A stretch of 64,000 nucleotides of DNA from Leptospirales bacterium (GTDB lineage: Bacteria > Spirochaetota > Leptospiria > Turneriellales > JAOUFE01). Location of the stretch: assembly GCA_040326155.1 (NCBI GenBank), contig JBEQLE010000013.1, positions 1 to 64,000 on the forward strand. The letters are read 5' to 3'. The notes under the pieces are model-generated. The model made no database searches and was not told the DNA's origin. It worked only from the letters and a program-made list of their open reading frames with translations. Below are positions 1-64,000 of this stretch, in pieces (position 1 is the first letter of the stretch; each line of letters begins with the position of its first letter). Both the position numbers and the translations under genes were made by a program.

Positions 1-185
1 ATTCTATGATTGTCAGCCGAACAAAAAATGAAAAAGAGAAAAGTATAATTATCATTTATCATACCGGCGCGGCGCAGGGTATGAAACGAGTTGAGGTGGA
101 ATACCTTAATGCGTATGCGAAATTTATTCCGGAAGAGTGGAATAAAAATTTTTTGGGAGTATACAGGTTTCATATAATAGAATAA
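1..185 (+). CDS. 3' end of DUF1175 (YfaT-like) protein, truncated by window edge
   Basis: Frame from base 3 reads SMIVSR...IIYHTGAAQGMKRV...PEEWNKNFLGVYRFHIIE*. The YHTG and NFLGVYRF motifs match the DUF1175 C-terminus, and the gene lies directly upstream of an A2M gene. Confidence 0.7.
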   Translation, partial: SMIVSRTKNEKEKSIIIIYHTGAAQGMKRVEVEYLNAYAKFIPEEWNKNFLGVYRFHIIE

Positions 186-210
186 CCGTATAAACAATTT
201 GGAGAATACA

Positions 211-3200
211 ATGAAATTCAAACTTAAATATCTTTCTTTTCTGGTCATAATCATATTTAGTCTGTTGTCTAATACGGATAGATATTCATCCGGCTCTGTG
301 TTTTATCTTGGTACGGATAAAAGTTTTAACGTGAATGATAATGTATATGTAAATCTGGAGGGCAATGGGTATACAACGTATCAATTTCGTGTTTATAAAA
401 TAAAAGACCCGAAAGATTTTTTGCGCGACAAAATAGAGAAGCGGCTGGTCAAAGAGAAAAATGAAAAAGTATTTGCAAACCCGGTTGCCTTATTGAAAAC
501 AAGTTGGAATTATTTTAAAGAAGATTTCAAAGAGGTGGCGAGAAAAGAGTTGAATTCAAAAACTCGTGTTCATATAAAAAATTCTGCGAACATCAAATTT
601 GGTGCCGGTGACACAGAAATAAACCTGGCAGAATCCGCCCTGCTCGAAAATCATGAATTCATAACATCATTTGACATACCTGAAATTGGACGCAGTTGGA
701 CCTACCGAAAAATTCCCATCCCCGTTCAAGAGGCTGGTTTTTATCTTATTGAAGCTGTCTCTTCATCGCATATCGCTTATACCGTTGTCATAAAATCAAA
801 CGTTAATTTTGTAACGAAACAATCCGATGGACAAACGGTTATTTATGCTGCTGAAAAAGATACGGGAAGACCGGTTGGTGAGGCAAAATTAACTCTATAT
901 GATGTGCGGACCGGAGCCATAATCGCAGCAGGAGAAACCGAAGACACCGGCGTTTATTCTGTGAATAAAAAAACACCGATGCAGACACTCATTTTATTAC
1001 AGCACAAAAAAGACTATGCTGTTTCAGATCCGGATTTTTATGCGAAATCATTTTATGGTAAAGGCGGAACCCGGTCTATTATTTACACAGATCGTCCTAT
1101 TTATAAGCCGGGACATGAAGTGCAATTTAAAGGTGTTGTTCGAAATTTTCAGGGTTCCGACTATGAAATAAGCTCCGGTAGCGGAACGGTAGATGTCATT
1201 ACAGAAAATGGAAAAGTTGTAGTAGAAAATATTCCGATACGAGCTTCATCTGAAATGGGAACTTTTTCCGGAAAATTTTATTTGCCAGAAGACGACAACG
1301 TTTACCTGGGAGTTTACCACCTCGTATTAAAATATGGCGGCGGAAGTTTTTCAACAGAATTTCAAGTAGAAGCGTATACAAAACCAGCGTTTCTAGTTAA
1401 GGTAAAAACAGACAAAAATATATACATACAAAATGAAAGCATACCCGTGAAAATTCAAGCGAACTACTATTATGGAGCCCCGGTAGCCGGCGCCAGAGTT
1501 CAATACAGAGTTTTCAGAAAAGCCAGGTATGAGTATTCACCCGTAGGCACGCTTGCCTTTTTCGACGAGGCAAAAAACTATCTTTCATCGGCCCCTCCGC
1601 GCAAAAGTGACCTCATTCTGGATAAAACAACCAAATTAGATTCTAACGGAGTTTTATCTTTTTCTTTTACTCCAAAATCGTTTGAAGAAGATTCAACGTA
1701 TACTATTTTAGCACGCGTTAGCGACGCCAATGAAAGTCTAAGCGGTTCCGCTTCGGTATCTGTAAATCGAGGGGCATTTTTTATCCGGGTGAGCAGTGAC
1801 AGTCGGGTTTTTAATCCGGAGGATTCCGTAAAAATATCGGCGAATCTAATACCTTTTCATAAAAATTTGAACGCTGCCGAGAAAGCCAAAGTCATTGAAA
1901 ACCGAAAAGTCAAACTGACTTTATATACACGCGGGTTTACGAATATCTCTAAAGAAAAAGACAGAACCGAGGTGTTAACTAAATCGGCCAAGACAAATGC
2001 CGAAGGGAAAATTACATTTAATTTCAAGCTTCCAGGTAAGGGACATTACATAGCTGAGTTTTCAAGTAAGGATTCTAGCGGGGAAGAGATTAAGGCATTG
2101 ACTACATTCTGGGCTTCGGCAAAAACAGACTCTATTAAGGTTCCTTTTAAAAACTTAACACTGAAATCGGGTAAAGATATTTATAGTGTCGGGGAGACCG
2201 CTGAAATTCTAATTTTGTCTCCGGTAGCAGACGGCCATCTGTTTATAACGCAAGAAGCCAACAAAATCTTGAAATATGAAACGGTTGAGCTGAAAGGTAA
2301 TGTCTATAAATATAAAACCAAAATCCATAAAAGCATGACACCGAATTTTACGATTACGGTTACCCAGTTTGCCGGTAATGATGTCTACAAAAGTGAAATT
2401 AAAATAGTGGCTCCGCCTCAAGACAAAATGGTTACCGTGAACCTTACACATGATAAAAACGAATATCGTCCCGGAGATACCGTTACTCTAAATGTATCCA
2501 CAGAAAATTATAAGAATAAAGCTGTACCTGCGGAGGTCTCTATTTCCGTTGTGGATGATGCCATTTACCAGCTTCAAGCCGATAAAAACCCTTCACTTTT
2601 GACCTTTTTTTATCATCCGCGCAGAAACAATGTGCAGACAACTCTATCTTCCGCATACAGGTTTTTCGGATACTCCGAAGAAAAACGGTTAAAACTGGCT
2701 CTGCTTACGGATAAAAAATCCGGTATGGCGGCCATAAAAGATGATTCTCTTAAAGAGCGGGAAGACTTCAAAGATACGGCTTTTTGGAAGGCAAAAGTAG
2801 AAACAGGTCCAGACGGCAAGGCCGTTGTACGATTTGTTCTACCCGCCAATATTACCACTTGGAGGGTAAATGCTATTGCTGTTACAAAAGATACCAGTGT
2901 TGGACAAAAACAGGTAAAGTTTATCTCTAAAAAGAACCTGATGATTATAGCGAAATTTCCGCCTTATCTACTGCGAGACCAAGAACAAGTTGTTAGCGCC
3001 AATGTTGTAAACTTGACCAATGAAAAAATTACCGCAGATGTTTCCTTGAGGGGCGAGAAGGCAACAGTTCTGAACAAAGCAAAAACAACAATCACTTTAA
3101 ACGCAATGGAAAACAAGCATATCTATTTTACCATTAAGCCGAAAAAGAAAAACAATAAAGAAGAAATTAAATTAACTTTTAAAGCGGTCAGCTCGAAATT

Positions 3201-4821
3201 TACGGATACGGTTAAACATAAAATACCACTGCGCCATTTTGGTATTGAAAGAGTAGAAACTGTCGCTTTCAAATTAAAAAAAGGGAATTCTGCAAACAGC
3301 GCTACAATCAAAGTTGCTTCGAATTACTCTGAACCGAATTTAAACTTACAATTCAGCCCTGGGTATGGGGTGGTTGTAAAGCAGGCCCTTGTCTATCTGG
3401 CCGATTATCCATACGGATGTGTAGAACAAACCATGAGCAGGTTTATGCCGCTTCTTGCCGCCAAACAAGTTGGGTTCATAAGTCATAACTTAAAAAAAGA
3501 GTTACCGGATATGGTAAAAAAGGGACTTTCGTTATTACAGCAACAACAAAACAGCGACGGAGGTTTTGGATGGTTCGACGATTTACAAAGCGATCCGATT
3601 ATGAGCGCTTATGTATACCGCGGGCTGTCTCTAAGTAAAAAGCTGGGCGAGAGCGTCGACGACTCCATGCTCAATCGCGCCAGAAAATTTCTGTATAGCG
3701 CTCTGGCAAAAGGGGACCCTTCGCCAATTTATAAAGCCTACATATTATATTCACTCTCAGAAGGTGGACCAGTTGAACAGTCGATGATAGACAAATTAAC
3801 GGAAGATGTAAACAAGCAAAATGCATACGGGAAAGCTTTGACTGCTCTGGTGTTAATCCACCATGATGAAAAACAAAAGGCGAAAGCTATCTTTTTTCAA
3901 GCACTCAAAGAAAGCGGTTTCTCGAAAAATCCATCCATGAAATTTGCCGCCTTTACTCAGGAATCTTTAGAAACAGACCAGGTAGAAACTGCGGCGGCTC
4001 TGCTAACTGCGGCGTTGCGTTTAAATGTTGATAAAAATATTGTGGAAGATCTATCCTCTTTACTGTTGTTAAACCGGAATGAGTTTGCCTGGAAAAATTC
4101 AAGAGATACGGCTTCTGCGGTTTTAGCTTTAAGTGAAAGAATTGAGAAAATAAAAGACAACTCAGCGCCGAGCGATATTGTTGTTTTAGTCAATGGGAAA
4201 GAAGTTACATCATTCACAGCTTCACCGGAAGAAATTCACGAAGGAGACGCTTTAATTACCATTAAATCATCTGACTTGAAAAACGGAAAAAATGTAATTA
4301 GCATTAAAAAAAGCGCAGGCGCGAACCTATTCGTAATCGGGTCTCTCTCTTTTTTTGACAAGTCAAAAAGCTTTCAAGCAGAAGACAAAGGTTTCACCGT
4401 GAAAAGAACTTACTATAAAATTATAACCGAAAAAAACAAATCAGAAATTACTTTAAAAGCGACTAATAGTACTCAATTTAATCCGGGTGACCTCGTGATG
4501 GTATCGCTGGAAGTACAAAAAACCGATCAGGGTGGTAAATACATTCAAATTGAAGACCCGGTTTTACCGGGATTTTCGGTAGTACGAAAAGATAAAAATT
4601 ATTTTACCGAAGAATTTTCTCTGGAATATAATTACAGACAAATCTTTAGCCATAAAACGGTTTTTCTTATAGAGGGACCGGTTCGAAAATTCACGATTCG
4701 TTATTTTCTTAATGCGAACCTGCCCGGTAAATATAAAGCCATGCCGGCTGTTTCAAAGTTGATGTATTTTCCTGACATTTCAGGAAGAACCTCCGATCAA
4801 AATATTGAAATAAAGGAATAA
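211..4821 (+). CDS. Bacterial alpha-2-macroglobulin family protein with intact thioester motif
   Basis: About 1536 aa. Contains YTDRPIYKPG (MG2), LPANITTWRV and YPYGCVEQTMSR (CxEQ), QNSDGGFGWF and a C-terminal YFP motif. N-terminal signal-like segment. ATG at 211 follows GGAG at 201-204. Confidence 0.95.
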   Translation: MKFKLKYLSFLVIIIFSLLSNTDRYSSGSVFYLGTDKSFNVNDNVYVNLEGNGYTTYQFRVYKIKDPKDFLRDKIEKRLVKEKNEKVFANPVALLKTSWNYFKEDFKEVARKELNSKTRVHIKNSANIKFGAGDTEINLAESALLENHEFITSFDIPEIGRSWTYRKIPIPVQEAGFYLIEAVSSSHIAYTVVIKSNVNFVTKQSDGQTVIYAAEKDTGRPVGEAKLTLYDVRTGAIIAAGETEDTGVYSVNKKTPMQTLILLQHKKDYAVSDPDFYAKSFYGKGGTRSIIYTDRPIYKPGHEVQFKGVVRNFQGSDYEISSGSGTVDVITENGKVVVENIPIRASSEMGTFSGKFYLPEDDNVYLGVYHLVLKYGGGSFSTEFQVEAYTKPAFLVKVKTDKNIYIQNESIPVKIQANYYYGAPVAGARVQYRVFRKARYEYSPVGTLAFFDEAKNYLSSAPPRKSDLILDKTTKLDSNGVLSFSFTPKSFEEDSTYTILARVSDANESLSGSASVSVNRGAFFIRVSSDSRVFNPEDSVKISANLIPFHKNLNAAEKAKVIENRKVKLTLYTRGFTNISKEKDRTEVLTKSAKTNAEGKITFNFKLPGKGHYIAEFSSKDSSGEEIKALTTFWASAKTDSIKVPFKNLTLKSGKDIYSVGETAEILILSPVADGHLFITQEANKILKYETVELKGNVYKYKTKIHKSMTPNFTITVTQFAGNDVYKSEIKIVAPPQDKMVTVNLTHDKNEYRPGDTVTLNVSTENYKNKAVPAEVSISVVDDAIYQLQADKNPSLLTFFYHPRRNNVQTTLSSAYRFFGYSEEKRLKLALLTDKKSGMAAIKDDSLKEREDFKDTAFWKAKVETGPDGKAVVRFVLPANITTWRVNAIAVTKDTSVGQKQVKFISKKNLMIIAKFPPYLLRDQEQVVSANVVNLTNEKITADVSLRGEKATVLNKAKTTITLNAMENKHIYFTIKPKKKNNKEEIKLTFKAVSSKFTDTVKHKIPLRHFGIERVETVAFKLKKGNSANSATIKVASNYSEPNLNLQFSPGYGVVVKQALVYLADYPYGCVEQTMSRFMPLLAAKQVGFISHNLKKELPDMVKKGLSLLQQQQNSDGGFGWFDDLQSDPIMSAYVYRGLSLSKKLGESVDDSMLNRARKFLYSALAKGDPSPIYKAYILYSLSEGGPVEQSMIDKLTEDVNKQNAYGKALTALVLIHHDEKQKAKAIFFQALKESGFSKNPSMKFAAFTQESLETDQVETAAALLTAALRLNVDKNIVEDLSSLLLLNRNEFAWKNSRDTASAVLALSERIEKIKDNSAPSDIVVLVNGKEVTSFTASPEEIHEGDALITIKSSDLKNGKNVISIKKSAGANLFVIGSLSFFDKSKSFQAEDKGFTVKRTYYKIITEKNKSEITLKATNSTQFNPGDLVMVSLEVQKTDQGGKYIQIEDPVLPGFSVVRKDKNYFTEEFSLEYNYRQIFSHKTVFLIEGPVRKFTIRYFLNANLPGKYKAMPAVSKLMYFPDISGRTSDQNIEIKE

Positions 4822-4825
4822 TAAA

Positions 4826-5518
4826 ATGTCTAAATCTTTTAAGAAACAAGCGATTTTGGGTTTTTTCCTGACTATGACTGTTTTTCTAGCAATGACGCAG
4901 AAACTTTACGCCGTAGAAATTAATTTGGACAAACCATGGGGTGGGTTTACTACCGATAAAATACAAAAAATTTCAGGTGTTATTAGTGGTTTTAACGGAA
5001 ATAAGGCCACTCTGGTTGTAAATGGAATTCCCCAGGGGTTGCTATTAACGAATGGTCGCTTTTCTGTCAGCATCGTTCCGTCGCCGGGCAATAATGTAAT
5101 TGAAATTAAAGCGGGTGGCGCCAGCAAAACAGTTTCTTTTTTTGCCAAAGTACCAGCCAAAGATATTAAAATCGTTCTAATATGGGATACTCAAACGGAT
5201 GTAGATTTGTGGGTTATTGATCCAAAAGGGGAAAAATGTTATTATTCCTCCCCTTCCACCTCGTCCGGGGGGAATCTCGATGTGGATGTCACTTCAGGTT
5301 ACGGACCTGAAACTTTTACTATGGCTCAGGCTCTTCCCGGTGAATATTCCGTGCAGGTGCAATATTATAGTTCTCACAGCACCCCCATAACAAGAGTTCA
5401 TCTTTATGTAATTACATATGAGGGAACGCCGAGAGAGCAAAGACAATATTTCCAATTTACAATGACAAAAGCACATCAGGTGTATCAGATTGCCAAGTTT
5501 CAAATTGAAGAAAATTAA
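4826..5518 (+). CDS. DUF2135 / YfaP-family exported protein
   Basis: WDTQTDVDLWVIDPKGE, LDVDVTSGYGPETF and GEYSVQVQYY motifs, a signal peptide, and a position next to A2M. Confidence 0.9.
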   Translation: MSKSFKKQAILGFFLTMTVFLAMTQKLYAVEINLDKPWGGFTTDKIQKISGVISGFNGNKATLVVNGIPQGLLLTNGRFSVSIVPSPGNNVIEIKAGGASKTVSFFAKVPAKDIKIVLIWDTQTDVDLWVIDPKGEKCYYSSPSTSSGGNLDVDVTSGYGPETFTMAQALPGEYSVQVQYYSSHSTPITRVHLYVITYEGTPREQRQYFQFTMTKAHQVYQIAKFQIEEN

Positions 5519-6557
5519 TTTATCCCTGTTCATTTTTCTACTGTTATTTGTTTTCATTCAGACTGAGCCTCTTTCGACTCAAACGATTTATAGCAAATCG
5601 TTACCACAGAAAATTCGGACATTTGAGGAAGACAATTCACCATCTGCAGTTGTAATTTTGCATGCGAGAACGGGCAAAATCAAATATACTTACAATGATG
5701 AATATGTATATAGAAGAAAATTTCCTCCGGGGTCTATAGCCAAAGTCTGGACGGCTGTGGTTTTAATGGAAAACAGGAATACATTTCAATTTAGTCCGCA
5801 AAAAAAAATAGATTGCGCCGGAAAGTTTTTATTCCCCTCTCATATAATTACCGACCTGGATTACCGCCTTTTTAATTTTCAACCGGATTCTCATTCAGAC
5901 AAATCTTATTTTGCATGCTCGCTTAGGTCGGGCCACCATGATATTGATTTACGGCAAGCGTTAATACAATCATGTAATACATATTTCTTAAGAAATGTTT
6001 ATACAAAGCAAAAAATATTCTACAAGCTGCTGCAAGAGAAGTGGAAGCTAAATATGAACACAAGCGTCAGGTTAAATGGTTCTTATGAATTGCCCTCCGT
6101 TATTGCCAAAAATTTAACCGATTCGCAAGCTCTGTTTTCTGCCATTGGGGAAGGCGGAGCGTTACAGGTAACACCTTTGAAAGTAGCGCAAACTTTCTCC
6201 GCTTTTTTTTCACAAACCCCTATGTTGGCGCCTTATAAAAATGACCAACGCGTTCTCCAGCAATACCCTCTCGAAATATCCATTGAAACTTTTCGTTATA
6301 TTTTTAGCGCATTAACACAGGTACCCGTAAGCGGCACCCTGAAAAAGATGAAAATAAAAAACTCAAAAGTGGAAGTCATTGCCGGTAAAACCGGGTCCGG
6401 TACGCACTTACATAAAAAGTACGCCACACATGGTTGGAATGTAATCTATTTTGAATATAAAAATGAAAAATATACTCTGGTTACTTTTGTTCACAAAGGA
6501 AACGGTTCATTGCAAGCTCGCCTGCTCTCTGAACTTATACTGAATAATATACAATGA
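5490..6557 (+). CDS. Penicillin-binding transpeptidase-domain protein
   Basis: SxxK (PGSIAK), SxN (SCN) and KTG (GKTGS) are all present, with a signal-like N-terminus. The start may be the TTG at 5505. Confidence 0.85.
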   Translation: MPSFKLKKINLSLFIFLLLFVFIQTEPLSTQTIYSKSLPQKIRTFEEDNSPSAVVILHARTGKIKYTYNDEYVYRRKFPPGSIAKVWTAVVLMENRNTFQFSPQKKIDCAGKFLFPSHIITDLDYRLFNFQPDSHSDKSYFACSLRSGHHDIDLRQALIQSCNTYFLRNVYTKQKIFYKLLQEKWKLNMNTSVRLNGSYELPSVIAKNLTDSQALFSAIGEGGALQVTPLKVAQTFSAFFSQTPMLAPYKNDQRVLQQYPLEISIETFRYIFSALTQVPVSGTLKKMKIKNSKVEVIAGKTGSGTHLHKKYATHGWNVIYFEYKNEKYTLVTFVHKGNGSLQARLLSELILNNIQ

Positions 6558-6575
6558 TAAAAACGGTTTACAGAA

Positions 6576-7802
6576 GTGATGAAAATTAAATTCGCATATG
6601 GCATTGCCGCTACTGTTTTATGCATCGTTATATATGTACTTCTTTTTTTGACTGCGTCTGCGCCTGAAAAAACAATTCGCCTGCCCTTTAAAAAAGTTCG
6701 TATTGGAGTGTTAAGTAAATATGGGTTGCGTCAATTGTCCATGCATATTAAAAACGGGCGTCTGTTTATAAATGGAAATACATATGCGCTTCAAGATGAA
6801 ACTATATTTATTCAAATTGACAAGTCAACGATTGCCGTATCAGTGCTTTCAGTGTCTTCTAAAAAAATGAAATATACCACAAACCATCTTATACTGGAAT
6901 CGAATGCTTCTATTTTAGTCGCGTGGAAAGAACAACAGTCCCGCAGGTTTTCGGGTAGTTTAGAAGTTGATATAATACATAATAAATTAAATTTGATAAA
7001 CGAAACGGATGTAGAGTCCTATATTTCGTCTACGGCGCACGGAGAGCTTGGTTCGCTGGTGGGTAAACTTAAAGACGAAGCGCATAAGCAAACACTTTTA
7101 CGAACAATAAAAGTTGCCATTCGTTCTTATCTTTTTCATAATCAAAACCGGCACAAAGATGAAAACTTTCATTTATGTGACTTAACTCACTGCATGTATT
7201 TCCCAGGCATGTTGAAGAAAACTGAACCTGGCGATTTTCCTGTTGAAGTTTTATTGAAAGATGACAATGAAATATTAAGCGCCTACTTTCATTCCACCTG
7301 TGGCTCCAATTTAACCGGTCCCGATGTATATTGGAAAAACCATTCCTCCGAAAAATATTATCGCCAAGGGAAAGACTCCCTGTTTTTAGGCAATGAAATG
7401 CTCTGTGAAGATTCACCGCATTACAGATGGGAAGCTGTAATTTCAAAGCCGAAAATTAACGAAATTCTGGGCACTAAAATCACTGGTAAAGTTCAGTTGA
7501 ACGTAGAAAACGGAAGGGTGTCGTCTTTAATTTATTTTGATGAAAACAGAATACAACAAAAGATATCAATTTCCAGTTTTTTGTCTAAAGCAGGTCGAAA
7601 TCTCGGTTGGAACCGAATAAAAAGCAACGATTTTACGATGGAACAAAATGCCAGTTTTTATATTATACGCGGCAAAGGGCTGGGCCATGGTGTTGGCATG
7701 TGCCAATGGGGGGCAATGAGGCAGGCGTCTATGGGTAAAACATATGATGAAATTCTGGAATTTTACTTTCCCAACGCAAGATTAGTCACAGGCACATACT
7801 AA
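6576..7802 (+). CDS. SpoIID/LytB-domain lytic transglycosylase-like protein
   Basis: ESYISSTAHGEL (catalytic Glu region), HLCDLTHC, YFHSTCG and GLGHGVGMCQWGA...EILEFYFP. Confidence 0.9.
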   Translation: MMKIKFAYGIAATVLCIVIYVLLFLTASAPEKTIRLPFKKVRIGVLSKYGLRQLSMHIKNGRLFINGNTYALQDETIFIQIDKSTIAVSVLSVSSKKMKYTTNHLILESNASILVAWKEQQSRRFSGSLEVDIIHNKLNLINETDVESYISSTAHGELGSLVGKLKDEAHKQTLLRTIKVAIRSYLFHNQNRHKDENFHLCDLTHCMYFPGMLKKTEPGDFPVEVLLKDDNEILSAYFHSTCGSNLTGPDVYWKNHSSEKYYRQGKDSLFLGNEMLCEDSPHYRWEAVISKPKINEILGTKITGKVQLNVENGRVSSLIYFDENRIQQKISISSFLSKAGRNLGWNRIKSNDFTMEQNASFYIIRGKGLGHGVGMCQWGAMRQASMGKTYDEILEFYFPNARLVTGTY

Positions 7803-7806
7803 AAAT

Positions 7807-8532
7807 ATGAATAATATATTTAAAATTTTCTTCGCCCTCTTGCTACTGTTTAGTTGTGTTTTTGCCGTGTCGAACCGCTACATACGGTTAGACGGTTTCA
7901 GATACTATTTTCACGGAGGGCGCAGTAAAACCACACAACAGCAACTGCTTTTATTTCATGATATTTTTAAAAATCAAATAACAAATACGTATGAAACTTT
8001 TAATGTAAAAATACCAAACCGTTTTGAAATTCATATTGCCGACAATGCTTCCGTTTTTTCAGAAGTAACCGGGCGGGCTCCCTTTGTAGCATCCCTGTAT
8101 TGGGCAGAACATGATAGTTTCTATTTTCAAAATGTTTCTTCTTTAAGAAGACAAAATATATTGTCTTCGGCGATTTCACATGAAATCTGTCACCAGGCTC
8201 TAACGAAAGAGCGCACCGGACCAACTTCAACGGAAGAGACCATTATGAGCGACGAAGCATTTTGTTTGTCGTATAGCCCGATTCTAAAACCCAAAAAAAA
8301 CACGGCTGAAGTATTCCACAAATTTAGAACCTTCAAGCAATTTCAGGAATCTTTAACCCGAAACATGTTATCTGGAAACCGGAGCAAAGTTTATACGGCG
8401 TATCATTTAGCATACGCATGGGGCGACTATCTAATAAAAAGATTCGGCCTGGCGATGGCGTTTCAGATAACGGCAGAACATAACCTGGATAATTTTGAAA
8501 TTATATTTGCAGAATTTCTTCGGTCCCTATAG
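7807..8532 (+). CDS. Exported HExxH (peptidase MA-like) protein
   Basis: Signal peptide, SHEICHQ followed by SDEAFC (possible third Zn ligand), and a C-terminal Y..AY....YL.KRFG helix pattern. Confidence 0.6.
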   Translation: MNNIFKIFFALLLLFSCVFAVSNRYIRLDGFRYYFHGGRSKTTQQQLLLFHDIFKNQITNTYETFNVKIPNRFEIHIADNASVFSEVTGRAPFVASLYWAEHDSFYFQNVSSLRRQNILSSAISHEICHQALTKERTGPTSTEETIMSDEAFCLSYSPILKPKKNTAEVFHKFRTFKQFQESLTRNMLSGNRSKVYTAYHLAYAWGDYLIKRFGLAMAFQITAEHNLDNFEIIFAEFLRSL

Positions 8533-8547
8533 CCGGAAAATTGGTTT

Positions 8548-10029
8548 CTATTTATTTGTTTTTAGAATCTGATCACTTTGGGCAAGACCGGTTATAATAG
8601 GTAATATATTTCTATTGAAAATGTCTTCCAGTTCCAATGTTGCAAATACCTCTTGTAAAAGAGCCGTGTTCTTATTGTATATATCGCCGTAAGCTTTTTG
8701 TGTATTCCCTATTTTTCTTTCCAGATCTTTACTATGCTTTAAATACAGATAAATAATATTGTCCAGAAATTTTGGGTACTTCGCTCTGACAAATTCATTG
8801 AAAGCCTTTTTATAAAGAAAAAAAGTTTTCTTTTCAGGGTCCTCATCTTTATCTTTATCTTCTTGAATTAACTCAAGAGTGTCCTCTAATAAATATTTTA
8901 AAGTTAAAAAGGAAAAAGTACTCTGGTGAGGACCTTTTATATCATCTTTTAATTTTTGAAAAAAGTTTTCAATATAATAACCTTTGTCTTCTCCTTGTTC
9001 AATCTCTTTGTGAATTTGAAGAGTAAAAAAACTTTTGAATTTATCCATTAAATGAAGATCTTTGAGTGTTTTTTCTAAAAGATAAATATCTTTTTCTGTC
9101 TGATTTTGATAGGCACTGATTAGAAAAAATTGGCTGAAAAAGTAATCTACAAACTCTTCTTTAAGAGGAGTAAAAACCTCTTTCAGAAATTTTCTATAAT
9201 CACCATGTTCTCTTGTCAGATTGTCGATATATATAAATATATTTTCACTGATAACAGGCCACCCATCTTGAATTGTGACGATATCAGCATCTTCCACAAT
9301 ACTCTTTGAGATTTTACCGATATTTAGCTTTTGGTATTTTCTCAGAAAATCGACTCGCTCTTTCGATAGCTCCATCTCTTCATGGCAATACTCTTCGAGG
9401 GCGACAATAACATCAAAAGCTTCTTGTATAACATGATTCTCATAAATTTTAGTGATCCAGTTATCAATTTTCTTAGTTGCTTTTGCTCTTGAGGGCTCTT
9501 TGGTCACTTGAATGGAAGATTGAACAGAATTTATATATTGATAAACCTGGTCAATAATAACCTCTTTATTATGAATAATATTTTTTTGATCAGCTTTCTT
9601 TTGCGTAATTAACTTATGCATAAACTTTTTAAGAACTGTACTATAACCTTCGAATAGCTTTACCTGATCTTCTTGAGCGGAAATTGTGTGTACTAAATAA
9701 AGTTCTATATATTTTACAAGAACCTTTTTGTCTTTAGTCTCAGCGGGAACGCTATCGACCATTTTTCTAAAGGCTTGAGGAATTTGAGAAATCAGGTCAA
9801 TATTTTCTTTGATCAGGTTTGCCGATTTAATAAAAAACCTCTGAACTAAATAATAGGTAACTATTTTAATATTTTCATCTATAACATCAGGATCATTTTG
9901 CAACGCTGTTAAAGTATTTTCAATGACATGGTCTTCTCTTACATCAACGGAAGTATATTCATAGTACAGCGCAGTTTTACCCGCTTCGCCGGCTGATCTT
10001 GAATTTGGAATAATCTTTTCCACTAACAT
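8548..10029 (-). CDS. Hypothetical soluble, predominantly helical protein
   Basis: 493-aa ORF with an AAGGG SD-like sequence upstream. No recognised motif. Confidence 0.75.
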   Translation of the reverse strand: MLVEKIIPNSRSAGEAGKTALYYEYTSVDVREDHVIENTLTALQNDPDVIDENIKIVTYYLVQRFFIKSANLIKENIDLISQIPQAFRKMVDSVPAETKDKKVLVKYIELYLVHTISAQEDQVKLFEGYSTVLKKFMHKLITQKKADQKNIIHNKEVIIDQVYQYINSVQSSIQVTKEPSRAKATKKIDNWITKIYENHVIQEAFDVIVALEEYCHEEMELSKERVDFLRKYQKLNIGKISKSIVEDADIVTIQDGWPVISENIFIYIDNLTREHGDYRKFLKEVFTPLKEEFVDYFFSQFFLISAYQNQTEKDIYLLEKTLKDLHLMDKFKSFFTLQIHKEIEQGEDKGYYIENFFQKLKDDIKGPHQSTFSFLTLKYLLEDTLELIQEDKDKDEDPEKKTFFLYKKAFNEFVRAKYPKFLDNIIYLYLKHSKDLERKIGNTQKAYGDIYNKNTALLQEVFATLELEDIFNRNILPIITGLAQSDQILKTNK

Positions 10030-10221
10030 TGTACCCTTCTCAATCCTTCTTTAATAAAGTTAGTAATTAAAGACCTAAATAACAACAAGATTCAATTTTA
10101 AAAGGAAAAAAATAGTTTTTATGGTACTTATAGCACTAAATTATGCATTTTAAATAATAAATCAACTTGCTTACACATAATGAATTGAATACAGCAGATA
10201 AACAACACACTCCGGGCAAAT

Positions 10222-11988
10222 TTACAAGGTACACAACTGATTTCTGCCAGACCTTTTAGCTTTATACAACGCATCGTCCACACGTTTCACTATTGAACGT
10301 GAGTTATCGCCCGGTTTCATACAGGTAAGACCAAAGCTGACAGTAACTTTATTGACCTTCCCGAATTTGTGCTCACCGATTGTTACACGTAAACGCTCAC
10401 CAAGTTTGTGCGCTTCTTTAACGGAAGTCCGAGGCAGTAAAATTACAAATTCCTCACCGCCCCACCTGGCCAATATATCTTGCTCCCGTATGCTTTTCAT
10501 GGCAATGCGGACCAATTTGACAAGTACCATATCTCCGACATCATGACCATATGTGTCATTCACTTTTTTGAAATAGTCCACGTCCAACATCAGAATCGAA
10601 AGAGATTCTTTAGATCGTTTCGCCCTGGCTATATTTTTTTCAATGTGTTCAGAAAAGGCCCTCCGGTTTAATATCTTTGTTAAATAGTCTGTTCGCGATA
10701 ATCTCTGAAAATTTATTTCCGCTTTTTTTCGTTTCGCAATTTCTTTGTGTAAAGTAGAGAGTGTGTTTAAAAGATTATCAGCCATCTGGTTAAAGGAAAT
10801 TGCAAGCGAATCTGTCTCGTCGGAAGTTCCCGTCTTAACCCTTTTCTCATAGTCGCCCTCTCCCAATAACTTGGCGGCAGAAGCGAGTTTCACAATAGGC
10901 TCGGCAACCCACCTGCCAATAAAATGAGCGGCAGTAGACATTAACAAAGTAATCAACAGTCCTATAAAAAAAATATACTGGGCCATTTCACGAACTTCAG
11001 AAAGAGCATCCTGGCTATTATGACTAAGCACAACATGCCACGCTTCTCCGGTATTGCCAAGAACATGGTCAATAGATTCATAAGAGCCTCCGAATGCAAA
11101 CTTTTCAGAGCCAAGAGTAACCTGGATAGGCGCAATTCCCATAAGGTTTTCCTGCTTGTGTGTAGAAACCAGAAAAGAGTCGTTTTGTTTTTCTGATAAG
11201 AATGGAATAATATTGTCAGACAAAGAGTGTGATAAAGGAAGACCTTTGCCGGCGATAATTAAGCCTTTTGTTCGCGTTATTCGAATTGTACCTGGATTAT
11301 TATCGAGGTACTGCTCAATAAGGTCTGTCAATAGTTCCATTATATTGATATTGCATTTCAGAATGCCGATTATTTTATTTTCGAACGTAACGGGAACGAC
11401 TATGCCCAAAACATACCCTTTGACACTTTCGTCAAAACCGCGATCGTCAAAAAATATCTTTCCGTTTCCTTTATTATATGAGGCTTTCCACCAGTATTTA
11501 TGCGCGTGGGCCAATGTGGTGAGTTTACCTGTGGTTGCCACCATCACGCCATAGCGGTTTGTAAGAAATATCTCACCATAAGTTCCGGGAAGAATACTTT
11601 GCTGATATCTTAAAAAGCGGGCGACCTCGTTTTCCATTCGGTTTTTAACAAAAGGGTCTTCCACCGTTAATGCCTTCATCCACCGTTTATTCAAGCCATT
11701 GATAGTTTTTGTTCTATTTGCAGGTCGTAGCTCCGAAAAATAAGAATTGCTTTGCTGCAACAGTTTTTTAATGGCCGGAGCTGTTGATAAGGTCAATGCA
11801 ATGGCGGCTTTTTCTTTAATACGAGTGTCCATAAGTAACGCAATCTCTTTCGATTGTATACCCAGATGGTTTAATTCTCGTTTGGTTATTACCTTATTAT
11901 TTATTATATAATAGCTGACTGAAATCAGGATCATAACCACGACACCCAATAAAGTCATTGTACCGGCAGTTTTATGTTCTATCTTCAA
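10222..11988 (-). CDS. Membrane diguanylate cyclase (Cache-like sensor, HAMP, GGDEF)
   Basis: Two TM segments flank a periplasmic domain. HAMP (DETDSLAISFNQM), DVDYFK, I-site REQD and GGEEF. Confidence 0.92.
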   Translation of the reverse strand: MKIEHKTAGTMTLLGVVVMILISVSYYIINNKVITKRELNHLGIQSKEIALLMDTRIKEKAAIALTLSTAPAIKKLLQQSNSYFSELRPANRTKTINGLNKRWMKALTVEDPFVKNRMENEVARFLRYQQSILPGTYGEIFLTNRYGVMVATTGKLTTLAHAHKYWWKASYNKGNGKIFFDDRGFDESVKGYVLGIVVPVTFENKIIGILKCNINIMELLTDLIEQYLDNNPGTIRITRTKGLIIAGKGLPLSHSLSDNIIPFLSEKQNDSFLVSTHKQENLMGIAPIQVTLGSEKFAFGGSYESIDHVLGNTGEAWHVVLSHNSQDALSEVREMAQYIFFIGLLITLLMSTAAHFIGRWVAEPIVKLASAAKLLGEGDYEKRVKTGTSDETDSLAISFNQMADNLLNTLSTLHKEIAKRKKAEINFQRLSRTDYLTKILNRRAFSEHIEKNIARAKRSKESLSILMLDVDYFKKVNDTYGHDVGDMVLVKLVRIAMKSIREQDILARWGGEEFVILLPRTSVKEAHKLGERLRVTIGEHKFGKVNKVTVSFGLTCMKPGDNSRSIVKRVDDALYKAKRSGRNQLCTL

Positions 11989-12060
11989 TGGCCACCTACT
12001 ATAATACTTATCGATAAAACACGGAGTATAATTAAACGAGTTCCCTGTTTTCGGTAAGAA

Positions 12061-14841
12061 TCATTTATTATTTTCTCTATTATCATTATACACACTGAAA
12101 TTACCGCGACCAGTTTGCTTCACAGAATATAATGCTTTATCAGCTTTTCGCAACAATTCTTCAATACTGGTTCCATTATCTGGAAATACGCTGATTCCTA
12201 TGCTTACGCTTGCTTCTATTTTTGTATTGCTAATTTGAAAAGGCGATGTAGTTTTCCTTAGTATCTGTTTAGCCGTACGCTGCACATCCTTTGGATTTTC
12301 TAATAAAGTGTAAATTATCGCAAATTCGTCACCACCTAAACGCGCTACGGTATCGGTAGCACGGCTTTCTTTTTGTAAAATATCAGCAATATGTTTTAAT
12401 ACAGCGTCGCCAACAGGGTGGCCGTGAGTATCGTTAATTTTCTTAAAGTTATCAATGTCAATAATGAAAATCGCAAATTTATTATCTAGTCGAGTTGCCA
12501 GAGAAACGGCATCTTGCAATTGGTGATTGAACAAATACCTGTTAGCCACTCTTGTCAGCGCATCCGTTGTCGCCATTTTTCGAATTCTTTCTTCCGCCGC
12601 TTTTTCATTTGTGATGTCCGAAAACTGGGCTACGCGATTCACCGTTCCATCTTCTTTCTTCACAGTATTAATTAGAAGTTGTTCCGGGTAAATCTCTCCA
12701 TTTTTTCGGCGATTCCAAATCTCCCCTTCCCAATGACCCGTGGTATTTAAAGAAGCCCAGAATTCTTCATAAAAAAGCTGACCTTGACGTCCCGATTTTA
12801 GCAAACCAGGGTCTTTCCCGATCACTTCTTTTTCAGAGTAACCGGTAACCCGTGTAAAGGCCGGGTTAACACTGATAATTTGATTCACGTTATCTGTAAT
12901 CATCATAGCCTGGGTAGAATTATCAAATACCGTAGCGCTTAATTTTACAATGTCTTCAACCATCTTTCGTATGGTAATATCTTGAACAATTGCTATTATA
13001 TTCGTTATGGAACCCTCTTCTTTGCCAGATGTGGATACGGTCAAGTCAACCCAAATATCCGTACCCTCTTTTTTCTTATATCTTTTTTCAACATGGTAAT
13101 AATCTATTTCATTTGCCATTAACCGTTTCAACAAAACTGAATTTCCCTCAACATCATCCGGATGAATTAAATCGCCAAATTTCATTCCCAGCAACTCTTC
13201 TTCTGAATAACCTGTCATTTCACAAAAGGCCGGGTTCACCATCGTGTATTTGTAATGCATATCCAAAATCTTCATCCCGACTTTCGAATGATTAAAAGCT
13301 TTTCGGAACCTTTCCTCACTCTCTTTTAGAGCCAGCTCAACCATTTTACTGGCCGTTACATCTCTTGAAATTCCAAACAGACCCATTACCTTTCCCTGGT
13401 CATCAACCCAGGGAACTTTTGTTGTGGATACCCATGGCTTCTCCCCTCCAACCGGCTCACCACCCTCCACTCGGTTGATTACGCGAACTCCTTTTTCAAT
13501 GACCTGTTTGTCATCTGGAATCGAATATTTTGTTATCTCCGGTGGGAATAGATCCTCATCTTGTTTTCCTATAACCTCTTCGACAGGACGATGGAATAAT
13601 TTTGAAAATGATTTACTGACACGAACAAATTTACGGTGAACATCTTTGAAATATATAAAATCTGGAGAGTTGTCCAGTAGTGTTTGCAGTGTTTTTTGTG
13701 CATATTTCAGTTGTTTTTCGGATGATAATCGTTCCGTAATGTCAAGTATTATAGCAATAAACACATCTTGCATCTTATATTTTGTAAGTTGCAAATGCAC
13801 TTCCACATTATAAACCGAATTATCCTTTCTTTTGTGAATAGTAGTGAAAATAATTTTATCAAGTTTACCTGTCCTCAGAGGCTCAATTAACTCATTAAAT
13901 GTATTTATATTGTACTCCGGTTTAATATCCAGAGGGGTCATTTTTTTCAAATCTGACATTGAATATCCGAGGTTTTTTTGTGCTCCCCGGTTTACATGAA
14001 CAAACTTATATGTGCCTGCATCGAATATATATATTTCGTTTAAAGAATCTTCAATAATCCTTCCCAGACTGACTACCGACCGCTCAGCTCTCTTTCTCTC
14101 CGTAATGTCACGCACACTGGAACGATATCCCATGGAACTACCATCTGTATCATAGATCGGTTGCCAGGAAATTGCAGCCCAACAGGTACTACCATCTTTG
14201 CATATAACTCGAAATTCTACATCATTTCCAGTTTTTTCCTTCGATGCATCAAGCTGGTATTGACGAATAATCTTATGATCTTCTTCATCAGTCAATTCAA
14301 GTGGATAATTTTCCATAGAGTAGCACTCTTTTTCATTGTAGCCGGTTAATCGAGTTACACCGGAATTTACCCAGATAAGTTTTCCGTCACTGGCATGCCA
14401 ACTTTCCCAGTCATAAGTATAATCAGCTATCGCTCGGTATCTATTTTCACTATTTTTAAGAGATTGCTCGGTTTGTTTTTGTTCACTGATATTTCGGATG
14501 ATTCCCTCAATAGCGATTAACGATCCATTTTGGTCATACACGGGAACATTATGTTGCTCTATCCAGAAATCAGTTCCATCTTTATGTATCCAGCGCAAGG
14601 TTTCGACCTTACCCTCCGGGGGAATCTGTTCGATAGAATCAAGAAAAGAGAGATCATCCGGGTGTTGCAACTTGCGCCATATTTCCGAATCATCATAGTA
14701 TTCTTTTGGTGTATAACCTGTAATTTTTTTTGCAGAAGGGCTTACATATTCAAAACCAATTGGCTTAGACAAACGATATCGATAAATTAGATCTTTACTG
14801 TTTTCAACAAGAACAAGAAAATATGAATTACCTACACTCAT
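12061..14841 (-). CDS. Multi-PAS diguanylate cyclase
   Basis: About six PAS/PAC repeats, DIDNFK, I-site RATD and GGDEF. ATG at 14841 is preferred because of the SD AGGAAG and the promoter at 14862-14890. Confidence 0.93.
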   Translation of the reverse strand: MSVGNSYFLVLVENSKDLIYRYRLSKPIGFEYVSPSAKKITGYTPKEYYDDSEIWRKLQHPDDLSFLDSIEQIPPEGKVETLRWIHKDGTDFWIEQHNVPVYDQNGSLIAIEGIIRNISEQKQTEQSLKNSENRYRAIADYTYDWESWHASDGKLIWVNSGVTRLTGYNEKECYSMENYPLELTDEEDHKIIRQYQLDASKEKTGNDVEFRVICKDGSTCWAAISWQPIYDTDGSSMGYRSSVRDITERKRAERSVVSLGRIIEDSLNEIYIFDAGTYKFVHVNRGAQKNLGYSMSDLKKMTPLDIKPEYNINTFNELIEPLRTGKLDKIIFTTIHKRKDNSVYNVEVHLQLTKYKMQDVFIAIILDITERLSSEKQLKYAQKTLQTLLDNSPDFIYFKDVHRKFVRVSKSFSKLFHRPVEEVIGKQDEDLFPPEITKYSIPDDKQVIEKGVRVINRVEGGEPVGGEKPWVSTTKVPWVDDQGKVMGLFGISRDVTASKMVELALKESEERFRKAFNHSKVGMKILDMHYKYTMVNPAFCEMTGYSEEELLGMKFGDLIHPDDVEGNSVLLKRLMANEIDYYHVEKRYKKKEGTDIWVDLTVSTSGKEEGSITNIIAIVQDITIRKMVEDIVKLSATVFDNSTQAMMITDNVNQIISVNPAFTRVTGYSEKEVIGKDPGLLKSGRQGQLFYEEFWASLNTTGHWEGEIWNRRKNGEIYPEQLLINTVKKEDGTVNRVAQFSDITNEKAAEERIRKMATTDALTRVANRYLFNHQLQDAVSLATRLDNKFAIFIIDIDNFKKINDTHGHPVGDAVLKHIADILQKESRATDTVARLGGDEFAIIYTLLENPKDVQRTAKQILRKTTSPFQISNTKIEASVSIGISVFPDNGTSIEELLRKADKALYSVKQTGRGNFSVYNDNRENNK

Positions 14842-14861
14842 GAAATTTCTTCCTATATTAT

Positions 14862-14890
14862 ATAATACCATATGTGAACAACCTGAGCAA
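14862..14890 (-). promoter_or_regulatory. Putative sigma70 promoter of the multi-PAS DGC
   Basis: Minus strand reads TTGCTC-17 nt-TATTAT with an extended -10 TG. Confidence 0.5.
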
Positions 14891-14999
14891 GTAATTTCTC
14901 AAACTTTTTACAAGGAATCGGTTTTTATATAAAGGTAAATTACCAACATTTTCAAATAATTTCTTTACTCACACGGTTTAACATGCGATATGTATTCCA

Positions 15000-16052
15000 A
15001 TGCCAAACAAACTACTGTTCGTAGACGATGAAAGAGATTTTGAGGTTTTAATAAAACAGCGTTTACGAAAAAAAATTAAAGAAGATAACCTGGAGCTGTT
15101 TTTTGCATATGACGGAAGTCATGCATTAAAAATTCTGGAAGAAAACAAAGGTATCCACGTAATATTTACAGACATCAACATGCCAAAAATGGACGGACTA
15201 ACACTGCTCAGCAAAATAAATGAACTGCCTGAATTAAGGCAAACCGTAATTATTTCTGCCTATGGAGATATGAACAATATACGTACTTCTATGAATAGAG
15301 GAGCCTTCGACTTTTTAACGAAACCTTTGAATTTTGAAGATATGGATATTACCCTTGAAAAAGTGAGGTCATATGTTCGCAAAGTTCTTCTTGAAAAAGA
15401 AGAAAAAGAGCTACTGGAGAAGGAACTCGACATTTCCCAAAAAGAGGTTATCTATAAACTGGCAGAAATTGTGGAGGCCAGGTCAAAAGAGACGGGCAAC
15501 CATGTTCGCAGGGTGGCAAACTATTCAAAAGTTTTGGCATTGGGTTATGGTTTAAGTGAACAGGAAGCTGAAGAGTTAAAAATGGCGTCACCGATTCATG
15601 ACGTTGGCAAAATTGCCATTGCGGATGCTATTTTATGTAAACCGGGAAAGTTGACCGAAGAAGAATTTGAAAAAATGAAAACACACACAACTTCCGGGTA
15701 TGAAATACTGCAAAAATCGAACAGGAAAATATTTCAAAATGCGGCAATTGTCGCTTATGAACACCATGAAAAGTTTGACGGTTCCGGGTATCCTCGGGGT
15801 TTAAAAGGAAATAAAATACATATTTATGGTCGCATTACTGCCGTGGCTGATGTGTATGATGCGCTGGGTTCAGAACGAGTTTACAAAAAAGTCTGGCCGG
15901 AAGAAAAAATTCATAAACTGTTTAAAGAACAAAGCGGTAAACATTTTGAACCAAAACTGATCGATGTTTTTTTCGAAAGCCTGGAGCAACTTCATGAAAT
16001 TAAAAATATGCATAAAGATGTACAAACCGGCGCTTCAATGTCTGAATTATGA
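15000..16052 (+). CDS. Response regulator with HD-GYP phosphodiesterase domain
   Basis: REC (VDD, TDINMP, TKP), HDVGK, HHEKFDGSGYP and ADVYDAL. Confidence 0.93.
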   Translation: MPNKLLFVDDERDFEVLIKQRLRKKIKEDNLELFFAYDGSHALKILEENKGIHVIFTDINMPKMDGLTLLSKINELPELRQTVIISAYGDMNNIRTSMNRGAFDFLTKPLNFEDMDITLEKVRSYVRKVLLEKEEKELLEKELDISQKEVIYKLAEIVEARSKETGNHVRRVANYSKVLALGYGLSEQEAEELKMASPIHDVGKIAIADAILCKPGKLTEEEFEKMKTHTTSGYEILQKSNRKIFQNAAIVAYEHHEKFDGSGYPRGLKGNKIHIYGRITAVADVYDALGSERVYKKVWPEEKIHKLFKEQSGKHFEPKLIDVFFESLEQLHEIKNMHKDVQTGASMSEL

Positions 16053-16085
16053 TTGACGCTGATATTAGTGAATGTCTAATAGAGT

Positions 16086-17222
16086 ATGAATGAAGAAATT
16101 CTTATCTCTATTCTTGTTGTTGATGATGAACCAGATCTTGAACCGCTGGTATTGCAGACATTTCGATCGGAAATTAAAGAAAAAAAATATGAATTCTTTT
16201 TTGCCTCAGATGGGGCAGAGGCTCTTTCTATTTTAGAAGAATACCCTGAAATATGTCTTGTTTTAACAGATATAAATATGCCGGTAATGGATGGGTTAAC
16301 ATTATTAAAAAAAATAAATGAATTGCATGAAAATAATAAAAATGGTGGAATTCGAAAAGTCATAATTGTTTCCGCATATGGAGATATGGAAAATATCAGG
16401 GCGGCCATGAATGAACGCGCTTATGATTTTCTAACGAAACCAATCGACTTGAAAGACCTTAAGGTTACGGTTGAAAAAACTCTTGATGAAATAGAAAAAA
16501 TTAATTCTCACATTCTTGAAAAGAAAAAATATCAAATGGAGAAAGAGTCGCTATCGAGATACTTTTCCAGTGACATTGTCGAAAAAATACTGAAAGAAGA
16601 TTTTCACCAGAAAATGATCGGGGGCAATGAAACAGCTTCCATTTTATTTCTCGATATTCGGGGTTTTACCACAATCAGCGAAACCTTAAAACCCGATAAA
16701 GTGGCAGACCTGTTAAATAGAATCTATCCCGATTTTATGGAGTTAATTCTCAGTCACAAAGGCTCTGTAAATAAATTAATTGGAGACGCCATGGTGGCCA
16801 CATTTGGTCTACCCATTGCGACTGCTGATGACGCCTACAACGCGGTAAAAACTGCCATAGAAATTATAAAATGGGTTGAGATGTTTTCGAAAATAAAACC
16901 TGATTATCTGGGCGATCAAGAGATAAAAATCGGTATCGGCATTACCACAGGTGAAGTTTTTGCAGGTAATATCGGCTCGTTTCGTCGTCTGGAATACACT
17001 GTAATCGGTGATGTTGTAAATACCGCCAGTCGCCTTCAAAACCTGACTAAAAAAGTCGGCGTTGACATTCTAATTGACGGAGAGACAAAAAAACATCTGG
17101 GCGATCTGGTTACAACTCGAAAGGTGCGCGTTAAATCTATTCGTGGAAAAAAAGAACGTATAGAGATATTTACCGTAGATGATTTAGTATCCAAAGAAAG
17201 TGATGATGTAGATTATTTTTAA
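16086..17222 (+). CDS. Response regulator fused to class III adenylate cyclase
   Basis: REC domain plus FLDIRGFT, KLIGDA and YTVIGDVVNTASRLQ. The Lys/Thr specificity residues suggest ATP as substrate. Confidence 0.92.
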   Translation: MNEEILISILVVDDEPDLEPLVLQTFRSEIKEKKYEFFFASDGAEALSILEEYPEICLVLTDINMPVMDGLTLLKKINELHENNKNGGIRKVIIVSAYGDMENIRAAMNERAYDFLTKPIDLKDLKVTVEKTLDEIEKINSHILEKKKYQMEKESLSRYFSSDIVEKILKEDFHQKMIGGNETASILFLDIRGFTTISETLKPDKVADLLNRIYPDFMELILSHKGSVNKLIGDAMVATFGLPIATADDAYNAVKTAIEIIKWVEMFSKIKPDYLGDQEIKIGIGITTGEVFAGNIGSFRRLEYTVIGDVVNTASRLQNLTKKVGVDILIDGETKKHLGDLVTTRKVRVKSIRGKKERIEIFTVDDLVSKESDDVDYF

Positions 17223-17261
17223 TTTGTTTCGGATAAAAAAGAAAAAGAACAACAGAAAATT

Positions 17262-18497
17262 TCAACTCATCAATTGACCCGCAATATAACCTGTGGTCCA
17301 CGCAGCCTGAAAATTAAACCCTCCGGTTACGCCATCTATATCTAAAACTTCACCGGCAAAATAGAGGCCTTTGTGTTTTTTACTCTCCATTGTCATATGA
17401 TGAATCTCAGACAAATCGACGCCTCCGCAGGTTACAAACTCTTCTTTGAACGTTGTTTTTCCTTCCACCAGAAATTCATCATGACAGATAAATTGAACCA
17501 ATCGATAAATCTCCTTCTTAGAAAGGTCTCTCCATAGTTTATCTATATCCAGATTTGCTTTTGTAAGTAGGTAGACCCAGAACCGCTGCGACCAGCCGGA
17601 ATAATGGTTCTTTATTTTCTGTTTCGATAATTTTTCTTTGAATGCAAAAAGATCGTTTTGCCAGATCTCGGCATTATTTTGCGACCAATTTACAACCATT
17701 TTAAACCTGTAATTTATATCGTGCAAAGCTCTGGCTGCTACAGAAGATATTTTTAAGACAGCGGGACCGCTTAACCCCCAGTGAGTTATAATCATATCGC
17801 CGTTTTCCCGTAATCTCAACTCTGGAATTTTTACAGAAACAGAAGGGAAAGATAACCCCATTAAGTCTGTTAATGCTTTATCGTTAATATTAAAACTGAA
17901 TAAAGAAGCTACAGGGTTGTTTATTTTTATTTCCGTTGCGAAAAGAAAACTATTTTTACTCAGTCCGCCGGTTGTAATAATTACTTTGTCTGCAACTATT
18001 GTTTTCTTGTTCGCCTCAGCACTGCCCGAGCCTGTCTGTTTTTTCTTGACGGTTATTTCGAACGCTTTTTGCTCATCCGGAAAAGAGATCCTGGTAACAT
18101 CACAACCGGTTTGAATATGTATATTTAGTTTCCTGGCGTTTTCGAGAAAACAATCGATAATAGTCTGGGAGCTACCACTTTGCGGGAATATCCGGTTATC
18201 CGGTTGTGTCATTAAACGAACATTGCGATCTTCAAACCACTGAATTGTATCTTTTGGTTGAAACTGATGAAAAGCTTTTTTTAAGAAACTACCGCCCCTG
18301 GGGTAAAATGAAACCAATTTCGGAATATCAAAACACGAGTGAGTGACATTGCACCGACCACCGCCAGAAATTTTAACTTTAGAAAGAACCGTGTCAGCCT
18401 TCTCCAGAATCGTCACATTACATTCAGGGTTATGTTCTTTTACAGAAAGCGCGGCAAAAAAACCGGCAGCGCCTCCGCCCACTACGACAACATCCAT
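17262..18497 (-). CDS. HI0933/BaiN-family flavoprotein
   Basis: GGGAAG, KVKISGGGRCNVT, THWGLSGPAVL, VTCGGV and GEVLDIDGVTGGFNFQAAW. Confidence 0.93.
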   Translation of the reverse strand: MDVVVVGGGAAGFFAALSVKEHNPECNVTILEKADTVLSKVKISGGGRCNVTHSCFDIPKLVSFYPRGGSFLKKAFHQFQPKDTIQWFEDRNVRLMTQPDNRIFPQSGSSQTIIDCFLENARKLNIHIQTGCDVTRISFPDEQKAFEITVKKKQTGSGSAEANKKTIVADKVIITTGGLSKNSFLFATEIKINNPVASLFSFNINDKALTDLMGLSFPSVSVKIPELRLRENGDMIITHWGLSGPAVLKISSVAARALHDINYRFKMVVNWSQNNAEIWQNDLFAFKEKLSKQKIKNHYSGWSQRFWVYLLTKANLDIDKLWRDLSKKEIYRLVQFICHDEFLVEGKTTFKEEFVTCGGVDLSEIHHMTMESKKHKGLYFAGEVLDIDGVTGGFNFQAAWTTGYIAGQLMS

Positions 18498-18666
18498 TTA
18501 TTATAGACGCGCTTTTGTAGATTCTTTGTCAATTGTTTATATTTTTAAAATAAACTTACTTTGAATTTGATATCCATGCATGAAATTAATGATTTACGTT
18601 GTACATTATTGCAATACACTTGGCAATAATCCAGGTTTTTAAAACAATTATTAAAAGAGGTCAAAA

Positions 18667-18915
18667 ATGAATATTTACATCGGAAATTTACCTTTCACAA
18701 CTTCAGAAGCCGAGTTAAACGAAGCATTTGTAAAGTTTGGTGAAGTCGTCTCCACCAATATTATTACGGATAAATTTAGCGGGAGATCTAAAGGGTTTGC
18801 CTTTGTCGAAATGGCAAATACAGAGGACGGAGTAAAAGCGATAGCCGAACTCAATGGAACTTCCATGAACGATCGTGAAATTAAAGTAAACGAAGCAAAA
18901 CCACGCGAATCCTGA
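18667..18915 (+). CDS. RRM RNA-binding protein
   Basis: RNP2 IYIGNL, RNP1 KGFAFVEM and VNEAKPR. A possible in-frame tail follows the TGA (see findings). Confidence 0.95.
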   Translation: MNIYIGNLPFTTSEAELNEAFVKFGEVVSTNIITDKFSGRSKGFAFVEMANTEDGVKAIAELNGTSMNDREIKVNEAKPRES

Positions 18916-19192
18916 CAAGACAATCGTGGCAGCGGTTCTTACGACCGCTAAAAGATGCAGCTTCGCAGTACATATAAAGCGGACAAACTTTCTAGAATGC
19001 ATTCGTATAATATATATTTTTAAAATATATTGTGAATTGCGCCTTTACTATTAGTCTAGTTTTGTTTATATTTAGCAAAGAGATTGTGACCATATAATAT
19101 ACGTCCAAAAACTGGTAATTTTTCATAAATTCATAAGAAAAATGGAAGTAAAGGTAGCTGGAAATCATATCACGATTCAAGCAGGACAATAG

Positions 19193-22100
19193 ATGAGTGT
19201 TTTAAACAAGCTTAATATTCGCAGTAAAATTATAGCAGGCTTCGCAATTTTACTCGGTTCTTTTATTGTGTTTACTATTTTCGGTATTTACGAATTAAAC
19301 TCAATGGGTGAAATTACGACCAAACTTTACAACCACCCTTTAAACGTTTCTAATGCCTCGCTTCGCGCCAGCATGGGTGTAATAAAAATGCACCGGGGAA
19401 TGAAAGATGCCATTATAGCAAAAAACGATTATGAAAGAGAAATCGCAATATATACCGTTCAAGAAGAAGAACATGAGGTAATCGAGAACCTCAATATAGT
19501 AAAAGATAAAATTCTGGGAAACGAAGGCCATTTGCTCGAAGAAGAAACCAGAGAGCTGTTTTTAAACTGGAAACCTATACGCGATGAGGTCATGACCCTT
19601 TTAATTGCCGGTAAAAAAATTGAGGCGGCGTCCATAACAAAAGAGAAAGGGGCCGCTTATGTAAGGCTGGTTGAAAACAAAATGCTTGAACTGACCAGCT
19701 ACTCGCGCAACAAAAGCAACGAATTTATGAATACGGCGGAAAAAACTAAAATAAGGGTGATCACTATTTCAATTGCTCTGGTTGTCTTTCTTATTATACT
19801 GATGGCTTTAATTGCATCCATAATACTAAAAAGTATATTAGAGCCAATTCTTTCTTTTAAAAAAACTATATCGAATATAACCGAAACAGGTAAACTCAGT
19901 GAAGCCGACGTTCCGGGTAACAATGAAATAACAGAGATAACAAAAGACTTTAATAAGCTTATTAAATGGCTGGAACGGGAAATCTGGGATAAAGATGGTC
20001 AAACCATGCTCAGCGGGGCTATTCGCCGTGAAAGTGACCATGTAGCAGTTTCCCAGAGTATATTAAATTTTCTATGCGACTATCTGAATTACCAGGTTGG
20101 GATATTGTACTTAAAAGATCATAATTATGACGATACATACAGGCTTATGGCTACTTATGCTTACAGGACACGCAACAGTAATCATTCCGTTATAAAAAAC
20201 GGGGAAGGGCTGGCTGGACAAGCGGCACTTGAACAAAAAATCATTGTTTTTAAAGACGTACCACTGGAAAATTCTTCCCTGAAAATTGAGTCCGGATTTA
20301 GCGATATAAAACCCCACTCCATTGTCGTCATTCCATTGATTTTTCAAGACAATGTTATCGGTATTATTGAACTTGGTTCCACTCATGCTATTGAAAATTA
20401 CGAATACAATTTTCTAAAACGTGTATCAGAACATATCTCGGCTTCTCTGGCTTCTACCATCACCAATACCGAAATGGCTGAACTACTGAACCTGTCGAAA
20501 GCCCAGGCCAAAGAGTTATCCGACTCGTATGAAAACCTGAAGCTTCAATCGGAGCAACTGGAAAAATCTGAAGTTGTATTAAAAGAGAAACAAAAAAACC
20601 TCGAAGAAGCCAATAGCTTATTGACCAAATCGTCCAAAACAATTCAAAGCAAAGCGTTTGAGTTACAAAAAAGCAGCAAATACAAATCGGAATTTTTAGC
20701 CAACATGTCGCATGAATTGCGCTCGCCCTTAAACAGTATCATTTTGTTATCTCAAATGCTCTCTGAGAATAAAACTGAAAACCTCTCTGAAAAACAAGTT
20801 AAATTCGCAAAAACTATATATTCAAGTTCCACTGAGTTACTGCAATTGATTAACGATGTTCTTGACCTCTCGAAAATTGAAGCGGGAAAATTTGATCTGA
20901 AACTGGAACCTGTTATATTAACGGATCTGTTGCGTGAAATTGAAGATCGCTTCAGCGCTCAATTTGAAAATAAAAAAATTAAATTCACAACTTCACTAGC
21001 GAAAAATAGTCCGGATAAAATAATCACCGATTATAAACTTTTAACCCAGATTCTCAACAACTTTATAACCAACGCTTTGAAATTTACCAAAAAAGGTTTA
21101 GTGAGTGTAACTGTTGGGCGTCCCAGAAAAGATGAAAAAAACACTAAAACAATCAACCAAAATGTTATCCACCCGGAAACATCCCTGGCAATTCGGGTAA
21201 CCGATACCGGTATCGGTATAGCGCCCGAAAAACAAGACGATGTTTTTGGTTCTTTTCAACAAGTAGACGGTACCGCAAGCCGAGAATACGAAGGAACCGG
21301 CCTTGGATTATCGATAGCAAAAAAACTGGCAAATTTGTTAAACGGGAATATTTTACTACAAAGTAACCCCGGCGAAGGCAGTACCTTTACCCTGATTATA
21401 CCGGAAGAACTCGGGACAACATCAGAGTTGGTAGTTGCAGAAGAAGCGGATTCTTCGGTCGATGAAATAAGCGAACCAGTTAATATAAAAGAAAAACTTC
21501 TACATAAAAACAAAGTTCTGATTATTGAAGACGATGAAAGTTTTTCCGGTATTATTGAAGAAATTGGCGAGACGAAAAACATATCGGTAATCAGTGCGAC
21601 TAACGGAGAAAGCGGCCTGAAACTGGCCCGCGAGATCGTTCCTGATTTTATACTTCTTGATATTTACTTGGACGGAATGACCGGATGGGAGGTTCTTGAA
21701 AAATTAAAAAATGACAAGATTACAAAAAATATTCCCGTTCAAATTCTATCCGTAGCCAGAGTTGAAGATGAAGAAAAACTAAAGGACATTTTCGGTTATA
21801 GCGAAAAACCCGTCTCCACTGCAGAGCTTGACAGAATTTTCGATGAAATTGCAAGGCAAATTCAAGTGGCTGGAATTACGTCTGTAACGCAAGAAGATCC
21901 GGAAATATTAATTATAGATGATGATGATGAATATGTGAAACTTCTGAAAAAAGAGATGAAAAAAAGAAATTTTAAATTTGCCAGCGTGCCGAACGGAACA
22001 CGCGGTATCGATCTTGCGCGAAAATCCATACCCGATCTTATATTGCTTGATATTTATTTACCCGATATGAACGGGTGGGACATTGTTCGTATTCTGAAAG

Positions 22101-22681
22101 AAGACAAGAAAACCAGGGGTATACCGATTCAAGTCATTACTGTAGATCGAAACCGATCGCTTGAAAAAAATCTTGAAATATATGATTTTCATTCTAAACC
22201 GATTGTAGATAAGGAAATTAGTCAATTATTCGAAAAAATTGAGAAAATGATAAACAGTGTTGATTCAAAAAAAACTGACAAAAAGATTGATGAAAGTGAA
22301 ATGGAACAACTTCACAATAAAAAGATTCTTCTCGTAGATGATAATATGCGAAGTGTATATGCGCTGCTTCCTTATCTTGAAGACAATAAAATGTCCGTTC
22401 AGGTAAGAACAAACGGAAAAACCGCTCTTGAATATCTACATGGAAACCCTGAAACAGATATTGTTCTTATGGACATAATGATGCCCGAAATGGATGGTTA
22501 TGAGGCAATAACAAAAATACGGGCTGATAAAAAGTTAAAAGAAATTTCAGTAATTGCAGTTACTGCCAAGGCGATGGCCGGTGAAAAAGAAAAAATACTT
22601 AAAATCGGAGCTAACGATTATATTCCAAAGCCTATTGATATAAATCTATTGTTTAAAACAATGATAAAAATGGTAAATTAA
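19193..22681 (+). CDS. Hybrid sensor histidine kinase (4HB sensor, HAMP, GAF, HisKA, HATPase, three REC)
   Basis: FLANMSHELRSPLN, NALKFT, DTGIGI, GTGLGL and three receiver domains. Confidence 0.94.
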   Translation: MSVLNKLNIRSKIIAGFAILLGSFIVFTIFGIYELNSMGEITTKLYNHPLNVSNASLRASMGVIKMHRGMKDAIIAKNDYEREIAIYTVQEEEHEVIENLNIVKDKILGNEGHLLEEETRELFLNWKPIRDEVMTLLIAGKKIEAASITKEKGAAYVRLVENKMLELTSYSRNKSNEFMNTAEKTKIRVITISIALVVFLIILMALIASIILKSILEPILSFKKTISNITETGKLSEADVPGNNEITEITKDFNKLIKWLEREIWDKDGQTMLSGAIRRESDHVAVSQSILNFLCDYLNYQVGILYLKDHNYDDTYRLMATYAYRTRNSNHSVIKNGEGLAGQAALEQKIIVFKDVPLENSSLKIESGFSDIKPHSIVVIPLIFQDNVIGIIELGSTHAIENYEYNFLKRVSEHISASLASTITNTEMAELLNLSKAQAKELSDSYENLKLQSEQLEKSEVVLKEKQKNLEEANSLLTKSSKTIQSKAFELQKSSKYKSEFLANMSHELRSPLNSIILLSQMLSENKTENLSEKQVKFAKTIYSSSTELLQLINDVLDLSKIEAGKFDLKLEPVILTDLLREIEDRFSAQFENKKIKFTTSLAKNSPDKIITDYKLLTQILNNFITNALKFTKKGLVSVTVGRPRKDEKNTKTINQNVIHPETSLAIRVTDTGIGIAPEKQDDVFGSFQQVDGTASREYEGTGLGLSIAKKLANLLNGNILLQSNPGEGSTFTLIIPEELGTTSELVVAEEADSSVDEISEPVNIKEKLLHKNKVLIIEDDESFSGIIEEIGETKNISVISATNGESGLKLAREIVPDFILLDIYLDGMTGWEVLEKLKNDKITKNIPVQILSVARVEDEEKLKDIFGYSEKPVSTAELDRIFDEIARQIQVAGITSVTQEDPEILIIDDDDEYVKLLKKEMKKRNFKFASVPNGTRGIDLARKSIPDLILLDIYLPDMNGWDIVRILKEDKKTRGIPIQVITVDRNRSLEKNLEIYDFHSKPIVDKEISQLFEKIEKMINSVDSKKTDKKIDESEMEQLHNKKILLVDDNMRSVYALLPYLEDNKMSVQVRTNGKTALEYLHGNPETDIVLMDIMMPEMDGYEAITKIRADKKLKEISVIAVTAKAMAGEKEKILKIGANDYIPKPIDINLLFKTMIKMVN

Positions 22682-22683
22682 AA

Positions 22684-24819
22684 ATGGAAAAAAATCTGCC
22701 ACTGATCTTAATCGTCGACGATAAATCCGAAAATATTATTGTATTAGAAAATCTGCTGGAAGATTTTGACGTCCGTCTTTTTTCGGCTCAATCAGGCAAC
22801 GAAGCTCTGGAGCTTTGCCTTCAGCATGACTTTTCTTTAATCATGATGGACGTTTCAATGCCCGAAATGGATGGATTTGAAGCCTCGAAATTAATTCAAA
22901 CCCGACGAGATGTTCCCATTATATTTATTACCGCTTTTGCAAAAGATTGGTCGAGCGAACTCAAAGGGTATGAAAGCGGAGCAATTGATTACATAACGAA
23001 ACCGATTGATCCGGTAATTATTAAAAGCAAAGTAAAAATTTTATTAGAGCTCAATTACAAATCTAAGGAGTTACTTCGAATTTCAGAAAAATTGTCTAGC
23101 ATAAATAGTTCACTTTTAAATGAAATAGTGGAAAGAAAACTTGCCCAGGAAAAAGTACGGAAATTTTCTTTAGCTATTGAACAAAGCCCCGTTTCCATAT
23201 TGATAACCGACATTGAAGGAAATATTGAATATATTAATTCTAAATTTTGCCATGTCACCGGATATTCCCACAATGAAGTGATGGGCAAAAACCCCCGCTT
23301 CTTAAAATCGGGAAAAATGCCACAGGAAGGTTACAAACACCTTTGGCAAAAAATTTCCAAGGGAGATACATGGACAGGGGAATTATTGAATAAAAAAAAA
23401 GATGGCGGGTTAATCTGGGAACGAACAAAGATTACTCCTATCAAAGATGGTAAAGACCAAATTACTCACTACCTGGGCGTCTATGAAGATATTACGGAAG
23501 AAAAAGCTCAAGAAGAAAAACTACTGAGAATGGCTTATTTCGACGAGCTGACTGGCCTGCCTTCGCGTTCCATGCATCTGGCCAGACTTGCCCATGAAAT
23601 ATCACGCACAAAACGTACTGAAAATAAAGTCGCTTTGTTTTTTATCGACCTCGATGGTTTTAAAAATATTAATGATATTTACGGGCACTCGTTAGGCGAC
23701 CAGTTATTGATCAGTGTAGCCGAAAGAATGAAAGAGGCAACTCGTATTTCCGATAACATAACCAGAATCGGTGGCGATGAATTTTGTGTCATAATAAGCG
23801 ATGTCCAGGTGCCTATGGAAGTCGAAACTGCGGCGAAAAGAATTATAAAAGCATTTGCAGAGCCATTTCAAATAGAACATAAAAAAATTTCAATAACGTG
23901 TAGCATTGGAATTGCCTTGTACCCTGATGATGCGGAAGATCCGGAAGATTTATATTCTAAGGCCGACACGGCAATGTACAAAGTAAAAAACAGCGGTCGT
24001 AACCACTATCAATATTTTACTCAGGAAATGAATATTGCTTTAAAAAAACGCTACCAGTATGAAAGCGCTTTAAGCACTGCTTTAAAAAATAATGAATTAA
24101 GAATGGTCTACCAGCCTATTGTTGAATTAGCCCTGCAAAAAGTAATTGGATTCGAAGCTCTACTTCGCTGGGAACATCCCTCTTTTGGTAATGTACCACC
24201 GGAACAATTTATTAAAATTGCAGAAGAGATGGGTTTAATTAATCCTATTGGTGAGTGGGTTATAGAAACAAGTTGTAAAGCAATTGCTAACATACGTGAG
24301 CAAACCGGTTACCCCTATAGCTTATCGGTAAATGTTTCAGCCCACCAGTTTCATACGGGAACTCTTTGCGCTGCAATTGAGAGTGCTCTGAAAAGAAATA
24401 AACTAGATTCGAAAACATTACAACTTGAACTAACGGAAAATATAATTATTCAAAGTCGCTCAGGCGTTTTAAAGGAGCTGGAGAAAATACAAAGTCTTGG
24501 CGTTAAACTCTGCATCGACGATTTCGGTACCGGGTATTCCTCATTGGCCTATTTAATAAAGTATTATTTTGATTTTGTTAAAATTGACAAAATGTTTATT
24601 ATGGATTATAAAAAAGGGGAAAAGCACGAGTCTTTGCTCAATGCAATTATTGGCATGGCTAACGGGATGAAAATACAATTGATCGCGGAAGGTATTGAAA
24701 CAAAGGAACAACAAAATTATTTAATTGAAAGAAACTGTACTTTTGGTCAAGGGTTTTACCTTTCAAGACCGATGGAATACGAAAACGTTCTAAAATTCAA
24801 AGGTGTAGATAACAATTAA
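22684..24819 (+). CDS. REC-PAS-GGDEF-EAL protein
   Basis: REC, PAS, DLDGFK/GGDEF, FEALLRW, DDFGTGYSSL and AEGIE. Confidence 0.94.
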   Translation: MEKNLPLILIVDDKSENIIVLENLLEDFDVRLFSAQSGNEALELCLQHDFSLIMMDVSMPEMDGFEASKLIQTRRDVPIIFITAFAKDWSSELKGYESGAIDYITKPIDPVIIKSKVKILLELNYKSKELLRISEKLSSINSSLLNEIVERKLAQEKVRKFSLAIEQSPVSILITDIEGNIEYINSKFCHVTGYSHNEVMGKNPRFLKSGKMPQEGYKHLWQKISKGDTWTGELLNKKKDGGLIWERTKITPIKDGKDQITHYLGVYEDITEEKAQEEKLLRMAYFDELTGLPSRSMHLARLAHEISRTKRTENKVALFFIDLDGFKNINDIYGHSLGDQLLISVAERMKEATRISDNITRIGGDEFCVIISDVQVPMEVETAAKRIIKAFAEPFQIEHKKISITCSIGIALYPDDAEDPEDLYSKADTAMYKVKNSGRNHYQYFTQEMNIALKKRYQYESALSTALKNNELRMVYQPIVELALQKVIGFEALLRWEHPSFGNVPPEQFIKIAEEMGLINPIGEWVIETSCKAIANIREQTGYPYSLSVNVSAHQFHTGTLCAAIESALKRNKLDSKTLQLELTENIIIQSRSGVLKELEKIQSLGVKLCIDDFGTGYSSLAYLIKYYFDFVKIDKMFIMDYKKGEKHESLLNAIIGMANGMKIQLIAEGIETKEQQNYLIERNCTFGQGFYLSRPMEYENVLKFKGVDNN

Positions 24820-24840
24820 TACGCTTTTCAAATTATCTAT

Positions 24841-24972
24841 GTGGAGAGAATCAGGTGTATGAAGGAAGCCGGTTTTCAATCGGCCCGGGCTCATGATGCC
24901 ATGACCCTTGAAAAAGATGGAAACAAATACAGCCTGTTTTTAGCAGTCGCGATTCGACCGGGGGCGCCTTAA
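24841..24972 (+). pseudogene. Possible C-terminal remnant of a SAM-dependent methyltransferase
   Basis: Short frame ...MKEAGFQSARAHDAMTLEKDGNKYSLFLAVAIRPGAP* resembles class I methyltransferase C-termini. No N-terminal part is present. Confidence 0.35.
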
Positions 24973-24995
24973 ACTCACTGAGCTCTATGAAAACC

Positions 24996-26471
24996 CTATA
25001 CGATCGACTGCTTTAAAATTCTATAGAGCTCAACCATGACAAAAGTATCTGTCTTGCAATATTCTTTTAAAGCGTTTTCCCAAAATACAATTTCTTCCCG
25101 GTCTTTCATAAATCGTATGGATTCGTAAACCCGAGCCGCCTCACCGCCATGCCTTACAGGTAGATTTTTATAAGAAATATTCTTAAAAAGACCGGGTGTA
25201 ATTTTTTTTATAGAATAAGAACCGTTCATTGCGGGGTGGTAATAGTCTCTTTTTCGAAACGGTTTTGAAAAATCTACCAGCCGCTCCAGTATGTTTTCTA
25301 TTTGATCATTATATTCAGGAAGAAAGTGTTTCAGTTCATTTAGCGTTGCCCGCTCAAGTTCATCCCCGTAAATTAAAACCGTACCAGATGCGCCCAGATC
25401 ATTACACAATTGTTTCAGCAATTCTTTTCTCGGATCCCCTTCCGGTGCGGCAAGAAAATAGGAATGATCCACTTCACCATCCGGGCGAGGCAATGAATGC
25501 AGAGAGTATTGAAAAGGAATAAACTGAAAAGGGTTTGTATTTTCAAAAATAGGTACAGGAGGGCAAAATGCTTCAAAGTCAAGAAAATAAACAGGAAACA
25601 CCAGATTATCAATAATTTTTTGTATCTCCTTTTTATCAATGAAGGGGCGATTATTTTGAAATGTTTGAACCTGAAATTGTTGCGCCTCGTTTAATCCTGC
25701 TTCGGTATCTAGATCAATGTCATTCAAAGAGACAATTCCTTTACTGAATAGTTCAAACTGTTTTTGTTTATCCATTCCTGCAATATTGAACACTGAATCA
25801 TCTGGAATATTTTTCCAGCAGTGGTTCTGAAAATAACATGGGTACGGATAATAGCAGTGCGGTCCGATTTCTATATGCGGGGCTTTATTTTGTTTCAAAA
25901 TTTCTGGCAGCGGATCTGCCAATAGAGAAACCATATCTTGCATCTCTTGTATGCGGGTTGTGACATTTCGAACCGATAGCATGCTTTCAGGTTCGAAAGA
26001 TTCCCCCAGGGTGTATTTTTTATTTACGTAAAGAATATGTATGGAATCAATTTTGAAATCTGCCCGCTGGGCGACGTACCAGGCATAGGAGGAAGCAAGA
26101 AAGTGTGCGGGAAGAATTCTCGATGAAGTTTTTAGAGTATAACACTCTGTTCGATTTTTGCTCTTACGAACAATATCAAAAAACGAACGAAAATCTTCAC
26201 TGGCAAATTTCACATTGAAGTCGACTTGAACATTACTTTGATTTTCGGTATCAAAAAGCGGTAGCAACCGCGCCAGGGCGAAAAGCTTAGCGCGAGACGG
26301 TTCAATAGAAATCGAATCAATCTTTCTGGTTTCTTTCAACTCAGAATTATATTTTTCCATGAAACCCCAGAGAGAGCATTGGGCGCTTTTCAAAAATAGA
26401 GAAGTACTGATTTTCTGATAACGGCTGCCTGAGTCGGCAAAGTTGTTTGGCTTTTCCGTGTTTTTCGGCAT
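24996..26471 (-). CDS. DUF2779-domain protein (Cas4/PD-(D/E)xK-like N-terminus, RNase H-like C-terminus)
   Basis: CYYPYPCYFQNHC, YFLDFEA, IPFQYSLH, GSYSIK and EYCKTDT. ATG at 26471 lies just after the upstream stop. Confidence 0.85.
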   Translation of the reverse strand: MPKNTEKPNNFADSGSRYQKISTSLFLKSAQCSLWGFMEKYNSELKETRKIDSISIEPSRAKLFALARLLPLFDTENQSNVQVDFNVKFASEDFRSFFDIVRKSKNRTECYTLKTSSRILPAHFLASSYAWYVAQRADFKIDSIHILYVNKKYTLGESFEPESMLSVRNVTTRIQEMQDMVSLLADPLPEILKQNKAPHIEIGPHCYYPYPCYFQNHCWKNIPDDSVFNIAGMDKQKQFELFSKGIVSLNDIDLDTEAGLNEAQQFQVQTFQNNRPFIDKKEIQKIIDNLVFPVYFLDFEAFCPPVPIFENTNPFQFIPFQYSLHSLPRPDGEVDHSYFLAAPEGDPRKELLKQLCNDLGASGTVLIYGDELERATLNELKHFLPEYNDQIENILERLVDFSKPFRKRDYYHPAMNGSYSIKKITPGLFKNISYKNLPVRHGGEAARVYESIRFMKDREEIVFWENALKEYCKTDTFVMVELYRILKQSIV

Positions 26472-26473
26472 AA

Positions 26474-29416
26474 CTAGAATTCGTATCCGATGGAAAAGAC
26501 CCCCTGCCATTTCGATAGTGGTCGTATTTTTTGAAGGTCCCAGGGAGTGGCCCAATCAATTTTCAATAAAATTCCAGGCATTAAAACCATTCGAATACCA
26601 AAACCTAGAGACATTTTCAAATCTTGAAGCGCTCCGGTTTTTGAATTTACCATTTTCCAGCCTTTGGCACTGTCGTATGCGGACCCCATATCAAGAAATA
26701 GAACGCCACTAAACCCGCGTATGGCCCACGGACCGGGAAAACCAAACACCAGATAGTCAAGAAAAGGAAAACGTAATTCCAGGTTCGTCATAAAAAAGTT
26801 ATCACCTTGCATACTGATAAAATTATAACCACGAATAGTATTATATCCGCCAATCAACCAGGGGAAATAATCTTTTTCATTTCCCGTTACGACGCCACCC
26901 ATGACGCGAACCGTAAATACATAACGTTCAAAAAATAGAAAATACTTTCTTACATCTGCCTGCACACGGTTGAATACATAATCTGAACCTGAGAAATCAA
27001 AAGTTTGCTCTACGGAGAGAGCCGCATGCCACCCCTTTAAAGGACCAAAATAGGAATACAGAACATTGTTGAACAATATGGATGCCTGTAAACTGTAAAG
27101 ATCCGTATGTATATCTTTCCTGGCAAATTTCTCTTTTAAATTTGGGTAAAAAGTTTCATCGTATCTGGAGACTTCTGCGCCAACATTTGCACTCAAAAAA
27201 GGAGTAATCGGATAAGATCCCATCGCATAACCTCCAACTTTCATTAAGGAAAGCGAATATCCGTAGGGATTATATAAAAAATCATTTATGGATGTTAAAT
27301 CAAGGTAGTTTAAAATACTAAAATAATTATTTGACTTATACGCGCCCGCAGACCAATTCATTCTGTTTTTCTTGTAGGCATATTCAATATTCAGATTGGG
27401 ACTTACCTTCGGGTTAAAATAGTCAGCATAAACTTCCACGACATGGTCACCCAGATAATCCGAAAAAACAGAATATATAAAACCGCCGAATTGGGAATTA
27501 TTCGACCATTGCAAACCAAAAAACATGAAATCGGGGGAAAATTTTATGCTGGCTTTTTCTACCTTAAAAGAGTCGAGATTAAGCGAGTACGCCGGAAAAA
27601 CGGTATCGGGAAAAATCATTTTTTCAAAACCGATCTCAGGGTAATCGTTTTCAGCGAAATTCTCTTCCCGAATTCCCACATCATAACCCATGCTTCGGTA
27701 GAGCGCAAAAACAATTTTATGGCCCGTCTGGTCTATATCAACATTGGTTATTCCGCCTTGTGTGTCGGTTAACTCTTGAATTCGATTGTCTGTCCGATCA
27801 TACAAATAAGCATTGGGAACCCCTGTGTGGTTTGAAATAAACAAAACTTTGTTATCATCTTTTCCTGTAAACCTGGGATTGCGTTGTACGCCTTCGAGTT
27901 CTATAATTACCTTTTTCTCTGTAGATTCCATATCATACGAAAATATATTATAATCACGACTTTCAAAGATCCCTTCTTCATTTTCATTACTGGAATAAAT
28001 CAGGGTTTTATTGTCTTGCGTTAACCTCGGATCTTTTTCGGTAAACTTATTATTTGTTAAACGCCTTGTTTTTGAAGTTTCTAAATCAAGAATAAAAATA
28101 TCGGGAACGGCTCGAATGGTACCCAAAAAAACGGCTTTTTTCCCATCCGGTGAAAGAGACGGGTATTGAATCATGTCAGCCTCGGGAGTCCAGGATTTCA
28201 CAATTTTCCTTTTTTCAAGATTAAATAGATAGAGACGATCTTTACCCTGACTTCTAGCGCAAAAGAAAATATTTTTTGAATCTGGTGTAAAAGTAATTCG
28301 ATTATCGAGTAGATGCAATTGGTAAACCCGGGCATTATCGCCGGCATGAAGCAGAATTTTTTCTTTGGATGGCTTATCGTCAGACTGGTCTTTAGGTTTG
28401 CCAAAGATGTTCGATTGAATCGAATAGTCAGCTTTTTTTGCAGCTGCGTTTGCATCACGAATTACAATTACTTCTTCATATTTTCGAATGGTAATATAAA
28501 CGACCTTTTTACCATCCGGGGAAATAGCAGGATGTAAATTTAACCAGCTACGATCTTCAAAATGACGGGTCAGAACTTTCGATTCTTCCAGTTCACTCTT
28601 TTTTGTTATGTATGGAAAATATTTCCGTTTCACCCAAAGCAGCCAAAGCCGGTCCAGTTCTTCGAGGCTCATTCCAAAATTAGTTTTTATAGCGTCATTA
28701 AATGACTTTTGGTCGCGTATATCTCGCAGCAATTCACCGATTTTCGCTTCGCCATAAGTTTCCGCTAAAAAGCGAACGACTGCCTGCCCCCCTTTATAAA
28801 AAATAAACTGGCTCATGACCCGCCCATTTGTCATATCAACTAAAGTGGGAGTCCACCCTTTCAACACGGCGTCTCTCATTACCATTTCAGCCATAGGGTC
28901 CCAGCCCAATGAAAAATATTCAGCCGACCCTTCAATTAACCATAATGGAGCGCGGTTGCCGGAAGGAACTCCAAAAACGGACCCTGCTGAACTGTTCAAT
29001 AAAATATCAAACTGAAAGGAGTGTACAAGCTCATGGGTAATTACATGACGAAATTCATCGTAACTTCCCAGAAAAGGAATCGCGACTCTTTTTTTTATCG
29101 GCTCGGTAAAACCGCCAATACCTTCATCAATATGAGAATATATAATATTGGTGGATTGAAAATGTGTGTGAGAAGGGTAGATATAAATAGGAACGACTTC
29201 GGTGAGATTATGATTTAACCGTTTGCTGAGAACAATGTTAGCTTGTTCTGCATAGCCCATTGCAATTTCGCCAAGGCTCTCATAATTAGCGGGAAAATGA
29301 ATATCAAAGTGTTCACTGTGAATGACCTTCCATTGGATAGGTTCCCAAGTGACTTTACCGCCCCTGGCATTTAATGACGAGGCGGTTAATAATAAAATGA
29401 CAAAAACTCGTTTCAA
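26474..29416 (-). CDS. Peptidase MA (HExxH) + TolB/PD40 propeller + Omp85/BamA-type barrel protein
   Basis: HELVH...WLIEGSAEY, PAISPDGKK and PSLSPDGKK repeats, IGGYNTIRGY, NLELRFP, FLDMG and a terminal F. Confidence 0.88.
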   Translation of the reverse strand: MKRVFVILLLTASSLNARGGKVTWEPIQWKVIHSEHFDIHFPANYESLGEIAMGYAEQANIVLSKRLNHNLTEVVPIYIYPSHTHFQSTNIIYSHIDEGIGGFTEPIKKRVAIPFLGSYDEFRHVITHELVHSFQFDILLNSSAGSVFGVPSGNRAPLWLIEGSAEYFSLGWDPMAEMVMRDAVLKGWTPTLVDMTNGRVMSQFIFYKGGQAVVRFLAETYGEAKIGELLRDIRDQKSFNDAIKTNFGMSLEELDRLWLLWVKRKYFPYITKKSELEESKVLTRHFEDRSWLNLHPAISPDGKKVVYITIRKYEEVIVIRDANAAAKKADYSIQSNIFGKPKDQSDDKPSKEKILLHAGDNARVYQLHLLDNRITFTPDSKNIFFCARSQGKDRLYLFNLEKRKIVKSWTPEADMIQYPSLSPDGKKAVFLGTIRAVPDIFILDLETSKTRRLTNNKFTEKDPRLTQDNKTLIYSSNENEEGIFESRDYNIFSYDMESTEKKVIIELEGVQRNPRFTGKDDNKVLFISNHTGVPNAYLYDRTDNRIQELTDTQGGITNVDIDQTGHKIVFALYRSMGYDVGIREENFAENDYPEIGFEKMIFPDTVFPAYSLNLDSFKVEKASIKFSPDFMFFGLQWSNNSQFGGFIYSVFSDYLGDHVVEVYADYFNPKVSPNLNIEYAYKKNRMNWSAGAYKSNNYFSILNYLDLTSINDFLYNPYGYSLSLMKVGGYAMGSYPITPFLSANVGAEVSRYDETFYPNLKEKFARKDIHTDLYSLQASILFNNVLYSYFGPLKGWHAALSVEQTFDFSGSDYVFNRVQADVRKYFLFFERYVFTVRVMGGVVTGNEKDYFPWLIGGYNTIRGYNFISMQGDNFFMTNLELRFPFLDYLVFGFPGPWAIRGFSGVLFLDMGSAYDSAKGWKMVNSKTGALQDLKMSLGFGIRMVLMPGILLKIDWATPWDLQKIRPLSKWQGVFSIGYEF

Positions 29417-29438
29417 TGTTAAGTACCGTAATCGGTTA

Positions 29439-29466
29439 ATAGTACCGATTTTGGTAACGCCGTCAA
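29439..29466 (-). promoter_or_regulatory. Putative sigma70 promoter of the Omp85 fusion gene, overlapped by an inverted repeat
   Basis: Minus strand TTGACG-16-TACTAT, with AATCGGT-N7-ACCGATT at 29430-29450. Confidence 0.45.
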
Positions 29467-29483
29467 GCCTTTGCCACTTATAT

Positions 29484-29969
29484 TTATTTTTTCGGAGCTA
29501 CCGGGCCAGGATACTCAAAAGGTTCATCCCTGATTTCAAGCAATTCGATATCAAATTGCAGGGTCGCATCAGCAGATACAATATTTCCAAGTCCACATCT
29601 GCCATAAGCAAGATGAGGGGGAATAATTAACTTTCTGGAGCCGCCTACTCGCATACCTTCAATGCCCTGGTTCCACCCTTTTATTAACTCTTTTTGACCA
29701 AGATTAAAGCCTAGTGGCTTCTTTGATTTTCGAGAATCGTCAAAAATCTGCCCGTTGTCTAAAGTGCCAACATAGTGAACAACAATTGCATCGCCGCTTT
29801 TCGCCTGTTTTCCACTTCCGGTCGTAAGATCAATAATTTGAAGCTTTTGAGCATTTTCCGGAGGTACATCCGGAACACAGGGGCCCTGCTTATTTTCAGG
29901 CCTTGTGCAAAACATGGAAGTAGCCGCTAATATAGTTATAAATACAAATGTAGTTTTATTGATACGCAT
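29484..29969 (-). CDS. FKBP-type peptidyl-prolyl isomerase, probable lipoprotein
   Basis: VHYVGTL, FDDS, IKGWNQGI, IPPHLAYG and LQFDIELL. Cys follows a hydrophobic leader. Confidence 0.93.
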   Translation of the reverse strand: MRINKTTFVFITILAATSMFCTRPENKQGPCVPDVPPENAQKLQIIDLTTGSGKQAKSGDAIVVHYVGTLDNGQIFDDSRKSKKPLGFNLGQKELIKGWNQGIEGMRVGGSRKLIIPPHLAYGRCGLGNIVSADATLQFDIELLEIRDEPFEYPGPVAPKK

Positions 29970-30011
29970 TTAATTCTCCTTAAAGTTTTCGGTATATCAT
30001 AATTCCTTTAT

Positions 30012-30542
30012 TCACCAGTCAATACCTTTCTGTGCCGGTATTCCTTTTTCTTTAAATGGATGCTTTATATTCTTCATCTCCGTAACCAGGTCGGCAGCTT
30101 CCATAAGTTGGGATGACGCATTTCGTCCAGTCAATACGACATGCAACCCGACAGGTTTCTTCTTTATGTAATCAATTACTTTCTCTTCAGACAAAAATCC
30201 ATAATCCATTGTATAGACAATTTCATCCAGAACAACAAGATTGTATTTACCCGACTCCATTACCTGCACAGCTTTTTCCCATGCTTGTTCAGCCGAGTCA
30301 ATATCCTTCTGCCTGTCTTTGGTTTCCCATGTAAAACCAGCTCCCATAGTGAAAACGTCAAGACCATCCAGTTTTTTTGCAAGCAAAACTTCACCGTATG
30401 TAAACCTGCCCGTACCTTTCATAAATTGGACTATGGCGGCGCTTTTCCCGTGAGCAACCATACGCAAAGCCATACCAAACGCTGCGCTTGATTTTCCTTT
30501 CCCTTTCCCGGTGTGAACAATAATCAAAGATTTATCTTTCAT
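30012..30542 (-). CDS. cobO: Cob(I)yrinic acid a,c-diamide adenosyltransferase
   Basis: TGKGKGKSSAAFG, VQFMKG, GFTW, LDEI, LTGR and VTEM...KHP...AQKGI. Confidence 0.95.
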   Translation of the reverse strand: MKDKSLIIVHTGKGKGKSSAAFGMALRMVAHGKSAAIVQFMKGTGRFTYGEVLLAKKLDGLDVFTMGAGFTWETKDRQKDIDSAEQAWEKAVQVMESGKYNLVVLDEIVYTMDYGFLSEEKVIDYIKKKPVGLHVVLTGRNASSQLMEAADLVTEMKNIKHPFKEKGIPAQKGIDW

Positions 30543-31405
30543 GCGCTCCTTCCATACCAGGTTGCAACATGATCCAGATTTTTTGGGAAAAGGAACTGGG
30601 GTAGAGCGAATTGCCAGCTTCCATGATTGCCCTGTTCTTTAGCTGCCTCTGTGAAATGACACATTGCTATACCCATGTCAATTCTTTGTATATCGTAAAT
30701 ATTGAAAAACTTGTGAAATTCTTTTATTCTTTTCTTTCGCAATAAAAAGAAATGAAATACATCTCGGTTCATTTCTTTTATTATACGCCAGGGTTGTATA
30801 TTGGAACTCGATGGTGCCATGCGGAGCATTTCAAGCGGTATGGCGTATTGACCCGCTTCAGATTCGGTTAATGGCCTATCCATGTTGTCTAGAAAAAAAA
30901 GAGACTTCCAGGGTTTTCTTTTTTTCGATTGTACGGACCACTTGATAATTGCATTCAATGTCCCTTCATATGGTTCGGCGACACCTATGGCTGCTATTGC
31001 CGGTATAATATCCCCTGTATTATTATTGACCTTGTTATGAAAATACCTCTTCCGAAAACTTCCCCCCACCCAACAGGTTTGTATATCCAAAGAAGTGGCA
31101 TAAAGTACTATAAGTTCCATTAAATAACCCAGATCTTCAAAATTCATTTTCCCCGACTCCGAGGTAGAACTTACAATCCAATTGCGCGCTCCATGAATAA
31201 ATCCATACGTCCCTTGTTTATAAAAATTCCGGATGTCCAGATCGGTTTGTACAAAATAAAATTTGCATTTATTCCCAAATGGCCCCTCGGGCAAATGGTT
31301 TGCAAAATTCTGCAATTTAGCGATTACGCTATTCGTTAATGGTTGACTGTTAAAATTTCGATATGACTTTCTTTGTTTGATAATTTTAGTGATGTCAGGC
31401 AACAT
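30539..31405 (-). CDS. Nitroreductase-family protein (TM1586-like duplicated domain)
   Basis: RKSYRNF, TCWVGG, APSSSNIQPW and IDMGIAMCHF. Overlaps the cobO start by 4 bp. Confidence 0.88.
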   Translation of the reverse strand: MLPDITKIIKQRKSYRNFNSQPLTNSVIAKLQNFANHLPEGPFGNKCKFYFVQTDLDIRNFYKQGTYGFIHGARNWIVSSTSESGKMNFEDLGYLMELIVLYATSLDIQTCWVGGSFRKRYFHNKVNNNTGDIIPAIAAIGVAEPYEGTLNAIIKWSVQSKKRKPWKSLFFLDNMDRPLTESEAGQYAIPLEMLRMAPSSSNIQPWRIIKEMNRDVFHFFLLRKKRIKEFHKFFNIYDIQRIDMGIAMCHFTEAAKEQGNHGSWQFALPQFLFPKNLDHVATWYGRSA

Positions 31406-31568
31406 GGGGCAATATAAATTATGAACAATTTGCGTAAATATATTTCCGGTTTTTAACGAGTTTTTCGCAAGTCGACGGCAGTGTCATTGTAATGACCGAC
31501 TACTCCCTTTTAATGTCACTTTAGGAACTGGTTGACGACAGGTAAGAACATAAACCATTGGTTAATTT

Positions 31569-32174
31569 GTGAAAAATCAACGCTATTTATTATTTCTGGC
31601 TATTGTAGCAATTTTATTGATCGGAAAACCTTTATTCGGTCAATATGAAGAGAAAGCTTATCACCCCAATATACGAATGGGATTCTGGTTCGGACCCGTT
31701 GCACCTTTTCCCGGTACAGAAATGGCAAACCGTCTTGGAACATACCTCGGTGGGGGGGTTTTTGGACGAATGAATATTCCGGCAATTCCGTTTGAAGCCG
31801 AACTTGGAATTTCATACAACAGCTACCGCTCGGACACCACGGCAGAGTTAACCACCATACCTCTTTATTTAGCTATTCTCTACCGCATACCCATTCGCAG
31901 CGAACTCGATATAAACCTGAAAGTCGGAGGCGGGGCCTCCTATGCAAAAAATTTTCCCGAGAAACACCAAAATATATTACCACTACTCTATACAGGGTTC
32001 GACCTCTCGTTTGCCGCCGGGCGAAAAACTAGAATTGGTTTAAAAGTTGATTACAATCTGCTTTATGAAAAACACCTGGATATCCCTGCTAATGCTCCCA
32101 GCGATTATACTCTTTATAATGGCCACATGCTGAACATAGGACTTATGCTAAGCTTTAGATTCAATAATGACTGA
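31569..32174 (+). CDS. Outer-membrane beta-barrel-like exported protein
   Basis: Signal peptide and amphipathic beta-strand pattern (TIPLYLAILYRIP, LKVGGGASY, NIGLMLSFRF). Confidence 0.6.
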   Translation: MKNQRYLLFLAIVAILLIGKPLFGQYEEKAYHPNIRMGFWFGPVAPFPGTEMANRLGTYLGGGVFGRMNIPAIPFEAELGISYNSYRSDTTAELTTIPLYLAILYRIPIRSELDINLKVGGGASYAKNFPEKHQNILPLLYTGFDLSFAAGRKTRIGLKVDYNLLYEKHLDIPANAPSDYTLYNGHMLNIGLMLSFRFNND

Positions 32175-32195
32175 AAATAACACAAAGATCGAAAT

Positions 32196-33455
32196 ATGAA
32201 AACTATAAAAACAATTACCCTGGGAATGATTATTGCTATTTCCGCTTGTACGAACAATCCGGTTATTTCAGATTTTGGCAACGACCGAGTAACGTTGGTT
32301 CTAAAAGGAACCTACGAATCGAACACTCCTTATGGCTGGGACACAAACCTGAATACCAGTGAGTCTATTTTCACCGGGTATGCAGGTGAAGTATTCGATA
32401 CCCAGGAAGCGTCAGCTGATATTGGTTTTTATATTGATATAGCAAATATCCGTATCGGTAGAAAAAATGCAGTTCCAGCAGGGACGAGCGATCTGGATTA
32501 CTGGGAACTCTTTGCCGAAAACCGGGTGGTCTTGTGTGATTCCAATACTGACGTAATCGGGAACAATCTGGTAAATTGCGCCTACGGAAATGGCACTTAC
32601 AAGTTAAATCAATTTTTTAAAGAAGGGTTTGAATATCCGGTAGAAGATATACCTGCCGGCCGGTATCAACACATTGGAGTATATTTTCGTAAGTTTATTA
32701 CTTTTCCTGCTGTTCTATATGATTCATCGTACAATGAACAAGAAGTATTGACTTCCATTTTCGATAACAGAACAGTATATGGCTACGATCTGAATTCGCA
32801 ATTGTTACAATATGCGAATAGCGACTCAGGCGAAGATAATCCGCTGATGATACCACTGGAAGCTACAAATTTAAATTTAAAAGTAACAGACAGTTACGTA
32901 CCTTACGTTATTGAAATTCGAATATTTATTAAAAACCAGATGATGAAACATGTTATTAAATATGGAACCAACACCTCAGCCGAAAAACCTTTGACATTTA
33001 TTGGACCGGCAGACTGGAGAACAGACCATGCGTATTCCGGTCGTGTAAGTGGTTTTCACCTTGGAAAACACCTGCTGATGACAGCCAGACTTTATGAACC
33101 CGACAATGTCGGCTCATTGTACATAACTGAAGCCTCAGTCCCTTCTGGAACAGCTACTGAATATTATACCATTGTTAAATCGGGCAATACTTTGACTGCA
33201 AAAACCTTACCATATGCTGCAACGCAAATAATAGATGTAGGAGGCGCCAGTGGCGAGGGAACAATTACAAACCTGCCTCCTGGCAATTACAAACTCTACA
33301 AAACCTGCGATGCATTCTATCGCGACTCAACCGGCGAAATAGCCGGAAATGATGGATTCCCTGAATCGATTGATGATCTAAGTGGGGTCACAGTTACTAT
33401 TACAAAAAATAACACCACCACGCAGGCAATTACCAGCAACGGAACCTGTCCCTAA
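32196..33455 (+). CDS. Putative surface lipoprotein
   Basis: Lipobox-like ISAC, beta-rich sequence and a C-terminal Ig-like segment (ITNLPPGNYKL). Confidence 0.65.
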   Translation: MKTIKTITLGMIIAISACTNNPVISDFGNDRVTLVLKGTYESNTPYGWDTNLNTSESIFTGYAGEVFDTQEASADIGFYIDIANIRIGRKNAVPAGTSDLDYWELFAENRVVLCDSNTDVIGNNLVNCAYGNGTYKLNQFFKEGFEYPVEDIPAGRYQHIGVYFRKFITFPAVLYDSSYNEQEVLTSIFDNRTVYGYDLNSQLLQYANSDSGEDNPLMIPLEATNLNLKVTDSYVPYVIEIRIFIKNQMMKHVIKYGTNTSAEKPLTFIGPADWRTDHAYSGRVSGFHLGKHLLMTARLYEPDNVGSLYITEASVPSGTATEYYTIVKSGNTLTAKTLPYAATQIIDVGGASGEGTITNLPPGNYKLYKTCDAFYRDSTGEIAGNDGFPESIDDLSGVTVTITKNNTTTQAITSNGTCP

Positions 33456-33470
33456 AAGAGAACCGTGTGA

Positions 33471-33905
33471 ATGGACCCGATTGTTTGTAAACATAAAATA
33501 CCTTCAGACAAAAGATACGTAGAACTACTTACCAACTATTTAACCAACCTGCTGCGCCTGGGTGGCTACAATGAAAGCACGAATACACAAGTAAAAGATA
33601 TAGTTTTTGCATTTAAAATAGCTTTAAAACGTGCCATAGAGTTTGCTTACGGTGATAATACCACTTCCCCTCTTCAGGTAGAATTCAAAGTTTTTTCTGA
33701 AAAACTTGAAATTACAATTCGCGATTATGGAAAATCTTATAATCCCTCGAAAAACAGCTCTTCAACTCTCGATGATTATGAAGAAAAGGGTCTGGCTCTG
33801 CATGTCATTGAAAAAACTATGGACATAGTTCGCTATACAGCTCACCACCAGAAAGGTGGTACTTTAAAACTCGTCAAAGTGCTAAAACACTTGAAAAACG
33901 GTTGA
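33471..33905 (+). CDS. RsbW/SpoIIAB-like ATP-binding protein, degenerate
   Basis: EITIRDYGKSYNP, GL.LHVIEKTMDIVRY and GTLKLVK. The N-box and G2 box are altered. Confidence 0.75.
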   Translation: MDPIVCKHKIPSDKRYVELLTNYLTNLLRLGGYNESTNTQVKDIVFAFKIALKRAIEFAYGDNTTSPLQVEFKVFSEKLEITIRDYGKSYNPSKNSSSTLDDYEEKGLALHVIEKTMDIVRYTAHHQKGGTLKLVKVLKHLKNG

Positions 33906-33916
33906 CTCATGGTCTT

Positions 33917-33932
33917 TTTAGACCGGTCTAAA
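33917..33932. promoter_or_regulatory. Perfect 16-bp palindrome TTTAGACCGGTCTAAA, candidate operator
   Basis: Perfect dyad ending 4 nt before the U32 ATG, downstream of TTGACT at 33902-33907. Confidence 0.5.
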
Positions 33933-33936
33933 TGAA

Positions 33937-35148
33937 ATGGTAGAACTTCTCGCCCCTGCCGGCAACCTTGAAAAACTTAAAATGGCTCTCCATTACGGAG
34001 CAGATGCGGTTTATGCCGGCGGAGTGCAATTCAGCCTGAGGGAACGTTCGGGCAATTTCGACCTGGACGAATTACAAAAAGCCGTTTTGTATACCCATGA
34101 ACTCGGCAAAAAAATCTACATTGCAGTCAATATCTATGCCCATAATAAAGATTTTAAAGAGCTTCCAGAGTATCTAAAAATTTTAAACGAAACCGGTGTG
34201 GATGCAATCATTGTTTCGGACCCGGGCATTCTTGCTCTGACAAAAGAGTTCGCACCCGATACCCCCCTCCACTTAAGCACACAGGCGAATACTACAAACT
34301 TCCACTCCGTTAATTTCTGGAAAAAACAGGGGGTCTCGCGTGTGGTTCTTGCCCGTGAACTTGGCTCTTCTGAAATTGCAGAAATTCGAGAAAACACAGA
34401 TGTAGAGCTCGAAATGTTTGTTCATGGAGCCCAGTGTATGGCCTATTCTGGACGCTGCTTAATTAGTAACTACCTTACTTCTCGTGGTGCCAACCAGGGT
34501 GATTGTTCCCAGTCTTGCCGTTGGAACTATACCCTTGTCGAAGACAAAAGACCCGATGAATTTCACCCTGTTGAAGAAGACGCCAGGGGAACCTACTTTT
34601 TCAACTCTCGCGATCTCTCCTTAATTGAACACCTGCCAGAAGTCATTGCAACCGGTATCCACTCGTTAAAAATCGAAGGGAGAATGAAAAGCATTCATTA
34701 TACTTCTACTGTAGTTCGGGCTTACCGCGAAGCGCTAGATCGAATTCAATCTGGAAAATATCAAGACAAAGAATCCCTCACAAACGAATTGAAAAAAGTT
34801 TCCCACCGCGCCTACTCTACAGGTTTCTTCCTGGGGCAACCGGGTACAGAAGGCCAGAGTTATGAAAGTTCTCGCCCCGAAAAAGGTCTGAATTTTCTAG
34901 GCCGTATTGAAGAGGTTCAAGATTCAACAGGCACAATAGATATACGCGGTAAATTTTCTATCGGTGACAAACTCGAAGTAATGCGGCGACGAATCGACGA
35001 TGATTTTATTTTTTCCGTAAAAGAGATCTTTGACGAAAATAATAATAAAATTGAATTCACCAAACCAAATACAAAATCAAAAGTTGTATTTGACCGCCCT
35101 GTTTCTGTAAACGATATACTCAGAATGTACGAAATAGCCCGGCAATAA
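33937..35148 (+). CDS. U32 family protein (TrhP/YegQ-like tRNA hydroxylation)
   Basis: ELLAPAG, GADAVY, HLSTQA, HGAQCMAYSGRCLIS, CSQSCRW and LKIEGRMK. Confidence 0.92.
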   Translation: MVELLAPAGNLEKLKMALHYGADAVYAGGVQFSLRERSGNFDLDELQKAVLYTHELGKKIYIAVNIYAHNKDFKELPEYLKILNETGVDAIIVSDPGILALTKEFAPDTPLHLSTQANTTNFHSVNFWKKQGVSRVVLARELGSSEIAEIRENTDVELEMFVHGAQCMAYSGRCLISNYLTSRGANQGDCSQSCRWNYTLVEDKRPDEFHPVEEDARGTYFFNSRDLSLIEHLPEVIATGIHSLKIEGRMKSIHYTSTVVRAYREALDRIQSGKYQDKESLTNELKKVSHRAYSTGFFLGQPGTEGQSYESSRPEKGLNFLGRIEEVQDSTGTIDIRGKFSIGDKLEVMRRRIDDDFIFSVKEIFDENNNKIEFTKPNTKSKVVFDRPVSVNDILRMYEIARQ

Positions 35149-35168
35149 GCCCAACCATCATCTTACTA

Positions 35169-36188
35169 TTATTTTAATATTGGGAAAACCAATTTTTTCA
35201 CTTTCTTTTCAAAGAAATAATTGATCTCGTCTCTTCCGAGCCAGTACTTGGCATCGGTCTCAGCTAATTTTGAAATTTCCATCATCGGTAATTTATCGGT
35301 TCGATCAAGTTCAATCTGCCGTTTAAACTCTGATGTTGCCCCAGTGTTGGCGATTCTAACATAATGTTCGGTTTCCAACCGCTTTTCGTTGGCAAAAAAT
35401 TGCATCAACTCTTCCAGAGCTTTTGTCTGCACATTAAGAGATAACGACAACAAAGTTTTATTCCATAATAGCATCGAAGTTTGTCTTGGTTTAATAGCCG
35501 ACCACCCATCATTATAATCAATGTTCCCCACAGAAAGTATCGCCATTTTTTTAAACTTCTTCTTTGGTCCAACGCAATATTCAAGAGCTTCCTTGATTGC
35601 CATCATAGTGGGGTTATTCGCCCACAACGCTCCATCGACCAGATTATCTGAAACTCCCTTTATGGACACAATAGGAAGATAAGAAGGAGCCGCCGACGAA
35701 GCTAAAATGACATCAACCATTTTCAATTTACCATTGGGATTCTCAGCACCAGTATGACTGGTTCGAAAAACAAAACCACGAAATGTATTGAGATCGACAG
35801 CCGAAATTGCCATTCTAGTCTGGGCATCATCCATCAAGCCATCCCCTAGAAGCCATTCCAGACTCTTGCGAAGCTGTTTATTCGAATATTTTGATTTGAA
35901 AACAATCTGTTTAATTAATCGTAAGGCTCTGATTATAGAGTAATTTGATGGCAAAATCAACGGTCCGTGTTTTTCATAAAACTCAATCACTTTGTCTGAC
36001 GATATGCCTCTCGCAAGAGCGCCACCAATAATGGACCCGGTTGAAGTCCCCGTAATTAAATCAAAATAATCAGCAATAGGACCATACTTTTTTTCGAATT
36101 TCTGAAGTATAATAGAAGAGTAAAACCCTTTAATTCCACCACCATCAATTGATAAGATTTTAAAAGTATCTTTCGAGATCGATTTCAT
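35169..36188 (-). CDS. Patatin-like phospholipase (CapV-like subfamily)
   Basis: ILSIDGGGIKG, GTSTG nucleophile, ASSAAPSY and DGALWANNP. Confidence 0.9.
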   Translation of the reverse strand: MKSISKDTFKILSIDGGGIKGFYSSIILQKFEKKYGPIADYFDLITGTSTGSIIGGALARGISSDKVIEFYEKHGPLILPSNYSIIRALRLIKQIVFKSKYSNKQLRKSLEWLLGDGLMDDAQTRMAISAVDLNTFRGFVFRTSHTGAENPNGKLKMVDVILASSAAPSYLPIVSIKGVSDNLVDGALWANNPTMMAIKEALEYCVGPKKKFKKMAILSVGNIDYNDGWSAIKPRQTSMLLWNKTLLSLSLNVQTKALEELMQFFANEKRLETEHYVRIANTGATSEFKRQIELDRTDKLPMMEISKLAETDAKYWLGRDEINYFFEKKVKKLVFPILK

Positions 36189-36520
36189 AAAAAAGTCCTT
36201 TTTGAATGCGAATATTTGTATTTACCATTAAAAAAGCCATAGTTTTGTTTCAGGCTTGCCCCGTTTTAAAAAGCCCTATCCATGACTTCAACATTCTTCA
36301 GTAAAAACATCAATGTCGCCACACTGCTGTCGTCCAGATTTTCTTTAAAACAGTTCGAGACAATTCTCACACTAGAATAGCATAATGTTGTGTCTGTCTT
36401 TCTTGTCAAGTTCTATTCAACGAATACATAGGTTCATTCAAAAAATATGTATTTATTTTTTAAAATTATGATTCTTATTGATTTTGCATTAATTATATGT
36501 GCTATTTTTTGCCAAAATAG

Positions 36521-36549
36521 TTGACAGTCGCCTTTAAGAATCGTATTAT
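36521..36549 (+). promoter_or_regulatory. sigma70 promoter, probably giving a leaderless PilZ mRNA
   Basis: TTGACA-17-TATTAT with the ATG 7 nt after the -10 and no SD. Confidence 0.65.
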
Positions 36550-36555
36550 AGTCAA

Positions 36556-36897
36556 ATGGGTAAAAGTGAAAAAAGAAAATATCCACGGGTAATGAAAGAC
36601 TTTCGAATTAATTATGCTATGCCTGGCTCATCGCATACCACTTCAAAAACATATGACATAAGCGCTTGCGGTCTTTCCTTTGAGAGTGAAAAGGTAATTA
36701 AAAATGACGCTGTAATTAAGTTGCATTTAAAAAGCAGTGCAACCGATACACACGAACTTATCGGTCTTTCTCTTATCGCAAAAATAGTGCGGCATGAAAA
36801 AAATGGCAAAGGTTATCGCATAGGGGCAGAGTTTATGTACGTTACCAAGAAAACCATGGACCTGCTTGAGGTTTACCTTTACCCCGAGTCGGAATAA
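36556..36897 (+). CDS. Stand-alone PilZ domain protein
   Basis: RxxxR (RKYPR), DxSxxG (DISACG) and YRIGAEF. Confidence 0.9.
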   Translation: MGKSEKRKYPRVMKDFRINYAMPGSSHTTSKTYDISACGLSFESEKVIKNDAVIKLHLKSSATDTHELIGLSLIAKIVRHEKNGKGYRIGAEFMYVTKKTMDLLEVYLYPESE

Positions 36898-36900
36898 CAG

Positions 36901-38256
36901 TTAATTAAGAACTCTACCAACAACCATTGTTATATCATCATACTGGATGTCTTGAAATTCAACAATTTCCGCCATTAAAGCTTCTATAATTTTGTCAGGC
37001 GCCAGTGTACCCAGTTTTTTAAAAGCGACTTCCAGCCTTTCTTGTCCATACATTTCATGGTCTTTTCGAAAAGCCTCGGTAACCCCATCCGTAAATGCAA
37101 GAATGGTATCACCTTTATTTAGTTTTATTGTGATATCGGGTAATCCGTGCTTTATGTCGTCGGTGAGCCCTATCCAGGTTCCCTCCGTTTCATATACGTC
37201 AACATCGCCGCTGCTTGCACGGTGTATCATAATGTCCTGGTGTTTTCCCGCGTACGTAATTTCCCTTTTCGTCATTTTCATTACGCAGATCGTCATATAG
37301 CGACTTACATTTAAACGCCGTATATTTTCTTTGATAATTTTATTCGCATCAGCGATAACATCAGAAGGCATAATCGCACTGTCTTCTTGTACCAAAGAAG
37401 CAATACTCGTCTGTGTCATCATCATAATAAGACCAGATTCAACTCCATGTCCCGAAACATCCCCGACCGTCATCCATAAGTGATCTTTGTCTGACTGTAT
37501 AATATCGTAATAATCGCCGCCAACTTCATCCGCTGGTATCATCTTCGCGGCAATTTCAAAATCTCCGACTGTGTTGTCTGCAGGTAACAAAGCCGTTTGA
37601 ATTTTCTTCGCAATTTCCATTTCACCCCAGAGAGCGTCTTTCGTTTTCTGAAGTTCGGCGCGAAGAAAAAATTCTTTAGAAATAAGGCTGTATTTTACAT
37701 AACCAATTGCGGTTACGATTACACCGGTGGAGGAAAGAAAGTAAAGGTTGTTAATCAGTAATTCAAGTTTAAAAGAGGCACCGGATAACGCATTCATTAA
37801 TACATATAAACTGATTGTAATAATTGCATTCGTCGCTGAGTGAACCGCCTTCCATGGCATCATAATATTTACAGCGATCATTACCAGGTTAAGACCTGCG
37901 TAATAACTTGCATCAAACCCGCCAACATCAACTGTCATTTGAACAATCATTAAACTGGCCAAAGCGGAAAGAAAATACCCGTGCCAAATACTAAATTTAC
38001 CGTATTTCGTAGATCGAATAGCGGCATACTGTAAAATCAAGATAACCGTTACTATAAGCCTGTAAGCCCAGAACTTATTAACAATATGTTCTGGAACTAT
38101 ATAATAATCTAAAAGTCCGAAAAGTGGAACAAGAGTAAAAGTCAATGGAACAAGAGTGCGCAACGCATCGTGAGTTATTTTGTGTATATAATCAACCAAC
38201 TCTGCAGGTTCTTTTTGCTTCTTAACTTTCTTTTTTTGATTTTTCATTTTATCCAT
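36901..38256 (-). CDS. Membrane sensor (PhcS-like ~6TM) fused to SpoIIE/RsbU PP2C phosphatase
   Basis: TM region with LDY..P, RLIV and YYAGLNL. PP2C motifs AKKIQTALLP, VGGDYYD, GDVSGHG, FTDGVTEA and DDIT. Confidence 0.88.
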   Translation of the reverse strand: MDKMKNQKKKVKKQKEPAELVDYIHKITHDALRTLVPLTFTLVPLFGLLDYYIVPEHIVNKFWAYRLIVTVILILQYAAIRSTKYGKFSIWHGYFLSALASLMIVQMTVDVGGFDASYYAGLNLVMIAVNIMMPWKAVHSATNAIITISLYVLMNALSGASFKLELLINNLYFLSSTGVIVTAIGYVKYSLISKEFFLRAELQKTKDALWGEMEIAKKIQTALLPADNTVGDFEIAAKMIPADEVGGDYYDIIQSDKDHLWMTVGDVSGHGVESGLIMMMTQTSIASLVQEDSAIMPSDVIADANKIIKENIRRLNVSRYMTICVMKMTKREITYAGKHQDIMIHRASSGDVDVYETEGTWIGLTDDIKHGLPDITIKLNKGDTILAFTDGVTEAFRKDHEMYGQERLEVAFKKLGTLAPDKIIEALMAEIVEFQDIQYDDITMVVGRVLN

Positions 38257-38309
38257 AATACATACCTACTATTGGCGTTCCCCATTAGACTCACGAATTT
38301 CTTCTAATA

Positions 38310-39722
38310 CTAAATTTTCTCTGGTTTTTTTACTGTTAAAAACATTTGACTTCTAGACTCTTCAAACTCGACCTTTGTATTCGCATTCGGAATTCTTTTA
38401 GCAACATTGATCATCTCTTCTTCTGTTCGGTAGATCAGTGTCCAATCGAGCCAGTATTCCATATACAACCTGGTTTCAGTTCCATCGTGGTAATTACCAA
38501 TCAACAGTTCACCGCCTGGTTTTAATAGATTATATAGTTTCTCTGTTACAGCCTGGGCGACTCGTACTGTTAAATAATCGTAAAGACCCATGGAGTAAAT
38601 ATAGTCGAATTGTCCCCACTCTTTCGAAAGGTCGGCTTTTTTAACCAGAGTTCGAACCGATTCCTGTCTGAACGTTTTATTTAGTTTTTTATTGAGACGC
38701 GACTCAATGGCCATAATACTTTCTGCCGCTTCCCCGAGTGCGCTTCTATCCTGATCAAGAAGTGTAAATTCCACTTTATCAATAATTTCCGGAGATTGTA
38801 TAATATTCTCCATTTCTTGAGCCGGACCACAAGCGACGGTCATTATACGAACTTTCTCTCCTGTCTTCTTCTTTCCTTTAGAACGTTGTTTTATGCACTT
38901 TAACACTTTTTCCGGAACCATAATTTTACGATTTCGAACTGCCTGAGCGGCTCCCGACATAATCGGATGTTTATGCATTAACTTTGCAAATATTGTTTTA
39001 CCCACATAAGCATCTTCATAGATCATGGTCATCATTTCCGAATCTCCGGCATAACCACGTGGTTTAACATTACTTCGCAAAGCAAACTCTGAAGTCTGAA
39101 TAAGATCCCACGCTTGTCGACGGAAAAAATAACCATGTAATTCATGTTCTTCCCGAGTAAAATCAGCAGTTTCTTCGGCCAGCCCTTTCAAGCGGTCATT
39201 GAAGAATTCAAAATATTTTGCACCTTCGGTTCGAATAACGGTGTCTTGTACTATAGCGTATATTTCAGGGGGTTCATCCGCATATTTAACATCAAACTCA
39301 TCAAAAAACTTTTTATACACTCTCAAGTCATATGTGAGAGCCGACACGTAATCTTTAAAAGAGTCTCGTATTTTACCTTTTTGAGCTTTAATAACCCGGA
39401 GGTTCTGGAAGTATGATTCGAGGTCAGCTGACCTGCGATATGCAAAAATATTATTAAAATCGTATACGTTATCGGTGAAGACGATTCGAGAAACAAAACC
39501 CGGTATCCCTTCTCCGCGAATTGGACTTAAATGGCATACGCCAAAACTTAATTCCTTATCTCCTGTATCAATAATTAATCCATCGTATTCTGCGTGCTCT
39601 TGAAAAACATCTTTATTCTCAAAATGGACAAGTAACGATGCACGTGTGCCATAAGCAACCTGAACGGTGGTTGTTTCTTCTCCGTTTAACAGTTTACCGT
39701 GATATATAAAATCTTCAACCAT
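38310..39722 (-). CDS. PhcB-like class I SAM-dependent methyltransferase
   Basis: KPRGYAGDSEM, AVRNR, VACGPAQE, FDYIYSMGLYDYL, GGELLIGN and MEYWLDWTLIYR, at 470 aa. Confidence 0.85.
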   Translation of the reverse strand: MVEDFIYHGKLLNGEETTTVQVAYGTRASLLVHFENKDVFQEHAEYDGLIIDTGDKELSFGVCHLSPIRGEGIPGFVSRIVFTDNVYDFNNIFAYRRSADLESYFQNLRVIKAQKGKIRDSFKDYVSALTYDLRVYKKFFDEFDVKYADEPPEIYAIVQDTVIRTEGAKYFEFFNDRLKGLAEETADFTREEHELHGYFFRRQAWDLIQTSEFALRSNVKPRGYAGDSEMMTMIYEDAYVGKTIFAKLMHKHPIMSGAAQAVRNRKIMVPEKVLKCIKQRSKGKKKTGEKVRIMTVACGPAQEMENIIQSPEIIDKVEFTLLDQDRSALGEAAESIMAIESRLNKKLNKTFRQESVRTLVKKADLSKEWGQFDYIYSMGLYDYLTVRVAQAVTEKLYNLLKPGGELLIGNYHDGTETRLYMEYWLDWTLIYRTEEEMINVAKRIPNANTKVEFEESRSQMFLTVKKPEKI

Positions 39723-39763
39723 TGGTCTTCCCCTTGTTCATGAAAGCAAACTAGTGCCTTCAT

Positions 39764-40132
39764 TTATACCCCGACAATATCAACTCTGTTATCTGATGTT
39801 TTAAAAAGATGGAGAGCTCCAAAACTTAATTCTTGCCATTTTAGAGAATCACTGTATTGCAATATACAACTACCAGTACCATTTTTTATTTTTTCAAGCA
39901 CCGATATTAAAGGTGTTATCGTAGATGAATTCATATAAGTCAATTCTTCAAAATTCATTATCACGGTCTTTGACTCATCAGAAAAGATGTCATTAAAAAC
40001 CGGTCCGAGAAATATTCCAGGGTTTATCTCGGTACTACGACCAAGCCATTTTACTGTTATTGTATTACCCTCCTCACTTACTTGTAAAGTAAGATCTTCA
40101 GCTTCGTTTTTATATTCAGGTTGTATTGCCAT
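39764..40132 (-). CDS. SiaC/STAS-like phospho-switch protein
   Basis: GRSTEINP..FLGP and F..LTYMNSST, which resembles the SiaC YFNTSS phosphosite loop. Confidence 0.7.
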   Translation of the reverse strand: MAIQPEYKNEAEDLTLQVSEEGNTITVKWLGRSTEINPGIFLGPVFNDIFSDESKTVIMNFEELTYMNSSTITPLISVLEKIKNGTGSCILQYSDSLKWQELSFGALHLFKTSDNRVDIVGV

Positions 40133-40144
40133 AATAGAAGTTCC

Positions 40145-40630
40145 TTATCTTTGATATACTGCTGACATTGCTAAAACATTATTTTCATCAACATAAAAAT
40201 CGAGTATTGAACTGCCTTCATAAGCAATTCGTGTTAACCCGAGACCACTCTCATTTTCTCCCAACTCTTTAGCACTGATCAGCTTTAGTCTTTCCACATA
40301 TGCTTCGAATGGGTTTTGATATCCTCGAATCCATTGAATAGTCTCATCGAGTTTTTTCAATTGAAGATCATCATTGCCGAGTATTTTATTTTTAACTTCA
40401 ACAATAACCGATCTACCTTCAATATCAACCGAGTAGTCAAATGTGTCGGTCATTTTTTGAGAGGCTTCATACTTAATTGCATTCTCAACCAATTCACTTG
40501 AAACCATGATTAAAGCATGAATATCATCAACAGAAAATTGATGCTCTGTTAAAAAATGTTCCAAACGTTCACGTACTTTGTTTAGTTCGTCCCATTCGGG
40601 TTTTAGTGTTAATTCCAGGGAATCTTCCAT
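40145..40630 (-). CDS. SiaB/anti-sigma-like GHKL Ser/Thr kinase
   Basis: SELVENAIKY N-box and ESGLGLTRIA G-box with a SiaB-like helical insert. ATG at 40630 has SD AGGAG. Confidence 0.8.
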   Translation of the reverse strand: MEDSLELTLKPEWDELNKVRERLEHFLTEHQFSVDDIHALIMVSSELVENAIKYEASQKMTDTFDYSVDIEGRSVIVEVKNKILGNDDLQLKKLDETIQWIRGYQNPFEAYVERLKLISAKELGENESGLGLTRIAYEGSSILDFYVDENNVLAMSAVYQR

Positions 40631-40697
40631 TAGAGAAACTCTCCTTGGCCTATCGATCTTTTTAAAATCATTGGAATGCAATTCATAATATACGGCC

Positions 40698-40726
40698 ATT
40701 TTATTAACAATGATGAGGTCAGTCAA
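40698..40726 (-). promoter_or_regulatory. sigma70 promoter of the kinase-SiaC-PhcB-sensor operon
   Basis: Minus strand TTGACT-17-TAAAAT, about 60 nt upstream of the SD and ATG at 40630. Confidence 0.65.
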
Positions 40727-41026
40727 CATCTTTTTCAAAATTATTATATAAGTCGTTATATTTATTCGATTTTATTTCTTATTTATAGTTTATCTCTTTT
40801 TAATTCCGTAAATCAAGCATTTGTCATACATTAGTTATAAAAATTTCAATAACATTTGAATATAAGTCCCATCTGAATCTTCCTTCGAGACAAATTACAA
40901 CCGGAAGCGGTGAATCAAGTTGTTTACTTTCGAGCAAATAGGAGCGTCGAAAAGACCTTTCAGATACAGGTTTGCTATGTACTTTTTACTAGACTGCCTG
41001 AAAAAGAGACAATATTCGGAGACTCT

Positions 41027-42346
41027 ATGATTCTCGTTATTTATACAAAGAAGTACAGAAAGGGTAGTTATCAATTTCAGTTAGCCGCAGAAACTCTTAT
41101 GCAGGAAAAGAGGGTCCATTTTCCTGAAGCCGAGATTGTTTGCTGTGGTATCGTTACGAAAAAAGAATTTAAAAATGTCTTTCGCAAATATAAAAAGATT
41201 AGTGAACTTCATTTTTTTGGCCACTCGGGAATGTACGGCCCCATGTTCAGCACGATCTCTTTTCCGGAACAAATGAGCCGAGCCGAATGGAGAGATCTTA
41301 AAATCGATTTTTCACCCGACGCAAGAGCATATTTTCTATGTTGCCGAAGCGCCAGGTGGTTTGCTCCCTTTTTTGCACATCATTACAGGGTTACTGCGTT
41401 TGGAGTCTACTGGTATACTACTGTAAGTTCTAACAAAACCCGTTTTAAATGGGCAATGGGAAGGAGAAAAAACGAAAAGCCTCTTTATATAGTAGGTTGT
41501 CCGGGAAAAAAATCGCACGGGATGATCGGGTCCCTGTTAAAATATTCAGGATTTGCAAAGGCCGAAAAACTTAAAGAATTTGCAGCCCGTCCTGCCGAAG
41601 AAGAATCGTACAATAAAGTTGCTGCCGTATATAATGAAGTATTTTCCGATATAAATGTTCGTCGAGATGAAATGAATTGGATACATTCTGTCTGGCCAAA
41701 AGGTTCGAACCTCTCTATTTTAGATGTTGGTTGTGGAAACGGGGCATTATTAAAGGAGCTTTCGGGAAAAATAAAACAGGGAATCGGCGTCGATAACTCT
41801 TCCACCATGATCAAATTTGCAAAACTGAATAACATTCACAATAAAAATATAAATTTTGAGCAAATTACCGAACCAAAGCTTAAATTCAAGGACAACTCGT
41901 TCGATTTGGTTATTTCACTGCTTTCCTTTCGATACCTGGACTGGGACCCTGTAATTCATGAAATTCTTCGTGTTTTAAAGGAGGGGGGGTCGATTATTAT
42001 AATCGATATGGTTGCTAAACCAGTGGCTTTTTCCGAGTATGCTCAATTTATTCTATCTAAAACTAAAACTATTCTTTATCAAATGAAAAATCGTCGCTTT
42101 TCAAACGCTTTACAAAAGATGGTTCACAGTAAAGAGTGGAGGCAAATGGTACAATACAACCCCATTCGAGATGAACACGAGATATTATGGTATTTAACCA
42201 GTCGGTTTCCCGATGTTACAATAAAAAAATTGAATATTGGCTGGAATGCAAGAACAATCGGGTTTTCTACTGGTCCTCTTAAAAAGCAAAAAGTGATAAA
42301 CCATATAAAGGTATTGCCAGAAATGACGCAGCAATCGCCGGAATAA
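41027..42346 (+). CDS. Two-domain protein: unknown N-terminal domain (His/Cys motifs) + class I SAM methyltransferase
   Basis: C-terminal ILDVGCGNG, GVDNS, FKDNSFDLVIS and RVLKEGG. N-terminal FFGHSG and FLCCRS. ATG at 41027 follows GGAG. Confidence 0.8.
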   Translation: MILVIYTKKYRKGSYQFQLAAETLMQEKRVHFPEAEIVCCGIVTKKEFKNVFRKYKKISELHFFGHSGMYGPMFSTISFPEQMSRAEWRDLKIDFSPDARAYFLCCRSARWFAPFFAHHYRVTAFGVYWYTTVSSNKTRFKWAMGRRKNEKPLYIVGCPGKKSHGMIGSLLKYSGFAKAEKLKEFAARPAEEESYNKVAAVYNEVFSDINVRRDEMNWIHSVWPKGSNLSILDVGCGNGALLKELSGKIKQGIGVDNSSTMIKFAKLNNIHNKNINFEQITEPKLKFKDNSFDLVISLLSFRYLDWDPVIHEILRVLKEGGSIIIIDMVAKPVAFSEYAQFILSKTKTILYQMKNRRFSNALQKMVHSKEWRQMVQYNPIRDEHEILWYLTSRFPDVTIKKLNIGWNARTIGFSTGPLKKQKVINHIKVLPEMTQQSPE

Positions 42347-42377
42347 AAGCCTGCATTCAATGGCTAAATAGAATTTT

Positions 42378-43241
42378 ATGAAAAATTTAAATACAGATAA
42401 AAAACTTGGCATTCTGGACTGGGGAATTGGCGGTCTGGGTTTTTATCGTTTGTTGAAAAAGTCCAGACCTGAAGTTCCCGTTCTCTATTTTTCCGATGCC
42501 GGTGCCACTCCGTATGGAAAAATGGAGAAAAGCAGCTTAATTCACCGAATAGAAAAAATACTGAGTTATATGATTGCTGAGCGGTGTGACAGAATTTGCA
42601 TTGCCTGTCATTCTGCGTCGATTGCTATGCCTTTTATTCAAAATATAGGCGTTCCGGTTACTAACGTCATGCAGCACACTATACAATTGCTGCAAAATTT
42701 GCCACCTTCCCTGATTCTTGGCGGACGCGGCACGATTTTATCCGGGATGTATAATTTGGAGGGTCGTAATGACCTATTACGTATTGCGCAACCACTTTCG
42801 GCTTTTGTGGAATCCGGAGATCTCGATTCTAAAGAACTTATACGGCAGATCAAGAAGATCGTTTCCTTCCCCGAAGGGGAGAAAATTAAGAATATCCAAA
42901 ATATTGTTTTAGCTTGTACCCATTATGTTGCGTTGTCTTCGCAAATTTCTGCCATAGTCGGTCTAGAATATGCTATAATTGACCCGGTTGAGTTTATGTT
43001 GACATGGGTTGAAAAAAACTGGAATCTTCAGTACTCTGTTCGCCAGAATGTTCTACCGGACATTTTTCTTACTACGGGTTCCAGAGATTCTTTTATTGAA
43101 TCGAGCAAAGTTGCGTTTGATCTGATTGTAGACCCGGATTCGGTTATTCATGTAGATGAGGCGGTCTTTGCATCTCAGGATTCTTCCAGGAACCAACAAG
43201 AAAATAGTTCTTTCGATAATATTGCCAATACTCTTCGGTGA
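42378..43241 (+). CDS. Divergent Asp/Glu racemase (MurI-like)
   Basis: DWGIGG, PYG, ACHSAS and LACTHY, with both catalytic Cys present. Confidence 0.85.
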   Translation: MKNLNTDKKLGILDWGIGGLGFYRLLKKSRPEVPVLYFSDAGATPYGKMEKSSLIHRIEKILSYMIAERCDRICIACHSASIAMPFIQNIGVPVTNVMQHTIQLLQNLPPSLILGGRGTILSGMYNLEGRNDLLRIAQPLSAFVESGDLDSKELIRQIKKIVSFPEGEKIKNIQNIVLACTHYVALSSQISAIVGLEYAIIDPVEFMLTWVEKNWNLQYSVRQNVLPDIFLTTGSRDSFIESSKVAFDLIVDPDSVIHVDEAVFASQDSSRNQQENSSFDNIANTLR

Positions 43242-44595
43242 CAAGATAATACTCTTCATTTAGTTTTAACAGAGCTTTCGTTGCGAAGAGCTTCCTGTTA
43301 TGTTTATCCATTACTCTGTTCGGCACAAAAGCAATTCTAAATTTTTGCTGTTGCTCGTCTGCGCTTTTCCATTGCCTGGCTCGAATTCCCGTAATGTAAT
43401 TTACATAGTACTCCAGACCATGGTGGGCAATTAAATGGTCTTTATGGGAAACATGCTGTGATATTTTTTCTATATTGCTCAACTGTTTCCAGTCTAAAAA
43501 ATTCAATTGAATTCGGCCGACCTCAAGTAAAAAAAAACCGGTAAATACAACCAGTAAACCTGGAAGTGTAAGGCGAAAATATTTTATCTTCGTTTTTGTA
43601 GTTTGCACAAAAAGTACCAGGGTGGGTAAAATAAAGAGAGGGGTTAGTACCAGGAAGCGAAAAGAGGTTTCATTGTATCCGAATTTCTGAAAAGGGAATG
43701 TCGTAATTCCAAGAAAAAGCATTACCGCGAATGTATAGGTTTTATACTCGGTGGGTATCTTATTTCTTACGAAAAAATAAACAAGGATGATGGTAACACA
43801 AAGCAAATAAATAACTATTACAAATTTGTCATGTCGCAACGAATTTCCAAACCAGTTCAAAAAATTCGTTTGAAAATGGAACGTTTTGATAATCTCCAAT
43901 AAATAAGCGGACCCTCTGGCAAAAACTAAAAAAAACAGGGCAAGCAACCCTGCCAATACCGCGATTAGTTGCATGAACCTCTTTATGGAAAATTGATGTA
44001 ATACATAAGATATTAAAAAAAGAGTTAAAAGCGCAAAAACTGATTTGTGAGAAAACATTGCAAGTACAACCAGGAAGATAGACAGATAAACAGATTTTTT
44101 ACTTTGTTGCGACCCTTCTATAGATTGAAAGTAAAAACAAATTGCCCACAAAAGCAGGGTAATGGCGAACAGGTTTTTATAGTATGTAAACGCAAAATGG
44201 TGAAAAGGCAAAGTGAGCCATACCATTACCACGACGGTAAGGGGGTAATATATTATTTTATTTCGACTTTCGGACCCGCCGGTAGCAATTACAATAAAAT
44301 GAATAGATATAAAAAGGGCGGTGAGGGTGAATGCATAACATAGTGAAGTAGATAACTGCAATATAAAAATAGACTGGGTTGGAAAAATAAAAGTTAAAAA
44401 AGCGGGCGGGAAAAATGCGAGTGAGTGGTCCTGGAAATAAAATTGACCCGTTTGCGCAATCGTTTCAATCTGCTTCAGGTAATAATATCCGTCAATACCT
44501 GTTGGTGAGTCACCGGAAAGTGTGAGTGTTAAAACCAGGTGTAATAAAAAGGTAAACCCGAATACAGTATATCGGGCCGCCTTTATTGAAAACAT
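43144..44595 (-). CDS. Polytopic membrane protein, possibly GT-C-like
   Basis: About 10-12 TM helices, GIDGYYY in the first loop and a soluble C-terminal domain. Confidence 0.6.
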   Translation of the reverse strand: MFSIKAARYTVFGFTFLLHLVLTLTLSGDSPTGIDGYYYLKQIETIAQTGQFYFQDHSLAFFPPAFLTFIFPTQSIFILQLSTSLCYAFTLTALFISIHFIVIATGGSESRNKIIYYPLTVVVMVWLTLPFHHFAFTYYKNLFAITLLLWAICFYFQSIEGSQQSKKSVYLSIFLVVLAMFSHKSVFALLTLFLISYVLHQFSIKRFMQLIAVLAGLLALFFLVFARGSAYLLEIIKTFHFQTNFLNWFGNSLRHDKFVIVIYLLCVTIILVYFFVRNKIPTEYKTYTFAVMLFLGITTFPFQKFGYNETSFRFLVLTPLFILPTLVLFVQTTKTKIKYFRLTLPGLLVVFTGFFLLEVGRIQLNFLDWKQLSNIEKISQHVSHKDHLIAHHGLEYYVNYITGIRARQWKSADEQQQKFRIAFVPNRVMDKHNRKLFATKALLKLNEEYYLVTEEYWQYYRKNYFLVGSWKNPEMQRPPHLHE

Positions 44596-45254
44596 TTTCG
44601 TGAGGAGATTAAGAAATACAATTGTCTCCAGCTGTCCTGACTGGCTTTTTTGACTTCGATTATTCCGTGTGCAATTCTCCATGTTCCGTCAAACTCATAT
44701 ACCTCCTCTTCTCCGTAAAACAAAATGACTTCGGTGTATTTGAGCGTATGGTCTTTAAAAAATTCTATTTTGTGCTGAGATTTTTCGTCAGTTCTAGACT
44801 CAAAATAATTGCATGTTTTGGCTGCGATCACCATGGCGTCCGTATAGGAAACATTTTCGGTTTCTTTTATTTGCACTAGTCGTACATTGATTTTATCGAT
44901 CGGCGTCAACATGCTGTCACTGAATTTGGCCGGTTTATACCATGCTCTTGAAAAAAAATAATTTCGTATGGATTTTGTTTTGAATTCTCTGCCATATTGT
45001 GCATAAATTGAATTTCGGTACAGGCTCAATTCTACGGCATTCTTATTTTTAAGTATAGTCGTGTTCATATGTTGGTTTAGTGTAATTCGGTAGTCGGGAA
45101 GTTTTTTTAATTTTTCAGCGCTCTGAGTTTCAAGATACTCTTTTGTCAGGCGTTTTTCTCCCGCCACCAGGCATGCTGAAATAGTTATAAAAATTACAAA
45201 TACAATAAAAGGATTTTTCTTTTTTTGAGTCTTCATGGGAATATTGTTTTTCAT
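44583..45254 (-). CDS. YARHG-domain exported protein
   Basis: RNSIYAQYGREFK...YF...WYKP...LTPIDKINV, with an N-terminal signal or TM segment. Confidence 0.85.
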   Translation of the reverse strand: MKNNIPMKTQKKKNPFIVFVIFITISACLVAGEKRLTKEYLETQSAEKLKKLPDYRITLNQHMNTTILKNKNAVELSLYRNSIYAQYGREFKTKSIRNYFFSRAWYKPAKFSDSMLTPIDKINVRLVQIKETENVSYTDAMVIAAKTCNYFESRTDEKSQHKIEFFKDHTLKYTEVILFYGEEEVYEFDGTWRIAHGIIEVKKASQDSWRQLYFLISSRKCFQ

Positions 45255-45313
45255 GGACTATCAATGTCAATTTATATTTATATTTTTCTCGTTCTGGGAA
45301 TACTGATGTTTAT

Positions 45314-46030
45314 TTAGTTTCCCGGGGGACCGTACAGATGAAGATCTTTTATCGCTTCTCTGATCTTTTTTAAACTTGCAAAATCTGGATCGGTTTTATA
45401 TGTTAAATACGATTCTACTTTCTCAAGCCAGAGCGGATTGTTTGTCTCTTTAAATGCCAGGTATTCCCGATGTCCAATTACATATTGAATGGTGGGATAT
45501 TTATTTTTCAGGTATCGTATTAGTTTTATATTTGCATCGATCTGGTTTTGTGTTAAGAACATTTGATGTTTTGTTCCGCCAATATTTTCGATTCCGATTG
45601 CTGAATAGTTCAACCCTACGACATGTCTGGCAACGAAATCTTCTCGCATCATTTGCACGATTTTGCCGTCACGATCTACAAGGTAGGGTACGCTTACGTT
45701 GGCTTTGCCGTTTTTTTTCAATAACGGTCGTCCATTGTGCATCTGTTCGGTGTCGAAAATTTTCCAACTTGCCGACAACCCTCTGGACGCGGTCCAATGT
45801 ATAATTATTATTTTCGGTTCAAATCGTATGGAGTCGGTCCGTATACCATAGTGTTTCCGTAAATACTCTTTTGTCCATTCCACTCTTCTGTGCGAAAACT
45901 GTATGGGCATTTTTTCAATCCACGGCGGGGGGTCGAATATATCGGGCTTGCCCTCTTGTATCTCCGTTTGCGCAGGCGGCGCACATGCGAACATAAAGAT
46001 TAATAAATATATGTTTGACTGCTTCAACAT
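45314..46030 (-). CDS. N-acetylmuramoyl-L-alanine amidase (Amidase_2), lipoprotein
   Basis: IIHWT, YLVDRDG, ARHVVGLN, IGIEN, IGHREY and KTDP. Leader ends in MFAC. Confidence 0.9.
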   Translation of the reverse strand: MLKQSNIYLLIFMFACAPPAQTEIQEGKPDIFDPPPWIEKMPIQFSHRRVEWTKEYLRKHYGIRTDSIRFEPKIIIIHWTASRGLSASWKIFDTEQMHNGRPLLKKNGKANVSVPYLVDRDGKIVQMMREDFVARHVVGLNYSAIGIENIGGTKHQMFLTQNQIDANIKLIRYLKNKYPTIQYVIGHREYLAFKETNNPLWLEKVESYLTYKTDPDFASLKKIREAIKDLHLYGPPGN

Positions 46031-46241
46031 TTTGTTTCTTCTAGAGAGTGCGGGGCAACATGAAACTGTTGGTCGCTGAGTCAAATAGATTCATGTATCA
46101 TTTTAGCTTAAGAATATGGTCGACGAAGTCGTGGGATTTCCGAAGTATCGCAAACCTGAACAGGGTTTGTTTGTAGCTGTTGGCAAAATATTTTTTTATA
46201 AATAAGTGAAAAAAAAACCGTTTTTCCCCTATTATACAGAT

Positions 46242-46805
46242 ATGATTAATAAAAGTTATGGTTCATATCACAAGTTGGGCGTTTACGTCGATCGAATTCT
46301 GGAAATCAGATTATCACCGGAAACCTGGGAAAAAGTCAAAAAAATTGCTGATGCTAAAAAGTGCAGTTATTCCTGGGTAGTTCGATACTGCGTTTTTCGT
46401 TTAATCAAGCGTAAAAATCCGTTTATGTACATAACGAATCACGTTCTGAAGCAGGGGAAGCGTAAAAAATGGTTGAAATATCAAACGATGAATGAACGGG
46501 CAAAACAGCAGGTAGGCATTGATCATTTGCATCGTCATAAACTTTGTTTGTATGGAACTGACGAATTGTTCATACGTATTACCGCCAACATGATGTATTG
46601 TACCATGTCTCATTTAGTGCGTTTAGCTCTTGAATGGCATTTAGGTGAGCTGGAAAGGTTGTCGAGCGGTAAACCTGGGAAATTTCACCGTCTCGCGTTC
46701 TACTGGCTGGGCATTAAATTGTTCCGTGGTGTTGTTTTACCTACCTTACTACCTGAAAACGTGCGACTTCTGCTGGACAGATTCCAGGAAACTGAATACT
46801 GGTAG
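46242..46805 (+). CDS. Putative tandem ribbon-helix-helix DNA-binding protein (DUF1564-like)
   Basis: IRLSPETWEKVKKIADAKKCSYSWVVR and a second unit KLCLYGTDELFIRITANMMYCTMSHLVRLAL. Confidence 0.55.
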   Translation: MINKSYGSYHKLGVYVDRILEIRLSPETWEKVKKIADAKKCSYSWVVRYCVFRLIKRKNPFMYITNHVLKQGKRKKWLKYQTMNERAKQQVGIDHLHRHKLCLYGTDELFIRITANMMYCTMSHLVRLALEWHLGELERLSSGKPGKFHRLAFYWLGIKLFRGVVLPTLLPENVRLLLDRFQETEYW

Positions 46806-47043
46806 CCGATTTGGCCGAAAACGCGGATTCATACCGCTAAATATTAATAAAAACCGCATCCCGGTGAAAATAACCGGAGCAAAACAATACATTTATTACA
46901 TCTACAAGGTCAAGTGTGTTCAAAACTGAAATACAAATTTCGACCAACCAAAGTATTTATAAAAGGGGAAGCGTAGAACCGGCGGGTCGGAGCGGGGGGA
47001 AAAGGGAGAATCGGAATGGAGAATTTACTTTTTTCCCCTTTAA

Positions 47044-48336
47044 TTACTTAAACCAATACAGTTTTTGAATGGCTGCAAAAATAATCGGCACTAAAAGAGC
47101 AAACAATAGGGAGCCTGTGGCAAAAATCAGCTTATACATTATGCCGGATGACAAAAAGATACTCTCTATTGGCATATTTGCCATTAACCCTGTGACTGAT
47201 AAAATTGTTACAAATATCATTAGTGTAATGTTGAAATAGAATATCAGTTTTAATAACAAACTTTTATTAAAATAATTATTCGACTGGTTTGTAGAAACAT
47301 CTGCTCGTTGAAAATAACCTTCTTTCGTCAGGTAAAATATGGCAGACAAAATAATGAATGTATTTACGCCAATCAAACTGCCCATAGAGTGAGCTACCAC
47401 AAAATATGTACCATGAGTAATGTTATTTATCGAGGGAATGGACATCAACACTCCGGTAACAATCGAAAACAGAGTCCAGTAAACCGAATACATGGCAAAT
47501 GTAATATATATATCGTCAATATTGTTACTCTTTTCTGGAAAACGTTTCAGCCAAAGAGAAGCAATGGCGACCATACTCGCAGTAAAGGCGACCGTTTTCA
47601 AAATAGAAGGTTGGGGTGATGGATAAAAGTGATGACCGAAAGTCAGCAGCAAACCCACCAAAGAGATCATCAACGTGAATTGAAATTTCCAGCTGGAAAC
47701 GGAGTCGGCAAATTGCTTGCGCAATATAAATGATAAAATTCCATAGCCGATTAAATTCACCGAACCAAACAAGGAGTCGATGGCATGCCACTCAATGGCA
47801 ATGTCACGACCAATTGAAATCGATTCGTGGAACAGGTAATAATTTGATTCTATTAATGACGCGGGAAGGAGCAACAGACCAAGCGCAATCATCCAGGTGG
47901 ATTCTGAGAATATATTGTACGCTTTTTTTAGCGAGGCAAAAAACCAGAATACCAGAGATATAAATAATAAAATAAACACAATGGAGACAAACGGTGGCCA
48001 GGCTATATATTCTCGCCCCGTAAAATTTCCTGACATTATGAACCCGGCTGAGGTTAAAAACAACGCTGGAATTATCCAGGAAAATTCAGCTTTCAGGTTG
48101 ACTTTCATGAAAGCCAGAACAGATGCAATGGAACCGTTAATTACCCAGGACAACGCGAACAAAGTATGCAAGGGACGCAAAACCTGAAACGGTAAAAACT
48201 TAAACTCGGGGAAAATTCGGTGGTTAGATAAAAGCAAACCAAGAAATAAAGTAATGAATATACTAAACAAAGCGAATAGAAATAAAATTCTGGCGGCCTC
48301 ACCCGAGATGTTACGTTGAAAATACTTTTTCATCAT
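47044..48336 (-). CDS. Divergent heme-copper oxidase superfamily subunit I (NorB/CcoN-like)
   Basis: About 12 TM helices, with LRPLHT, GREY, GHHFY and VAHSMG. Confidence 0.8.
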   Translation of the reverse strand: MMKKYFQRNISGEAARILFLFALFSIFITLFLGLLLSNHRIFPEFKFLPFQVLRPLHTLFALSWVINGSIASVLAFMKVNLKAEFSWIIPALFLTSAGFIMSGNFTGREYIAWPPFVSIVFILLFISLVFWFFASLKKAYNIFSESTWMIALGLLLLPASLIESNYYLFHESISIGRDIAIEWHAIDSLFGSVNLIGYGILSFILRKQFADSVSSWKFQFTLMISLVGLLLTFGHHFYPSPQPSILKTVAFTASMVAIASLWLKRFPEKSNNIDDIYITFAMYSVYWTLFSIVTGVLMSIPSINNITHGTYFVVAHSMGSLIGVNTFIILSAIFYLTKEGYFQRADVSTNQSNNYFNKSLLLKLIFYFNITLMIFVTILSVTGLMANMPIESIFLSSGIMYKLIFATGSLLFALLVPIIFAAIQKLYWFK

Positions 48337-48713
48337 CTGGAAGTGTTCCTGGAATCGAAGGTGTATTGAAAATATGCGAGAAGTGAATTTACTTCGTCAT
48401 CAGAAAAACGAAAGGCTGGCATTTTACCAGTTCCGTTTAAAATTACCTGTCGAATATAAATATTATCTCTGCGACCGGCTAACTCGGTTAAATCGGGACC
48501 GAGAAAACCCCCGAGACCGTAAATCGAGTGGCATGAAATACAATTGTTTTTAAGCCAGATCTTTCGTCCTGAAATCGCCACCTCATTTATCTCATGTGAC
48601 GAATTTTCAAAATCGGGGATTCCGGATAAGACGAAGAAAACTGTAAAATAGGTAAATATGGAAAATGCAATAATGGCTTTAGTGTAATTATATGTCACCA
48701 ATTTTCCTGTCAA
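48333..48713 (-). CDS. Membrane-anchored monoheme cytochrome c (NorC-like)
   Basis: One TM, CISCH, GGFLGPDLT and distal Met in KMP. Overlaps the subunit I start. Confidence 0.88.
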   Translation of the reverse strand: MTGKLVTYNYTKAIIAFSIFTYFTVFFVLSGIPDFENSSHEINEVAISGRKIWLKNNCISCHSIYGLGGFLGPDLTELAGRRDNIYIRQVILNGTGKMPAFRFSDDEVNSLLAYFQYTFDSRNTSR

Positions 48714-48834
48714 TTTTATATATTAATTTAAAATTCAAAACTACTTTCGGTACAAGTTTACTAAAAACATCATTGTATCGATTTTATATATCAGCGACAA
48801 CGACAACCATTAAACTTAAGTCAAGCTTCGAAAT

Positions 48835-50109
48835 TCACTCGGCCTGAAAATTTCCCAGTACAGTTAATACATAATCGATATCATAAAGTGTATGGTTTGC
48901 GTTTATTTGAAAACGAATTTCCTCATCGCCCTTTGGAACAACTGGAAAGTTTAACCCCGTGGCCAGTATTCCATTTTCAAAAAGATAACGGGAAAGATTG
49001 GCTGTTTTCTCGGTATTGCGAACCATCAAAGGAACAATGGGGTGTTCCCCCGGAATCGTTTCAAAACCCCCTTTTACCAAACCCTCTTGAAAATGGTGAG
49101 TCAAAAGTTTCAACTTTTCAAGCCGGACCAAACCTTCCGGGCTGTCCAGAATTTGAATTGACTTTAGCGAAGCCGCACTTTCGGCAACCGTAATGGGATT
49201 GGTATAAATATACAGAGGTGACGTCTCTTTTAAAAAATCGATAACAACTTTGGATGAAGTTATATAACCCCCATTGACGCCAAACGACTTACCCAGTGTT
49301 GCAATTAATATATCGACCGATGTGCCGGTAAATTCTTCCGTGCCACGCCCGGTTTTCCCAAAAGCTCCAACCCCATGGGAATCGTCCGCTATAGAAATTA
49401 TTCCCTCTTTATAGCTATCACTATGTTTATTGCATAGACTGACAATTTCATTCAGCGGGGCATAATCACCACGCATACTGAAAATTCCATCCGTTATAAC
49501 CAAAACCCGATGAATAGTTTCTTTCCCTTTTTTTACCGACTTATTGTTCTCTAAAATTTCTTCTAACTGCGACATGTCGAGATGATTGTATATTTCTTTT
49601 TTTGCGGGACGGGCCAAGCGCAGAGCATTAATTATACTATTGTGGTTAAGCGAGTCACTCACAACTAAAGTATGTTGATCGATTAAAGCGGGCAACACTC
49701 CCAAAACGGCGGAGTAAGCCGAACTATAGATCATTGCACTTTCCCTACTGTGAAATTCAGCCAACGCCTGCTCCAGACGAATATGCATATCGTATGTACC
49801 TGAAATGAAGCGAACGCCGCCTGGGCCTGAACCAAATTTGCGCGCCGCTTCCTCTTCGGCTGCAATAACATCTTTATGTAAAGAGAGCCCGAGATAAGAG
49901 TTAGAATTCATCATTAGAAATTTTTTATCTTTATGACCTTTCAGATAGTATCTAGGGCCTTGCGCCTTATCTGATTCTATTTCAGAAAAAGTTGTCAAAT
50001 TACTAAAATCTACTGCGCTTATAATATGCTCTTCACCCTTCGCGGCGCCGTCCTGTCTCAACTGTGCAAGTCTGGCGGATAAAACTTTTGTGAAAGATTC
50101 CATACTCAT
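48835..50109 (-). CDS. kbl: 2-amino-3-ketobutyrate CoA ligase (glycine C-acetyltransferase)
   Basis: NSYLGL, RFISGT, LNHNSII, DGIFSMRG, DDSHG and TLGK (PLP Lys), downstream of tdh. Confidence 0.88.
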   Translation of the reverse strand: MSMESFTKVLSARLAQLRQDGAAKGEEHIISAVDFSNLTTFSEIESDKAQGPRYYLKGHKDKKFLMMNSNSYLGLSLHKDVIAAEEEAARKFGSGPGGVRFISGTYDMHIRLEQALAEFHSRESAMIYSSAYSAVLGVLPALIDQHTLVVSDSLNHNSIINALRLARPAKKEIYNHLDMSQLEEILENNKSVKKGKETIHRVLVITDGIFSMRGDYAPLNEIVSLCNKHSDSYKEGIISIADDSHGVGAFGKTGRGTEEFTGTSVDILIATLGKSFGVNGGYITSSKVVIDFLKETSPLYIYTNPITVAESAASLKSIQILDSPEGLVRLEKLKLLTHHFQEGLVKGGFETIPGEHPIVPLMVRNTEKTANLSRYLFENGILATGLNFPVVPKGDEEIRFQINANHTLYDIDYVLTVLGNFQAE

Positions 50110-50122
50110 TTTCTCACCGTTT

Positions 50123-51094
50123 TCAGGAAGTTCTTCCCGCCTTTACGGACAACTTTTTCGAGAGTTTCTCCAGCATAGTTTTCACCATAGTTTCTAAATT
50201 ATATCGAGCGTTCCACCCCCACTCTTTACGCGCAGCAAGGTCATTCATATTTTTTGGCCAGGAGTCTGCGATAGCCTGGCGAACCGGGTCAACATCATAG
50301 TCAATTGAAAAATCTGGACGATGTTTTTGTATCTCTTCGGCCAACTCTTGCGGGGTTATATTAAAAGAAGTAATATTAAAGGCGTTTCGATGTTTCAAGT
50401 GATTCAAATCGGCTTCCATGAGTTCCAAAGCGGCGCGAATGGCATCCGGCATAAACATCATATCTAATCTGGTATCTGCTTTCAAAAATGAAGTATATCT
50501 GTTTTGCTTAAGGGCTGCGTAAAAAATATCGACGGCGTAATCGGTAGTCCCACCGCTCGGGGCAGTCTCATGCGAAATAATTCCCGGATACCGAACGCCT
50601 CTGGTATCGACCCCAAACCTGGAAAAATAATAGTCGCAAAGAAGCTCCCCCGAAACTTTCGTAACGCCATAAATCGTATTCGGTCGCTGGAGGGTATCCT
50701 GGGGGGTATTTTCACGAGGTGTGGTCGGCCCAAAAGCTCCAATGGAACTCGGGAAAAAAACGGCGCAATTGTTTTTTCGAGCGACTTCCAGCGTATTCAA
50801 CAAACCACTCATATTTACTTCCCACGCAGTATTTGGTTTTTCTTCGGCAACCGATGACAACAAAGCGGCAAGGTGGAAAATCGTATCGACCTCGTATTCC
50901 TGCACATACCTTTCAAGCAACCCCGCGTCACAAACATCCAACGTCACGCTTGGTCCGGAATCGAAAATTTCAGGATCGCCCTTTCGAGAATGGATTGCGG
51001 CAATTACATTTTGATTACCATATTTGTTTCGCAAGGCCGGCACAAGTTCCGAACCAATTTGTCCAGTCGCTCCGGTAACCAAAATTCGTTTCAT
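50123..51094 (-). CDS. tdh: L-threonine 3-dehydrogenase (SDR type)
   Basis: GATGQIG, HLAALLS, PSSIGAFG, YGVTK, GGTTDY and RQAIADSWP. Confidence 0.9.
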   Translation of the reverse strand: MKRILVTGATGQIGSELVPALRNKYGNQNVIAAIHSRKGDPEIFDSGPSVTLDVCDAGLLERYVQEYEVDTIFHLAALLSSVAEEKPNTAWEVNMSGLLNTLEVARKNNCAVFFPSSIGAFGPTTPRENTPQDTLQRPNTIYGVTKVSGELLCDYYFSRFGVDTRGVRYPGIISHETAPSGGTTDYAVDIFYAALKQNRYTSFLKADTRLDMMFMPDAIRAALELMEADLNHLKHRNAFNITSFNITPQELAEEIQKHRPDFSIDYDVDPVRQAIADSWPKNMNDLAARKEWGWNARYNLETMVKTMLEKLSKKLSVKAGRTS

Positions 51095-51100
51095 ATGTTC

Positions 51101-51129
51101 AAAGTATATTACTGTGTCCGTTTAGTCAA
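51101..51129 (-). promoter_or_regulatory. sigma70 promoter, probably leaderless tdh-kbl mRNA
   Basis: Minus strand TTGACT-17-TACTTT, then 6 nt to the ATG, with no SD. Confidence 0.5.
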
Positions 51130-51231
51130 GTGTACAAAACTAAAGTATCGCATGGGGTGGCGAAAGCTCTTTTTGCGACCAGCAAAAGATAAAACTTGAC
51201 AAAGCAATCGAATAAATTAGCTTATAGCCTA

Positions 51232-51741
51232 ATGAAAAATATCGGAATCTACCTGACAATTGAATCTATTTTGCTATTTATATTAAATTTGATTTTCAAT
51301 TTTATTATCTTAATGGTAATGGTGTTCGCCAACCTGATCAGCTTCCTTTCGGATTTAGTAGGAAGTTTATGCGAAACCTTTTTATTCTGGAAAAGCGATA
51401 CAAGCGGCTCCACTGTAAGTGAAGGAGAAATTTCCTTTTTCGTCTTCGTCGTTTTTCTTATTTTAATCTATCAATTATACCACATCGTGTCTTGTATAGC
51501 ATTTCTAAGATCTAAAACGTGGCCCGTACTGCCCATTATTGTCAATCAATACCTGACTCTGGTTGCAGTCACTTTCATTATAGTCGCCATCGTGAGAGAA
51601 GCTATTTTGCCATATGGAGGTACAGGTCATTCTGAAGAGTTCAAAGTTGGGATTATTTTTACGATTGGTTTCATTCTCTTTGGAATGTTAAAGGTATATA
51701 TCGCCCGTCGGTTTTCTAAAGAGCTGGCTGGGGTAAAATAA
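51232..51741 (+). CDS. Hypothetical membrane protein (4-5 TM)
   Basis: Hydrophobic segments. TTGACA-16-TAGCTT at 51196-51223 favours the ATG at 51232. Confidence 0.6.
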   Translation: MKNIGIYLTIESILLFILNLIFNFIILMVMVFANLISFLSDLVGSLCETFLFWKSDTSGSTVSEGEISFFVFVVFLILIYQLYHIVSCIAFLRSKTWPVLPIIVNQYLTLVAVTFIIVAIVREAILPYGGTGHSEEFKVGIIFTIGFILFGMLKVYIARRFSKELAGVK

Positions 51742-51764
51742 GATGGCCCGCCATGCAGGAGAAG

Positions 51765-52493
51765 TCAACTTTTACGAGTTTTTGTCTGAGTTTTTAATTT
51801 GGCTTTAGCCGGCCCTTTTGGTTTAATCTTAGGTTTGGGTTTAGTTTTTACTTGAACTTTTGGCTTGACCTTTACCTTGGGTTTCGTTTTTGCCTGAGCT
51901 TTTAGCTTGGTTTTTGGTTTGGCCTGCACCTTGGGTTTGACTTTTGGTTTTAACTTCTTTTTTACCGGAGTTTCCAGTTCGTTTATTGTTCCAGATTCTA
52001 TCTGGGCCTTGAGTTGAGCTTTTAACCGGGCTTTTTCAAGGGCCTGGGCCTTGGCATGAACTTTTAGTTGGGCTTTTGCCTGAGCTTTTATGGGTTTTTT
52101 ATCTGAGTACTTTTTGTATATGGAAATTATAATTGGTGCGGCGATTGCAACGAACAGAGCCGCCACGATGTTATATACACCGTTTGAAATATCAGTCAAG
52201 GAGAATCCCTTCTTTTGTTCCATCGGGGGAATGGGCGTTGTGGGTTCACTCAAGACTGGTTGCACGCGAACTTTATTACTACGGTTGTCACTCTTACTGC
52301 TATTGTCGTCCAGCCCGAGCGATTCTTTAAAGACATCTTCTATCGCTTCAAATATTTTTCCGGGTTTTTTTTTGCCAGTTTCCCCGAAAAGATAATGGGG
52401 CATACATAAAAACAGTATAAAACTGATCAATACACTATGAATAAATTTTCTGAGAAGCATATGACTTCTTACCGAATATTTATAACCCGTCAA
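51765..52493 (-). CDS. Membrane protein with Lys-rich low-complexity C-terminal tail
   Basis: Two hydrophobic segments followed by (K-x)n repeats. The start could be the ATG at 52460. Confidence 0.65.
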   Translation of the reverse strand: MTGYKYSVRSHMLLRKFIHSVLISFILFLCMPHYLFGETGKKKPGKIFEAIEDVFKESLGLDDNSSKSDNRSNKVRVQPVLSEPTTPIPPMEQKKGFSLTDISNGVYNIVAALFVAIAAPIIISIYKKYSDKKPIKAQAKAQLKVHAKAQALEKARLKAQLKAQIESGTINELETPVKKKLKPKVKPKVQAKPKTKLKAQAKTKPKVKVKPKVQVKTKPKPKIKPKGPAKAKLKTQTKTRKS

Positions 52494-52740
52494 GAGTTAT
52501 AATATCTCCTTAACGATTTTGCCCTGTCTATAAAAAAGCAGGCTGGCGACGTCTTTTGTTTCATTGTGGTGTAAAGCGACTATCCATTTTATGGTTCGCA
52601 GCGCGGAATGCAACCGCACTACAGACAGGTTTTTTACAATCTCGGTCGTCCACCCTCGGTAAAAAAGAATTGCCCGAATGAGTCTGTATTACTAATATTA
52701 ATACCGTTATACACATAATACGGGGAAAGGAGAAAACAAT

Positions 52741-53505
52741 ATGAATAAATTTATCTATCTACTTTTAGCGATCTCACTGTTTGCCTGCGGCAAAGAAACC
52801 CCCACGAAACAAACAAAAGTAGAAACAGAACAAGTCGAAGAACTTCGAATGAGCGCTTCAGATTACAATAGCGAAGGAATGAAATTTTACAACAAAAAAC
52901 AGTATGAAAAGGCTGCGACTTCCTTCGAAAACGCCGTCAAAGTTGACCCCAAACATAAACTTGCCAATTACAACCTGGCCTGCACATACGCCAATATGGT
53001 CGATGAGTGCGGAACAATTGAAACTCGCGATGTTGGTGAAGAGTACATTTTTAAACAACTCAAAATTGCAGCGCAGTTAGACCCGAATGTAAAAAACAAA
53101 GCCCCGAAAGATAGTGACCTCATATTCTATGCAAAAGACACTCAATTTCTCGAAGCACTCTCGTTGCTGCCCGCCAAAAATGACAGCGAAGGGTGGAAAA
53201 AAATTATCACGGACGAAGATTTCGTGTATGAAGGCAACTGTGTAGGCGGATCTGGAATATTCCCTGCCACTTGTGACCATTTCTTCTTTAGTAAAGATGG
53301 ATCATTTACAGTAGACGAAGCAAATGAAGAGTGTGAGTTTAACTATGAAGAGTGTGAGAAAATACATAGTTTATCTACTAAAAAAACCGGCACATATATA
53401 ATTGAAAATCAGAAACTTTTATTAGAGTACGAATCGGGTAAAACAAAAGAAATTGACATACCGATTCATATGTTTGTAAGAAAAGGGTCTGAGTGTTCAA
53501 TATAA
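52741..53505 (+). CDS. TPR-containing lipoprotein
   Basis: Lipobox LFAC, TPR (ANYNLACTYA) and a strong SD AAGGAG. Confidence 0.8.
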   Translation: MNKFIYLLLAISLFACGKETPTKQTKVETEQVEELRMSASDYNSEGMKFYNKKQYEKAATSFENAVKVDPKHKLANYNLACTYANMVDECGTIETRDVGEEYIFKQLKIAAQLDPNVKNKAPKDSDLIFYAKDTQFLEALSLLPAKNDSEGWKKIITDEDFVYEGNCVGGSGIFPATCDHFFFSKDGSFTVDEANEECEFNYEECEKIHSLSTKKTGTYIIENQKLLLEYESGKTKEIDIPIHMFVRKGSECSI

Positions 53506-53617
53506 TTTTCCATATAGTTTTCCAAAAGTCTAAACTATTCGAGGGAAACGAGTCCCTGAAAAATAGAGTTAATCACCGTTGTTCTTTACAAGGAACGAAC
53601 TGAGGTTAAACTGGCCG

Positions 53618-54892
53618 ATGAGAACGGTAGTACTCGGAAGCGGCGGCAGAGAACATGCAATCTTTTTGAAGCTGTTGCATAGTCCGACGGTTACAGATTT
53701 ATATTTTGCGCCCGGTAATGGGGGAGCTGGGGAAAAACACAGATTCCCGGCAGATATTCTGAACTTTCCCGAACTCGAAAAGATATTTCGTGAAAAAAAC
53801 ATAGAGTTATTAGTTGTAGGCCCCGAAGCCCCACTGGCAGCTGGAATTGTCGATTATTTTGCTGAAAAAATGCCGGAACTTCTTGTCTTCGGACCCGATG
53901 AAAACGGAGCTCAACTGGAAGCTTCGAAACTGTTTTCATCGACATTTATGGACGAAGCAGGTATCCCCCAGGCAAAAAGCCGGCCGGCAAATGACCTGAC
54001 ACATGCTAAAAAAATACTGGCCGAACACCCCCTGCCGGTGGTTATAAAAGCCGACGGACTTGCCGCAGGTAAAGGAGTCAGCATACACCAGGACCGAAAC
54101 GAAGCCGAACAAAAACTGGAAGAAATATTCAATGATAAAATATTCGGTGAAGCCGGAATGGCCGTGCTGTTTCAAGAATTTCTTCAAGGCAAAGAAGCTT
54201 CACTGTTTGCTATTTGTAACGGAAAAGACGCCGTATACCTGCCATCGGCGCAAGATTACAAGCGAGCATATGATGGCCAGACCGGACCAAATACCGGAGG
54301 CATGGGTTCCTTTTCACCGGGCAATATTTTAAACAAAAAACATATTGAATTTGTACATAACCAGATTGTAAAAAAAGTTATTGAAAAATTTCAATACAAA
54401 GGAATTTTATACGTTGGCCTCATGATCGACAACGATGATATCAGTGTCGTCGAATTCAATTGCCGACTCGGAGATCCTGAAACACAATCGGTAATGCCAA
54501 TGTTAGAAACCGATTTGCTGCCCTATTTAACCTGGGCCGCAGGAAAATCGAATGAGGTTTTTACAGTGCTGGAAAATGGTTACCGCAGCGCGCCACAAAA
54601 ACCGGGATATACGATTAATGTTGTTCTTACTGCAAAAGGGTACCCTGGAAATTACAATAAAGGCATAGAGCTTCCCCTGCCCGAAAATATACCGGAATAT
54701 ATTCATATTGTACATGCAGGAACAAAAACCGAAAACGGGAAACTGGTTTCAACCGGAGGCCGAATTATGAGTATCGTTTGTTACGATAAAAACCCCGCCG
54801 AAGCAAGAAAAAAAGTGTACAATTTCATCGACTCAATAAAGGATTCCATAGATTTTGAAAAATTACATTTTCGCACTGACATAGGCTTATAA
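53618..54892 (+). CDS. purD: Phosphoribosylamine-glycine ligase
   Basis: GSGGREHA, APGNGG, VGPEAPL, KADGLAAGKGV, QDYKR, GPNTGGMG and EFNCRLGDPE. Confidence 0.97.
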   Translation: MRTVVLGSGGREHAIFLKLLHSPTVTDLYFAPGNGGAGEKHRFPADILNFPELEKIFREKNIELLVVGPEAPLAAGIVDYFAEKMPELLVFGPDENGAQLEASKLFSSTFMDEAGIPQAKSRPANDLTHAKKILAEHPLPVVIKADGLAAGKGVSIHQDRNEAEQKLEEIFNDKIFGEAGMAVLFQEFLQGKEASLFAICNGKDAVYLPSAQDYKRAYDGQTGPNTGGMGSFSPGNILNKKHIEFVHNQIVKKVIEKFQYKGILYVGLMIDNDDISVVEFNCRLGDPETQSVMPMLETDLLPYLTWAAGKSNEVFTVLENGYRSAPQKPGYTINVVLTAKGYPGNYNKGIELPLPENIPEYIHIVHAGTKTENGKLVSTGGRIMSIVCYDKNPAEARKKVYNFIDSIKDSIDFEKLHFRTDIGL

Positions 54893-55839
54893 TGAATTCA
54901 ATAACTGAAATTATTCAAATTGCCCCTCCGGAATATATTCAATATTTTGCGAAAAAAACCGGGTTTCTCATGACCGGCGCCTTCGAGACGAATAACCAGA
55001 CAAGGTGGTTATGGCACCATATCGTCCGAACGTATGAATTTAAGAACCGCTTTAATACATTAACGAATTCAGAGAAAAAGTCAATGACGATTTTATTGAA
55101 CAATTTTGGCAGAACCCCCTTTGCCGATGAAACCGGATTTGCCCTTGAGAAAAAAGCTCCCTGGGTTTTCAAGCATCCCGCAGGCGGTATTTTTATTCCT
55201 CTCGAAATGATCAAATTACTGATGCAAGAAGATTATTTTCAAAAACAGTACTATTTATTTACCCTCTTGTATAAATTAAAATTAAAAGAACAGAACATAC
55301 TTGCTTCGCTCACAGGAAGTTCTCTGGAGGGACAACTGGCCATCTCATTTGAAAAAAATCCTCTCGATATGGGTCTGGTATTATATATCTGGTTCAGCGC
55401 AAAAATTCGAACCCTGACCGATATACGATCTATGATGCCCCCTAAAGCAAAAATAATAATGGGGCCATATACCTTTGCCAGAGAAGAAGACAAGCCGAAA
55501 AAAAAAGATACGTCACTTCAGGTTGTATTTCCGGAAAAACCGGTAAACCTATGGGACTATCTATTTCTAAATTTTCCCCATTTAAAAAAAGATACGGAGA
55601 AAGCATATACCCTGATGGCGGAAGGAAAAAAAGGGTTTTATCGATCGCTGAATTTAATCAACAACCCTTCAAATGAATATATCAATCTTTTTAAAAACGG
55701 ACTGCTGTTTCCTGTATTATCCAGTTCGGCAATTAGCGATTCTCGGGTAAAAAATATTCAAGTTGTTTCCCCTGCTGAAGTGCGACACCATTATCGCGAT
55801 ACAATAAAAACGAAAAATAAATCGGGTAAAAACCTATAA
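54892..55839 (+). CDS. Hypothetical protein coupled to purD
   Basis: 315-aa ORF with a TAATG stop/start overlap. Confidence 0.7.
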   Translation: MNSITEIIQIAPPEYIQYFAKKTGFLMTGAFETNNQTRWLWHHIVRTYEFKNRFNTLTNSEKKSMTILLNNFGRTPFADETGFALEKKAPWVFKHPAGGIFIPLEMIKLLMQEDYFQKQYYLFTLLYKLKLKEQNILASLTGSSLEGQLAISFEKNPLDMGLVLYIWFSAKIRTLTDIRSMMPPKAKIIMGPYTFAREEDKPKKKDTSLQVVFPEKPVNLWDYLFLNFPHLKKDTEKAYTLMAEGKKGFYRSLNLINNPSNEYINLFKNGLLFPVLSSSAISDSRVKNIQVVSPAEVRHHYRDTIKTKNKSGKNL

Positions 55840-57348
55840 TTTCAAGACTTTAAACTCAACCCGCCGGTTTTGTTTTCTTCCTGAACCTGAACTATTCGAA
55901 GCAAGCGGCTCACTATGCCCGTATCCTTTGGCAACCACCTGTCTTTTCTTAACACCCTTTTTTATTAAATAAGCAACAACAGCCTCTGCTCTTTGTTGAG
56001 ACAGCGTAAGGTTATTTTCTGACTTGCCACGATTATCGGTATGGCCTCCGACTTCCATTACCAGGGAAGATTTCGATTTTAATATTTCAGCTAAACGATC
56101 AAGCTCGGCAAAAGAGTCCGGGGTAAGTGTATTTGACCCGGAAGAGAAAAACACATTGTTCAGCCGAATATTTGCCCCTTTTTCAATTTTCCGAATAGTC
56201 AAACTCAGGTACTTCGATTTCGAAGAGGACTTTAAGTCGAGTGTGGCGCTTTCAGGTAAGAATCCATCTTTATCAGCTCGTATACCGTAACGTTCCCCGT
56301 ACACAAGGCTCAAGGTAAACTTTCCTGTTTTTGAATCGGTCCATGTTCTGCCGAGTAACATTCCATCGCTGAGTCTGAAATAATAAATTTCAGCATCAAC
56401 AGGTTTACCGTCCCCGGTAACGACCTTGCCCGAAACCAGTATTGACTTTTCGGGACGATGTTCTTTCGGTATGGACGTCCTGTATAAGTCAAGGTTCCCA
56501 CCCCGAACTTTTCGAGAGTAAACGCCATATGCACCGGAAGGGTGAATTACATAACTTGTATCGTTCTCTTTCGTATTTACACTCGAACCAAGATTTTTCG
56601 GTTTTGACCATTTTCGCCACGAGTCGTCAAGTCTTCGAGTTACGTACATATCATAACCACCTGCTCCACCCGGCGTGTTGCTGGCAAAATAAAGAGTTTT
56701 TCCATCGGGAGCTAAAAACGGGGTTCCTTCATTATATTTAGAATTTACCAACGGCCCCAGGTTAAGAGGTTCGCTCCATCTTCCCCCTTTTTCAGGAAAA
56801 CTGACATAAAGGTCAAGACCACCGACCGTATCTCTTCTTTCGACGTTTATCAAAAGAGATTTTCCATCGAGGGCCATATAATAATTGCTCAGCGCAGCCC
56901 TGTTATAAAAATTTCTAATTTTCAGAGGTTCTGGCGCAGTCCATTTCCCATTTACAAAACGAGAATATGAAATGCCGTCTTTTACTTTACCTTTTTCATA
57001 AATATTATTTACATATAAAGTTAACCCGTCAGGAGACACTCCTAAAGGAAAATCATATTCTTTAGAATTAAAATCGGCTTTTATGTGAACCGGTCTGGAC
57101 CAGGCCCCTTTTGAGTTCAGAGTCGACATCCAGATATCCTGGTCATCTTTTCTTTCAGAGTAACCAACATTATCAGGATGACCTTCACGGCAAAAAAACA
57201 GGGTTCTGCCATTGGGTGTAAAAACGGGGGTCAGCTCGTGGTACTTCGAATTAATAGAAGTAGATAAACCAGAACCCGCCGCATAAAGGCCAAAAAACAA
57301 ACCGGCCACTGAAAGTAAAACAGCGGCAATTGTAAATATTCGTTTCAT
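55834..57348 (-). CDS. PD40/TolB-like propeller + OmpA C-terminal peptidoglycan-binding protein
   Basis: PD40 repeats (APDGKTLYFAS), GHTDNRG, NLTLSQQRAEAV and NRRVEF. Confidence 0.92.
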   Translation of the reverse strand: MKRIFTIAAVLLSVAGLFFGLYAAGSGLSTSINSKYHELTPVFTPNGRTLFFCREGHPDNVGYSERKDDQDIWMSTLNSKGAWSRPVHIKADFNSKEYDFPLGVSPDGLTLYVNNIYEKGKVKDGISYSRFVNGKWTAPEPLKIRNFYNRAALSNYYMALDGKSLLINVERRDTVGGLDLYVSFPEKGGRWSEPLNLGPLVNSKYNEGTPFLAPDGKTLYFASNTPGGAGGYDMYVTRRLDDSWRKWSKPKNLGSSVNTKENDTSYVIHPSGAYGVYSRKVRGGNLDLYRTSIPKEHRPEKSILVSGKVVTGDGKPVDAEIYYFRLSDGMLLGRTWTDSKTGKFTLSLVYGERYGIRADKDGFLPESATLDLKSSSKSKYLSLTIRKIEKGANIRLNNVFFSSGSNTLTPDSFAELDRLAEILKSKSSLVMEVGGHTDNRGKSENNLTLSQQRAEAVVAYLIKKGVKKRQVVAKGYGHSEPLASNSSGSGRKQNRRVEFKVLKL

Positions 57349-57374
57349 CAGTTTTTATTAGTTTTCAATAATCT

Positions 57375-58076
57375 TTAATCGTCGTTTCCGCCAAGCAGTC
57401 CCGATCGCATTAAGAAATAAACTAATTGTAGTATCGCCATTGCCGCTGCGGCAACGTACGTTAAAGCTGCGGCATTTAACACTTTAGAAACACCATTTCG
57501 TTCCGCCCTGCTCGAAATAACTCCAGTTTCAAACAACATAGACTTAGCTCGACTGGAGGCGTCAAATTCAACCGGCAATGTTACCAGTTGAAATAGTACA
57601 ACCGCACTAAAAAGAATAATGCCTACATACACCAGCCCCATCATCTGCAAAAACATCCCGGCAAAAAGCAAAATCCAGCCGAGGCTCGAACCCAAAGACG
57701 CAGTAGGAACAAGTGCGGTACGAAGGGCAAGCATCGGGTATTTCACCTTGTCTTGAATAGCATGACCCGCTTCGTGGGCTCCGACACCGACAGCGGAAAT
57801 TGATTTACTGTCATGCACTTTCGATGACAGCCTTAAAACTTTTTTAGAAGGGTCATAATGATCAGAAAGAAAACCATCGACACGCTCAATTCTCACATTG
57901 GTCACGCCGCCGGCTCGCAACACGTGAGCTGCAGCCTGTGCGCCGGTCATTCCACTCGAAGTCACGAACTTCGAATATTTGTTAAATTGCGATTTTGTTC
58001 GCATAGAAGCGAACAGCGACAATAAAAATGCCGGACCGATAATTAAAAAATAAAGTGGATCAAAACCATAAAACAT
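57375..58076 (-). CDS. Membrane zinc metallopeptidase (YugP/Zn_peptidase_2)
   Basis: LSDHYDP, AHEAGHAIQ, TLPVEFDAS and AAALTYVA. Confidence 0.93.
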   Translation of the reverse strand: MFYGFDPLYFLIIGPAFLLSLFASMRTKSQFNKYSKFVTSSGMTGAQAAAHVLRAGGVTNVRIERVDGFLSDHYDPSKKVLRLSSKVHDSKSISAVGVGAHEAGHAIQDKVKYPMLALRTALVPTASLGSSLGWILLFAGMFLQMMGLVYVGIILFSAVVLFQLVTLPVEFDASSRAKSMLFETGVISSRAERNGVSKVLNAAALTYVAAAAMAILQLVYFLMRSGLLGGNDD

Positions 58077-58254
58077 ATATTTCTCCCTGAAAGATAATTA
58101 TTAGAACCTTGAATTAGATGTTTCACCTATCGCAGATACAACGATACCGATTCAAGTATTATATTGAATATTTCTAAAAAACCTCATAAAGCCGTCCGAG
58201 TAATATAGAGAAAAAAGAAGAAACAGGCGATATTTATTTCATTTCTTTGATTAA

Positions 58255-58290
58255 GCGGGGGAAAGCCTTCCCCCGCGCTTTGGCTTTTTT
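58255..58290. repeat. GC-rich inverted repeat (terminator- or REP-like)
   Basis: GCGGGGGAA-agcc-TTCCCCCGC followed by a T-rich tract. Confidence 0.5.
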
Positions 58291-58396
58291 AACAAAAAAT
58301 CCGCCGCTTCCCCCAACGTAGAATCGTCATATTGTACTTGACGTTTCTATATTTATATTCTAATGGTGTGCATAAAGGTTTTTTTCGAGAGGAATT

Positions 58397-59293
58397 ATGA
58401 AACAAAAAGCGCGTATAATACGAATATTGAAACTATCTATTTTAACTGTATTCTTCTGCGGCCTCTCGGGACTCTATTCCCTTGACACCGGCCATACCAA
58501 AAACGGATACACAATCACAAAGAAAAACAAAAAAAGAGATAAACATAGCGATAAAAAAAACAAATCTTCAAAGAAAGTAGAAACAAGCGGAGTCGTAATT
58601 TTATACGAAGGCCATGTGGACGGTATTCCTGTTACGATGTTCTTGCAAAAAAAAGGAAACGAAATAATCGGATTTTATTTCTACCGCTGGGCGCGCCCCC
58701 TGATTTTACGAGGAGAGATCAGCGACGATAATACATTTTTCCTGGACGAGTATGTAGGCGCCGAAGTGCAAAATGCTTTTGACGGTAAAATCGACGGCAC
58801 TACTTTAAGTGGCAAATATGGAGGTTACACTTCATTTGAGGTAAATGAAGTTAAAAAGTTCGAAAGCGATACTAAAGTAATTTCAAACGAACGTTTTGAA
58901 AAGCTTATGGGGGAACACCTGCTTTCTCTGCAATGGATTAGTTGGGACTTTTACGGTAATATCTCCGTAGTCATGATCGGTGGCAAAGTAATTATGTACG
59001 GTCAACAATTCAACTTTCGAGGCGACAGTCTTGTTATTGCCGGTTTGGTCACCGAAATTAATGACAACTCTTTTACTTTAAACGGCACAGTTTCTACCCA
59101 GCTGCGTGGAATTGCAAAAGGGGAAAACTGTACAAGAGATGGAGAGCTGACCTTTTCGATCTACCCCAACGGTGCATTCTGGCGCTTAAAGCAAATGGAA
59201 AACCCATGCGATAACTTTATCGATTATATCGACATCTATTTTAAACGCCCGGCAAGTCGATATAATAATGAGAATTTATATATTCTCGACTGA
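58397..59293 (+). CDS. Hypothetical exported beta-rich protein
   Basis: Signal peptide, Lys-rich linker, two beta-rich domains and SD GAGGA. Confidence 0.7.
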   Translation: MKQKARIIRILKLSILTVFFCGLSGLYSLDTGHTKNGYTITKKNKKRDKHSDKKNKSSKKVETSGVVILYEGHVDGIPVTMFLQKKGNEIIGFYFYRWARPLILRGEISDDNTFFLDEYVGAEVQNAFDGKIDGTTLSGKYGGYTSFEVNEVKKFESDTKVISNERFEKLMGEHLLSLQWISWDFYGNISVVMIGGKVIMYGQQFNFRGDSLVIAGLVTEINDNSFTLNGTVSTQLRGIAKGENCTRDGELTFSIYPNGAFWRLKQMENPCDNFIDYIDIYFKRPASRYNNENLYILD

Positions 59294-59308
59294 AAATAAA
59301 TTAAACTT

Positions 59309-59905
59309 TTATTCCGCTTCCAGAACGAATTTAATTTCGCTGTCGCCGTTTTTACTCATACTCCATGTTAATGAGTTTGCTTTCGAATCGAAATGTTTTG
59401 AGTTATGAGAAACTATTTTACCGGAATAGATTAAAATTAAATTCACATTGTCGTCTTCTTTCAATGGGTTTTTCCACCAGACAGAAATCCTTTTTGCATT
59501 ACCTTCAAAACGAAAAGTTCCTTCTTGAAACAGAGGGGCTAATATAGTTAAAAGATTATTAAACTCACCTTCAATATACGCGTCCGTCGAGAGTGCAGAC
59601 TTGTTCGTCAATTTTACCGTAGCGTCATAAAGAGGTATAACCTCCAATATGGAACGTCCCTCTTTTTTATACCCCTTGTAAAACTCTGACATCTCAAGAC
59701 GACGCTCTTTAAAATCCGATTCATTAGAGTGGATATTTACAAATTCAATTTTTGCCGTCCCCTGGTAAAAATCGCTTTGGTCTAAATAAATATAGATATT
59801 TGCTGCTTGATAATCGAGGCACGAAGAAAACGCAAGAATCGACGACAAGAGCAGTATTCGTTTCACAACCCGTTGCAACCAATCCCGGTTTTTTAATTTT
59901 TGCAT
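59309..59905 (-). CDS. Hypothetical lipoprotein
   Basis: Leader ends LAFSSC. Confidence 0.65.
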   Translation of the reverse strand: MQKLKNRDWLQRVVKRILLLSSILAFSSCLDYQAANIYIYLDQSDFYQGTAKIEFVNIHSNESDFKERRLEMSEFYKGYKKEGRSILEVIPLYDATVKLTNKSALSTDAYIEGEFNNLLTILAPLFQEGTFRFEGNAKRISVWWKNPLKEDDNVNLILIYSGKIVSHNSKHFDSKANSLTWSMSKNGDSEIKFVLEAE

Positions 59906-59983
59906 ATTTATCCCCGTTTGTAGATTCAGGGTAATTACAATATATTTTCGGACTTCGTCAAGAATTATTCTCGGGTTATTTCT

Positions 59984-60514
59984 CTAAAATGGGTCATCCA
60001 ATGGAGTATATTTTTCAAGTAAAGAACCGTTATACTCAACTTTGATAACGCAAGGTAGAAGCTCAGGTTTTATACAGGTTCTAACACCCCTCTTGGAATT
60101 TATGGTTATCTTTTCCACTGCATTCAATTCATTCAATTCATTCAATTCATTTTCATCAACTCTAATTCTGGTAAATTTTCTAAATAATTCATTTTTACAG
60201 AAAAGTCCGATTTCTATATCCTTTTTATACTGCTCTGTATACTGTTCTGTAGAAATAAAATATTTTCCTTTCCTTTTATATTCCAGGCTTACATAATTGT
60301 TACCAGGCAAGAAAATCCTTCCAGATTTTCTGTTAATCTCAACCATCCAGATACCATTATGTTTTACTGAGAACTCTTCCTGACAACTATTAAATATGAC
60401 ATTACCTGCTACAGTATATTTATGACCTTCTGCTTTTTTGGCTATTATCTTTCCATATCCGGCAGATAAAATGATTACTAAAAACATTATTACCGGGGTT
60501 TTCAAGTTTTTCAT
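59984..60514 (-). CDS. Hypothetical exported protein
   Basis: Signal-like N-terminus, 176 aa. Confidence 0.55.
   Translation of the reverse strand: MKNLKTPVIMFLVIILSAGYGKIIAKKAEGHKYTVAGNVIFNSCQEEFSVKHNGIWMVEINRKSGRIFLPGNNYVSLEYKRKGKYFISTEQYTEQYKKDIEIGLFCKNELFRKFTRIRVDENELNELNELNAVEKITINSKRGVRTCIKPELLPCVIKVEYNGSLLEKYTPLDDPF
60121..60147. repeat. 9-bp tandem repeat (CATTCAATT)x3, in frame (NEL repeat)
   Basis: Read directly from the sequence. Confidence 0.8.
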
Positions 60515-60652
60515 AGATTTTATTTTATGTAATGAAACCTCCCGTCAATACATATTATTTATAATAACAGATACAAAATATAACGAAGTATCGATCCAGA
60601 CTCTTCGAAAAAGATATCGACAACAGGCCAACCGTTTTCTACAATAACACTC

Positions 60653-61789
60653 ATGGTTTATAAAATTCGTGAATCGAACGCAGACCGGACAATTTTAGTC
60701 CCTTCGAAAACAATGGGTATTATTATCTTTATTATCAAAGTAATTGGATTAATATTTTTACTACCCGGTTTGCTGGTTTTATTCAGCGAAGAACCGCTCG
60801 ACAATATTGTATTTATTCTAAGTGGTATCGGACTCACTTTTTTTGTTGGGGGAAGCATGGCGTCGTCTTACGCGTCAAAATTACCCGGCAAAATGGTTTT
60901 TAACAACACTTTGGGCAAACTACAAATTTTTGACAAAATTGGAAAATTCACCAGGCGTGAAGAGTCGGCTTTTCTCAGTTATAACGAAATAGCAAATTTT
61001 GGTATTCGTAAAATCAGATTTAACAACAGCGTCTCTTACGGAGTATATCTTGAAAAAAAAGACGCCGCCATCTGGGATCTTTTTCAGTCGAATTCTGAAA
61101 ACAAAGCGCGTGAATTTTTGCAGCAAGTTGAAAACAACATCGACTTTAGACCCAAAAAAGATAAAAACCAAACCGATGTAAACCAGGGTGCGGTCATTGG
61201 TTTTACCACTGACTCTGAAAACTATAAAATTGAAAAAACGGATACAAAAGCTACGATCATATGGCGTCGCAAACTGGAACTTTTTAATACATTGAGTATG
61301 CTGGTTTTTCTTTTCGGATTTACCCTTGTTTTCTACTCGGCAAAAGATGAAATGGAACAGGTCGGAAGAATTATCGCTTTTATCTTTTTAGCCGTCGTTA
61401 ATTCACTGGTATTATGGGGTATCTTTGTAAGTCTGTTTTCCCGATTTCACCTGACTATAGAACCAAACGAAATCACCTATACGAAATTTTTTCTAAAAAA
61501 GCCTGTTAAAACAGCTAAAATAGAATCTTCTATTTTACACTCTGTACTTTTCCACTTTAATGTATCGTCAGGTCATTCTGCAATTTTTTTGCTAACCGCC
61601 GAACAAAACCAAATGCTCTCAAAAATAAACAAAGGCGAAGCCGGTTTAGGCGATGTTTTCGCCGCATTCAAAGCCCATAAAGGATCACTGAAAATTTATG
61701 GCACCTCTTTATCTTTCAGTGAAAAGGTGCGTCTTGAAAAAACAATTCAAAGTCTGATTACCGAGATTACGGGTCGGCAAAATTTGTAG
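60653..61789 (+). CDS. Hypothetical membrane protein, two (2TM + beta-rich domain) units
   Basis: Two TM hairpins, each followed by a soluble beta-rich region. Confidence 0.65.
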   Translation: MVYKIRESNADRTILVPSKTMGIIIFIIKVIGLIFLLPGLLVLFSEEPLDNIVFILSGIGLTFFVGGSMASSYASKLPGKMVFNNTLGKLQIFDKIGKFTRREESAFLSYNEIANFGIRKIRFNNSVSYGVYLEKKDAAIWDLFQSNSENKAREFLQQVENNIDFRPKKDKNQTDVNQGAVIGFTTDSENYKIEKTDTKATIIWRRKLELFNTLSMLVFLFGFTLVFYSAKDEMEQVGRIIAFIFLAVVNSLVLWGIFVSLFSRFHLTIEPNEITYTKFFLKKPVKTAKIESSILHSVLFHFNVSSGHSAIFLLTAEQNQMLSKINKGEAGLGDVFAAFKAHKGSLKIYGTSLSFSEKVRLEKTIQSLITEITGRQNL

Positions 61790-61962
61790 CCGCAATAAAA
61801 GTGTTCTGACGCATATATTTAAATTTGGTTTAATGATTTTACTACTGAATTGTAGACTTTTATTGAAATAATATGTAAATTTTAAGTAAACCTTCAAAGA
61901 ATTCTTTCCAAACGAGAATTTTATCTGGGTACTCAACAAAAGAGTTTTAATGGATATTTACT

Positions 61963-63861
61963 ATGACCCGCAATGCAATAAAACTTCACCCTTGGCAATC
62001 AAAACCAAATGTATTATTTACAGCTCTTTTTTTACCGCTCGCCCTTATTATCGCAATACTGATGTATAGCCTGTACCATTATAAAACTTCGGGCGATAAA
62101 CGACTATTAATTACATCTTCAAAGGCCCAAATCCAGTTTTATAATGATATGATTAATAATGAAATGAGCCGCGTGTTATCGGATCTTTTCGTAATGGCCA
62201 ACTTGCATGAAACCGAGAGAATGCTGGAAGGCGTGGTCGCAGAAAAAGCGGATTTGATCGACAATTTTTCGTTATACTGTAGGAACAAGGGTCTTTACGA
62301 CCAGCTGAGATTTATAGACCTTCACGGACAAGAGCAAGTACGTATTAATTGTATGGACGGTATGGCGAAAGATATCGCTCCCACTGCCCTGCAAAACAAA
62401 GCTTCACGATACTATTTTAAAGAGGCGATTAAACTCAAAAAAGGGGAAGCTTATATCTCTCCGTTCGATTTGAACATTGAAAATGGTAAAGTGGAAATTC
62501 CATATAAACCGATGATCCGGTTCGCCACTCCGGTTTATAATACTGACAAGAAAAAACAGGGTATTATTGTATTAAATTATCTTGGCTCCCGGATCATTGA
62601 AATTCTCAAAAAAGAATCTAAAATCGAAATTGGGTACGTGATGTTGCTGAACTCATCCGGGTATTGGCTTCACTCTGCAGATAAACACACCGAGTGGGGT
62701 TTTATGTTCCCTGCGAAAAAAAAAGAAAAATTTCAAAATAGTTTTCAAAAAGAGTTTAATGAGATCGATAATAATAACGACGGGAGTTTTTTCACTGGTA
62801 AAGGGCTTTTTACATATGAAACCATTGTACCGACTCCAGGCAAAGAACACTTCAACCACCGCTTTTTAAAAAATATTATTAAAAATAACTACTACTGGAA
62901 ACTCATTTACCACATACCCGACTCGGCCACCGGACTGCATACTAGTTTTAATGTAATTATGGCTGTATATATTGCTTTATTTATTATATCAGGAATCGGC
63001 TGCCGCTTGTTAGCGAGAAATATATCTCTTTTACATACGACAAATAGTACTCTGCGCCAAAAACAACAAGAACTTACAAAAGCAAAAACTACGGCTGAAA
63101 AGGCAAATCTTGCCAAAAGCGAATTTTTAGCCAACATGTCTCACGAACTCAGGACACCCATGCACGCAATATTAAGCTTCTCCAGTTTTGGAAAAAAAAG
63201 AATTAATAAGTCGTCGAAAGTCACCCTATTAGATTATTTCGATGAAATCAACTGTAATGGAAATCATTTACTGCTGCTACTTAATGACTTACTCGATTTA
63301 TCAAAACTGGAATCGGGGAAAATGGATTTTCTTAAACAAAATAGCGATATTTTAATGATTATCGAGGATCTGAAGTCCGAGTTTGTGTTTCTGCTCGCCG
63401 AAAAAAATATACATTTTATCGTAAGGCAAAATGACGTTTCTACAAATATTTTTTGTGATAAAATGCGAATACGTCAGGTACTGGAAAACTTGATCTCTAA
63501 CGCCATTAAATATTCACCCGAAGACACCTCAATTATCCTGGAAATTTTCGATACATTTCTAACGGATAAAAAAGATGATCTTCCCTCAATTCTAGTATCG
63601 ATCACAGATGAAGGAATCGGCGTTCCGGATAATGAACTTGTTTCGATTTTCAATAAATTTAAGCAAAGCACAAAAACCCAAACCGGGGCCGGTGGAACCG
63701 GCTTAGGACTTTCCATATGCAAGGAAATCATATCGGCACATCATGGAAAGATCTGGGCGGAACACAATTCGAAGGGGAAAGGAACTGTATTTTCTTTTAC
63801 GCTTCCAATAATTATGAAGGAAGAAACCAATGAAACAGAATTCGAATATATTAGTCATTGA
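61963..63861 (+). CDS. Sensor histidine kinase with Cache-like periplasmic domain
   Basis: YDQLRFID, SPFDLNIE, FLANMSHELRTP, NAIKYS, DEGIG and GTGLGL. Confidence 0.93.
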   Translation: MTRNAIKLHPWQSKPNVLFTALFLPLALIIAILMYSLYHYKTSGDKRLLITSSKAQIQFYNDMINNEMSRVLSDLFVMANLHETERMLEGVVAEKADLIDNFSLYCRNKGLYDQLRFIDLHGQEQVRINCMDGMAKDIAPTALQNKASRYYFKEAIKLKKGEAYISPFDLNIENGKVEIPYKPMIRFATPVYNTDKKKQGIIVLNYLGSRIIEILKKESKIEIGYVMLLNSSGYWLHSADKHTEWGFMFPAKKKEKFQNSFQKEFNEIDNNNDGSFFTGKGLFTYETIVPTPGKEHFNHRFLKNIIKNNYYWKLIYHIPDSATGLHTSFNVIMAVYIALFIISGIGCRLLARNISLLHTTNSTLRQKQQELTKAKTTAEKANLAKSEFLANMSHELRTPMHAILSFSSFGKKRINKSSKVTLLDYFDEINCNGNHLLLLLNDLLDLSKLESGKMDFLKQNSDILMIIEDLKSEFVFLLAEKNIHFIVRQNDVSTNIFCDKMRIRQVLENLISNAIKYSPEDTSIILEIFDTFLTDKKDDLPSILVSITDEGIGVPDNELVSIFNKFKQSTKTQTGAGGTGLGLSICKEIISAHHGKIWAEHNSKGKGTVFSFTLPIIMKEETNETEFEYISH

Positions 63862-64000
63862 CGACAATAAAAGCAATATAAAAATTATTAATACTATATT
63901 AGGGGAAAATTACAGCCTGCAAAATGCTGAAACGGGAGAAGAGGGGCTGGCTCGAGTGCTTGAATTTCAAACCGATCTTATTTTACTCGATGTTAAAATG
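63830..64000 (+). CDS. Response regulator, 5' part, truncated by window edge
   Basis: MKQNSNILVIDDNKSN...DLILLDVKM, overlapping the kinase 3' end. Confidence 0.88.
   Translation, partial: MKQNSNILVIDDNKSNIKIINTILGENYSLQNAETGEEGLARVLEFQTDLILLDVKM

Follow-up and report, generated by a model that had tools for sequence, protein, structure and literature searches.

A conserved four-gene cassette that apparently links a PhcB-like methyltransferase and a PhcS-like membrane sensor through a partner-switch-like module

Ralstonia is the wilt bacterium, and a PhcB-type enzyme makes its lipid quorum signal. Does a four-gene locus of a Leptospirales bacterium join such an enzyme and a membrane sensor to a phosphatase-based partner switch and, if so, what would the switch control? 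In the window (the whole stretch of DNA analysed, 64,000 nucleotides of contig JBEQLE010000013.1), the four tightly spaced minus-strand genes reported in an earlier note are present as co-oriented open reading frames with intergenic gaps of 12, 41, and 53 nt. The listed version of the first frame (40145-40738, TTG start) is too long; starting at the ATG at 40630, which has AAGGAG ahead of it, the protein has 161 aa, matching the orthologue length. The features are as follows.

40145..40630, minus strand: GHKL-like 'kinase' protein, 161 aa, predicted partner of the methyltransferase (weak HATPase_c_2 match, predicted complex)
39764..40132, minus strand: SiaC/STAS-like phosphoprotein, 122 aa (weak STAS and SiaC matches)
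38310..39722, minus strand: PhcB-family SAM-dependent methyltransferase, 470 aa (Methyltransf_12/31/25, hhalign)
39423..39722, minus strand: N-terminal PilZ-fold beta-barrel of the methyltransferase, residues 1-100 (predicted structure)
36901..38256, minus strand: 6TM-PP2C phosphatase gene (SpoIIE match and hydrophobic segments)
37582..38256, minus strand: 6TM membrane sensor domain of the phosphatase, residues 1-225, PhcS/MASE8-like (hydrophobicity, homology)
36901..37581, minus strand: PP2C (SpoIIE-type) domain of the phosphatase, residues 226-451 (SpoIIE, E = 5.4e-34)
40698..40726, minus strand: promoter-like site TTGACT-17 nt-TAAAAT upstream of the first gene (10/12 matches)

The single near-consensus promoter proposed for these genes, whose -35 hexamer accounts for the upper coordinate 40726 of the earlier note, exists as a site, but such sites are common locally (23 in 4.6 kb vs 16.1 +/- 3.9 in shuffles). 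The promoter at 40726-40698 is thus plausible as weak evidence and not above background statistically. No terminator-like sites were found within or after the four genes.

Eighty loci were fetched via the methyltransferase, and 67 had enough flank to be judged. In 60 of the 67, the genes for the kinase-like protein, the STAS-like protein, the methyltransferase, and the PP2C occur in identical order and on the same strand, with overlapping or near-abutting frames. The cassette loci span at least seven phyla, with taxa as named in the records (Spirochaetota, Desulfobacterota, Myxococcota, Fidelibacterota, Calditrichota, Pseudomonadota, Bacteroidota, and Nitrospirales), and within Spirochaetota they occur sporadically (23 of 301 genomes and 11 of 126 genera). 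Seven loci are exceptions, among them L070, with the methyltransferase alone, and L005, without the phosphatase. Because order and strand are kept to this extent across other genomes, the four-gene arrangement is far beyond chance. A search of the literature turned up no published description of the cassette, in line with the original claim that this hybrid architecture was undescribed.

The methyltransferase belongs to class I, matching Methyltransf_12 and Methyltransf_31 at their cut-offs as well as Methyltransf_25; a CheR-domain match is weak (E = 6e-4, below cut-off). JGI names its homologues '3-hydroxypalmitic acid methyl ester biosynthesis protein'. A Paraburkholderia plasmid PhcB-group operon (methyltransferase-kinase-regulator-regulator) served as a stand-in for the characterised Ralstonia proteins. 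Its 468-aa PhcB-group protein shows 68% identity to Cupriavidus proteins, has relatives named 'Regulatory protein' or 3-OH-palmitate methyl ester biosynthesis protein, and keeps R22 and an H-box near residue 230, in agreement with passages of PMC6989110 and PMC11960443. The methyltransferase aligns with this protein at 99.9% in hhalign (E = 9.4e-37, columns 179-459 vs 178-458) and at 29% identity over 252 aa in BLASTP (E = 5e-39). It is, as had been proposed, PhcB-like, a collinear full-length homologue of PhcB-group proteins, with the identity (27-29%) confined to residues about 179-459 and no similarity of the N-terminal 178 residues detectable by BLASTP or hhalign. The AF2 model of the enzyme (pLDDT 92.6) has small-molecule and PKS methyltransferases as its Foldseek neighbours. 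Its N-terminal domain (residues 1-100, pLDDT 86.6) is modelled as a barrel, for which VIA-align gave the YcgR PilZ domain as the best match (Z 8.2, rmsd 3.8, 102 aligned) and PilZ-domain proteins in 13 of the top 14 rows, and 0 of 39 methyltransferase family members match Pfam PilZ. Sister-clade enzymes carry an N-terminal cNMP-binding domain. By homology, the methyltransferase would be the synthase of a hydrophobic methyl-ester signal, possibly a hydroxy fatty acid methyl ester.

The predicted fusion of an approximately 6TM sensor to a PP2C was confirmed, with about six hydrophobic segments at residues 31-188 and the SpoIIE/PP2C match at residues 257-449. Across 56 sequences, the invariant PP2C residues include D248, D251, D266, G269-H270-G271, D341, and D390-G391, and D440 and D441 are nearly invariant. 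The 6TM domain has no Pfam match; its invariant residues are F46, L49, D50, Y118, Y119, G121, Y151, N170, and F173. The proposal of a PhcS-like receptor agrees with the homology of this domain to the sensor of the kinase adjoining the PhcB-group gene (hhalign 97.2%, E = 3.1e-11; hmmsearch 2e-18), and it also aligns with hybrid-kinase N-termini (31% identity, E = 3e-14) and with a cyclase-cNMP-methyltransferase fusion protein (99.5%, E = 5e-23). Methyltransferase matches occur in 65 of 401 sampled Gammaproteobacteria-class genomes, and in 31 of 40 loci fetched from those 65 a 6TM-domain protein adjoins the enzyme (20 hybrid kinases, one other kinase, and 10 HD-GYP proteins). Near the methyltransferase family, the same domain is fused to histidine kinases, HD-GYP, GGDEF-EAL, cyclase, and CheA-like modules; an additional 6TM receptor with another output is found in 33 of the 67 cassette loci, and the present genome has a CheA-like kinase with the 6TM domain, plus CheY and CheX. 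What is new here, as judged from homology, is the 6TM domain with shuffled outputs as a widespread companion of the methyltransferase family. Furthermore, two proteins of 958-959 aa fuse the 6TM sensor, a cyclase, a cNMP-binding domain, and the methyltransferase, which links the same sensor with this enzyme in a different way.

The SiaC/STAS-like protein matches STAS (E = 0.0033) and SiaC (E = 0.0039) below cut-off, and its family profile matches the anti-sigma antagonist TM1442 (E = 2.1e-5). In the alignment, its NSST motif falls where TM1442 and SpoIIAA have DSA/DSS, and S69 and S70, at the phospho-site position, are invariant in 56 sequences; together with the invariant metal-binding Asp/Gly motifs of the PP2C, they make a phospho-cycle plausible. 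Compared with the SiaC of the same genome, hhalign gave 90.6% (E = 1.3e-6), and two further paralogues of the small protein lie elsewhere in the genome. The SiaC/STAS-like assignment thus holds at the level of a distant relative with invariant Ser69/Ser70, but below the curated SiaC cut-off. The SiaABC-type switch of the earlier note was not supported: none of the cassette proteins reached the curated SiaA, SiaC, or slr1658/slr1659 family cut-offs, and a genuine SiaA/SiaB/SiaC triad is encoded elsewhere in the same genome.

The GHKL kinase claim was borne out in part, by a weak HATPase_c_2 match (E = 1.6e-4, 22.1 bits vs the cut-off of 27.4, thus below it) and by an N-box, but the DxGxG G1 box is absent from the family consensus. 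The slr1658 superfamily match (E = 8.9e-10) is also below cut-off. The anti-sigma F factor SpoIIAB aligns with the N-terminal 80 residues, N-box included, in an alignment that covers the N-terminal half only (E about 0.05). Membership of DUF6272/SiaB was not detectable. Because DxGxG is missing and no significant profile similarity to the RsbW-like protein of the window or the SiaB-like protein of the genome was found, the GHKL-like protein may phosphorylate nothing.

Structure prediction suggests another role for this protein. It was predicted to form a complex with the methyltransferase at a score of 0.79 (runs 0.77, 0.79, 0.81), compared to 0.00 for the best of three controls. Of 157 solved complexes, 116 attained the mark of 0.79, as did 2 of 215 mismatched pairs; the prediction, with three chains and custom alignments, is outside the calibration of the tool. 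Contact agreement between runs was at least 78%, partner pLDDT was at least 84, and almost all contacts were made with the kinase-like chain. The predicted interface spans the catalytic face of the enzyme and is more conserved than random sets on the side of the methyltransferase (0.77 vs 0.59; 2/10,000), which nearness to the active site could also cause, and on that of the kinase-like protein (0.70 vs 0.58; 169/10,000). One reading frame (L077) fuses a kinase-like N-terminus to the methyltransferase, and two loci (L133 and L134) encode the methyltransferase, the kinase-like protein, and a 6TM hybrid kinase without STAS or PP2C. Around the cassette, every other gene family is limited to at most 8 of about 80 loci, so that no sigma factor or cyclase is a constant companion. 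The methyltransferase itself is probably what the switch controls, which the earlier note had not foreseen.

The cassette resembles PhcB/PhcS in that the helical-plus-catalytic region of the methyltransferase is homologous and its total length similar (470 aa vs 468 aa), the membrane sensor is homologous to the kinase sensor encoded beside the PhcB-group gene, and synthase and sensor share one operon; feedback of transduction proteins on PhcB activity is an idea raised in the discussion of PMC6989110. However, its transmitter is a PP2C, accompanied by a GHKL-like protein and a SiaC/STAS-like substrate, instead of a histidine kinase with response regulators, the N-terminal 178 residues of the enzyme show no detectable similarity, and the phyla differ. 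With SiaABCD of Pseudomonas aeruginosa (PP2C SiaA, kinase SiaB, phosphoprotein SiaC, and diguanylate cyclase SiaD), it shares a membrane PP2C, a small kinase-like protein, and a small phosphoprotein, which in the unphosphorylated state is expected to act on an enzyme by protein binding instead of on a sigma factor, as passages of PMC8457831 and PMC7647112 describe for SiaC. Unlike SiaABCD, the cassette has no cyclase, the predicted binding partner of its enzyme is the kinase-like protein and not the phosphoprotein, and its proteins fall short of the Sia family thresholds, the kinase-like one not being detectably DUF6272/SiaB. RsbU/RsbV/RsbW and SpoIIE/SpoIIAA/SpoIIAB likewise pair a phosphatase and a STAS-type antagonist with a GHKL protein holding a target, with N-box and phospho-serine positions that align, but here the predicted held target is the methyltransferase, the G1 box is lost, and no sigma factor gene is associated. 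According to passages of the literature on BgrSTUWV-BgrR of Sinorhizobium meliloti (phosphatase BgrU, kinase BgrW, STAS protein BgrV, and the extra genes bgrS and bgrT), that partner switch also controls an enzyme, the cyclase BgrR, whereas rhizobial plasmid genes matching the methyltransferase lie outside such an operon.

Considering these results, we propose the following scenario, to which we give about an even chance. The GHKL-like protein would bind the catalytic face of the methyltransferase and control the enzyme, with inhibition favoured, as an anti-sigma factor holds its sigma factor. The membrane PP2C would dephosphorylate the small protein once the 6TM domain detects a ligand in the membrane, most likely the product of the methyltransferase itself, and the unphosphorylated small protein would compete for the GHKL-like protein, freeing the enzyme. 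Phosphorylation of the Ser69/Ser70/Thr71 patch by the GHKL-like protein or another kinase would reset the switch.

The co-location of synthase and sensor fits equally a sensor that regulates the enzyme upon another membrane or envelope cue, such as the state of the lipids or a lipid from the host or the environment. Through the partner switch, the sensor would turn the methyltransferase on or off, and the product would be a metabolic or envelope modification instead of a diffusible signal that the same domain detects. Every route found leads from sensor to enzyme, in the partner switch with the predicted complex as in the sensor-cyclase-cNMP-methyltransferase fusion, and the cNMP-binding N-terminus of the sister-clade enzymes marks regulated enzymes; however, in the only relatives that have been studied, PhcS reportedly senses the product of PhcB, and the several 6TM receptors beside the enzyme in about half of the loci (33/67) better fit one signal with several readers. 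The reading without self-signalling is rather unlikely. Less probable still is a partner switch of the classical kind acting on a remote target, in which the kinase-like protein would tie up a sigma factor or regulator encoded elsewhere and the methyltransferase is independent or an accessory, methylating a pathway protein in a CheR-like adaptation. The RsbU/V/W and SpoIIE/AA/AB architecture, the weak CheR match, the paralogues of the small protein, and an interface on the catalytic face that would also suit a protein substrate are in its favour, but no conserved sigma factor or regulator adjoins the cassette in about 80 loci, the relatives of the methyltransferase are PhcB-group enzymes in sequence and small-molecule enzymes in structure, and the kinase-like protein stays with the enzyme where STAS and PP2C are absent. 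That the four genes lie together without being related or result from faulty annotation, a view to which the unremarkable promoter would lend itself, is exceedingly improbable and is contradicted by the arrangement kept in many phyla with overlapping or near-abutting frames.

We thus return to the self-contained cassette, a partner switch with a signal synthase as its output. As the synthase would be the output and its own product would be sensed, the feedback loop on signal synthesis would therefore be closed. Behaviour would be driven by other receptors with the same 6TM domain, here the CheA-like kinase with CheY and CheX and in relatives histidine kinases, GGDEF-EAL proteins, HD-GYP proteins, and cyclases. 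The four genes make up a widespread and apparently undescribed signalling unit of bacteria.

Four co-oriented, closely packed genes lie on the minus strand of the window, where the earlier note had proposed a hybrid quorum-sensing system with a PhcB-like synthase and a PhcS-like receptor wired to a SiaABC-type partner switch:

40630-40145, minus strand: kinase-like gene, 161 aa, with an ATG at 40630 behind an AAGGAG ribosome-binding site
40132-39764, minus strand: small SiaC/STAS-like gene, 122 aa
39722-38310, minus strand: methyltransferase gene, 470 aa
38256-36901, minus strand: membrane PP2C phosphatase gene, 451 aa

The intergenic gaps of this cassette are 12, 41, and 53 nt, and a scan within and after its genes found no terminator-like site. 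A TTG start at 40738 was listed for the first ORF, and the alternative ATG at 40630 gives a protein of 161 aa; because AAGGAG precedes this ATG and the orthologue length is also 161 aa, the start of the kinase-like gene was set there. The near-consensus promoter that had been claimed corresponds to a promoter-like TTGACT-17-TAAAAT site with 10 of 12 matches, the -35 box of which, at coordinate 40726, had served as the upper bound of the locus. The site is plausible but not special, since 4.6 kb contained 23 promoter-like sites against 16.1 +/- 3.9 in shuffles.

Three neighbours of the cassette in the window were also noted. A divergent gene (40910-42346, plus strand) encodes a 478-aa protein with a C-terminal Methyltransf_11 domain and an N-terminus of approximately 230 residues without a domain match, and it is not kept beside the cassette at other loci. 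A stand-alone PilZ-domain protein (36556-36897, plus strand; E 6e-10) is encoded convergently with the phosphatase gene, the stop codons being 3 nt apart, and this position is kept only in L003, the locus of the closest relative. A patatin-like phospholipase gene (35169-36188, minus strand), also found 3' of the cassette in L003, scored 246 bits against NF041079 (CBASS cGAMP-activated phospholipase; curated cut-off 200), and a cyclase gene beside it was not evident.

A one-genome-per-species scan returned 277 loci, the best 80 of which were fetched, and 67 of these, flanked by at least 1 kb on the 5' side and 1.5 kb on the 3' side, were judgeable. All four genes satisfied a strict positional rule at 57 of the 67 loci, and loci L031, L045, and L058 also passed after over-long ORF calls were corrected, so that the neighbourhood survey found the cassette, as had been anticipated, to be kept in other genomes (60 of 67). 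The seven departures included L070, with the methyltransferase alone; L005, without the phosphatase and with three small-protein paralogues; L064 and L069, with the small protein displaced; L068, with the phosphatase in pieces; and L081, at a contig end. In L077 (6662-8056, plus strand), from a Deltaproteobacteria MAG, the first ~121 kinase-like residues are joined to methyltransferase residues ~117-469 and the small-protein gene is absent; this ORF could reflect a true fusion, a deletion or faulty assembly. Among the best 80 of the 277 loci, carriers as named in the records span seven or more phyla and include one cultured species, Leptospira weilii. Within Spirochaetota, the methyltransferase gene is patchily distributed: it occurred in 23 of 301 sampled genomes, representing 11 of 126 genera. 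Clustering of all flanking ORFs yielded no further conserved family in more than 8 of approximately 80 loci, and thus neither a sigma factor nor a cyclase or transcription factor constantly accompanies the cassette.

Comparison of the methyltransferase with the PhcB group relied on a Paraburkholderia graminis plasmid operon encoding a methyltransferase of 468 aa, a histidine kinase of 445 aa, and response regulators of 134 and 344 aa. The methyltransferase shares 68% identity with Cupriavidus proteins, its relatives are named 'Regulatory protein' or carry a KEGG-derived PhcB description, and it has R22; the H-box of the kinase lies near residue 230. This operon was assigned to the PhcB group because these features fit two papers, one dealing with PhcB R22C and homologues in Ralstonia, Cupriavidus, and Paraburkholderia (PMC6989110) and the other with His230 of PhcS (PMC11960443). 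The window methyltransferase aligned with the Paraburkholderia protein by BLASTP (29% identity over 252 aa, E 5e-39) and hmmsearch (E 8e-54), and its family profile by hhalign (99.9%, E 9.4e-37, 279 columns, 179-459 on 178-458). The expected homology to PhcB was thus found, with the Paraburkholderia protein rather than Ralstonia PhcB as reference. Length and register are the same in the two proteins, and the alignments begin only at 178-191 (BLASTP, hhalign), after the N-terminal ~180 residues. Among the candidates scored, 1683 relatives were obtained at E up to 0.001, many of which carry the JGI name '3-hydroxypalmitic acid methyl ester biosynthesis protein'. In a plasmid search, besides the Paraburkholderia operon, the methyltransferase gave only C-terminal matches to short methyltransferases; one of these, a 280-aa Pseudanabaena protein encoded just 3' of Tn3 transposase and recombinase genes, was set aside.

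In the methyltransferase model (pLDDT 92.6), residues 6-82 form a beta-barrel at the N-terminus, residues 101-282 an extended helical region, and residues 291-465 a Rossmann domain. The best whole-model Foldseek matches were small-molecule and polyketide methyltransferases (SibL, AprA MT2, 3ocj, and CurJ C-MT). Modelled alone, the barrel most closely resembled the PilZ domain of YcgR (Z 8.2, rmsd 3.8, 102 aligned), and PilZ proteins filled 13 of the 14 top rows. RxxxR is the c-di-GMP-binding motif of PilZ domains; no such stretch was seen before the barrel in the window methyltransferase, Pfam PilZ matched none of 39 family members, and no consistent sequence family emerged for the N-terminus.

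The membrane phosphatase has a SpoIIE domain (E 5e-34) with invariant metal-site motifs and about six hydrophobic segments in residues 31-188, within which D50, Y118, Y119, N170, and other polar or aromatic residues are invariant. It scored 59.7 bits with the SiaA equivalog (NF038263), for which the cut-off is 700, and matched this model in the PP2C part only. The N-terminal membrane sensor (residues 1-225; hereafter the 6TM domain) aligned with the N-terminus of the Paraburkholderia PhcS-group kinase by BLASTP (30% identity over 116 aa, E 1e-5), hmmsearch (E 2.4e-13 and 2.1e-18), and profile comparison (hhalign 97.2%, E 3.1e-11, 182 columns). The proposal of a PhcS-like receptor domain was thereby upheld, again against the Paraburkholderia kinase and not Ralstonia PhcS. 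The 6TM domain of the window phosphatase matched no Pfam family at threshold, MASE8 (PF20968) included; one of 21 family members matched MASE8 at E 0.079, and the PhcS-group kinase did so at E 0.0012, below the cut-off. Atlas look-alikes of the domain are partly MASE8. Below threshold, 4 of the 21 members also matched PF16214 (best E 1.7e-5), which models the membrane region at the N-terminus of class III adenylyl cyclases. These profile matches give hints of affinity to MASE8 and, for the four members, to the cyclase membrane region. The 6TM anchors of class III cyclases are reportedly proposed as lipid receptors.

For the kinase-like protein, the Pfam match to HATPase_c_2 was sub-threshold (E 1.6e-4), and residues 1-80 of its family profile (56 sequences), including the N-box, aligned with SpoIIAB, the anti-sigma F factor (E about 0.05). 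The family consensus conserves the N-box ExxENAxKYG and an SGLG motif, but NPV stands in place of the G1 DxGxG. Identity with SiaB was not borne out, as no Pfam match to DUF6272/SiaB (PF19788) was obtained at E up to 0.01, and hhalign with the DUF6272 (SiaB-type) protein of the same genome gave a probability of 1.7%. Profile comparison with the RsbW-like protein of the window was also not significant. As leads only, Atlas look-alike clusters of the kinase-like protein carried HATPase_c_2 or DUF6272 on a third to half of members, DUF6272 being on about a third.

The small protein showed weak STAS and SiaC matches, and its family profile retrieved the anti-sigma antagonist TM1442 (E 2.1e-5), with an NSST motif that falls where TM1442 and SpoIIAA have DSA/DSS; across 56 sequences, S69 and S70 do not vary. 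Its description as SiaC-like was supported by hhalign with the true SiaC of the same genome (90.6%, E 1.3e-6, NSST motifs aligned) but not by PF09345, against which it scored 17.3 bits (cut-off 24.5). The slr1658 and slr1659 superfamilies (NF047703, NF047705) were the best NCBIfam matches, at 38.3 bits for the kinase-like protein against slr1658 and at 29.2 bits, both under cut-offs of 100, so the cassette proteins would be at most distant relatives of these superfamilies. Elsewhere in the window's own genome (G000), two paralogues of the small protein (C83:25490-25858, E 6e-34; C55:30523-30909, E 4e-31; family profile) are solitary, far from kinase-like or phosphatase genes. At G000:C11:276-2477 (L161), three consecutive genes encode a genuine Sia set: a SiaA-like PP2C, a SiaB-type protein of the DUF6272 family, and SiaC (PF09345, E 4e-41).

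The 6TM domain recurs beside the methyltransferase family with different transmitters. In a Gammaproteobacteria-class sample of 401 genomes, methyltransferase matches with E of 1e-10 or lower were present in 65; of these loci, 40 were fetched, most of which encode a sister enzyme form with an N-terminal cNMP-binding domain. At 31 of the 40, a neighbouring gene encodes a 6TM-domain protein (20 hybrid histidine kinases, 1 other kinase, and 10 (PAS-)HD-GYP proteins); among the remaining 9, 4 have a 7TMR-DISM kinase and 2 are on short contigs. The methyltransferase-kinase-regulator-regulator arrangement occurred at none of these 40 loci. One such 6TM kinase shared 31% identity with the window phosphatase over 205 residues (E 3e-14), the PP2C domain not being involved. 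A further 6TM-domain protein is encoded at 33 of the 67 cassette loci, examples being PAS-GGDEF-EAL, PAS-kinase, GAF-PAS-kinase, and adenylate/guanylate cyclase proteins. In L003, a 6TM-sensor adenylate/guanylate cyclase gene (8424-9782, plus strand), absent from the window, lies between the methyltransferase and phosphatase genes. A rhizobial GGDEF-EAL protein beside a short enzyme homologue also carries the 6TM domain (E 2.5e-8), and a plasmid search with the domain returned no match. The window's own genome encodes just one other carrier, a protein of 668 aa that combines Hpt and HATPase domains (G000:C170:2576-5423, L157; E 3e-62); CheY-like and CheX genes follow it, and it is possibly a second reader of the same signal with a chemotaxis-like output. 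At L123 and L153-L155, a methyltransferase branch of ~570 aa is encoded directly 3' of 7TMR-DISM kinase-receiver-HD-GYP proteins of ~1080 aa; here the enzyme family is paired with a different type of sensor. By homology and gene neighbourhood, the 6TM domain appears to be a shuffled sensor travelling with the methyltransferase.

In complex prediction, the kinase-like and small proteins with the methyltransferase as scored partner gave 0.79 (runs 0.77, 0.79, and 0.81), whereas the best of three controls scored 0.00 and replacement of the kinase-like chain abolished the score. Among solved complexes, 116 of 157 attain the tool's mark, as do 2 of 215 mismatched pairs; a three-chain run with custom alignments falls outside that calibration. 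At least 78% of contacts agreed between runs, with a partner pLDDT of at least 84. The predicted contacts nearly all pair residues 71-160 of the kinase-like protein with methyltransferase segments 106-114, 190-198, 220-224, 355-363, 384-392, and 422-439, taking in invariant motif residues of both proteins; among them are D144, F145, and S156 on the kinase-like side and S355-R357 and L384-V388 on the enzyme side. Interface columns were more conserved than random sets in both proteins, which on the enzyme side may reflect the active site. At two loci, the methyltransferase and kinase-like genes adjoin a hybrid kinase with the same 6TM domain, without the small protein and phosphatase. In two metagenome proteins (P0244 and P0245, 958-959 aa), a 6TM sensor, an adenylate/guanylate cyclase, a cNMP-binding domain, and a PhcB-family methyltransferase form one polypeptide; the sensor matches the 6TM domain (99.5%, E 5e-23) and carries a precomputed PF20968.4 label, and the fusion links this sensor to this enzyme by a separate route within a single chain. 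The predicted complex, the absence of another partner gene, the variants with kinase-like and methyltransferase genes, and the sensor-cyclase fusion together point to the methyltransferase itself as what the switch would control.

Considering these results, we read the cassette as a partner switch gating a PhcB-family signal synthase. The kinase-like protein would hold the methyltransferase, and the small protein, when unphosphorylated, would free it. The membrane phosphatase would adjust phosphorylation of the small protein according to the input of its PhcS-like domain, most likely the hydrophobic product of the enzyme itself, forming a feedback loop on signal synthesis, and other receptors with the same 6TM domain would drive behaviour. 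In this scheme, the identity of product and ligand, the kinase activity, and the direction of control are our inferences. Expression of PhcB alone is reportedly enough for methyl ester production.

The main rival retains this wiring and has the 6TM sensor read a different membrane cue. A second rival places a remote sigma-type target at the end of the switch and makes the methyltransferase an accessory or a protein methyltransferase. The phosphatase, phosphoprotein, and GHKL logic is indeed that of SiaABCD and Rsb/SpoII systems, but unlike the RsbW/SpoIIAB class, no sigma factor gene is linked to the cassette at ~80 loci. A lysine methyltransferase was the sole match in a sequence search of solved structures (49 residues, E 0.002) and was not taken as a sign of protein methylation. 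Chance juxtaposition of the four genes is contradicted by the conservation of the cassette and is therefore excluded.

The proposed gating of a PhcB-family synthase would set the cassette apart from known systems. Like Phc, the cassette combines a synthase and a sensor domain that are homologous to the Phc-type ones, but lacking the histidine kinase and response regulators, it does not qualify as a Phc system: the Paraburkholderia operon has HisKA and receiver domains, and the window cassette has neither. In contrast to SiaABCD, none of its proteins reached a curated Sia threshold, and no GGDEF gene is present in the cassette or conserved across loci. The bgr operon was rejected as a homologue; the matching rhizobial genes adjoin GGDEF-EAL/EAL genes or lie in unannotated DNA, and the rhizobial methyltransferase matches had no kinase-like, STAS or PP2C neighbours. 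The papers found on Synechocystis slr1658/slr1659 described a mutant phenotype and no operon anatomy. Comparisons drew on PMC7555055, PMC4614683, PMC8457831, PMC7647112, and bioRxiv 10.1101/2021.11.05.467447. In a search that most subscription journals lie outside, no publication among the matches listed joined PhcB with partner-switch systems or with cassette-bearing taxa, and none was found using names for a PhcB homologue or family or for PhcS-like proteins, in agreement with the earlier view that the hybrid architecture is undescribed. The original Phc papers are said to date from the 1990s.

Taken jointly, the data leave room for a broader scenario that we offer tentatively, as possible though somewhat doubtful. 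Phc-type lipid signalling would be ancient and spread over multiple phyla rather than a Burkholderiales speciality, with a synthase of the PhcB family and a MASE8-like 6TM receptor that takes interchangeable transmitters; here, an anti-sigma-like GHKL protein would sequester the autoinducer synthase in place of a sigma factor, so that the signal-reading receptor phosphatase could switch synthesis of its own signal via the SiaC/STAS-like phosphoprotein. The scenario makes testable predictions on the two-protein complex, the phospho-site, the conserved intramembrane residues, and a methylated small molecule. If true, it would be a new wiring of autoinduction and the first partner switch with a signal synthase as the held target, and it would establish a receptor domain in the membrane that recognises hydrophobic signals and can be coupled to kinases, phosphatases, cyclases, and c-di-GMP enzymes. 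A quorum-sensing chemistry familiar from a single plant-associated group of Betaproteobacteria would reach into many other lineages, for example spirochaetes (one of them a Leptospira species), myxobacteria, sulfate reducers, and several candidate phyla.

What the first reader, a model, noticed from the sequence alone, without database searches (positions are those of the whole stretch)
47044..48713. Divergent NorBC-like heme-copper enzyme with His-to-Met heme ligand and remodelled active-site helix
Seen: the helix II His (RPLH), GREY and the HH pair (GHHFY) are retained. The helix X HxH motif reads H-S-M (47383-47391), and the cNOR VHLWVEG segment is replaced by EWHAIDSLFG. Known: the second His of HxH ligates the low-spin heme, and the helix VI Glu ligates FeB in cNOR. 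Inference: a His/Met low-spin heme and an altered binuclear site, so possibly new chemistry or an electron-transfer-only role. No nir, nos or norQD genes are nearby.
Basis: partly seen in the sequence, partly recalled or inferred. Interest (0 to 1): 0.7.

Follow-up and report, generated by a model that had tools for sequence, protein, structure and literature searches.

The report
NorBC-like enzyme of the N2Ored family
This is an intact two-gene membrane enzyme related to bacterial nitric oxide reductase, with an unusual haem ligand and a rebuilt metal site, and it belongs to a family that has been named in print but never purified or assayed.

Summary
Window 47044-48336 (-) encodes a 430-aa haem-copper-superfamily subunit I. 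Window 48333-48713 (-) encodes a 126-aa NorC-like cytochrome c that overlaps it by 4 nt. The His-to-Met change (H316-S-M318) is not decay: Met stands there in 102 of 103 family sequences.

The enzyme is not a new family. In a tree it sits in a fully supported clade with a protein (KAF0182170.1) that Murali et al. 2024 list under their "N2Ored" family. That family is sister to cNOR/qNOR and has not been characterised biochemically.

Two independent alignments place cNOR's first FeB histidine on Asp187, not on His184. The family splits into two clades. One has Lys184/Gly187/Glu257 and is mostly Bacteroidota, often inside nos clusters. The other, which includes this gene, has His184/Asp187/Ala257 and has no conserved neighbour except the cytochrome c.

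Most likely function is cytochrome-c-fed reduction of NO, used for detoxification here, because the genome shows no nirK, nirS or nosZ. N2O reduction, the published guess, is not excluded. I rate it a new member of a known kind, of moderate interest.

The parts
48333..48713 (-). NorC-like membrane-anchored mono-haem cytochrome c (126 aa; C58-x-x-C61-H62, M98-P99). The TTG start is uncertain.
   Evidence: A profile of 38 partners hits NorC 3o0r_C at 2e-20 and 4xyd_B at 3.8e-16. A homologue sits directly upstream of the subunit I gene in 72 of 81 loci and in 36 loci of the second set.
47044..48336 (-). NorB-like haem-copper-superfamily subunit I, 430 aa, 12 predicted transmembrane helices.
   Evidence: AF2 model pLDDT 88.3, pTM 0.90. 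Foldseek TM 0.81 to CcoN 8smr_E and 0.79 to NorB 3o0r_B.
48166..48177 (-). R54-P55-L56-H57. H57 is the helix II axial histidine of the low-spin haem.
   Evidence: Aligned to RM(V/L)HT of cNOR and RP(L/I)HT of CcoN. H57 is present in 102 of 103 family sequences.
48007..48018 (-). G107-R108-E109-Y110. E109 aligns with the Ca-site glutamate of cNOR and cbb3.
   Evidence: E109 is present in 100 of 103 and Y110 in 102 of 103. The identity of the cNOR residue as Glu135 is recalled.
47848..47850 (-). E163, an invariant family-specific glutamate at the outer end of helix V. Its role is unknown.
   Evidence: Present in 103 of 103 family sequences. cNOR has F or T and CcoN has V at this column.
47764..47793 (-). 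Helix VI segment E182-W183-H184-A185-I186-D187-S188-L189-F190-G191. D187 occupies the column of the first FeB/CuB histidine. H184 is clade-specific.
   Evidence: Position 187 is D in 39 of 39 (H/D clade) and G in 64 of 64 (K/G clade). Position 184 is H in 36 of 39 and K in 62 of 64.
47623..47637 (-). G234-H235-H236-F237-Y238, the helix VII histidine pair of the non-haem metal site.
   Evidence: H235 is present in 103 of 103 and H236 in 102 of 103.
47383..47415 (-). H308-G-T...A-H316-S-M318. H316 is the high-spin haem ligand. M318 replaces the second histidine, the low-spin haem ligand.
   Evidence: M318 is present in 102 of 103. All 12 aligned references have H at this column: 3 cNOR, 1 qNOR-like, 4 CcoN, 2 A-type and 2 B-type.
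48772..48800 (-). Promoter-like site (TTGTCG-17-TACAAT) in the 121-nt gap between kbl and the cytochrome c gene.
   Evidence: This is a consensus match only: 12 sites were found in the region against 6.9 +/- 2.6 in shuffles.

Best explanation
The two overlapping genes encode a NorC-like cytochrome c and a NorB-like catalytic subunit. They belong to the cNOR-related 'N2Ored' family of the haem-copper superfamily, in its His184/Asp187 clade.

Proposed mechanism:
- Electrons from a periplasmic donor enter the His62/Met98 haem c of the small subunit.
- They pass to a low-spin haem b held by His57 and Met318, which probably has a higher potential than the bis-His haem of cNOR.
- They then reach a high-spin haem (His316) that faces a rebuilt non-haem metal site made of His235, His236 and Asp187, with His184 as a possible fourth ligand.
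- Protons come from the periplasmic side, as in cNOR. E109 and the R177-D178 motif are retained, so turnover would not be electrogenic.

The most likely substrate is NO (2 NO + 2 e- + 2 H+ -> N2O + H2O). In this genome that would be detoxification rather than a step of denitrification.

Shown here: family membership, the subunit pair, the ligand substitutions and their conservation, and the phylogenetic position. Inferred: cofactor content, the metal, proton routing and the substrate.
For: - Membership. P0001 lies in the H/D clade (39 tips, support 1.0) of a monophyletic family (0.987) that is sister to cNOR plus a qNOR-like protein (0.992). Clade member P0019 carries accession KAF0182170.1, one of the 11 N2Ored leaves in Dataset S4 of PMC11214002.
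- Membership by elimination. Flavisolibacter ginsengisoli has four COX1 matches, one of them the family member. Dataset S6 lists A 1, B1 1, NOD 1, N2Ored 1 for it.
- Pair. The NorC-like partner is adjacent in 72 of 81 loci and in 36 loci of the second set, and its best PDB hit is NorC. Fused members carry further cytochrome c domains.
- Active site. Each clade keeps two His plus one N-donor at position 184 (H or K) plus one carboxylate (D187 or E257). That is the same inventory as cNOR's three His plus one Glu.
- NO link. In the sister clade, ScdA/hemerythrin genes occur in 30 loci and Rrf2 regulators in 16 of 81 loci. A bona fide Thermus norCB locus has the same kinds of neighbours.
- Public annotation. 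IMG names members 'nitric oxide reductase subunit B'.
Against: - In this clade the cNOR columns of E211, E215 and E280 hold S/T, N and A. The first FeB histidine is gone.
- No norQ/norD-like genes appear in any neighbourhood examined.
- The own genome (94.7% complete) shows no nirK, no nosZ, and only a sub-threshold nirS-like hit, so no internal NO source is evident.
- The H/D clade has no conserved functional neighbours.
- One H/D host (G045) has nirS with a further COX1 match, probably norB, beside it. The H/D enzyme is therefore not simply that genome's NOR.
- 46 of 50 K/G-clade genomes have nosZ, but only 6 of 50 have nirK over the cut-off and 0 of 50 have nirS. The family tracks N2O respiration more than nitrite reduction.
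- I could not inspect model coordinates, so the ligand geometry is inferred from alignment alone.
Confidence: 0.5

Rival explanations
1. It is a haem-based, NosZ-independent nitrous oxide reductase. This is the function Murali et al. proposed when they named the family, citing the membrane-bound, sulfide- and acetylene-insensitive N2O reductase activity of Flexibacter canadensis.
For: The proposal and its two references are in the main text of PMC11214002. Solitalea canadensis is listed with N2Ored = 1. K/G-clade genes sit at the end of nos clusters in about 30 of 81 loci. The own genome has no nosZ, so such an enzyme would add a capability. A His/Met haem of raised potential would suit a high-potential acceptor (inference).
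Against: There is no biochemical link between the activity and this protein. 46 of 50 K/G-clade genomes also have nosZ, and Dataset S8 lists nosZ for S. canadensis, so the published activity need not come from this enzyme. The H/D clade has a different ligand set from the Bacteroidota clade that prompted the idea.
Confidence: 0.15
2. It is a low-level O2- or NO-scavenging oxidase that protects O2/NO-sensitive enzymes. It would use the haem pair without canonical CuB chemistry.
For: It belongs to the cbb3/NOR branch. In K/G-clade loci it lies next to a ccoI-like P-type ATPase and the ccoNO/ccoP genes. An E1-E2 ATPase follows the gene in the H/D loci L100 and L101.
Against: No cross-link tyrosine is present. 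The column of the cbb3 helix VII Tyr is Leu, and helix VI has neither the His nor a Tyr. The CuB ligand set is incomplete. TIGR00780 ccoN scores 16.4 bits against a cut-off of 583.
Confidence: 0.08
3. It catalyses another reaction, or none. Options include a different N-oxide or small-molecule chemistry at a haem/Asp-His site (for example NO dismutation or hydroxylamine/nitroxyl handling), or a purely electron-transferring or sensing membrane cytochrome.
For: The active-site ligand set has no characterised precedent in the sources I could read. Family-specific invariant residues (E163, Q242 in this clade) have no counterpart in cNOR or cbb3. Gene context is heterogeneous. The gene was not found in 40 related genomes searched.
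Against: Strict conservation of the high-spin haem ligand, the HH pair and D187, together with a dedicated cytochrome c, is the pattern of a catalytic reductase. The nearest relatives are all N-oxide or O2 reductases.
Confidence: 0.2
4. It is a decaying or non-functional norB remnant.
For: Catalytic residues of cNOR are missing, and the gene stands alone in this lineage.
Against: Both reading frames are intact and translationally coupled. The substitutions are fixed across 39 clade members from several phyla. The AF2 model is confident.
Confidence: 0.02

Closest known systems
'N2Ored' family of the haem-copper superfamily (Murali, Hemp, Gennis et al., PNAS 2024, PMC11214002)
   Same: Same clade as a listed member (KAF0182170.1). 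Placed next to cNOR in the C-family branch. No active-site tyrosine. Cytochrome c partner.
   Different: Nothing that excludes membership. The paper's main text gives no active-site description for this family, and the SI Appendix could not be read. The split into Lys/Gly/Glu and His/Asp/Ala clades and the His/Met haem of this family are not mentioned in the text I could read.
cNOR (NorBC), e.g. Pseudomonas aeruginosa 3O0R and Roseobacter denitrificans 4XYD
   Same: 12-helix NorB fold. NorC-type subunit. Helix II His, the GRE(Y/F) calcium-site motif, the RD motif before helix VI, the HH pair, HGT and the high-spin haem His.
   Different: The low-spin haem ligand His is replaced by Met. The first FeB His is replaced by Asp. 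The columns of E211, E215 and E280 hold S, N and A. A new His184 and an invariant E163 are present. No norQD. Identity to NorB in the structural alignment is about 16-17%.
nNOR (B-family-derived putative NOR)
   Same: The low-spin haem is ligated by His and Met (stated in PMC11214002).
   Different: nNOR is related to the B family, has a CuA-type subunit, and keeps the cNOR-like three-His-plus-Glu site. This enzyme is in the C/NOR branch, has a cytochrome c subunit, and lacks that site. The His/Met ligation is therefore convergent.
gNOR
   Same: One of the three active-site histidines is replaced by aspartate.
   Different: gNOR is B-family-derived with a cupredoxin-fold subunit and probable quinol use. 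[quoted passage not shown]
cbb3 oxidase subunit CcoN
   Same: Fold (TM 0.81). The Q-W motif of helix VI aligns without gaps. GREY is present. NCBI annotates family members as 'cbb3-type cytochrome c oxidase subunit I'.
   Different: No CuB His in helix VI, no cross-link Tyr, and no CcoO/CcoP. TIGR00780 scores 16.4 bits against a cut-off of 583.

Membership tests
N2Ored (Murali et al. 2024) | Groups phylogenetically with sequences the authors list as N2Ored. | tested here: met
   P0019 is KAF0182170.1, which is listed as N2Ored in Dataset S4. P0001 and P0019 lie in one clade with support 1.0, inside a family with support 0.987.
N2Ored (Murali et al. 2024) | Close relative of cNOR within the C-family branch. 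| tested here: met
   The family is sister to three cNOR sequences plus a qNOR-like protein (0.992), with four CcoN sequences outside. The profile's best PDB hits are NorB.
N2Ored (Murali et al. 2024) | Lacks the active-site cross-link tyrosine. | tested here: met
   The column of the cbb3 helix VII Tyr is L229, and there is no Tyr in the helix VI segment. Dataset S5 lists '-' for Y244 in N2Ored.
N2Ored (Murali et al. 2024) | Scores with the authors' curated family HMM. | not testable with these tools
   The HMM is not available here.
cNOR (NorBC) | NorB fold with a NorC mono-haem cytochrome c subunit. | tested here: met
cNOR (NorBC) | Bis-histidine low-spin haem b (His60/His349 in P. aeruginosa numbering, recalled). 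| tested here: not met
   M318 stands in the column of the second His.
cNOR (NorBC) | FeB bound by three His and one Glu (H207, H258, H259, E211; numbering recalled). | tested here: not met
   The H207 column is D187 and the E211 column is S188. Only the HH pair is kept.
cNOR (NorBC) | Conserved glutamates near the site (E215, E280; numbering recalled). | tested here: not met
   These columns are N194 and A257 in this protein. The sister clade keeps E257.
cNOR (NorBC) | norQ/norD accessory genes in the operon (typical, not universal). | tested here: not met
   None in the window or in the neighbourhoods of 81 + 58 loci. The whole genome was not searched for norQ.
cbb3 oxidase (C family) | CuB bound by three His, His-Tyr cross-link, CcoO/CcoP subunits. 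| tested here: not met
   TIGR00780 scores 16.4 bits against a cut-off of 583. The partner is NorC-like, not CcoO.
nNOR | B-family descent with a CuA-type subunit II. | tested here: not met
   The tree places the protein in the C/NOR branch, away from the A and B references. The partner is a cytochrome c.

The most novel reading that the evidence does not exclude
The His184/Asp187 clade is a functionally distinct enzyme, not just a variant NOR. It would combine a high-potential His/Met haem b with a non-haem metal site rebuilt one helical turn higher (His184, Asp187, His235, His236), and it would reduce N2O or another small N-oxide without the copper enzyme NosZ. That would give organisms such as this one, which shows no nosZ, nirK or nirS, a hidden role in N2O or NO turnover.
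Probability: 0.13. Interest if true: 0.85.

Novelty: new member of a known kind. Interest (0 to 1): 0.45.

Why it matters
NO and N2O turnover are usually predicted from norB, nirK/S and nosZ marker genes. This family is annotated either as cbb3 oxidase or as norB. It has neither enzyme's catalytic residues and has never been assayed. In the species-genome collection, 235 stretches encode a relative. In 50 Bacteroidota-type hosts it travels with nosZ (46 of 50).

Knowing whether it makes or consumes N2O would change how those genomes are read in greenhouse-gas budgets. Mechanistically, the paired substitutions (Lys/Gly/Glu against His/Asp/Ala) are a natural experiment on how a haem/non-haem site can be rebuilt. 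The His/Met haem b has evolved here independently of nNOR.

Tried and rejected
- A single-sequence phmmer search against PDB gave nothing at E <= 1. Only the family profile reached NorB and CcoN.
- NCBIfam has no model for the family.
- tblastn of a family member against 72,556 plasmids found 398 records, all below 60% identity. The listed ones were about 20-33% identical and annotated norB or ccoN. I read this as no family member among them.
- No match to P0001 in the 40 related genomes searched, apart from a weak hit (E 5e-6) to a cbb3 gene.
- I tried to ask whether the module is an insertion next to kbl-tdh. A 61%-identical kbl exists in only one related genome (G009), so synteny could not be judged.
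- Sequencing runs: no RNA holder listed.
- Earlier findings of this scan: nothing for this genome or sequence. One unrelated nNOR report turned up.
- Model coordinates are not exposed to the script box, so distances between H184, D187, H235, H236 and the haem could not be measured.
- Complex prediction was not used. The subunit pairing already rests on synteny and NorC homology, and a pass would mostly reflect likeness to solved NorBC.
- The SI Appendix of PMC11214002 was too large to read and Dataset S2 is a picture. They may describe the N2Ored active site.
- Paper searches for further descriptions returned only the Murali papers and unrelated work. The searches were: 'N2Ored'; heme-copper + nitrous oxide reductase + Flexibacter canadensis; nos gene cluster + Bacteroidetes + cbb3; heme-copper + cNOR + methionine + low-spin heme.
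- The decay reading was rejected on conservation.

Full report
**What is there.**
On the minus strand, an ORF at 48333-48713 (126 aa) overlaps by ATGA an ORF at 47044-48336 (430 aa). The large protein matches Pfam COX1 (63.6 bits). The small one has an N-terminal hydrophobic helix, a CxxCH motif and a cytochrome c domain (PF13442).

HSM is at 47383-47391, EWHAIDSLFG at 47764-47793 and GHHFY at 47623-47637. RPLH and GREY are in the translation.

Upstream lie kbl- and tdh-like genes. Downstream lie an unassigned 199-aa ORF, an Amidase_2 gene and a YARHG-domain gene. No nir, nos or norQD gene was found among 47 ORFs of the 64-kb window.

**The family.**
A word-indexed search found only nine relatives. 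An exhaustive profile search of 1.84 billion representatives found 573 proteins at E <= 1e-3 and 155 at E <= 1e-30. The family is therefore small and sharply bounded, and the search did not pull in the superfamily's very numerous mainstream oxidases.

The profile of 92 full-length members hits NorB best among solved structures (4xyd_A 1.5e-31, 3o0r_B 1e-25). CcoN and qNOR follow. A confident AF2 model (pLDDT 88.3, pTM 0.90) superposes on CcoN and NorB with TM about 0.8.

A profile of 38 partner cytochromes hits NorC best, over nearly its whole length (3o0r_C 2e-20). A homologous cytochrome c lies directly upstream in 72 of 81 loci (80 genome loci plus this window). It does so in 36 loci of a second set of 58 (52 metagenome loci, five H/D genome loci and the window again). 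Rare 800-aa members carry extra C-terminal cytochrome c domains. 'NorBC-like' is therefore correct.

**Ligands.**
The HMMER alignment to NorB and CcoN agrees with a MAFFT alignment that includes three cNOR, four CcoN, a qNOR-like, two A-type and two B-type sequences. Residue roles and numbering in cNOR are recalled from the 3O0R literature.

| Residue in this protein | Assignment |
|---|---|
| H57 | Helix II haem histidine |
| E109 | Glutamate of the calcium site |
| H235/H236 | Helix VII pair |
| H316 | High-spin haem ligand |
| M318 | Column where every reference has the second histidine, the low-spin haem ligand |
| D187 | Column of the helix VI histidine of FeB/CuB |
| H184 | Three residues earlier than D187; references have an aromatic residue, or Cys in the qNOR-like one |

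**Conservation and two clades.**
In 103 family sequences, Met318 is present in 102. H235 and H316 are present in 103, and a family-specific E163 in 103.

A FastTree (LG+gamma, 115 sequences) gives a monophyletic family (support 0.987). It is sister to cNOR plus qNOR-like (0.992), with CcoN outside. The family is divided into two clades.

| Clade | Tips | Support | Position 184 | Position 187 | Position 257 (cNOR E280 column) |
|---|---|---|---|---|---|
| K/G | 64 | 0.905 | Lys, 62 of 64 | Gly, 64 of 64 | Glu, 63 of 64 |
| H/D (contains this gene) | 39 | 1.0 | His, 36 of 39 | Asp, 39 of 39 | Ala, 35 of 39 |

Each clade thus keeps two histidines, one further nitrogen donor and one carboxylate. 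That is the inventory of cNOR's FeB site, supplied from different positions. I infer that a non-haem metal site is retained but rewired.

**Already in print.**
Murali et al. 2024 (PMC11214002; I read the passages and sections 5 and 7, and searched the supplements) list a family 'N2Ored'. [quoted passage not shown]

Two links tie this gene to that family:
- One of their 11 N2Ored tree leaves, KAF0182170.1, is the accession of P0019, an H/D-clade member.
- Flavisolibacter ginsengisoli has four COX1 matches, with open frames of 612, 599, 795 and 480 aa. Their table lists A 1, B1 1, NOD 1, N2Ored 1 for it.

The gene is therefore a member of a named but uncharacterised family. The text I could read does not describe this family's active site. 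It attributes His/Met ligation only to nNOR. It also says that gNOR is the first family to replace an active-site histidine, which does not fit what I see in N2Ored. The SI Appendix could not be read.

**Context and function.**
In the K/G clade, mostly Chitinophagaceae and other Bacteroidota, about 30 of 81 loci show the following order:

nosZ - fasciclin - nosL - nosD - nosF - nosY - (ScdA-type di-iron protein) - cytochrome c - this enzyme - (ccoI-like ATPase) - cbb3 genes

Rrf2 regulators occur in 16 loci and Crp-type regulators in 19.

Among 50 of those genomes:

| Feature | Count |
|---|---|
| nosZ present | 46 of 50 |
| nirK over the cut-off | 6 of 50 |
| nirS | 0 of 50 |
| Three or fewer COX1 matches (mostly A-type, ccoNO and this enzyme) | 31 of 50 |

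A genuine Thermus norCB locus has ScdA_N and Rrf2 neighbours too, which fits an NO-related role.

The H/D clade has no conserved neighbour other than the cytochrome c. Its five genome hosts are mixed: nirK in 1 of 5, nosZ in 2 of 5, nirS in 1 of 5. The window's own genome (94.7% complete) shows none of these. It carries two other oxidases, one A-type and one B-like with a CuA subunit. The gene was not found in 40 related genomes.

**Verdict.**

- The most likely function is cytochrome-c-dependent NO reduction used for detoxification (confidence about 0.5).
- N2O reduction, the published guess, is about 0.15. It is weakened, though not excluded, by near-universal co-occurrence with nosZ in the sister clade.
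- Decay is excluded by conservation.

Novelty is 'new member of a known kind'. What this analysis adds, relative to the text I could read, is the two-clade compensatory ligand pattern and the family-wide His/Met haem.

Noticed in passing
L004-L083 (genome loci), e.g. L058:972-2978, L054:3886-5118, L019:4816-5553: In Bacteroidota, the Lys/Gly clade of the family sits at the end of clade-II-type nos clusters (nosZ, fasciclin, nosL, nosD, nosF, nosY, ScdA) and just before a ccoI-like ATPase and the cbb3 genes. 46 of 50 such genomes have nosZ, but only 6 of 50 have nirK and none has nirS.
   Followed up: partly
PMC11214002, section 7, against the alignment: [quoted passage not shown] In the N2Ored family, the helix VI histidine column is Gly (64 of 64) or Asp (39 of 39).
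   Followed up: partly
L032:5158-7684: One His/Asp-clade gene is followed by an SCP2 protein and two U32 peptidase-family genes. From recall, this looks like the O2-independent ubiquinone pathway genes ubiT/U/V, which hints at low-oxygen use.
   Followed up: no
window 45314-46084 (-) and L036:9213-10034: An Amidase_2 (N-acetylmuramoyl-L-alanine amidase) gene lies just downstream of the enzyme, both in this window and in the Caulobacteraceae locus L036. This may be coincidence.
   Followed up: no
window 46206-46805 (+): A 199-aa ORF between the enzyme and the amidase gene has no Pfam or NCBIfam match.
   Followed up: no
window 47848-47850 (E163): A glutamate at the outer end of helix V is invariant in all 103 family sequences and absent from cNOR and cbb3. 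No role could be assigned to it.
   Followed up: partly
window 10222-24819: A dense block of signalling genes: GGDEF, PAS-GGDEF, response regulator-HD, response regulator-cyclase, hybrid histidine kinase and GGDEF-EAL.
   Followed up: no
window 199-6557: A bacterial alpha-2-macroglobulin (1540 aa) is followed by a DUF2135 protein and a transpeptidase-domain protein.
   Followed up: no
G000:C83:37792-39072 (L002): The genome's second oxidase is a divergent 478-aa subunit I with a 183-aa CuA-type subunit II. It scores far below the NCBIfam cut-offs for aa3 oxidases and has an insertion in the helix VI region in my alignment.
   Followed up: no
G045:C50:14660-18421: One His/Asp-clade host also has nirS, with a further COX1 match (probably norB) beside it, and nosZ. 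There the enzyme coexists with a full denitrification set.
   Followed up: no
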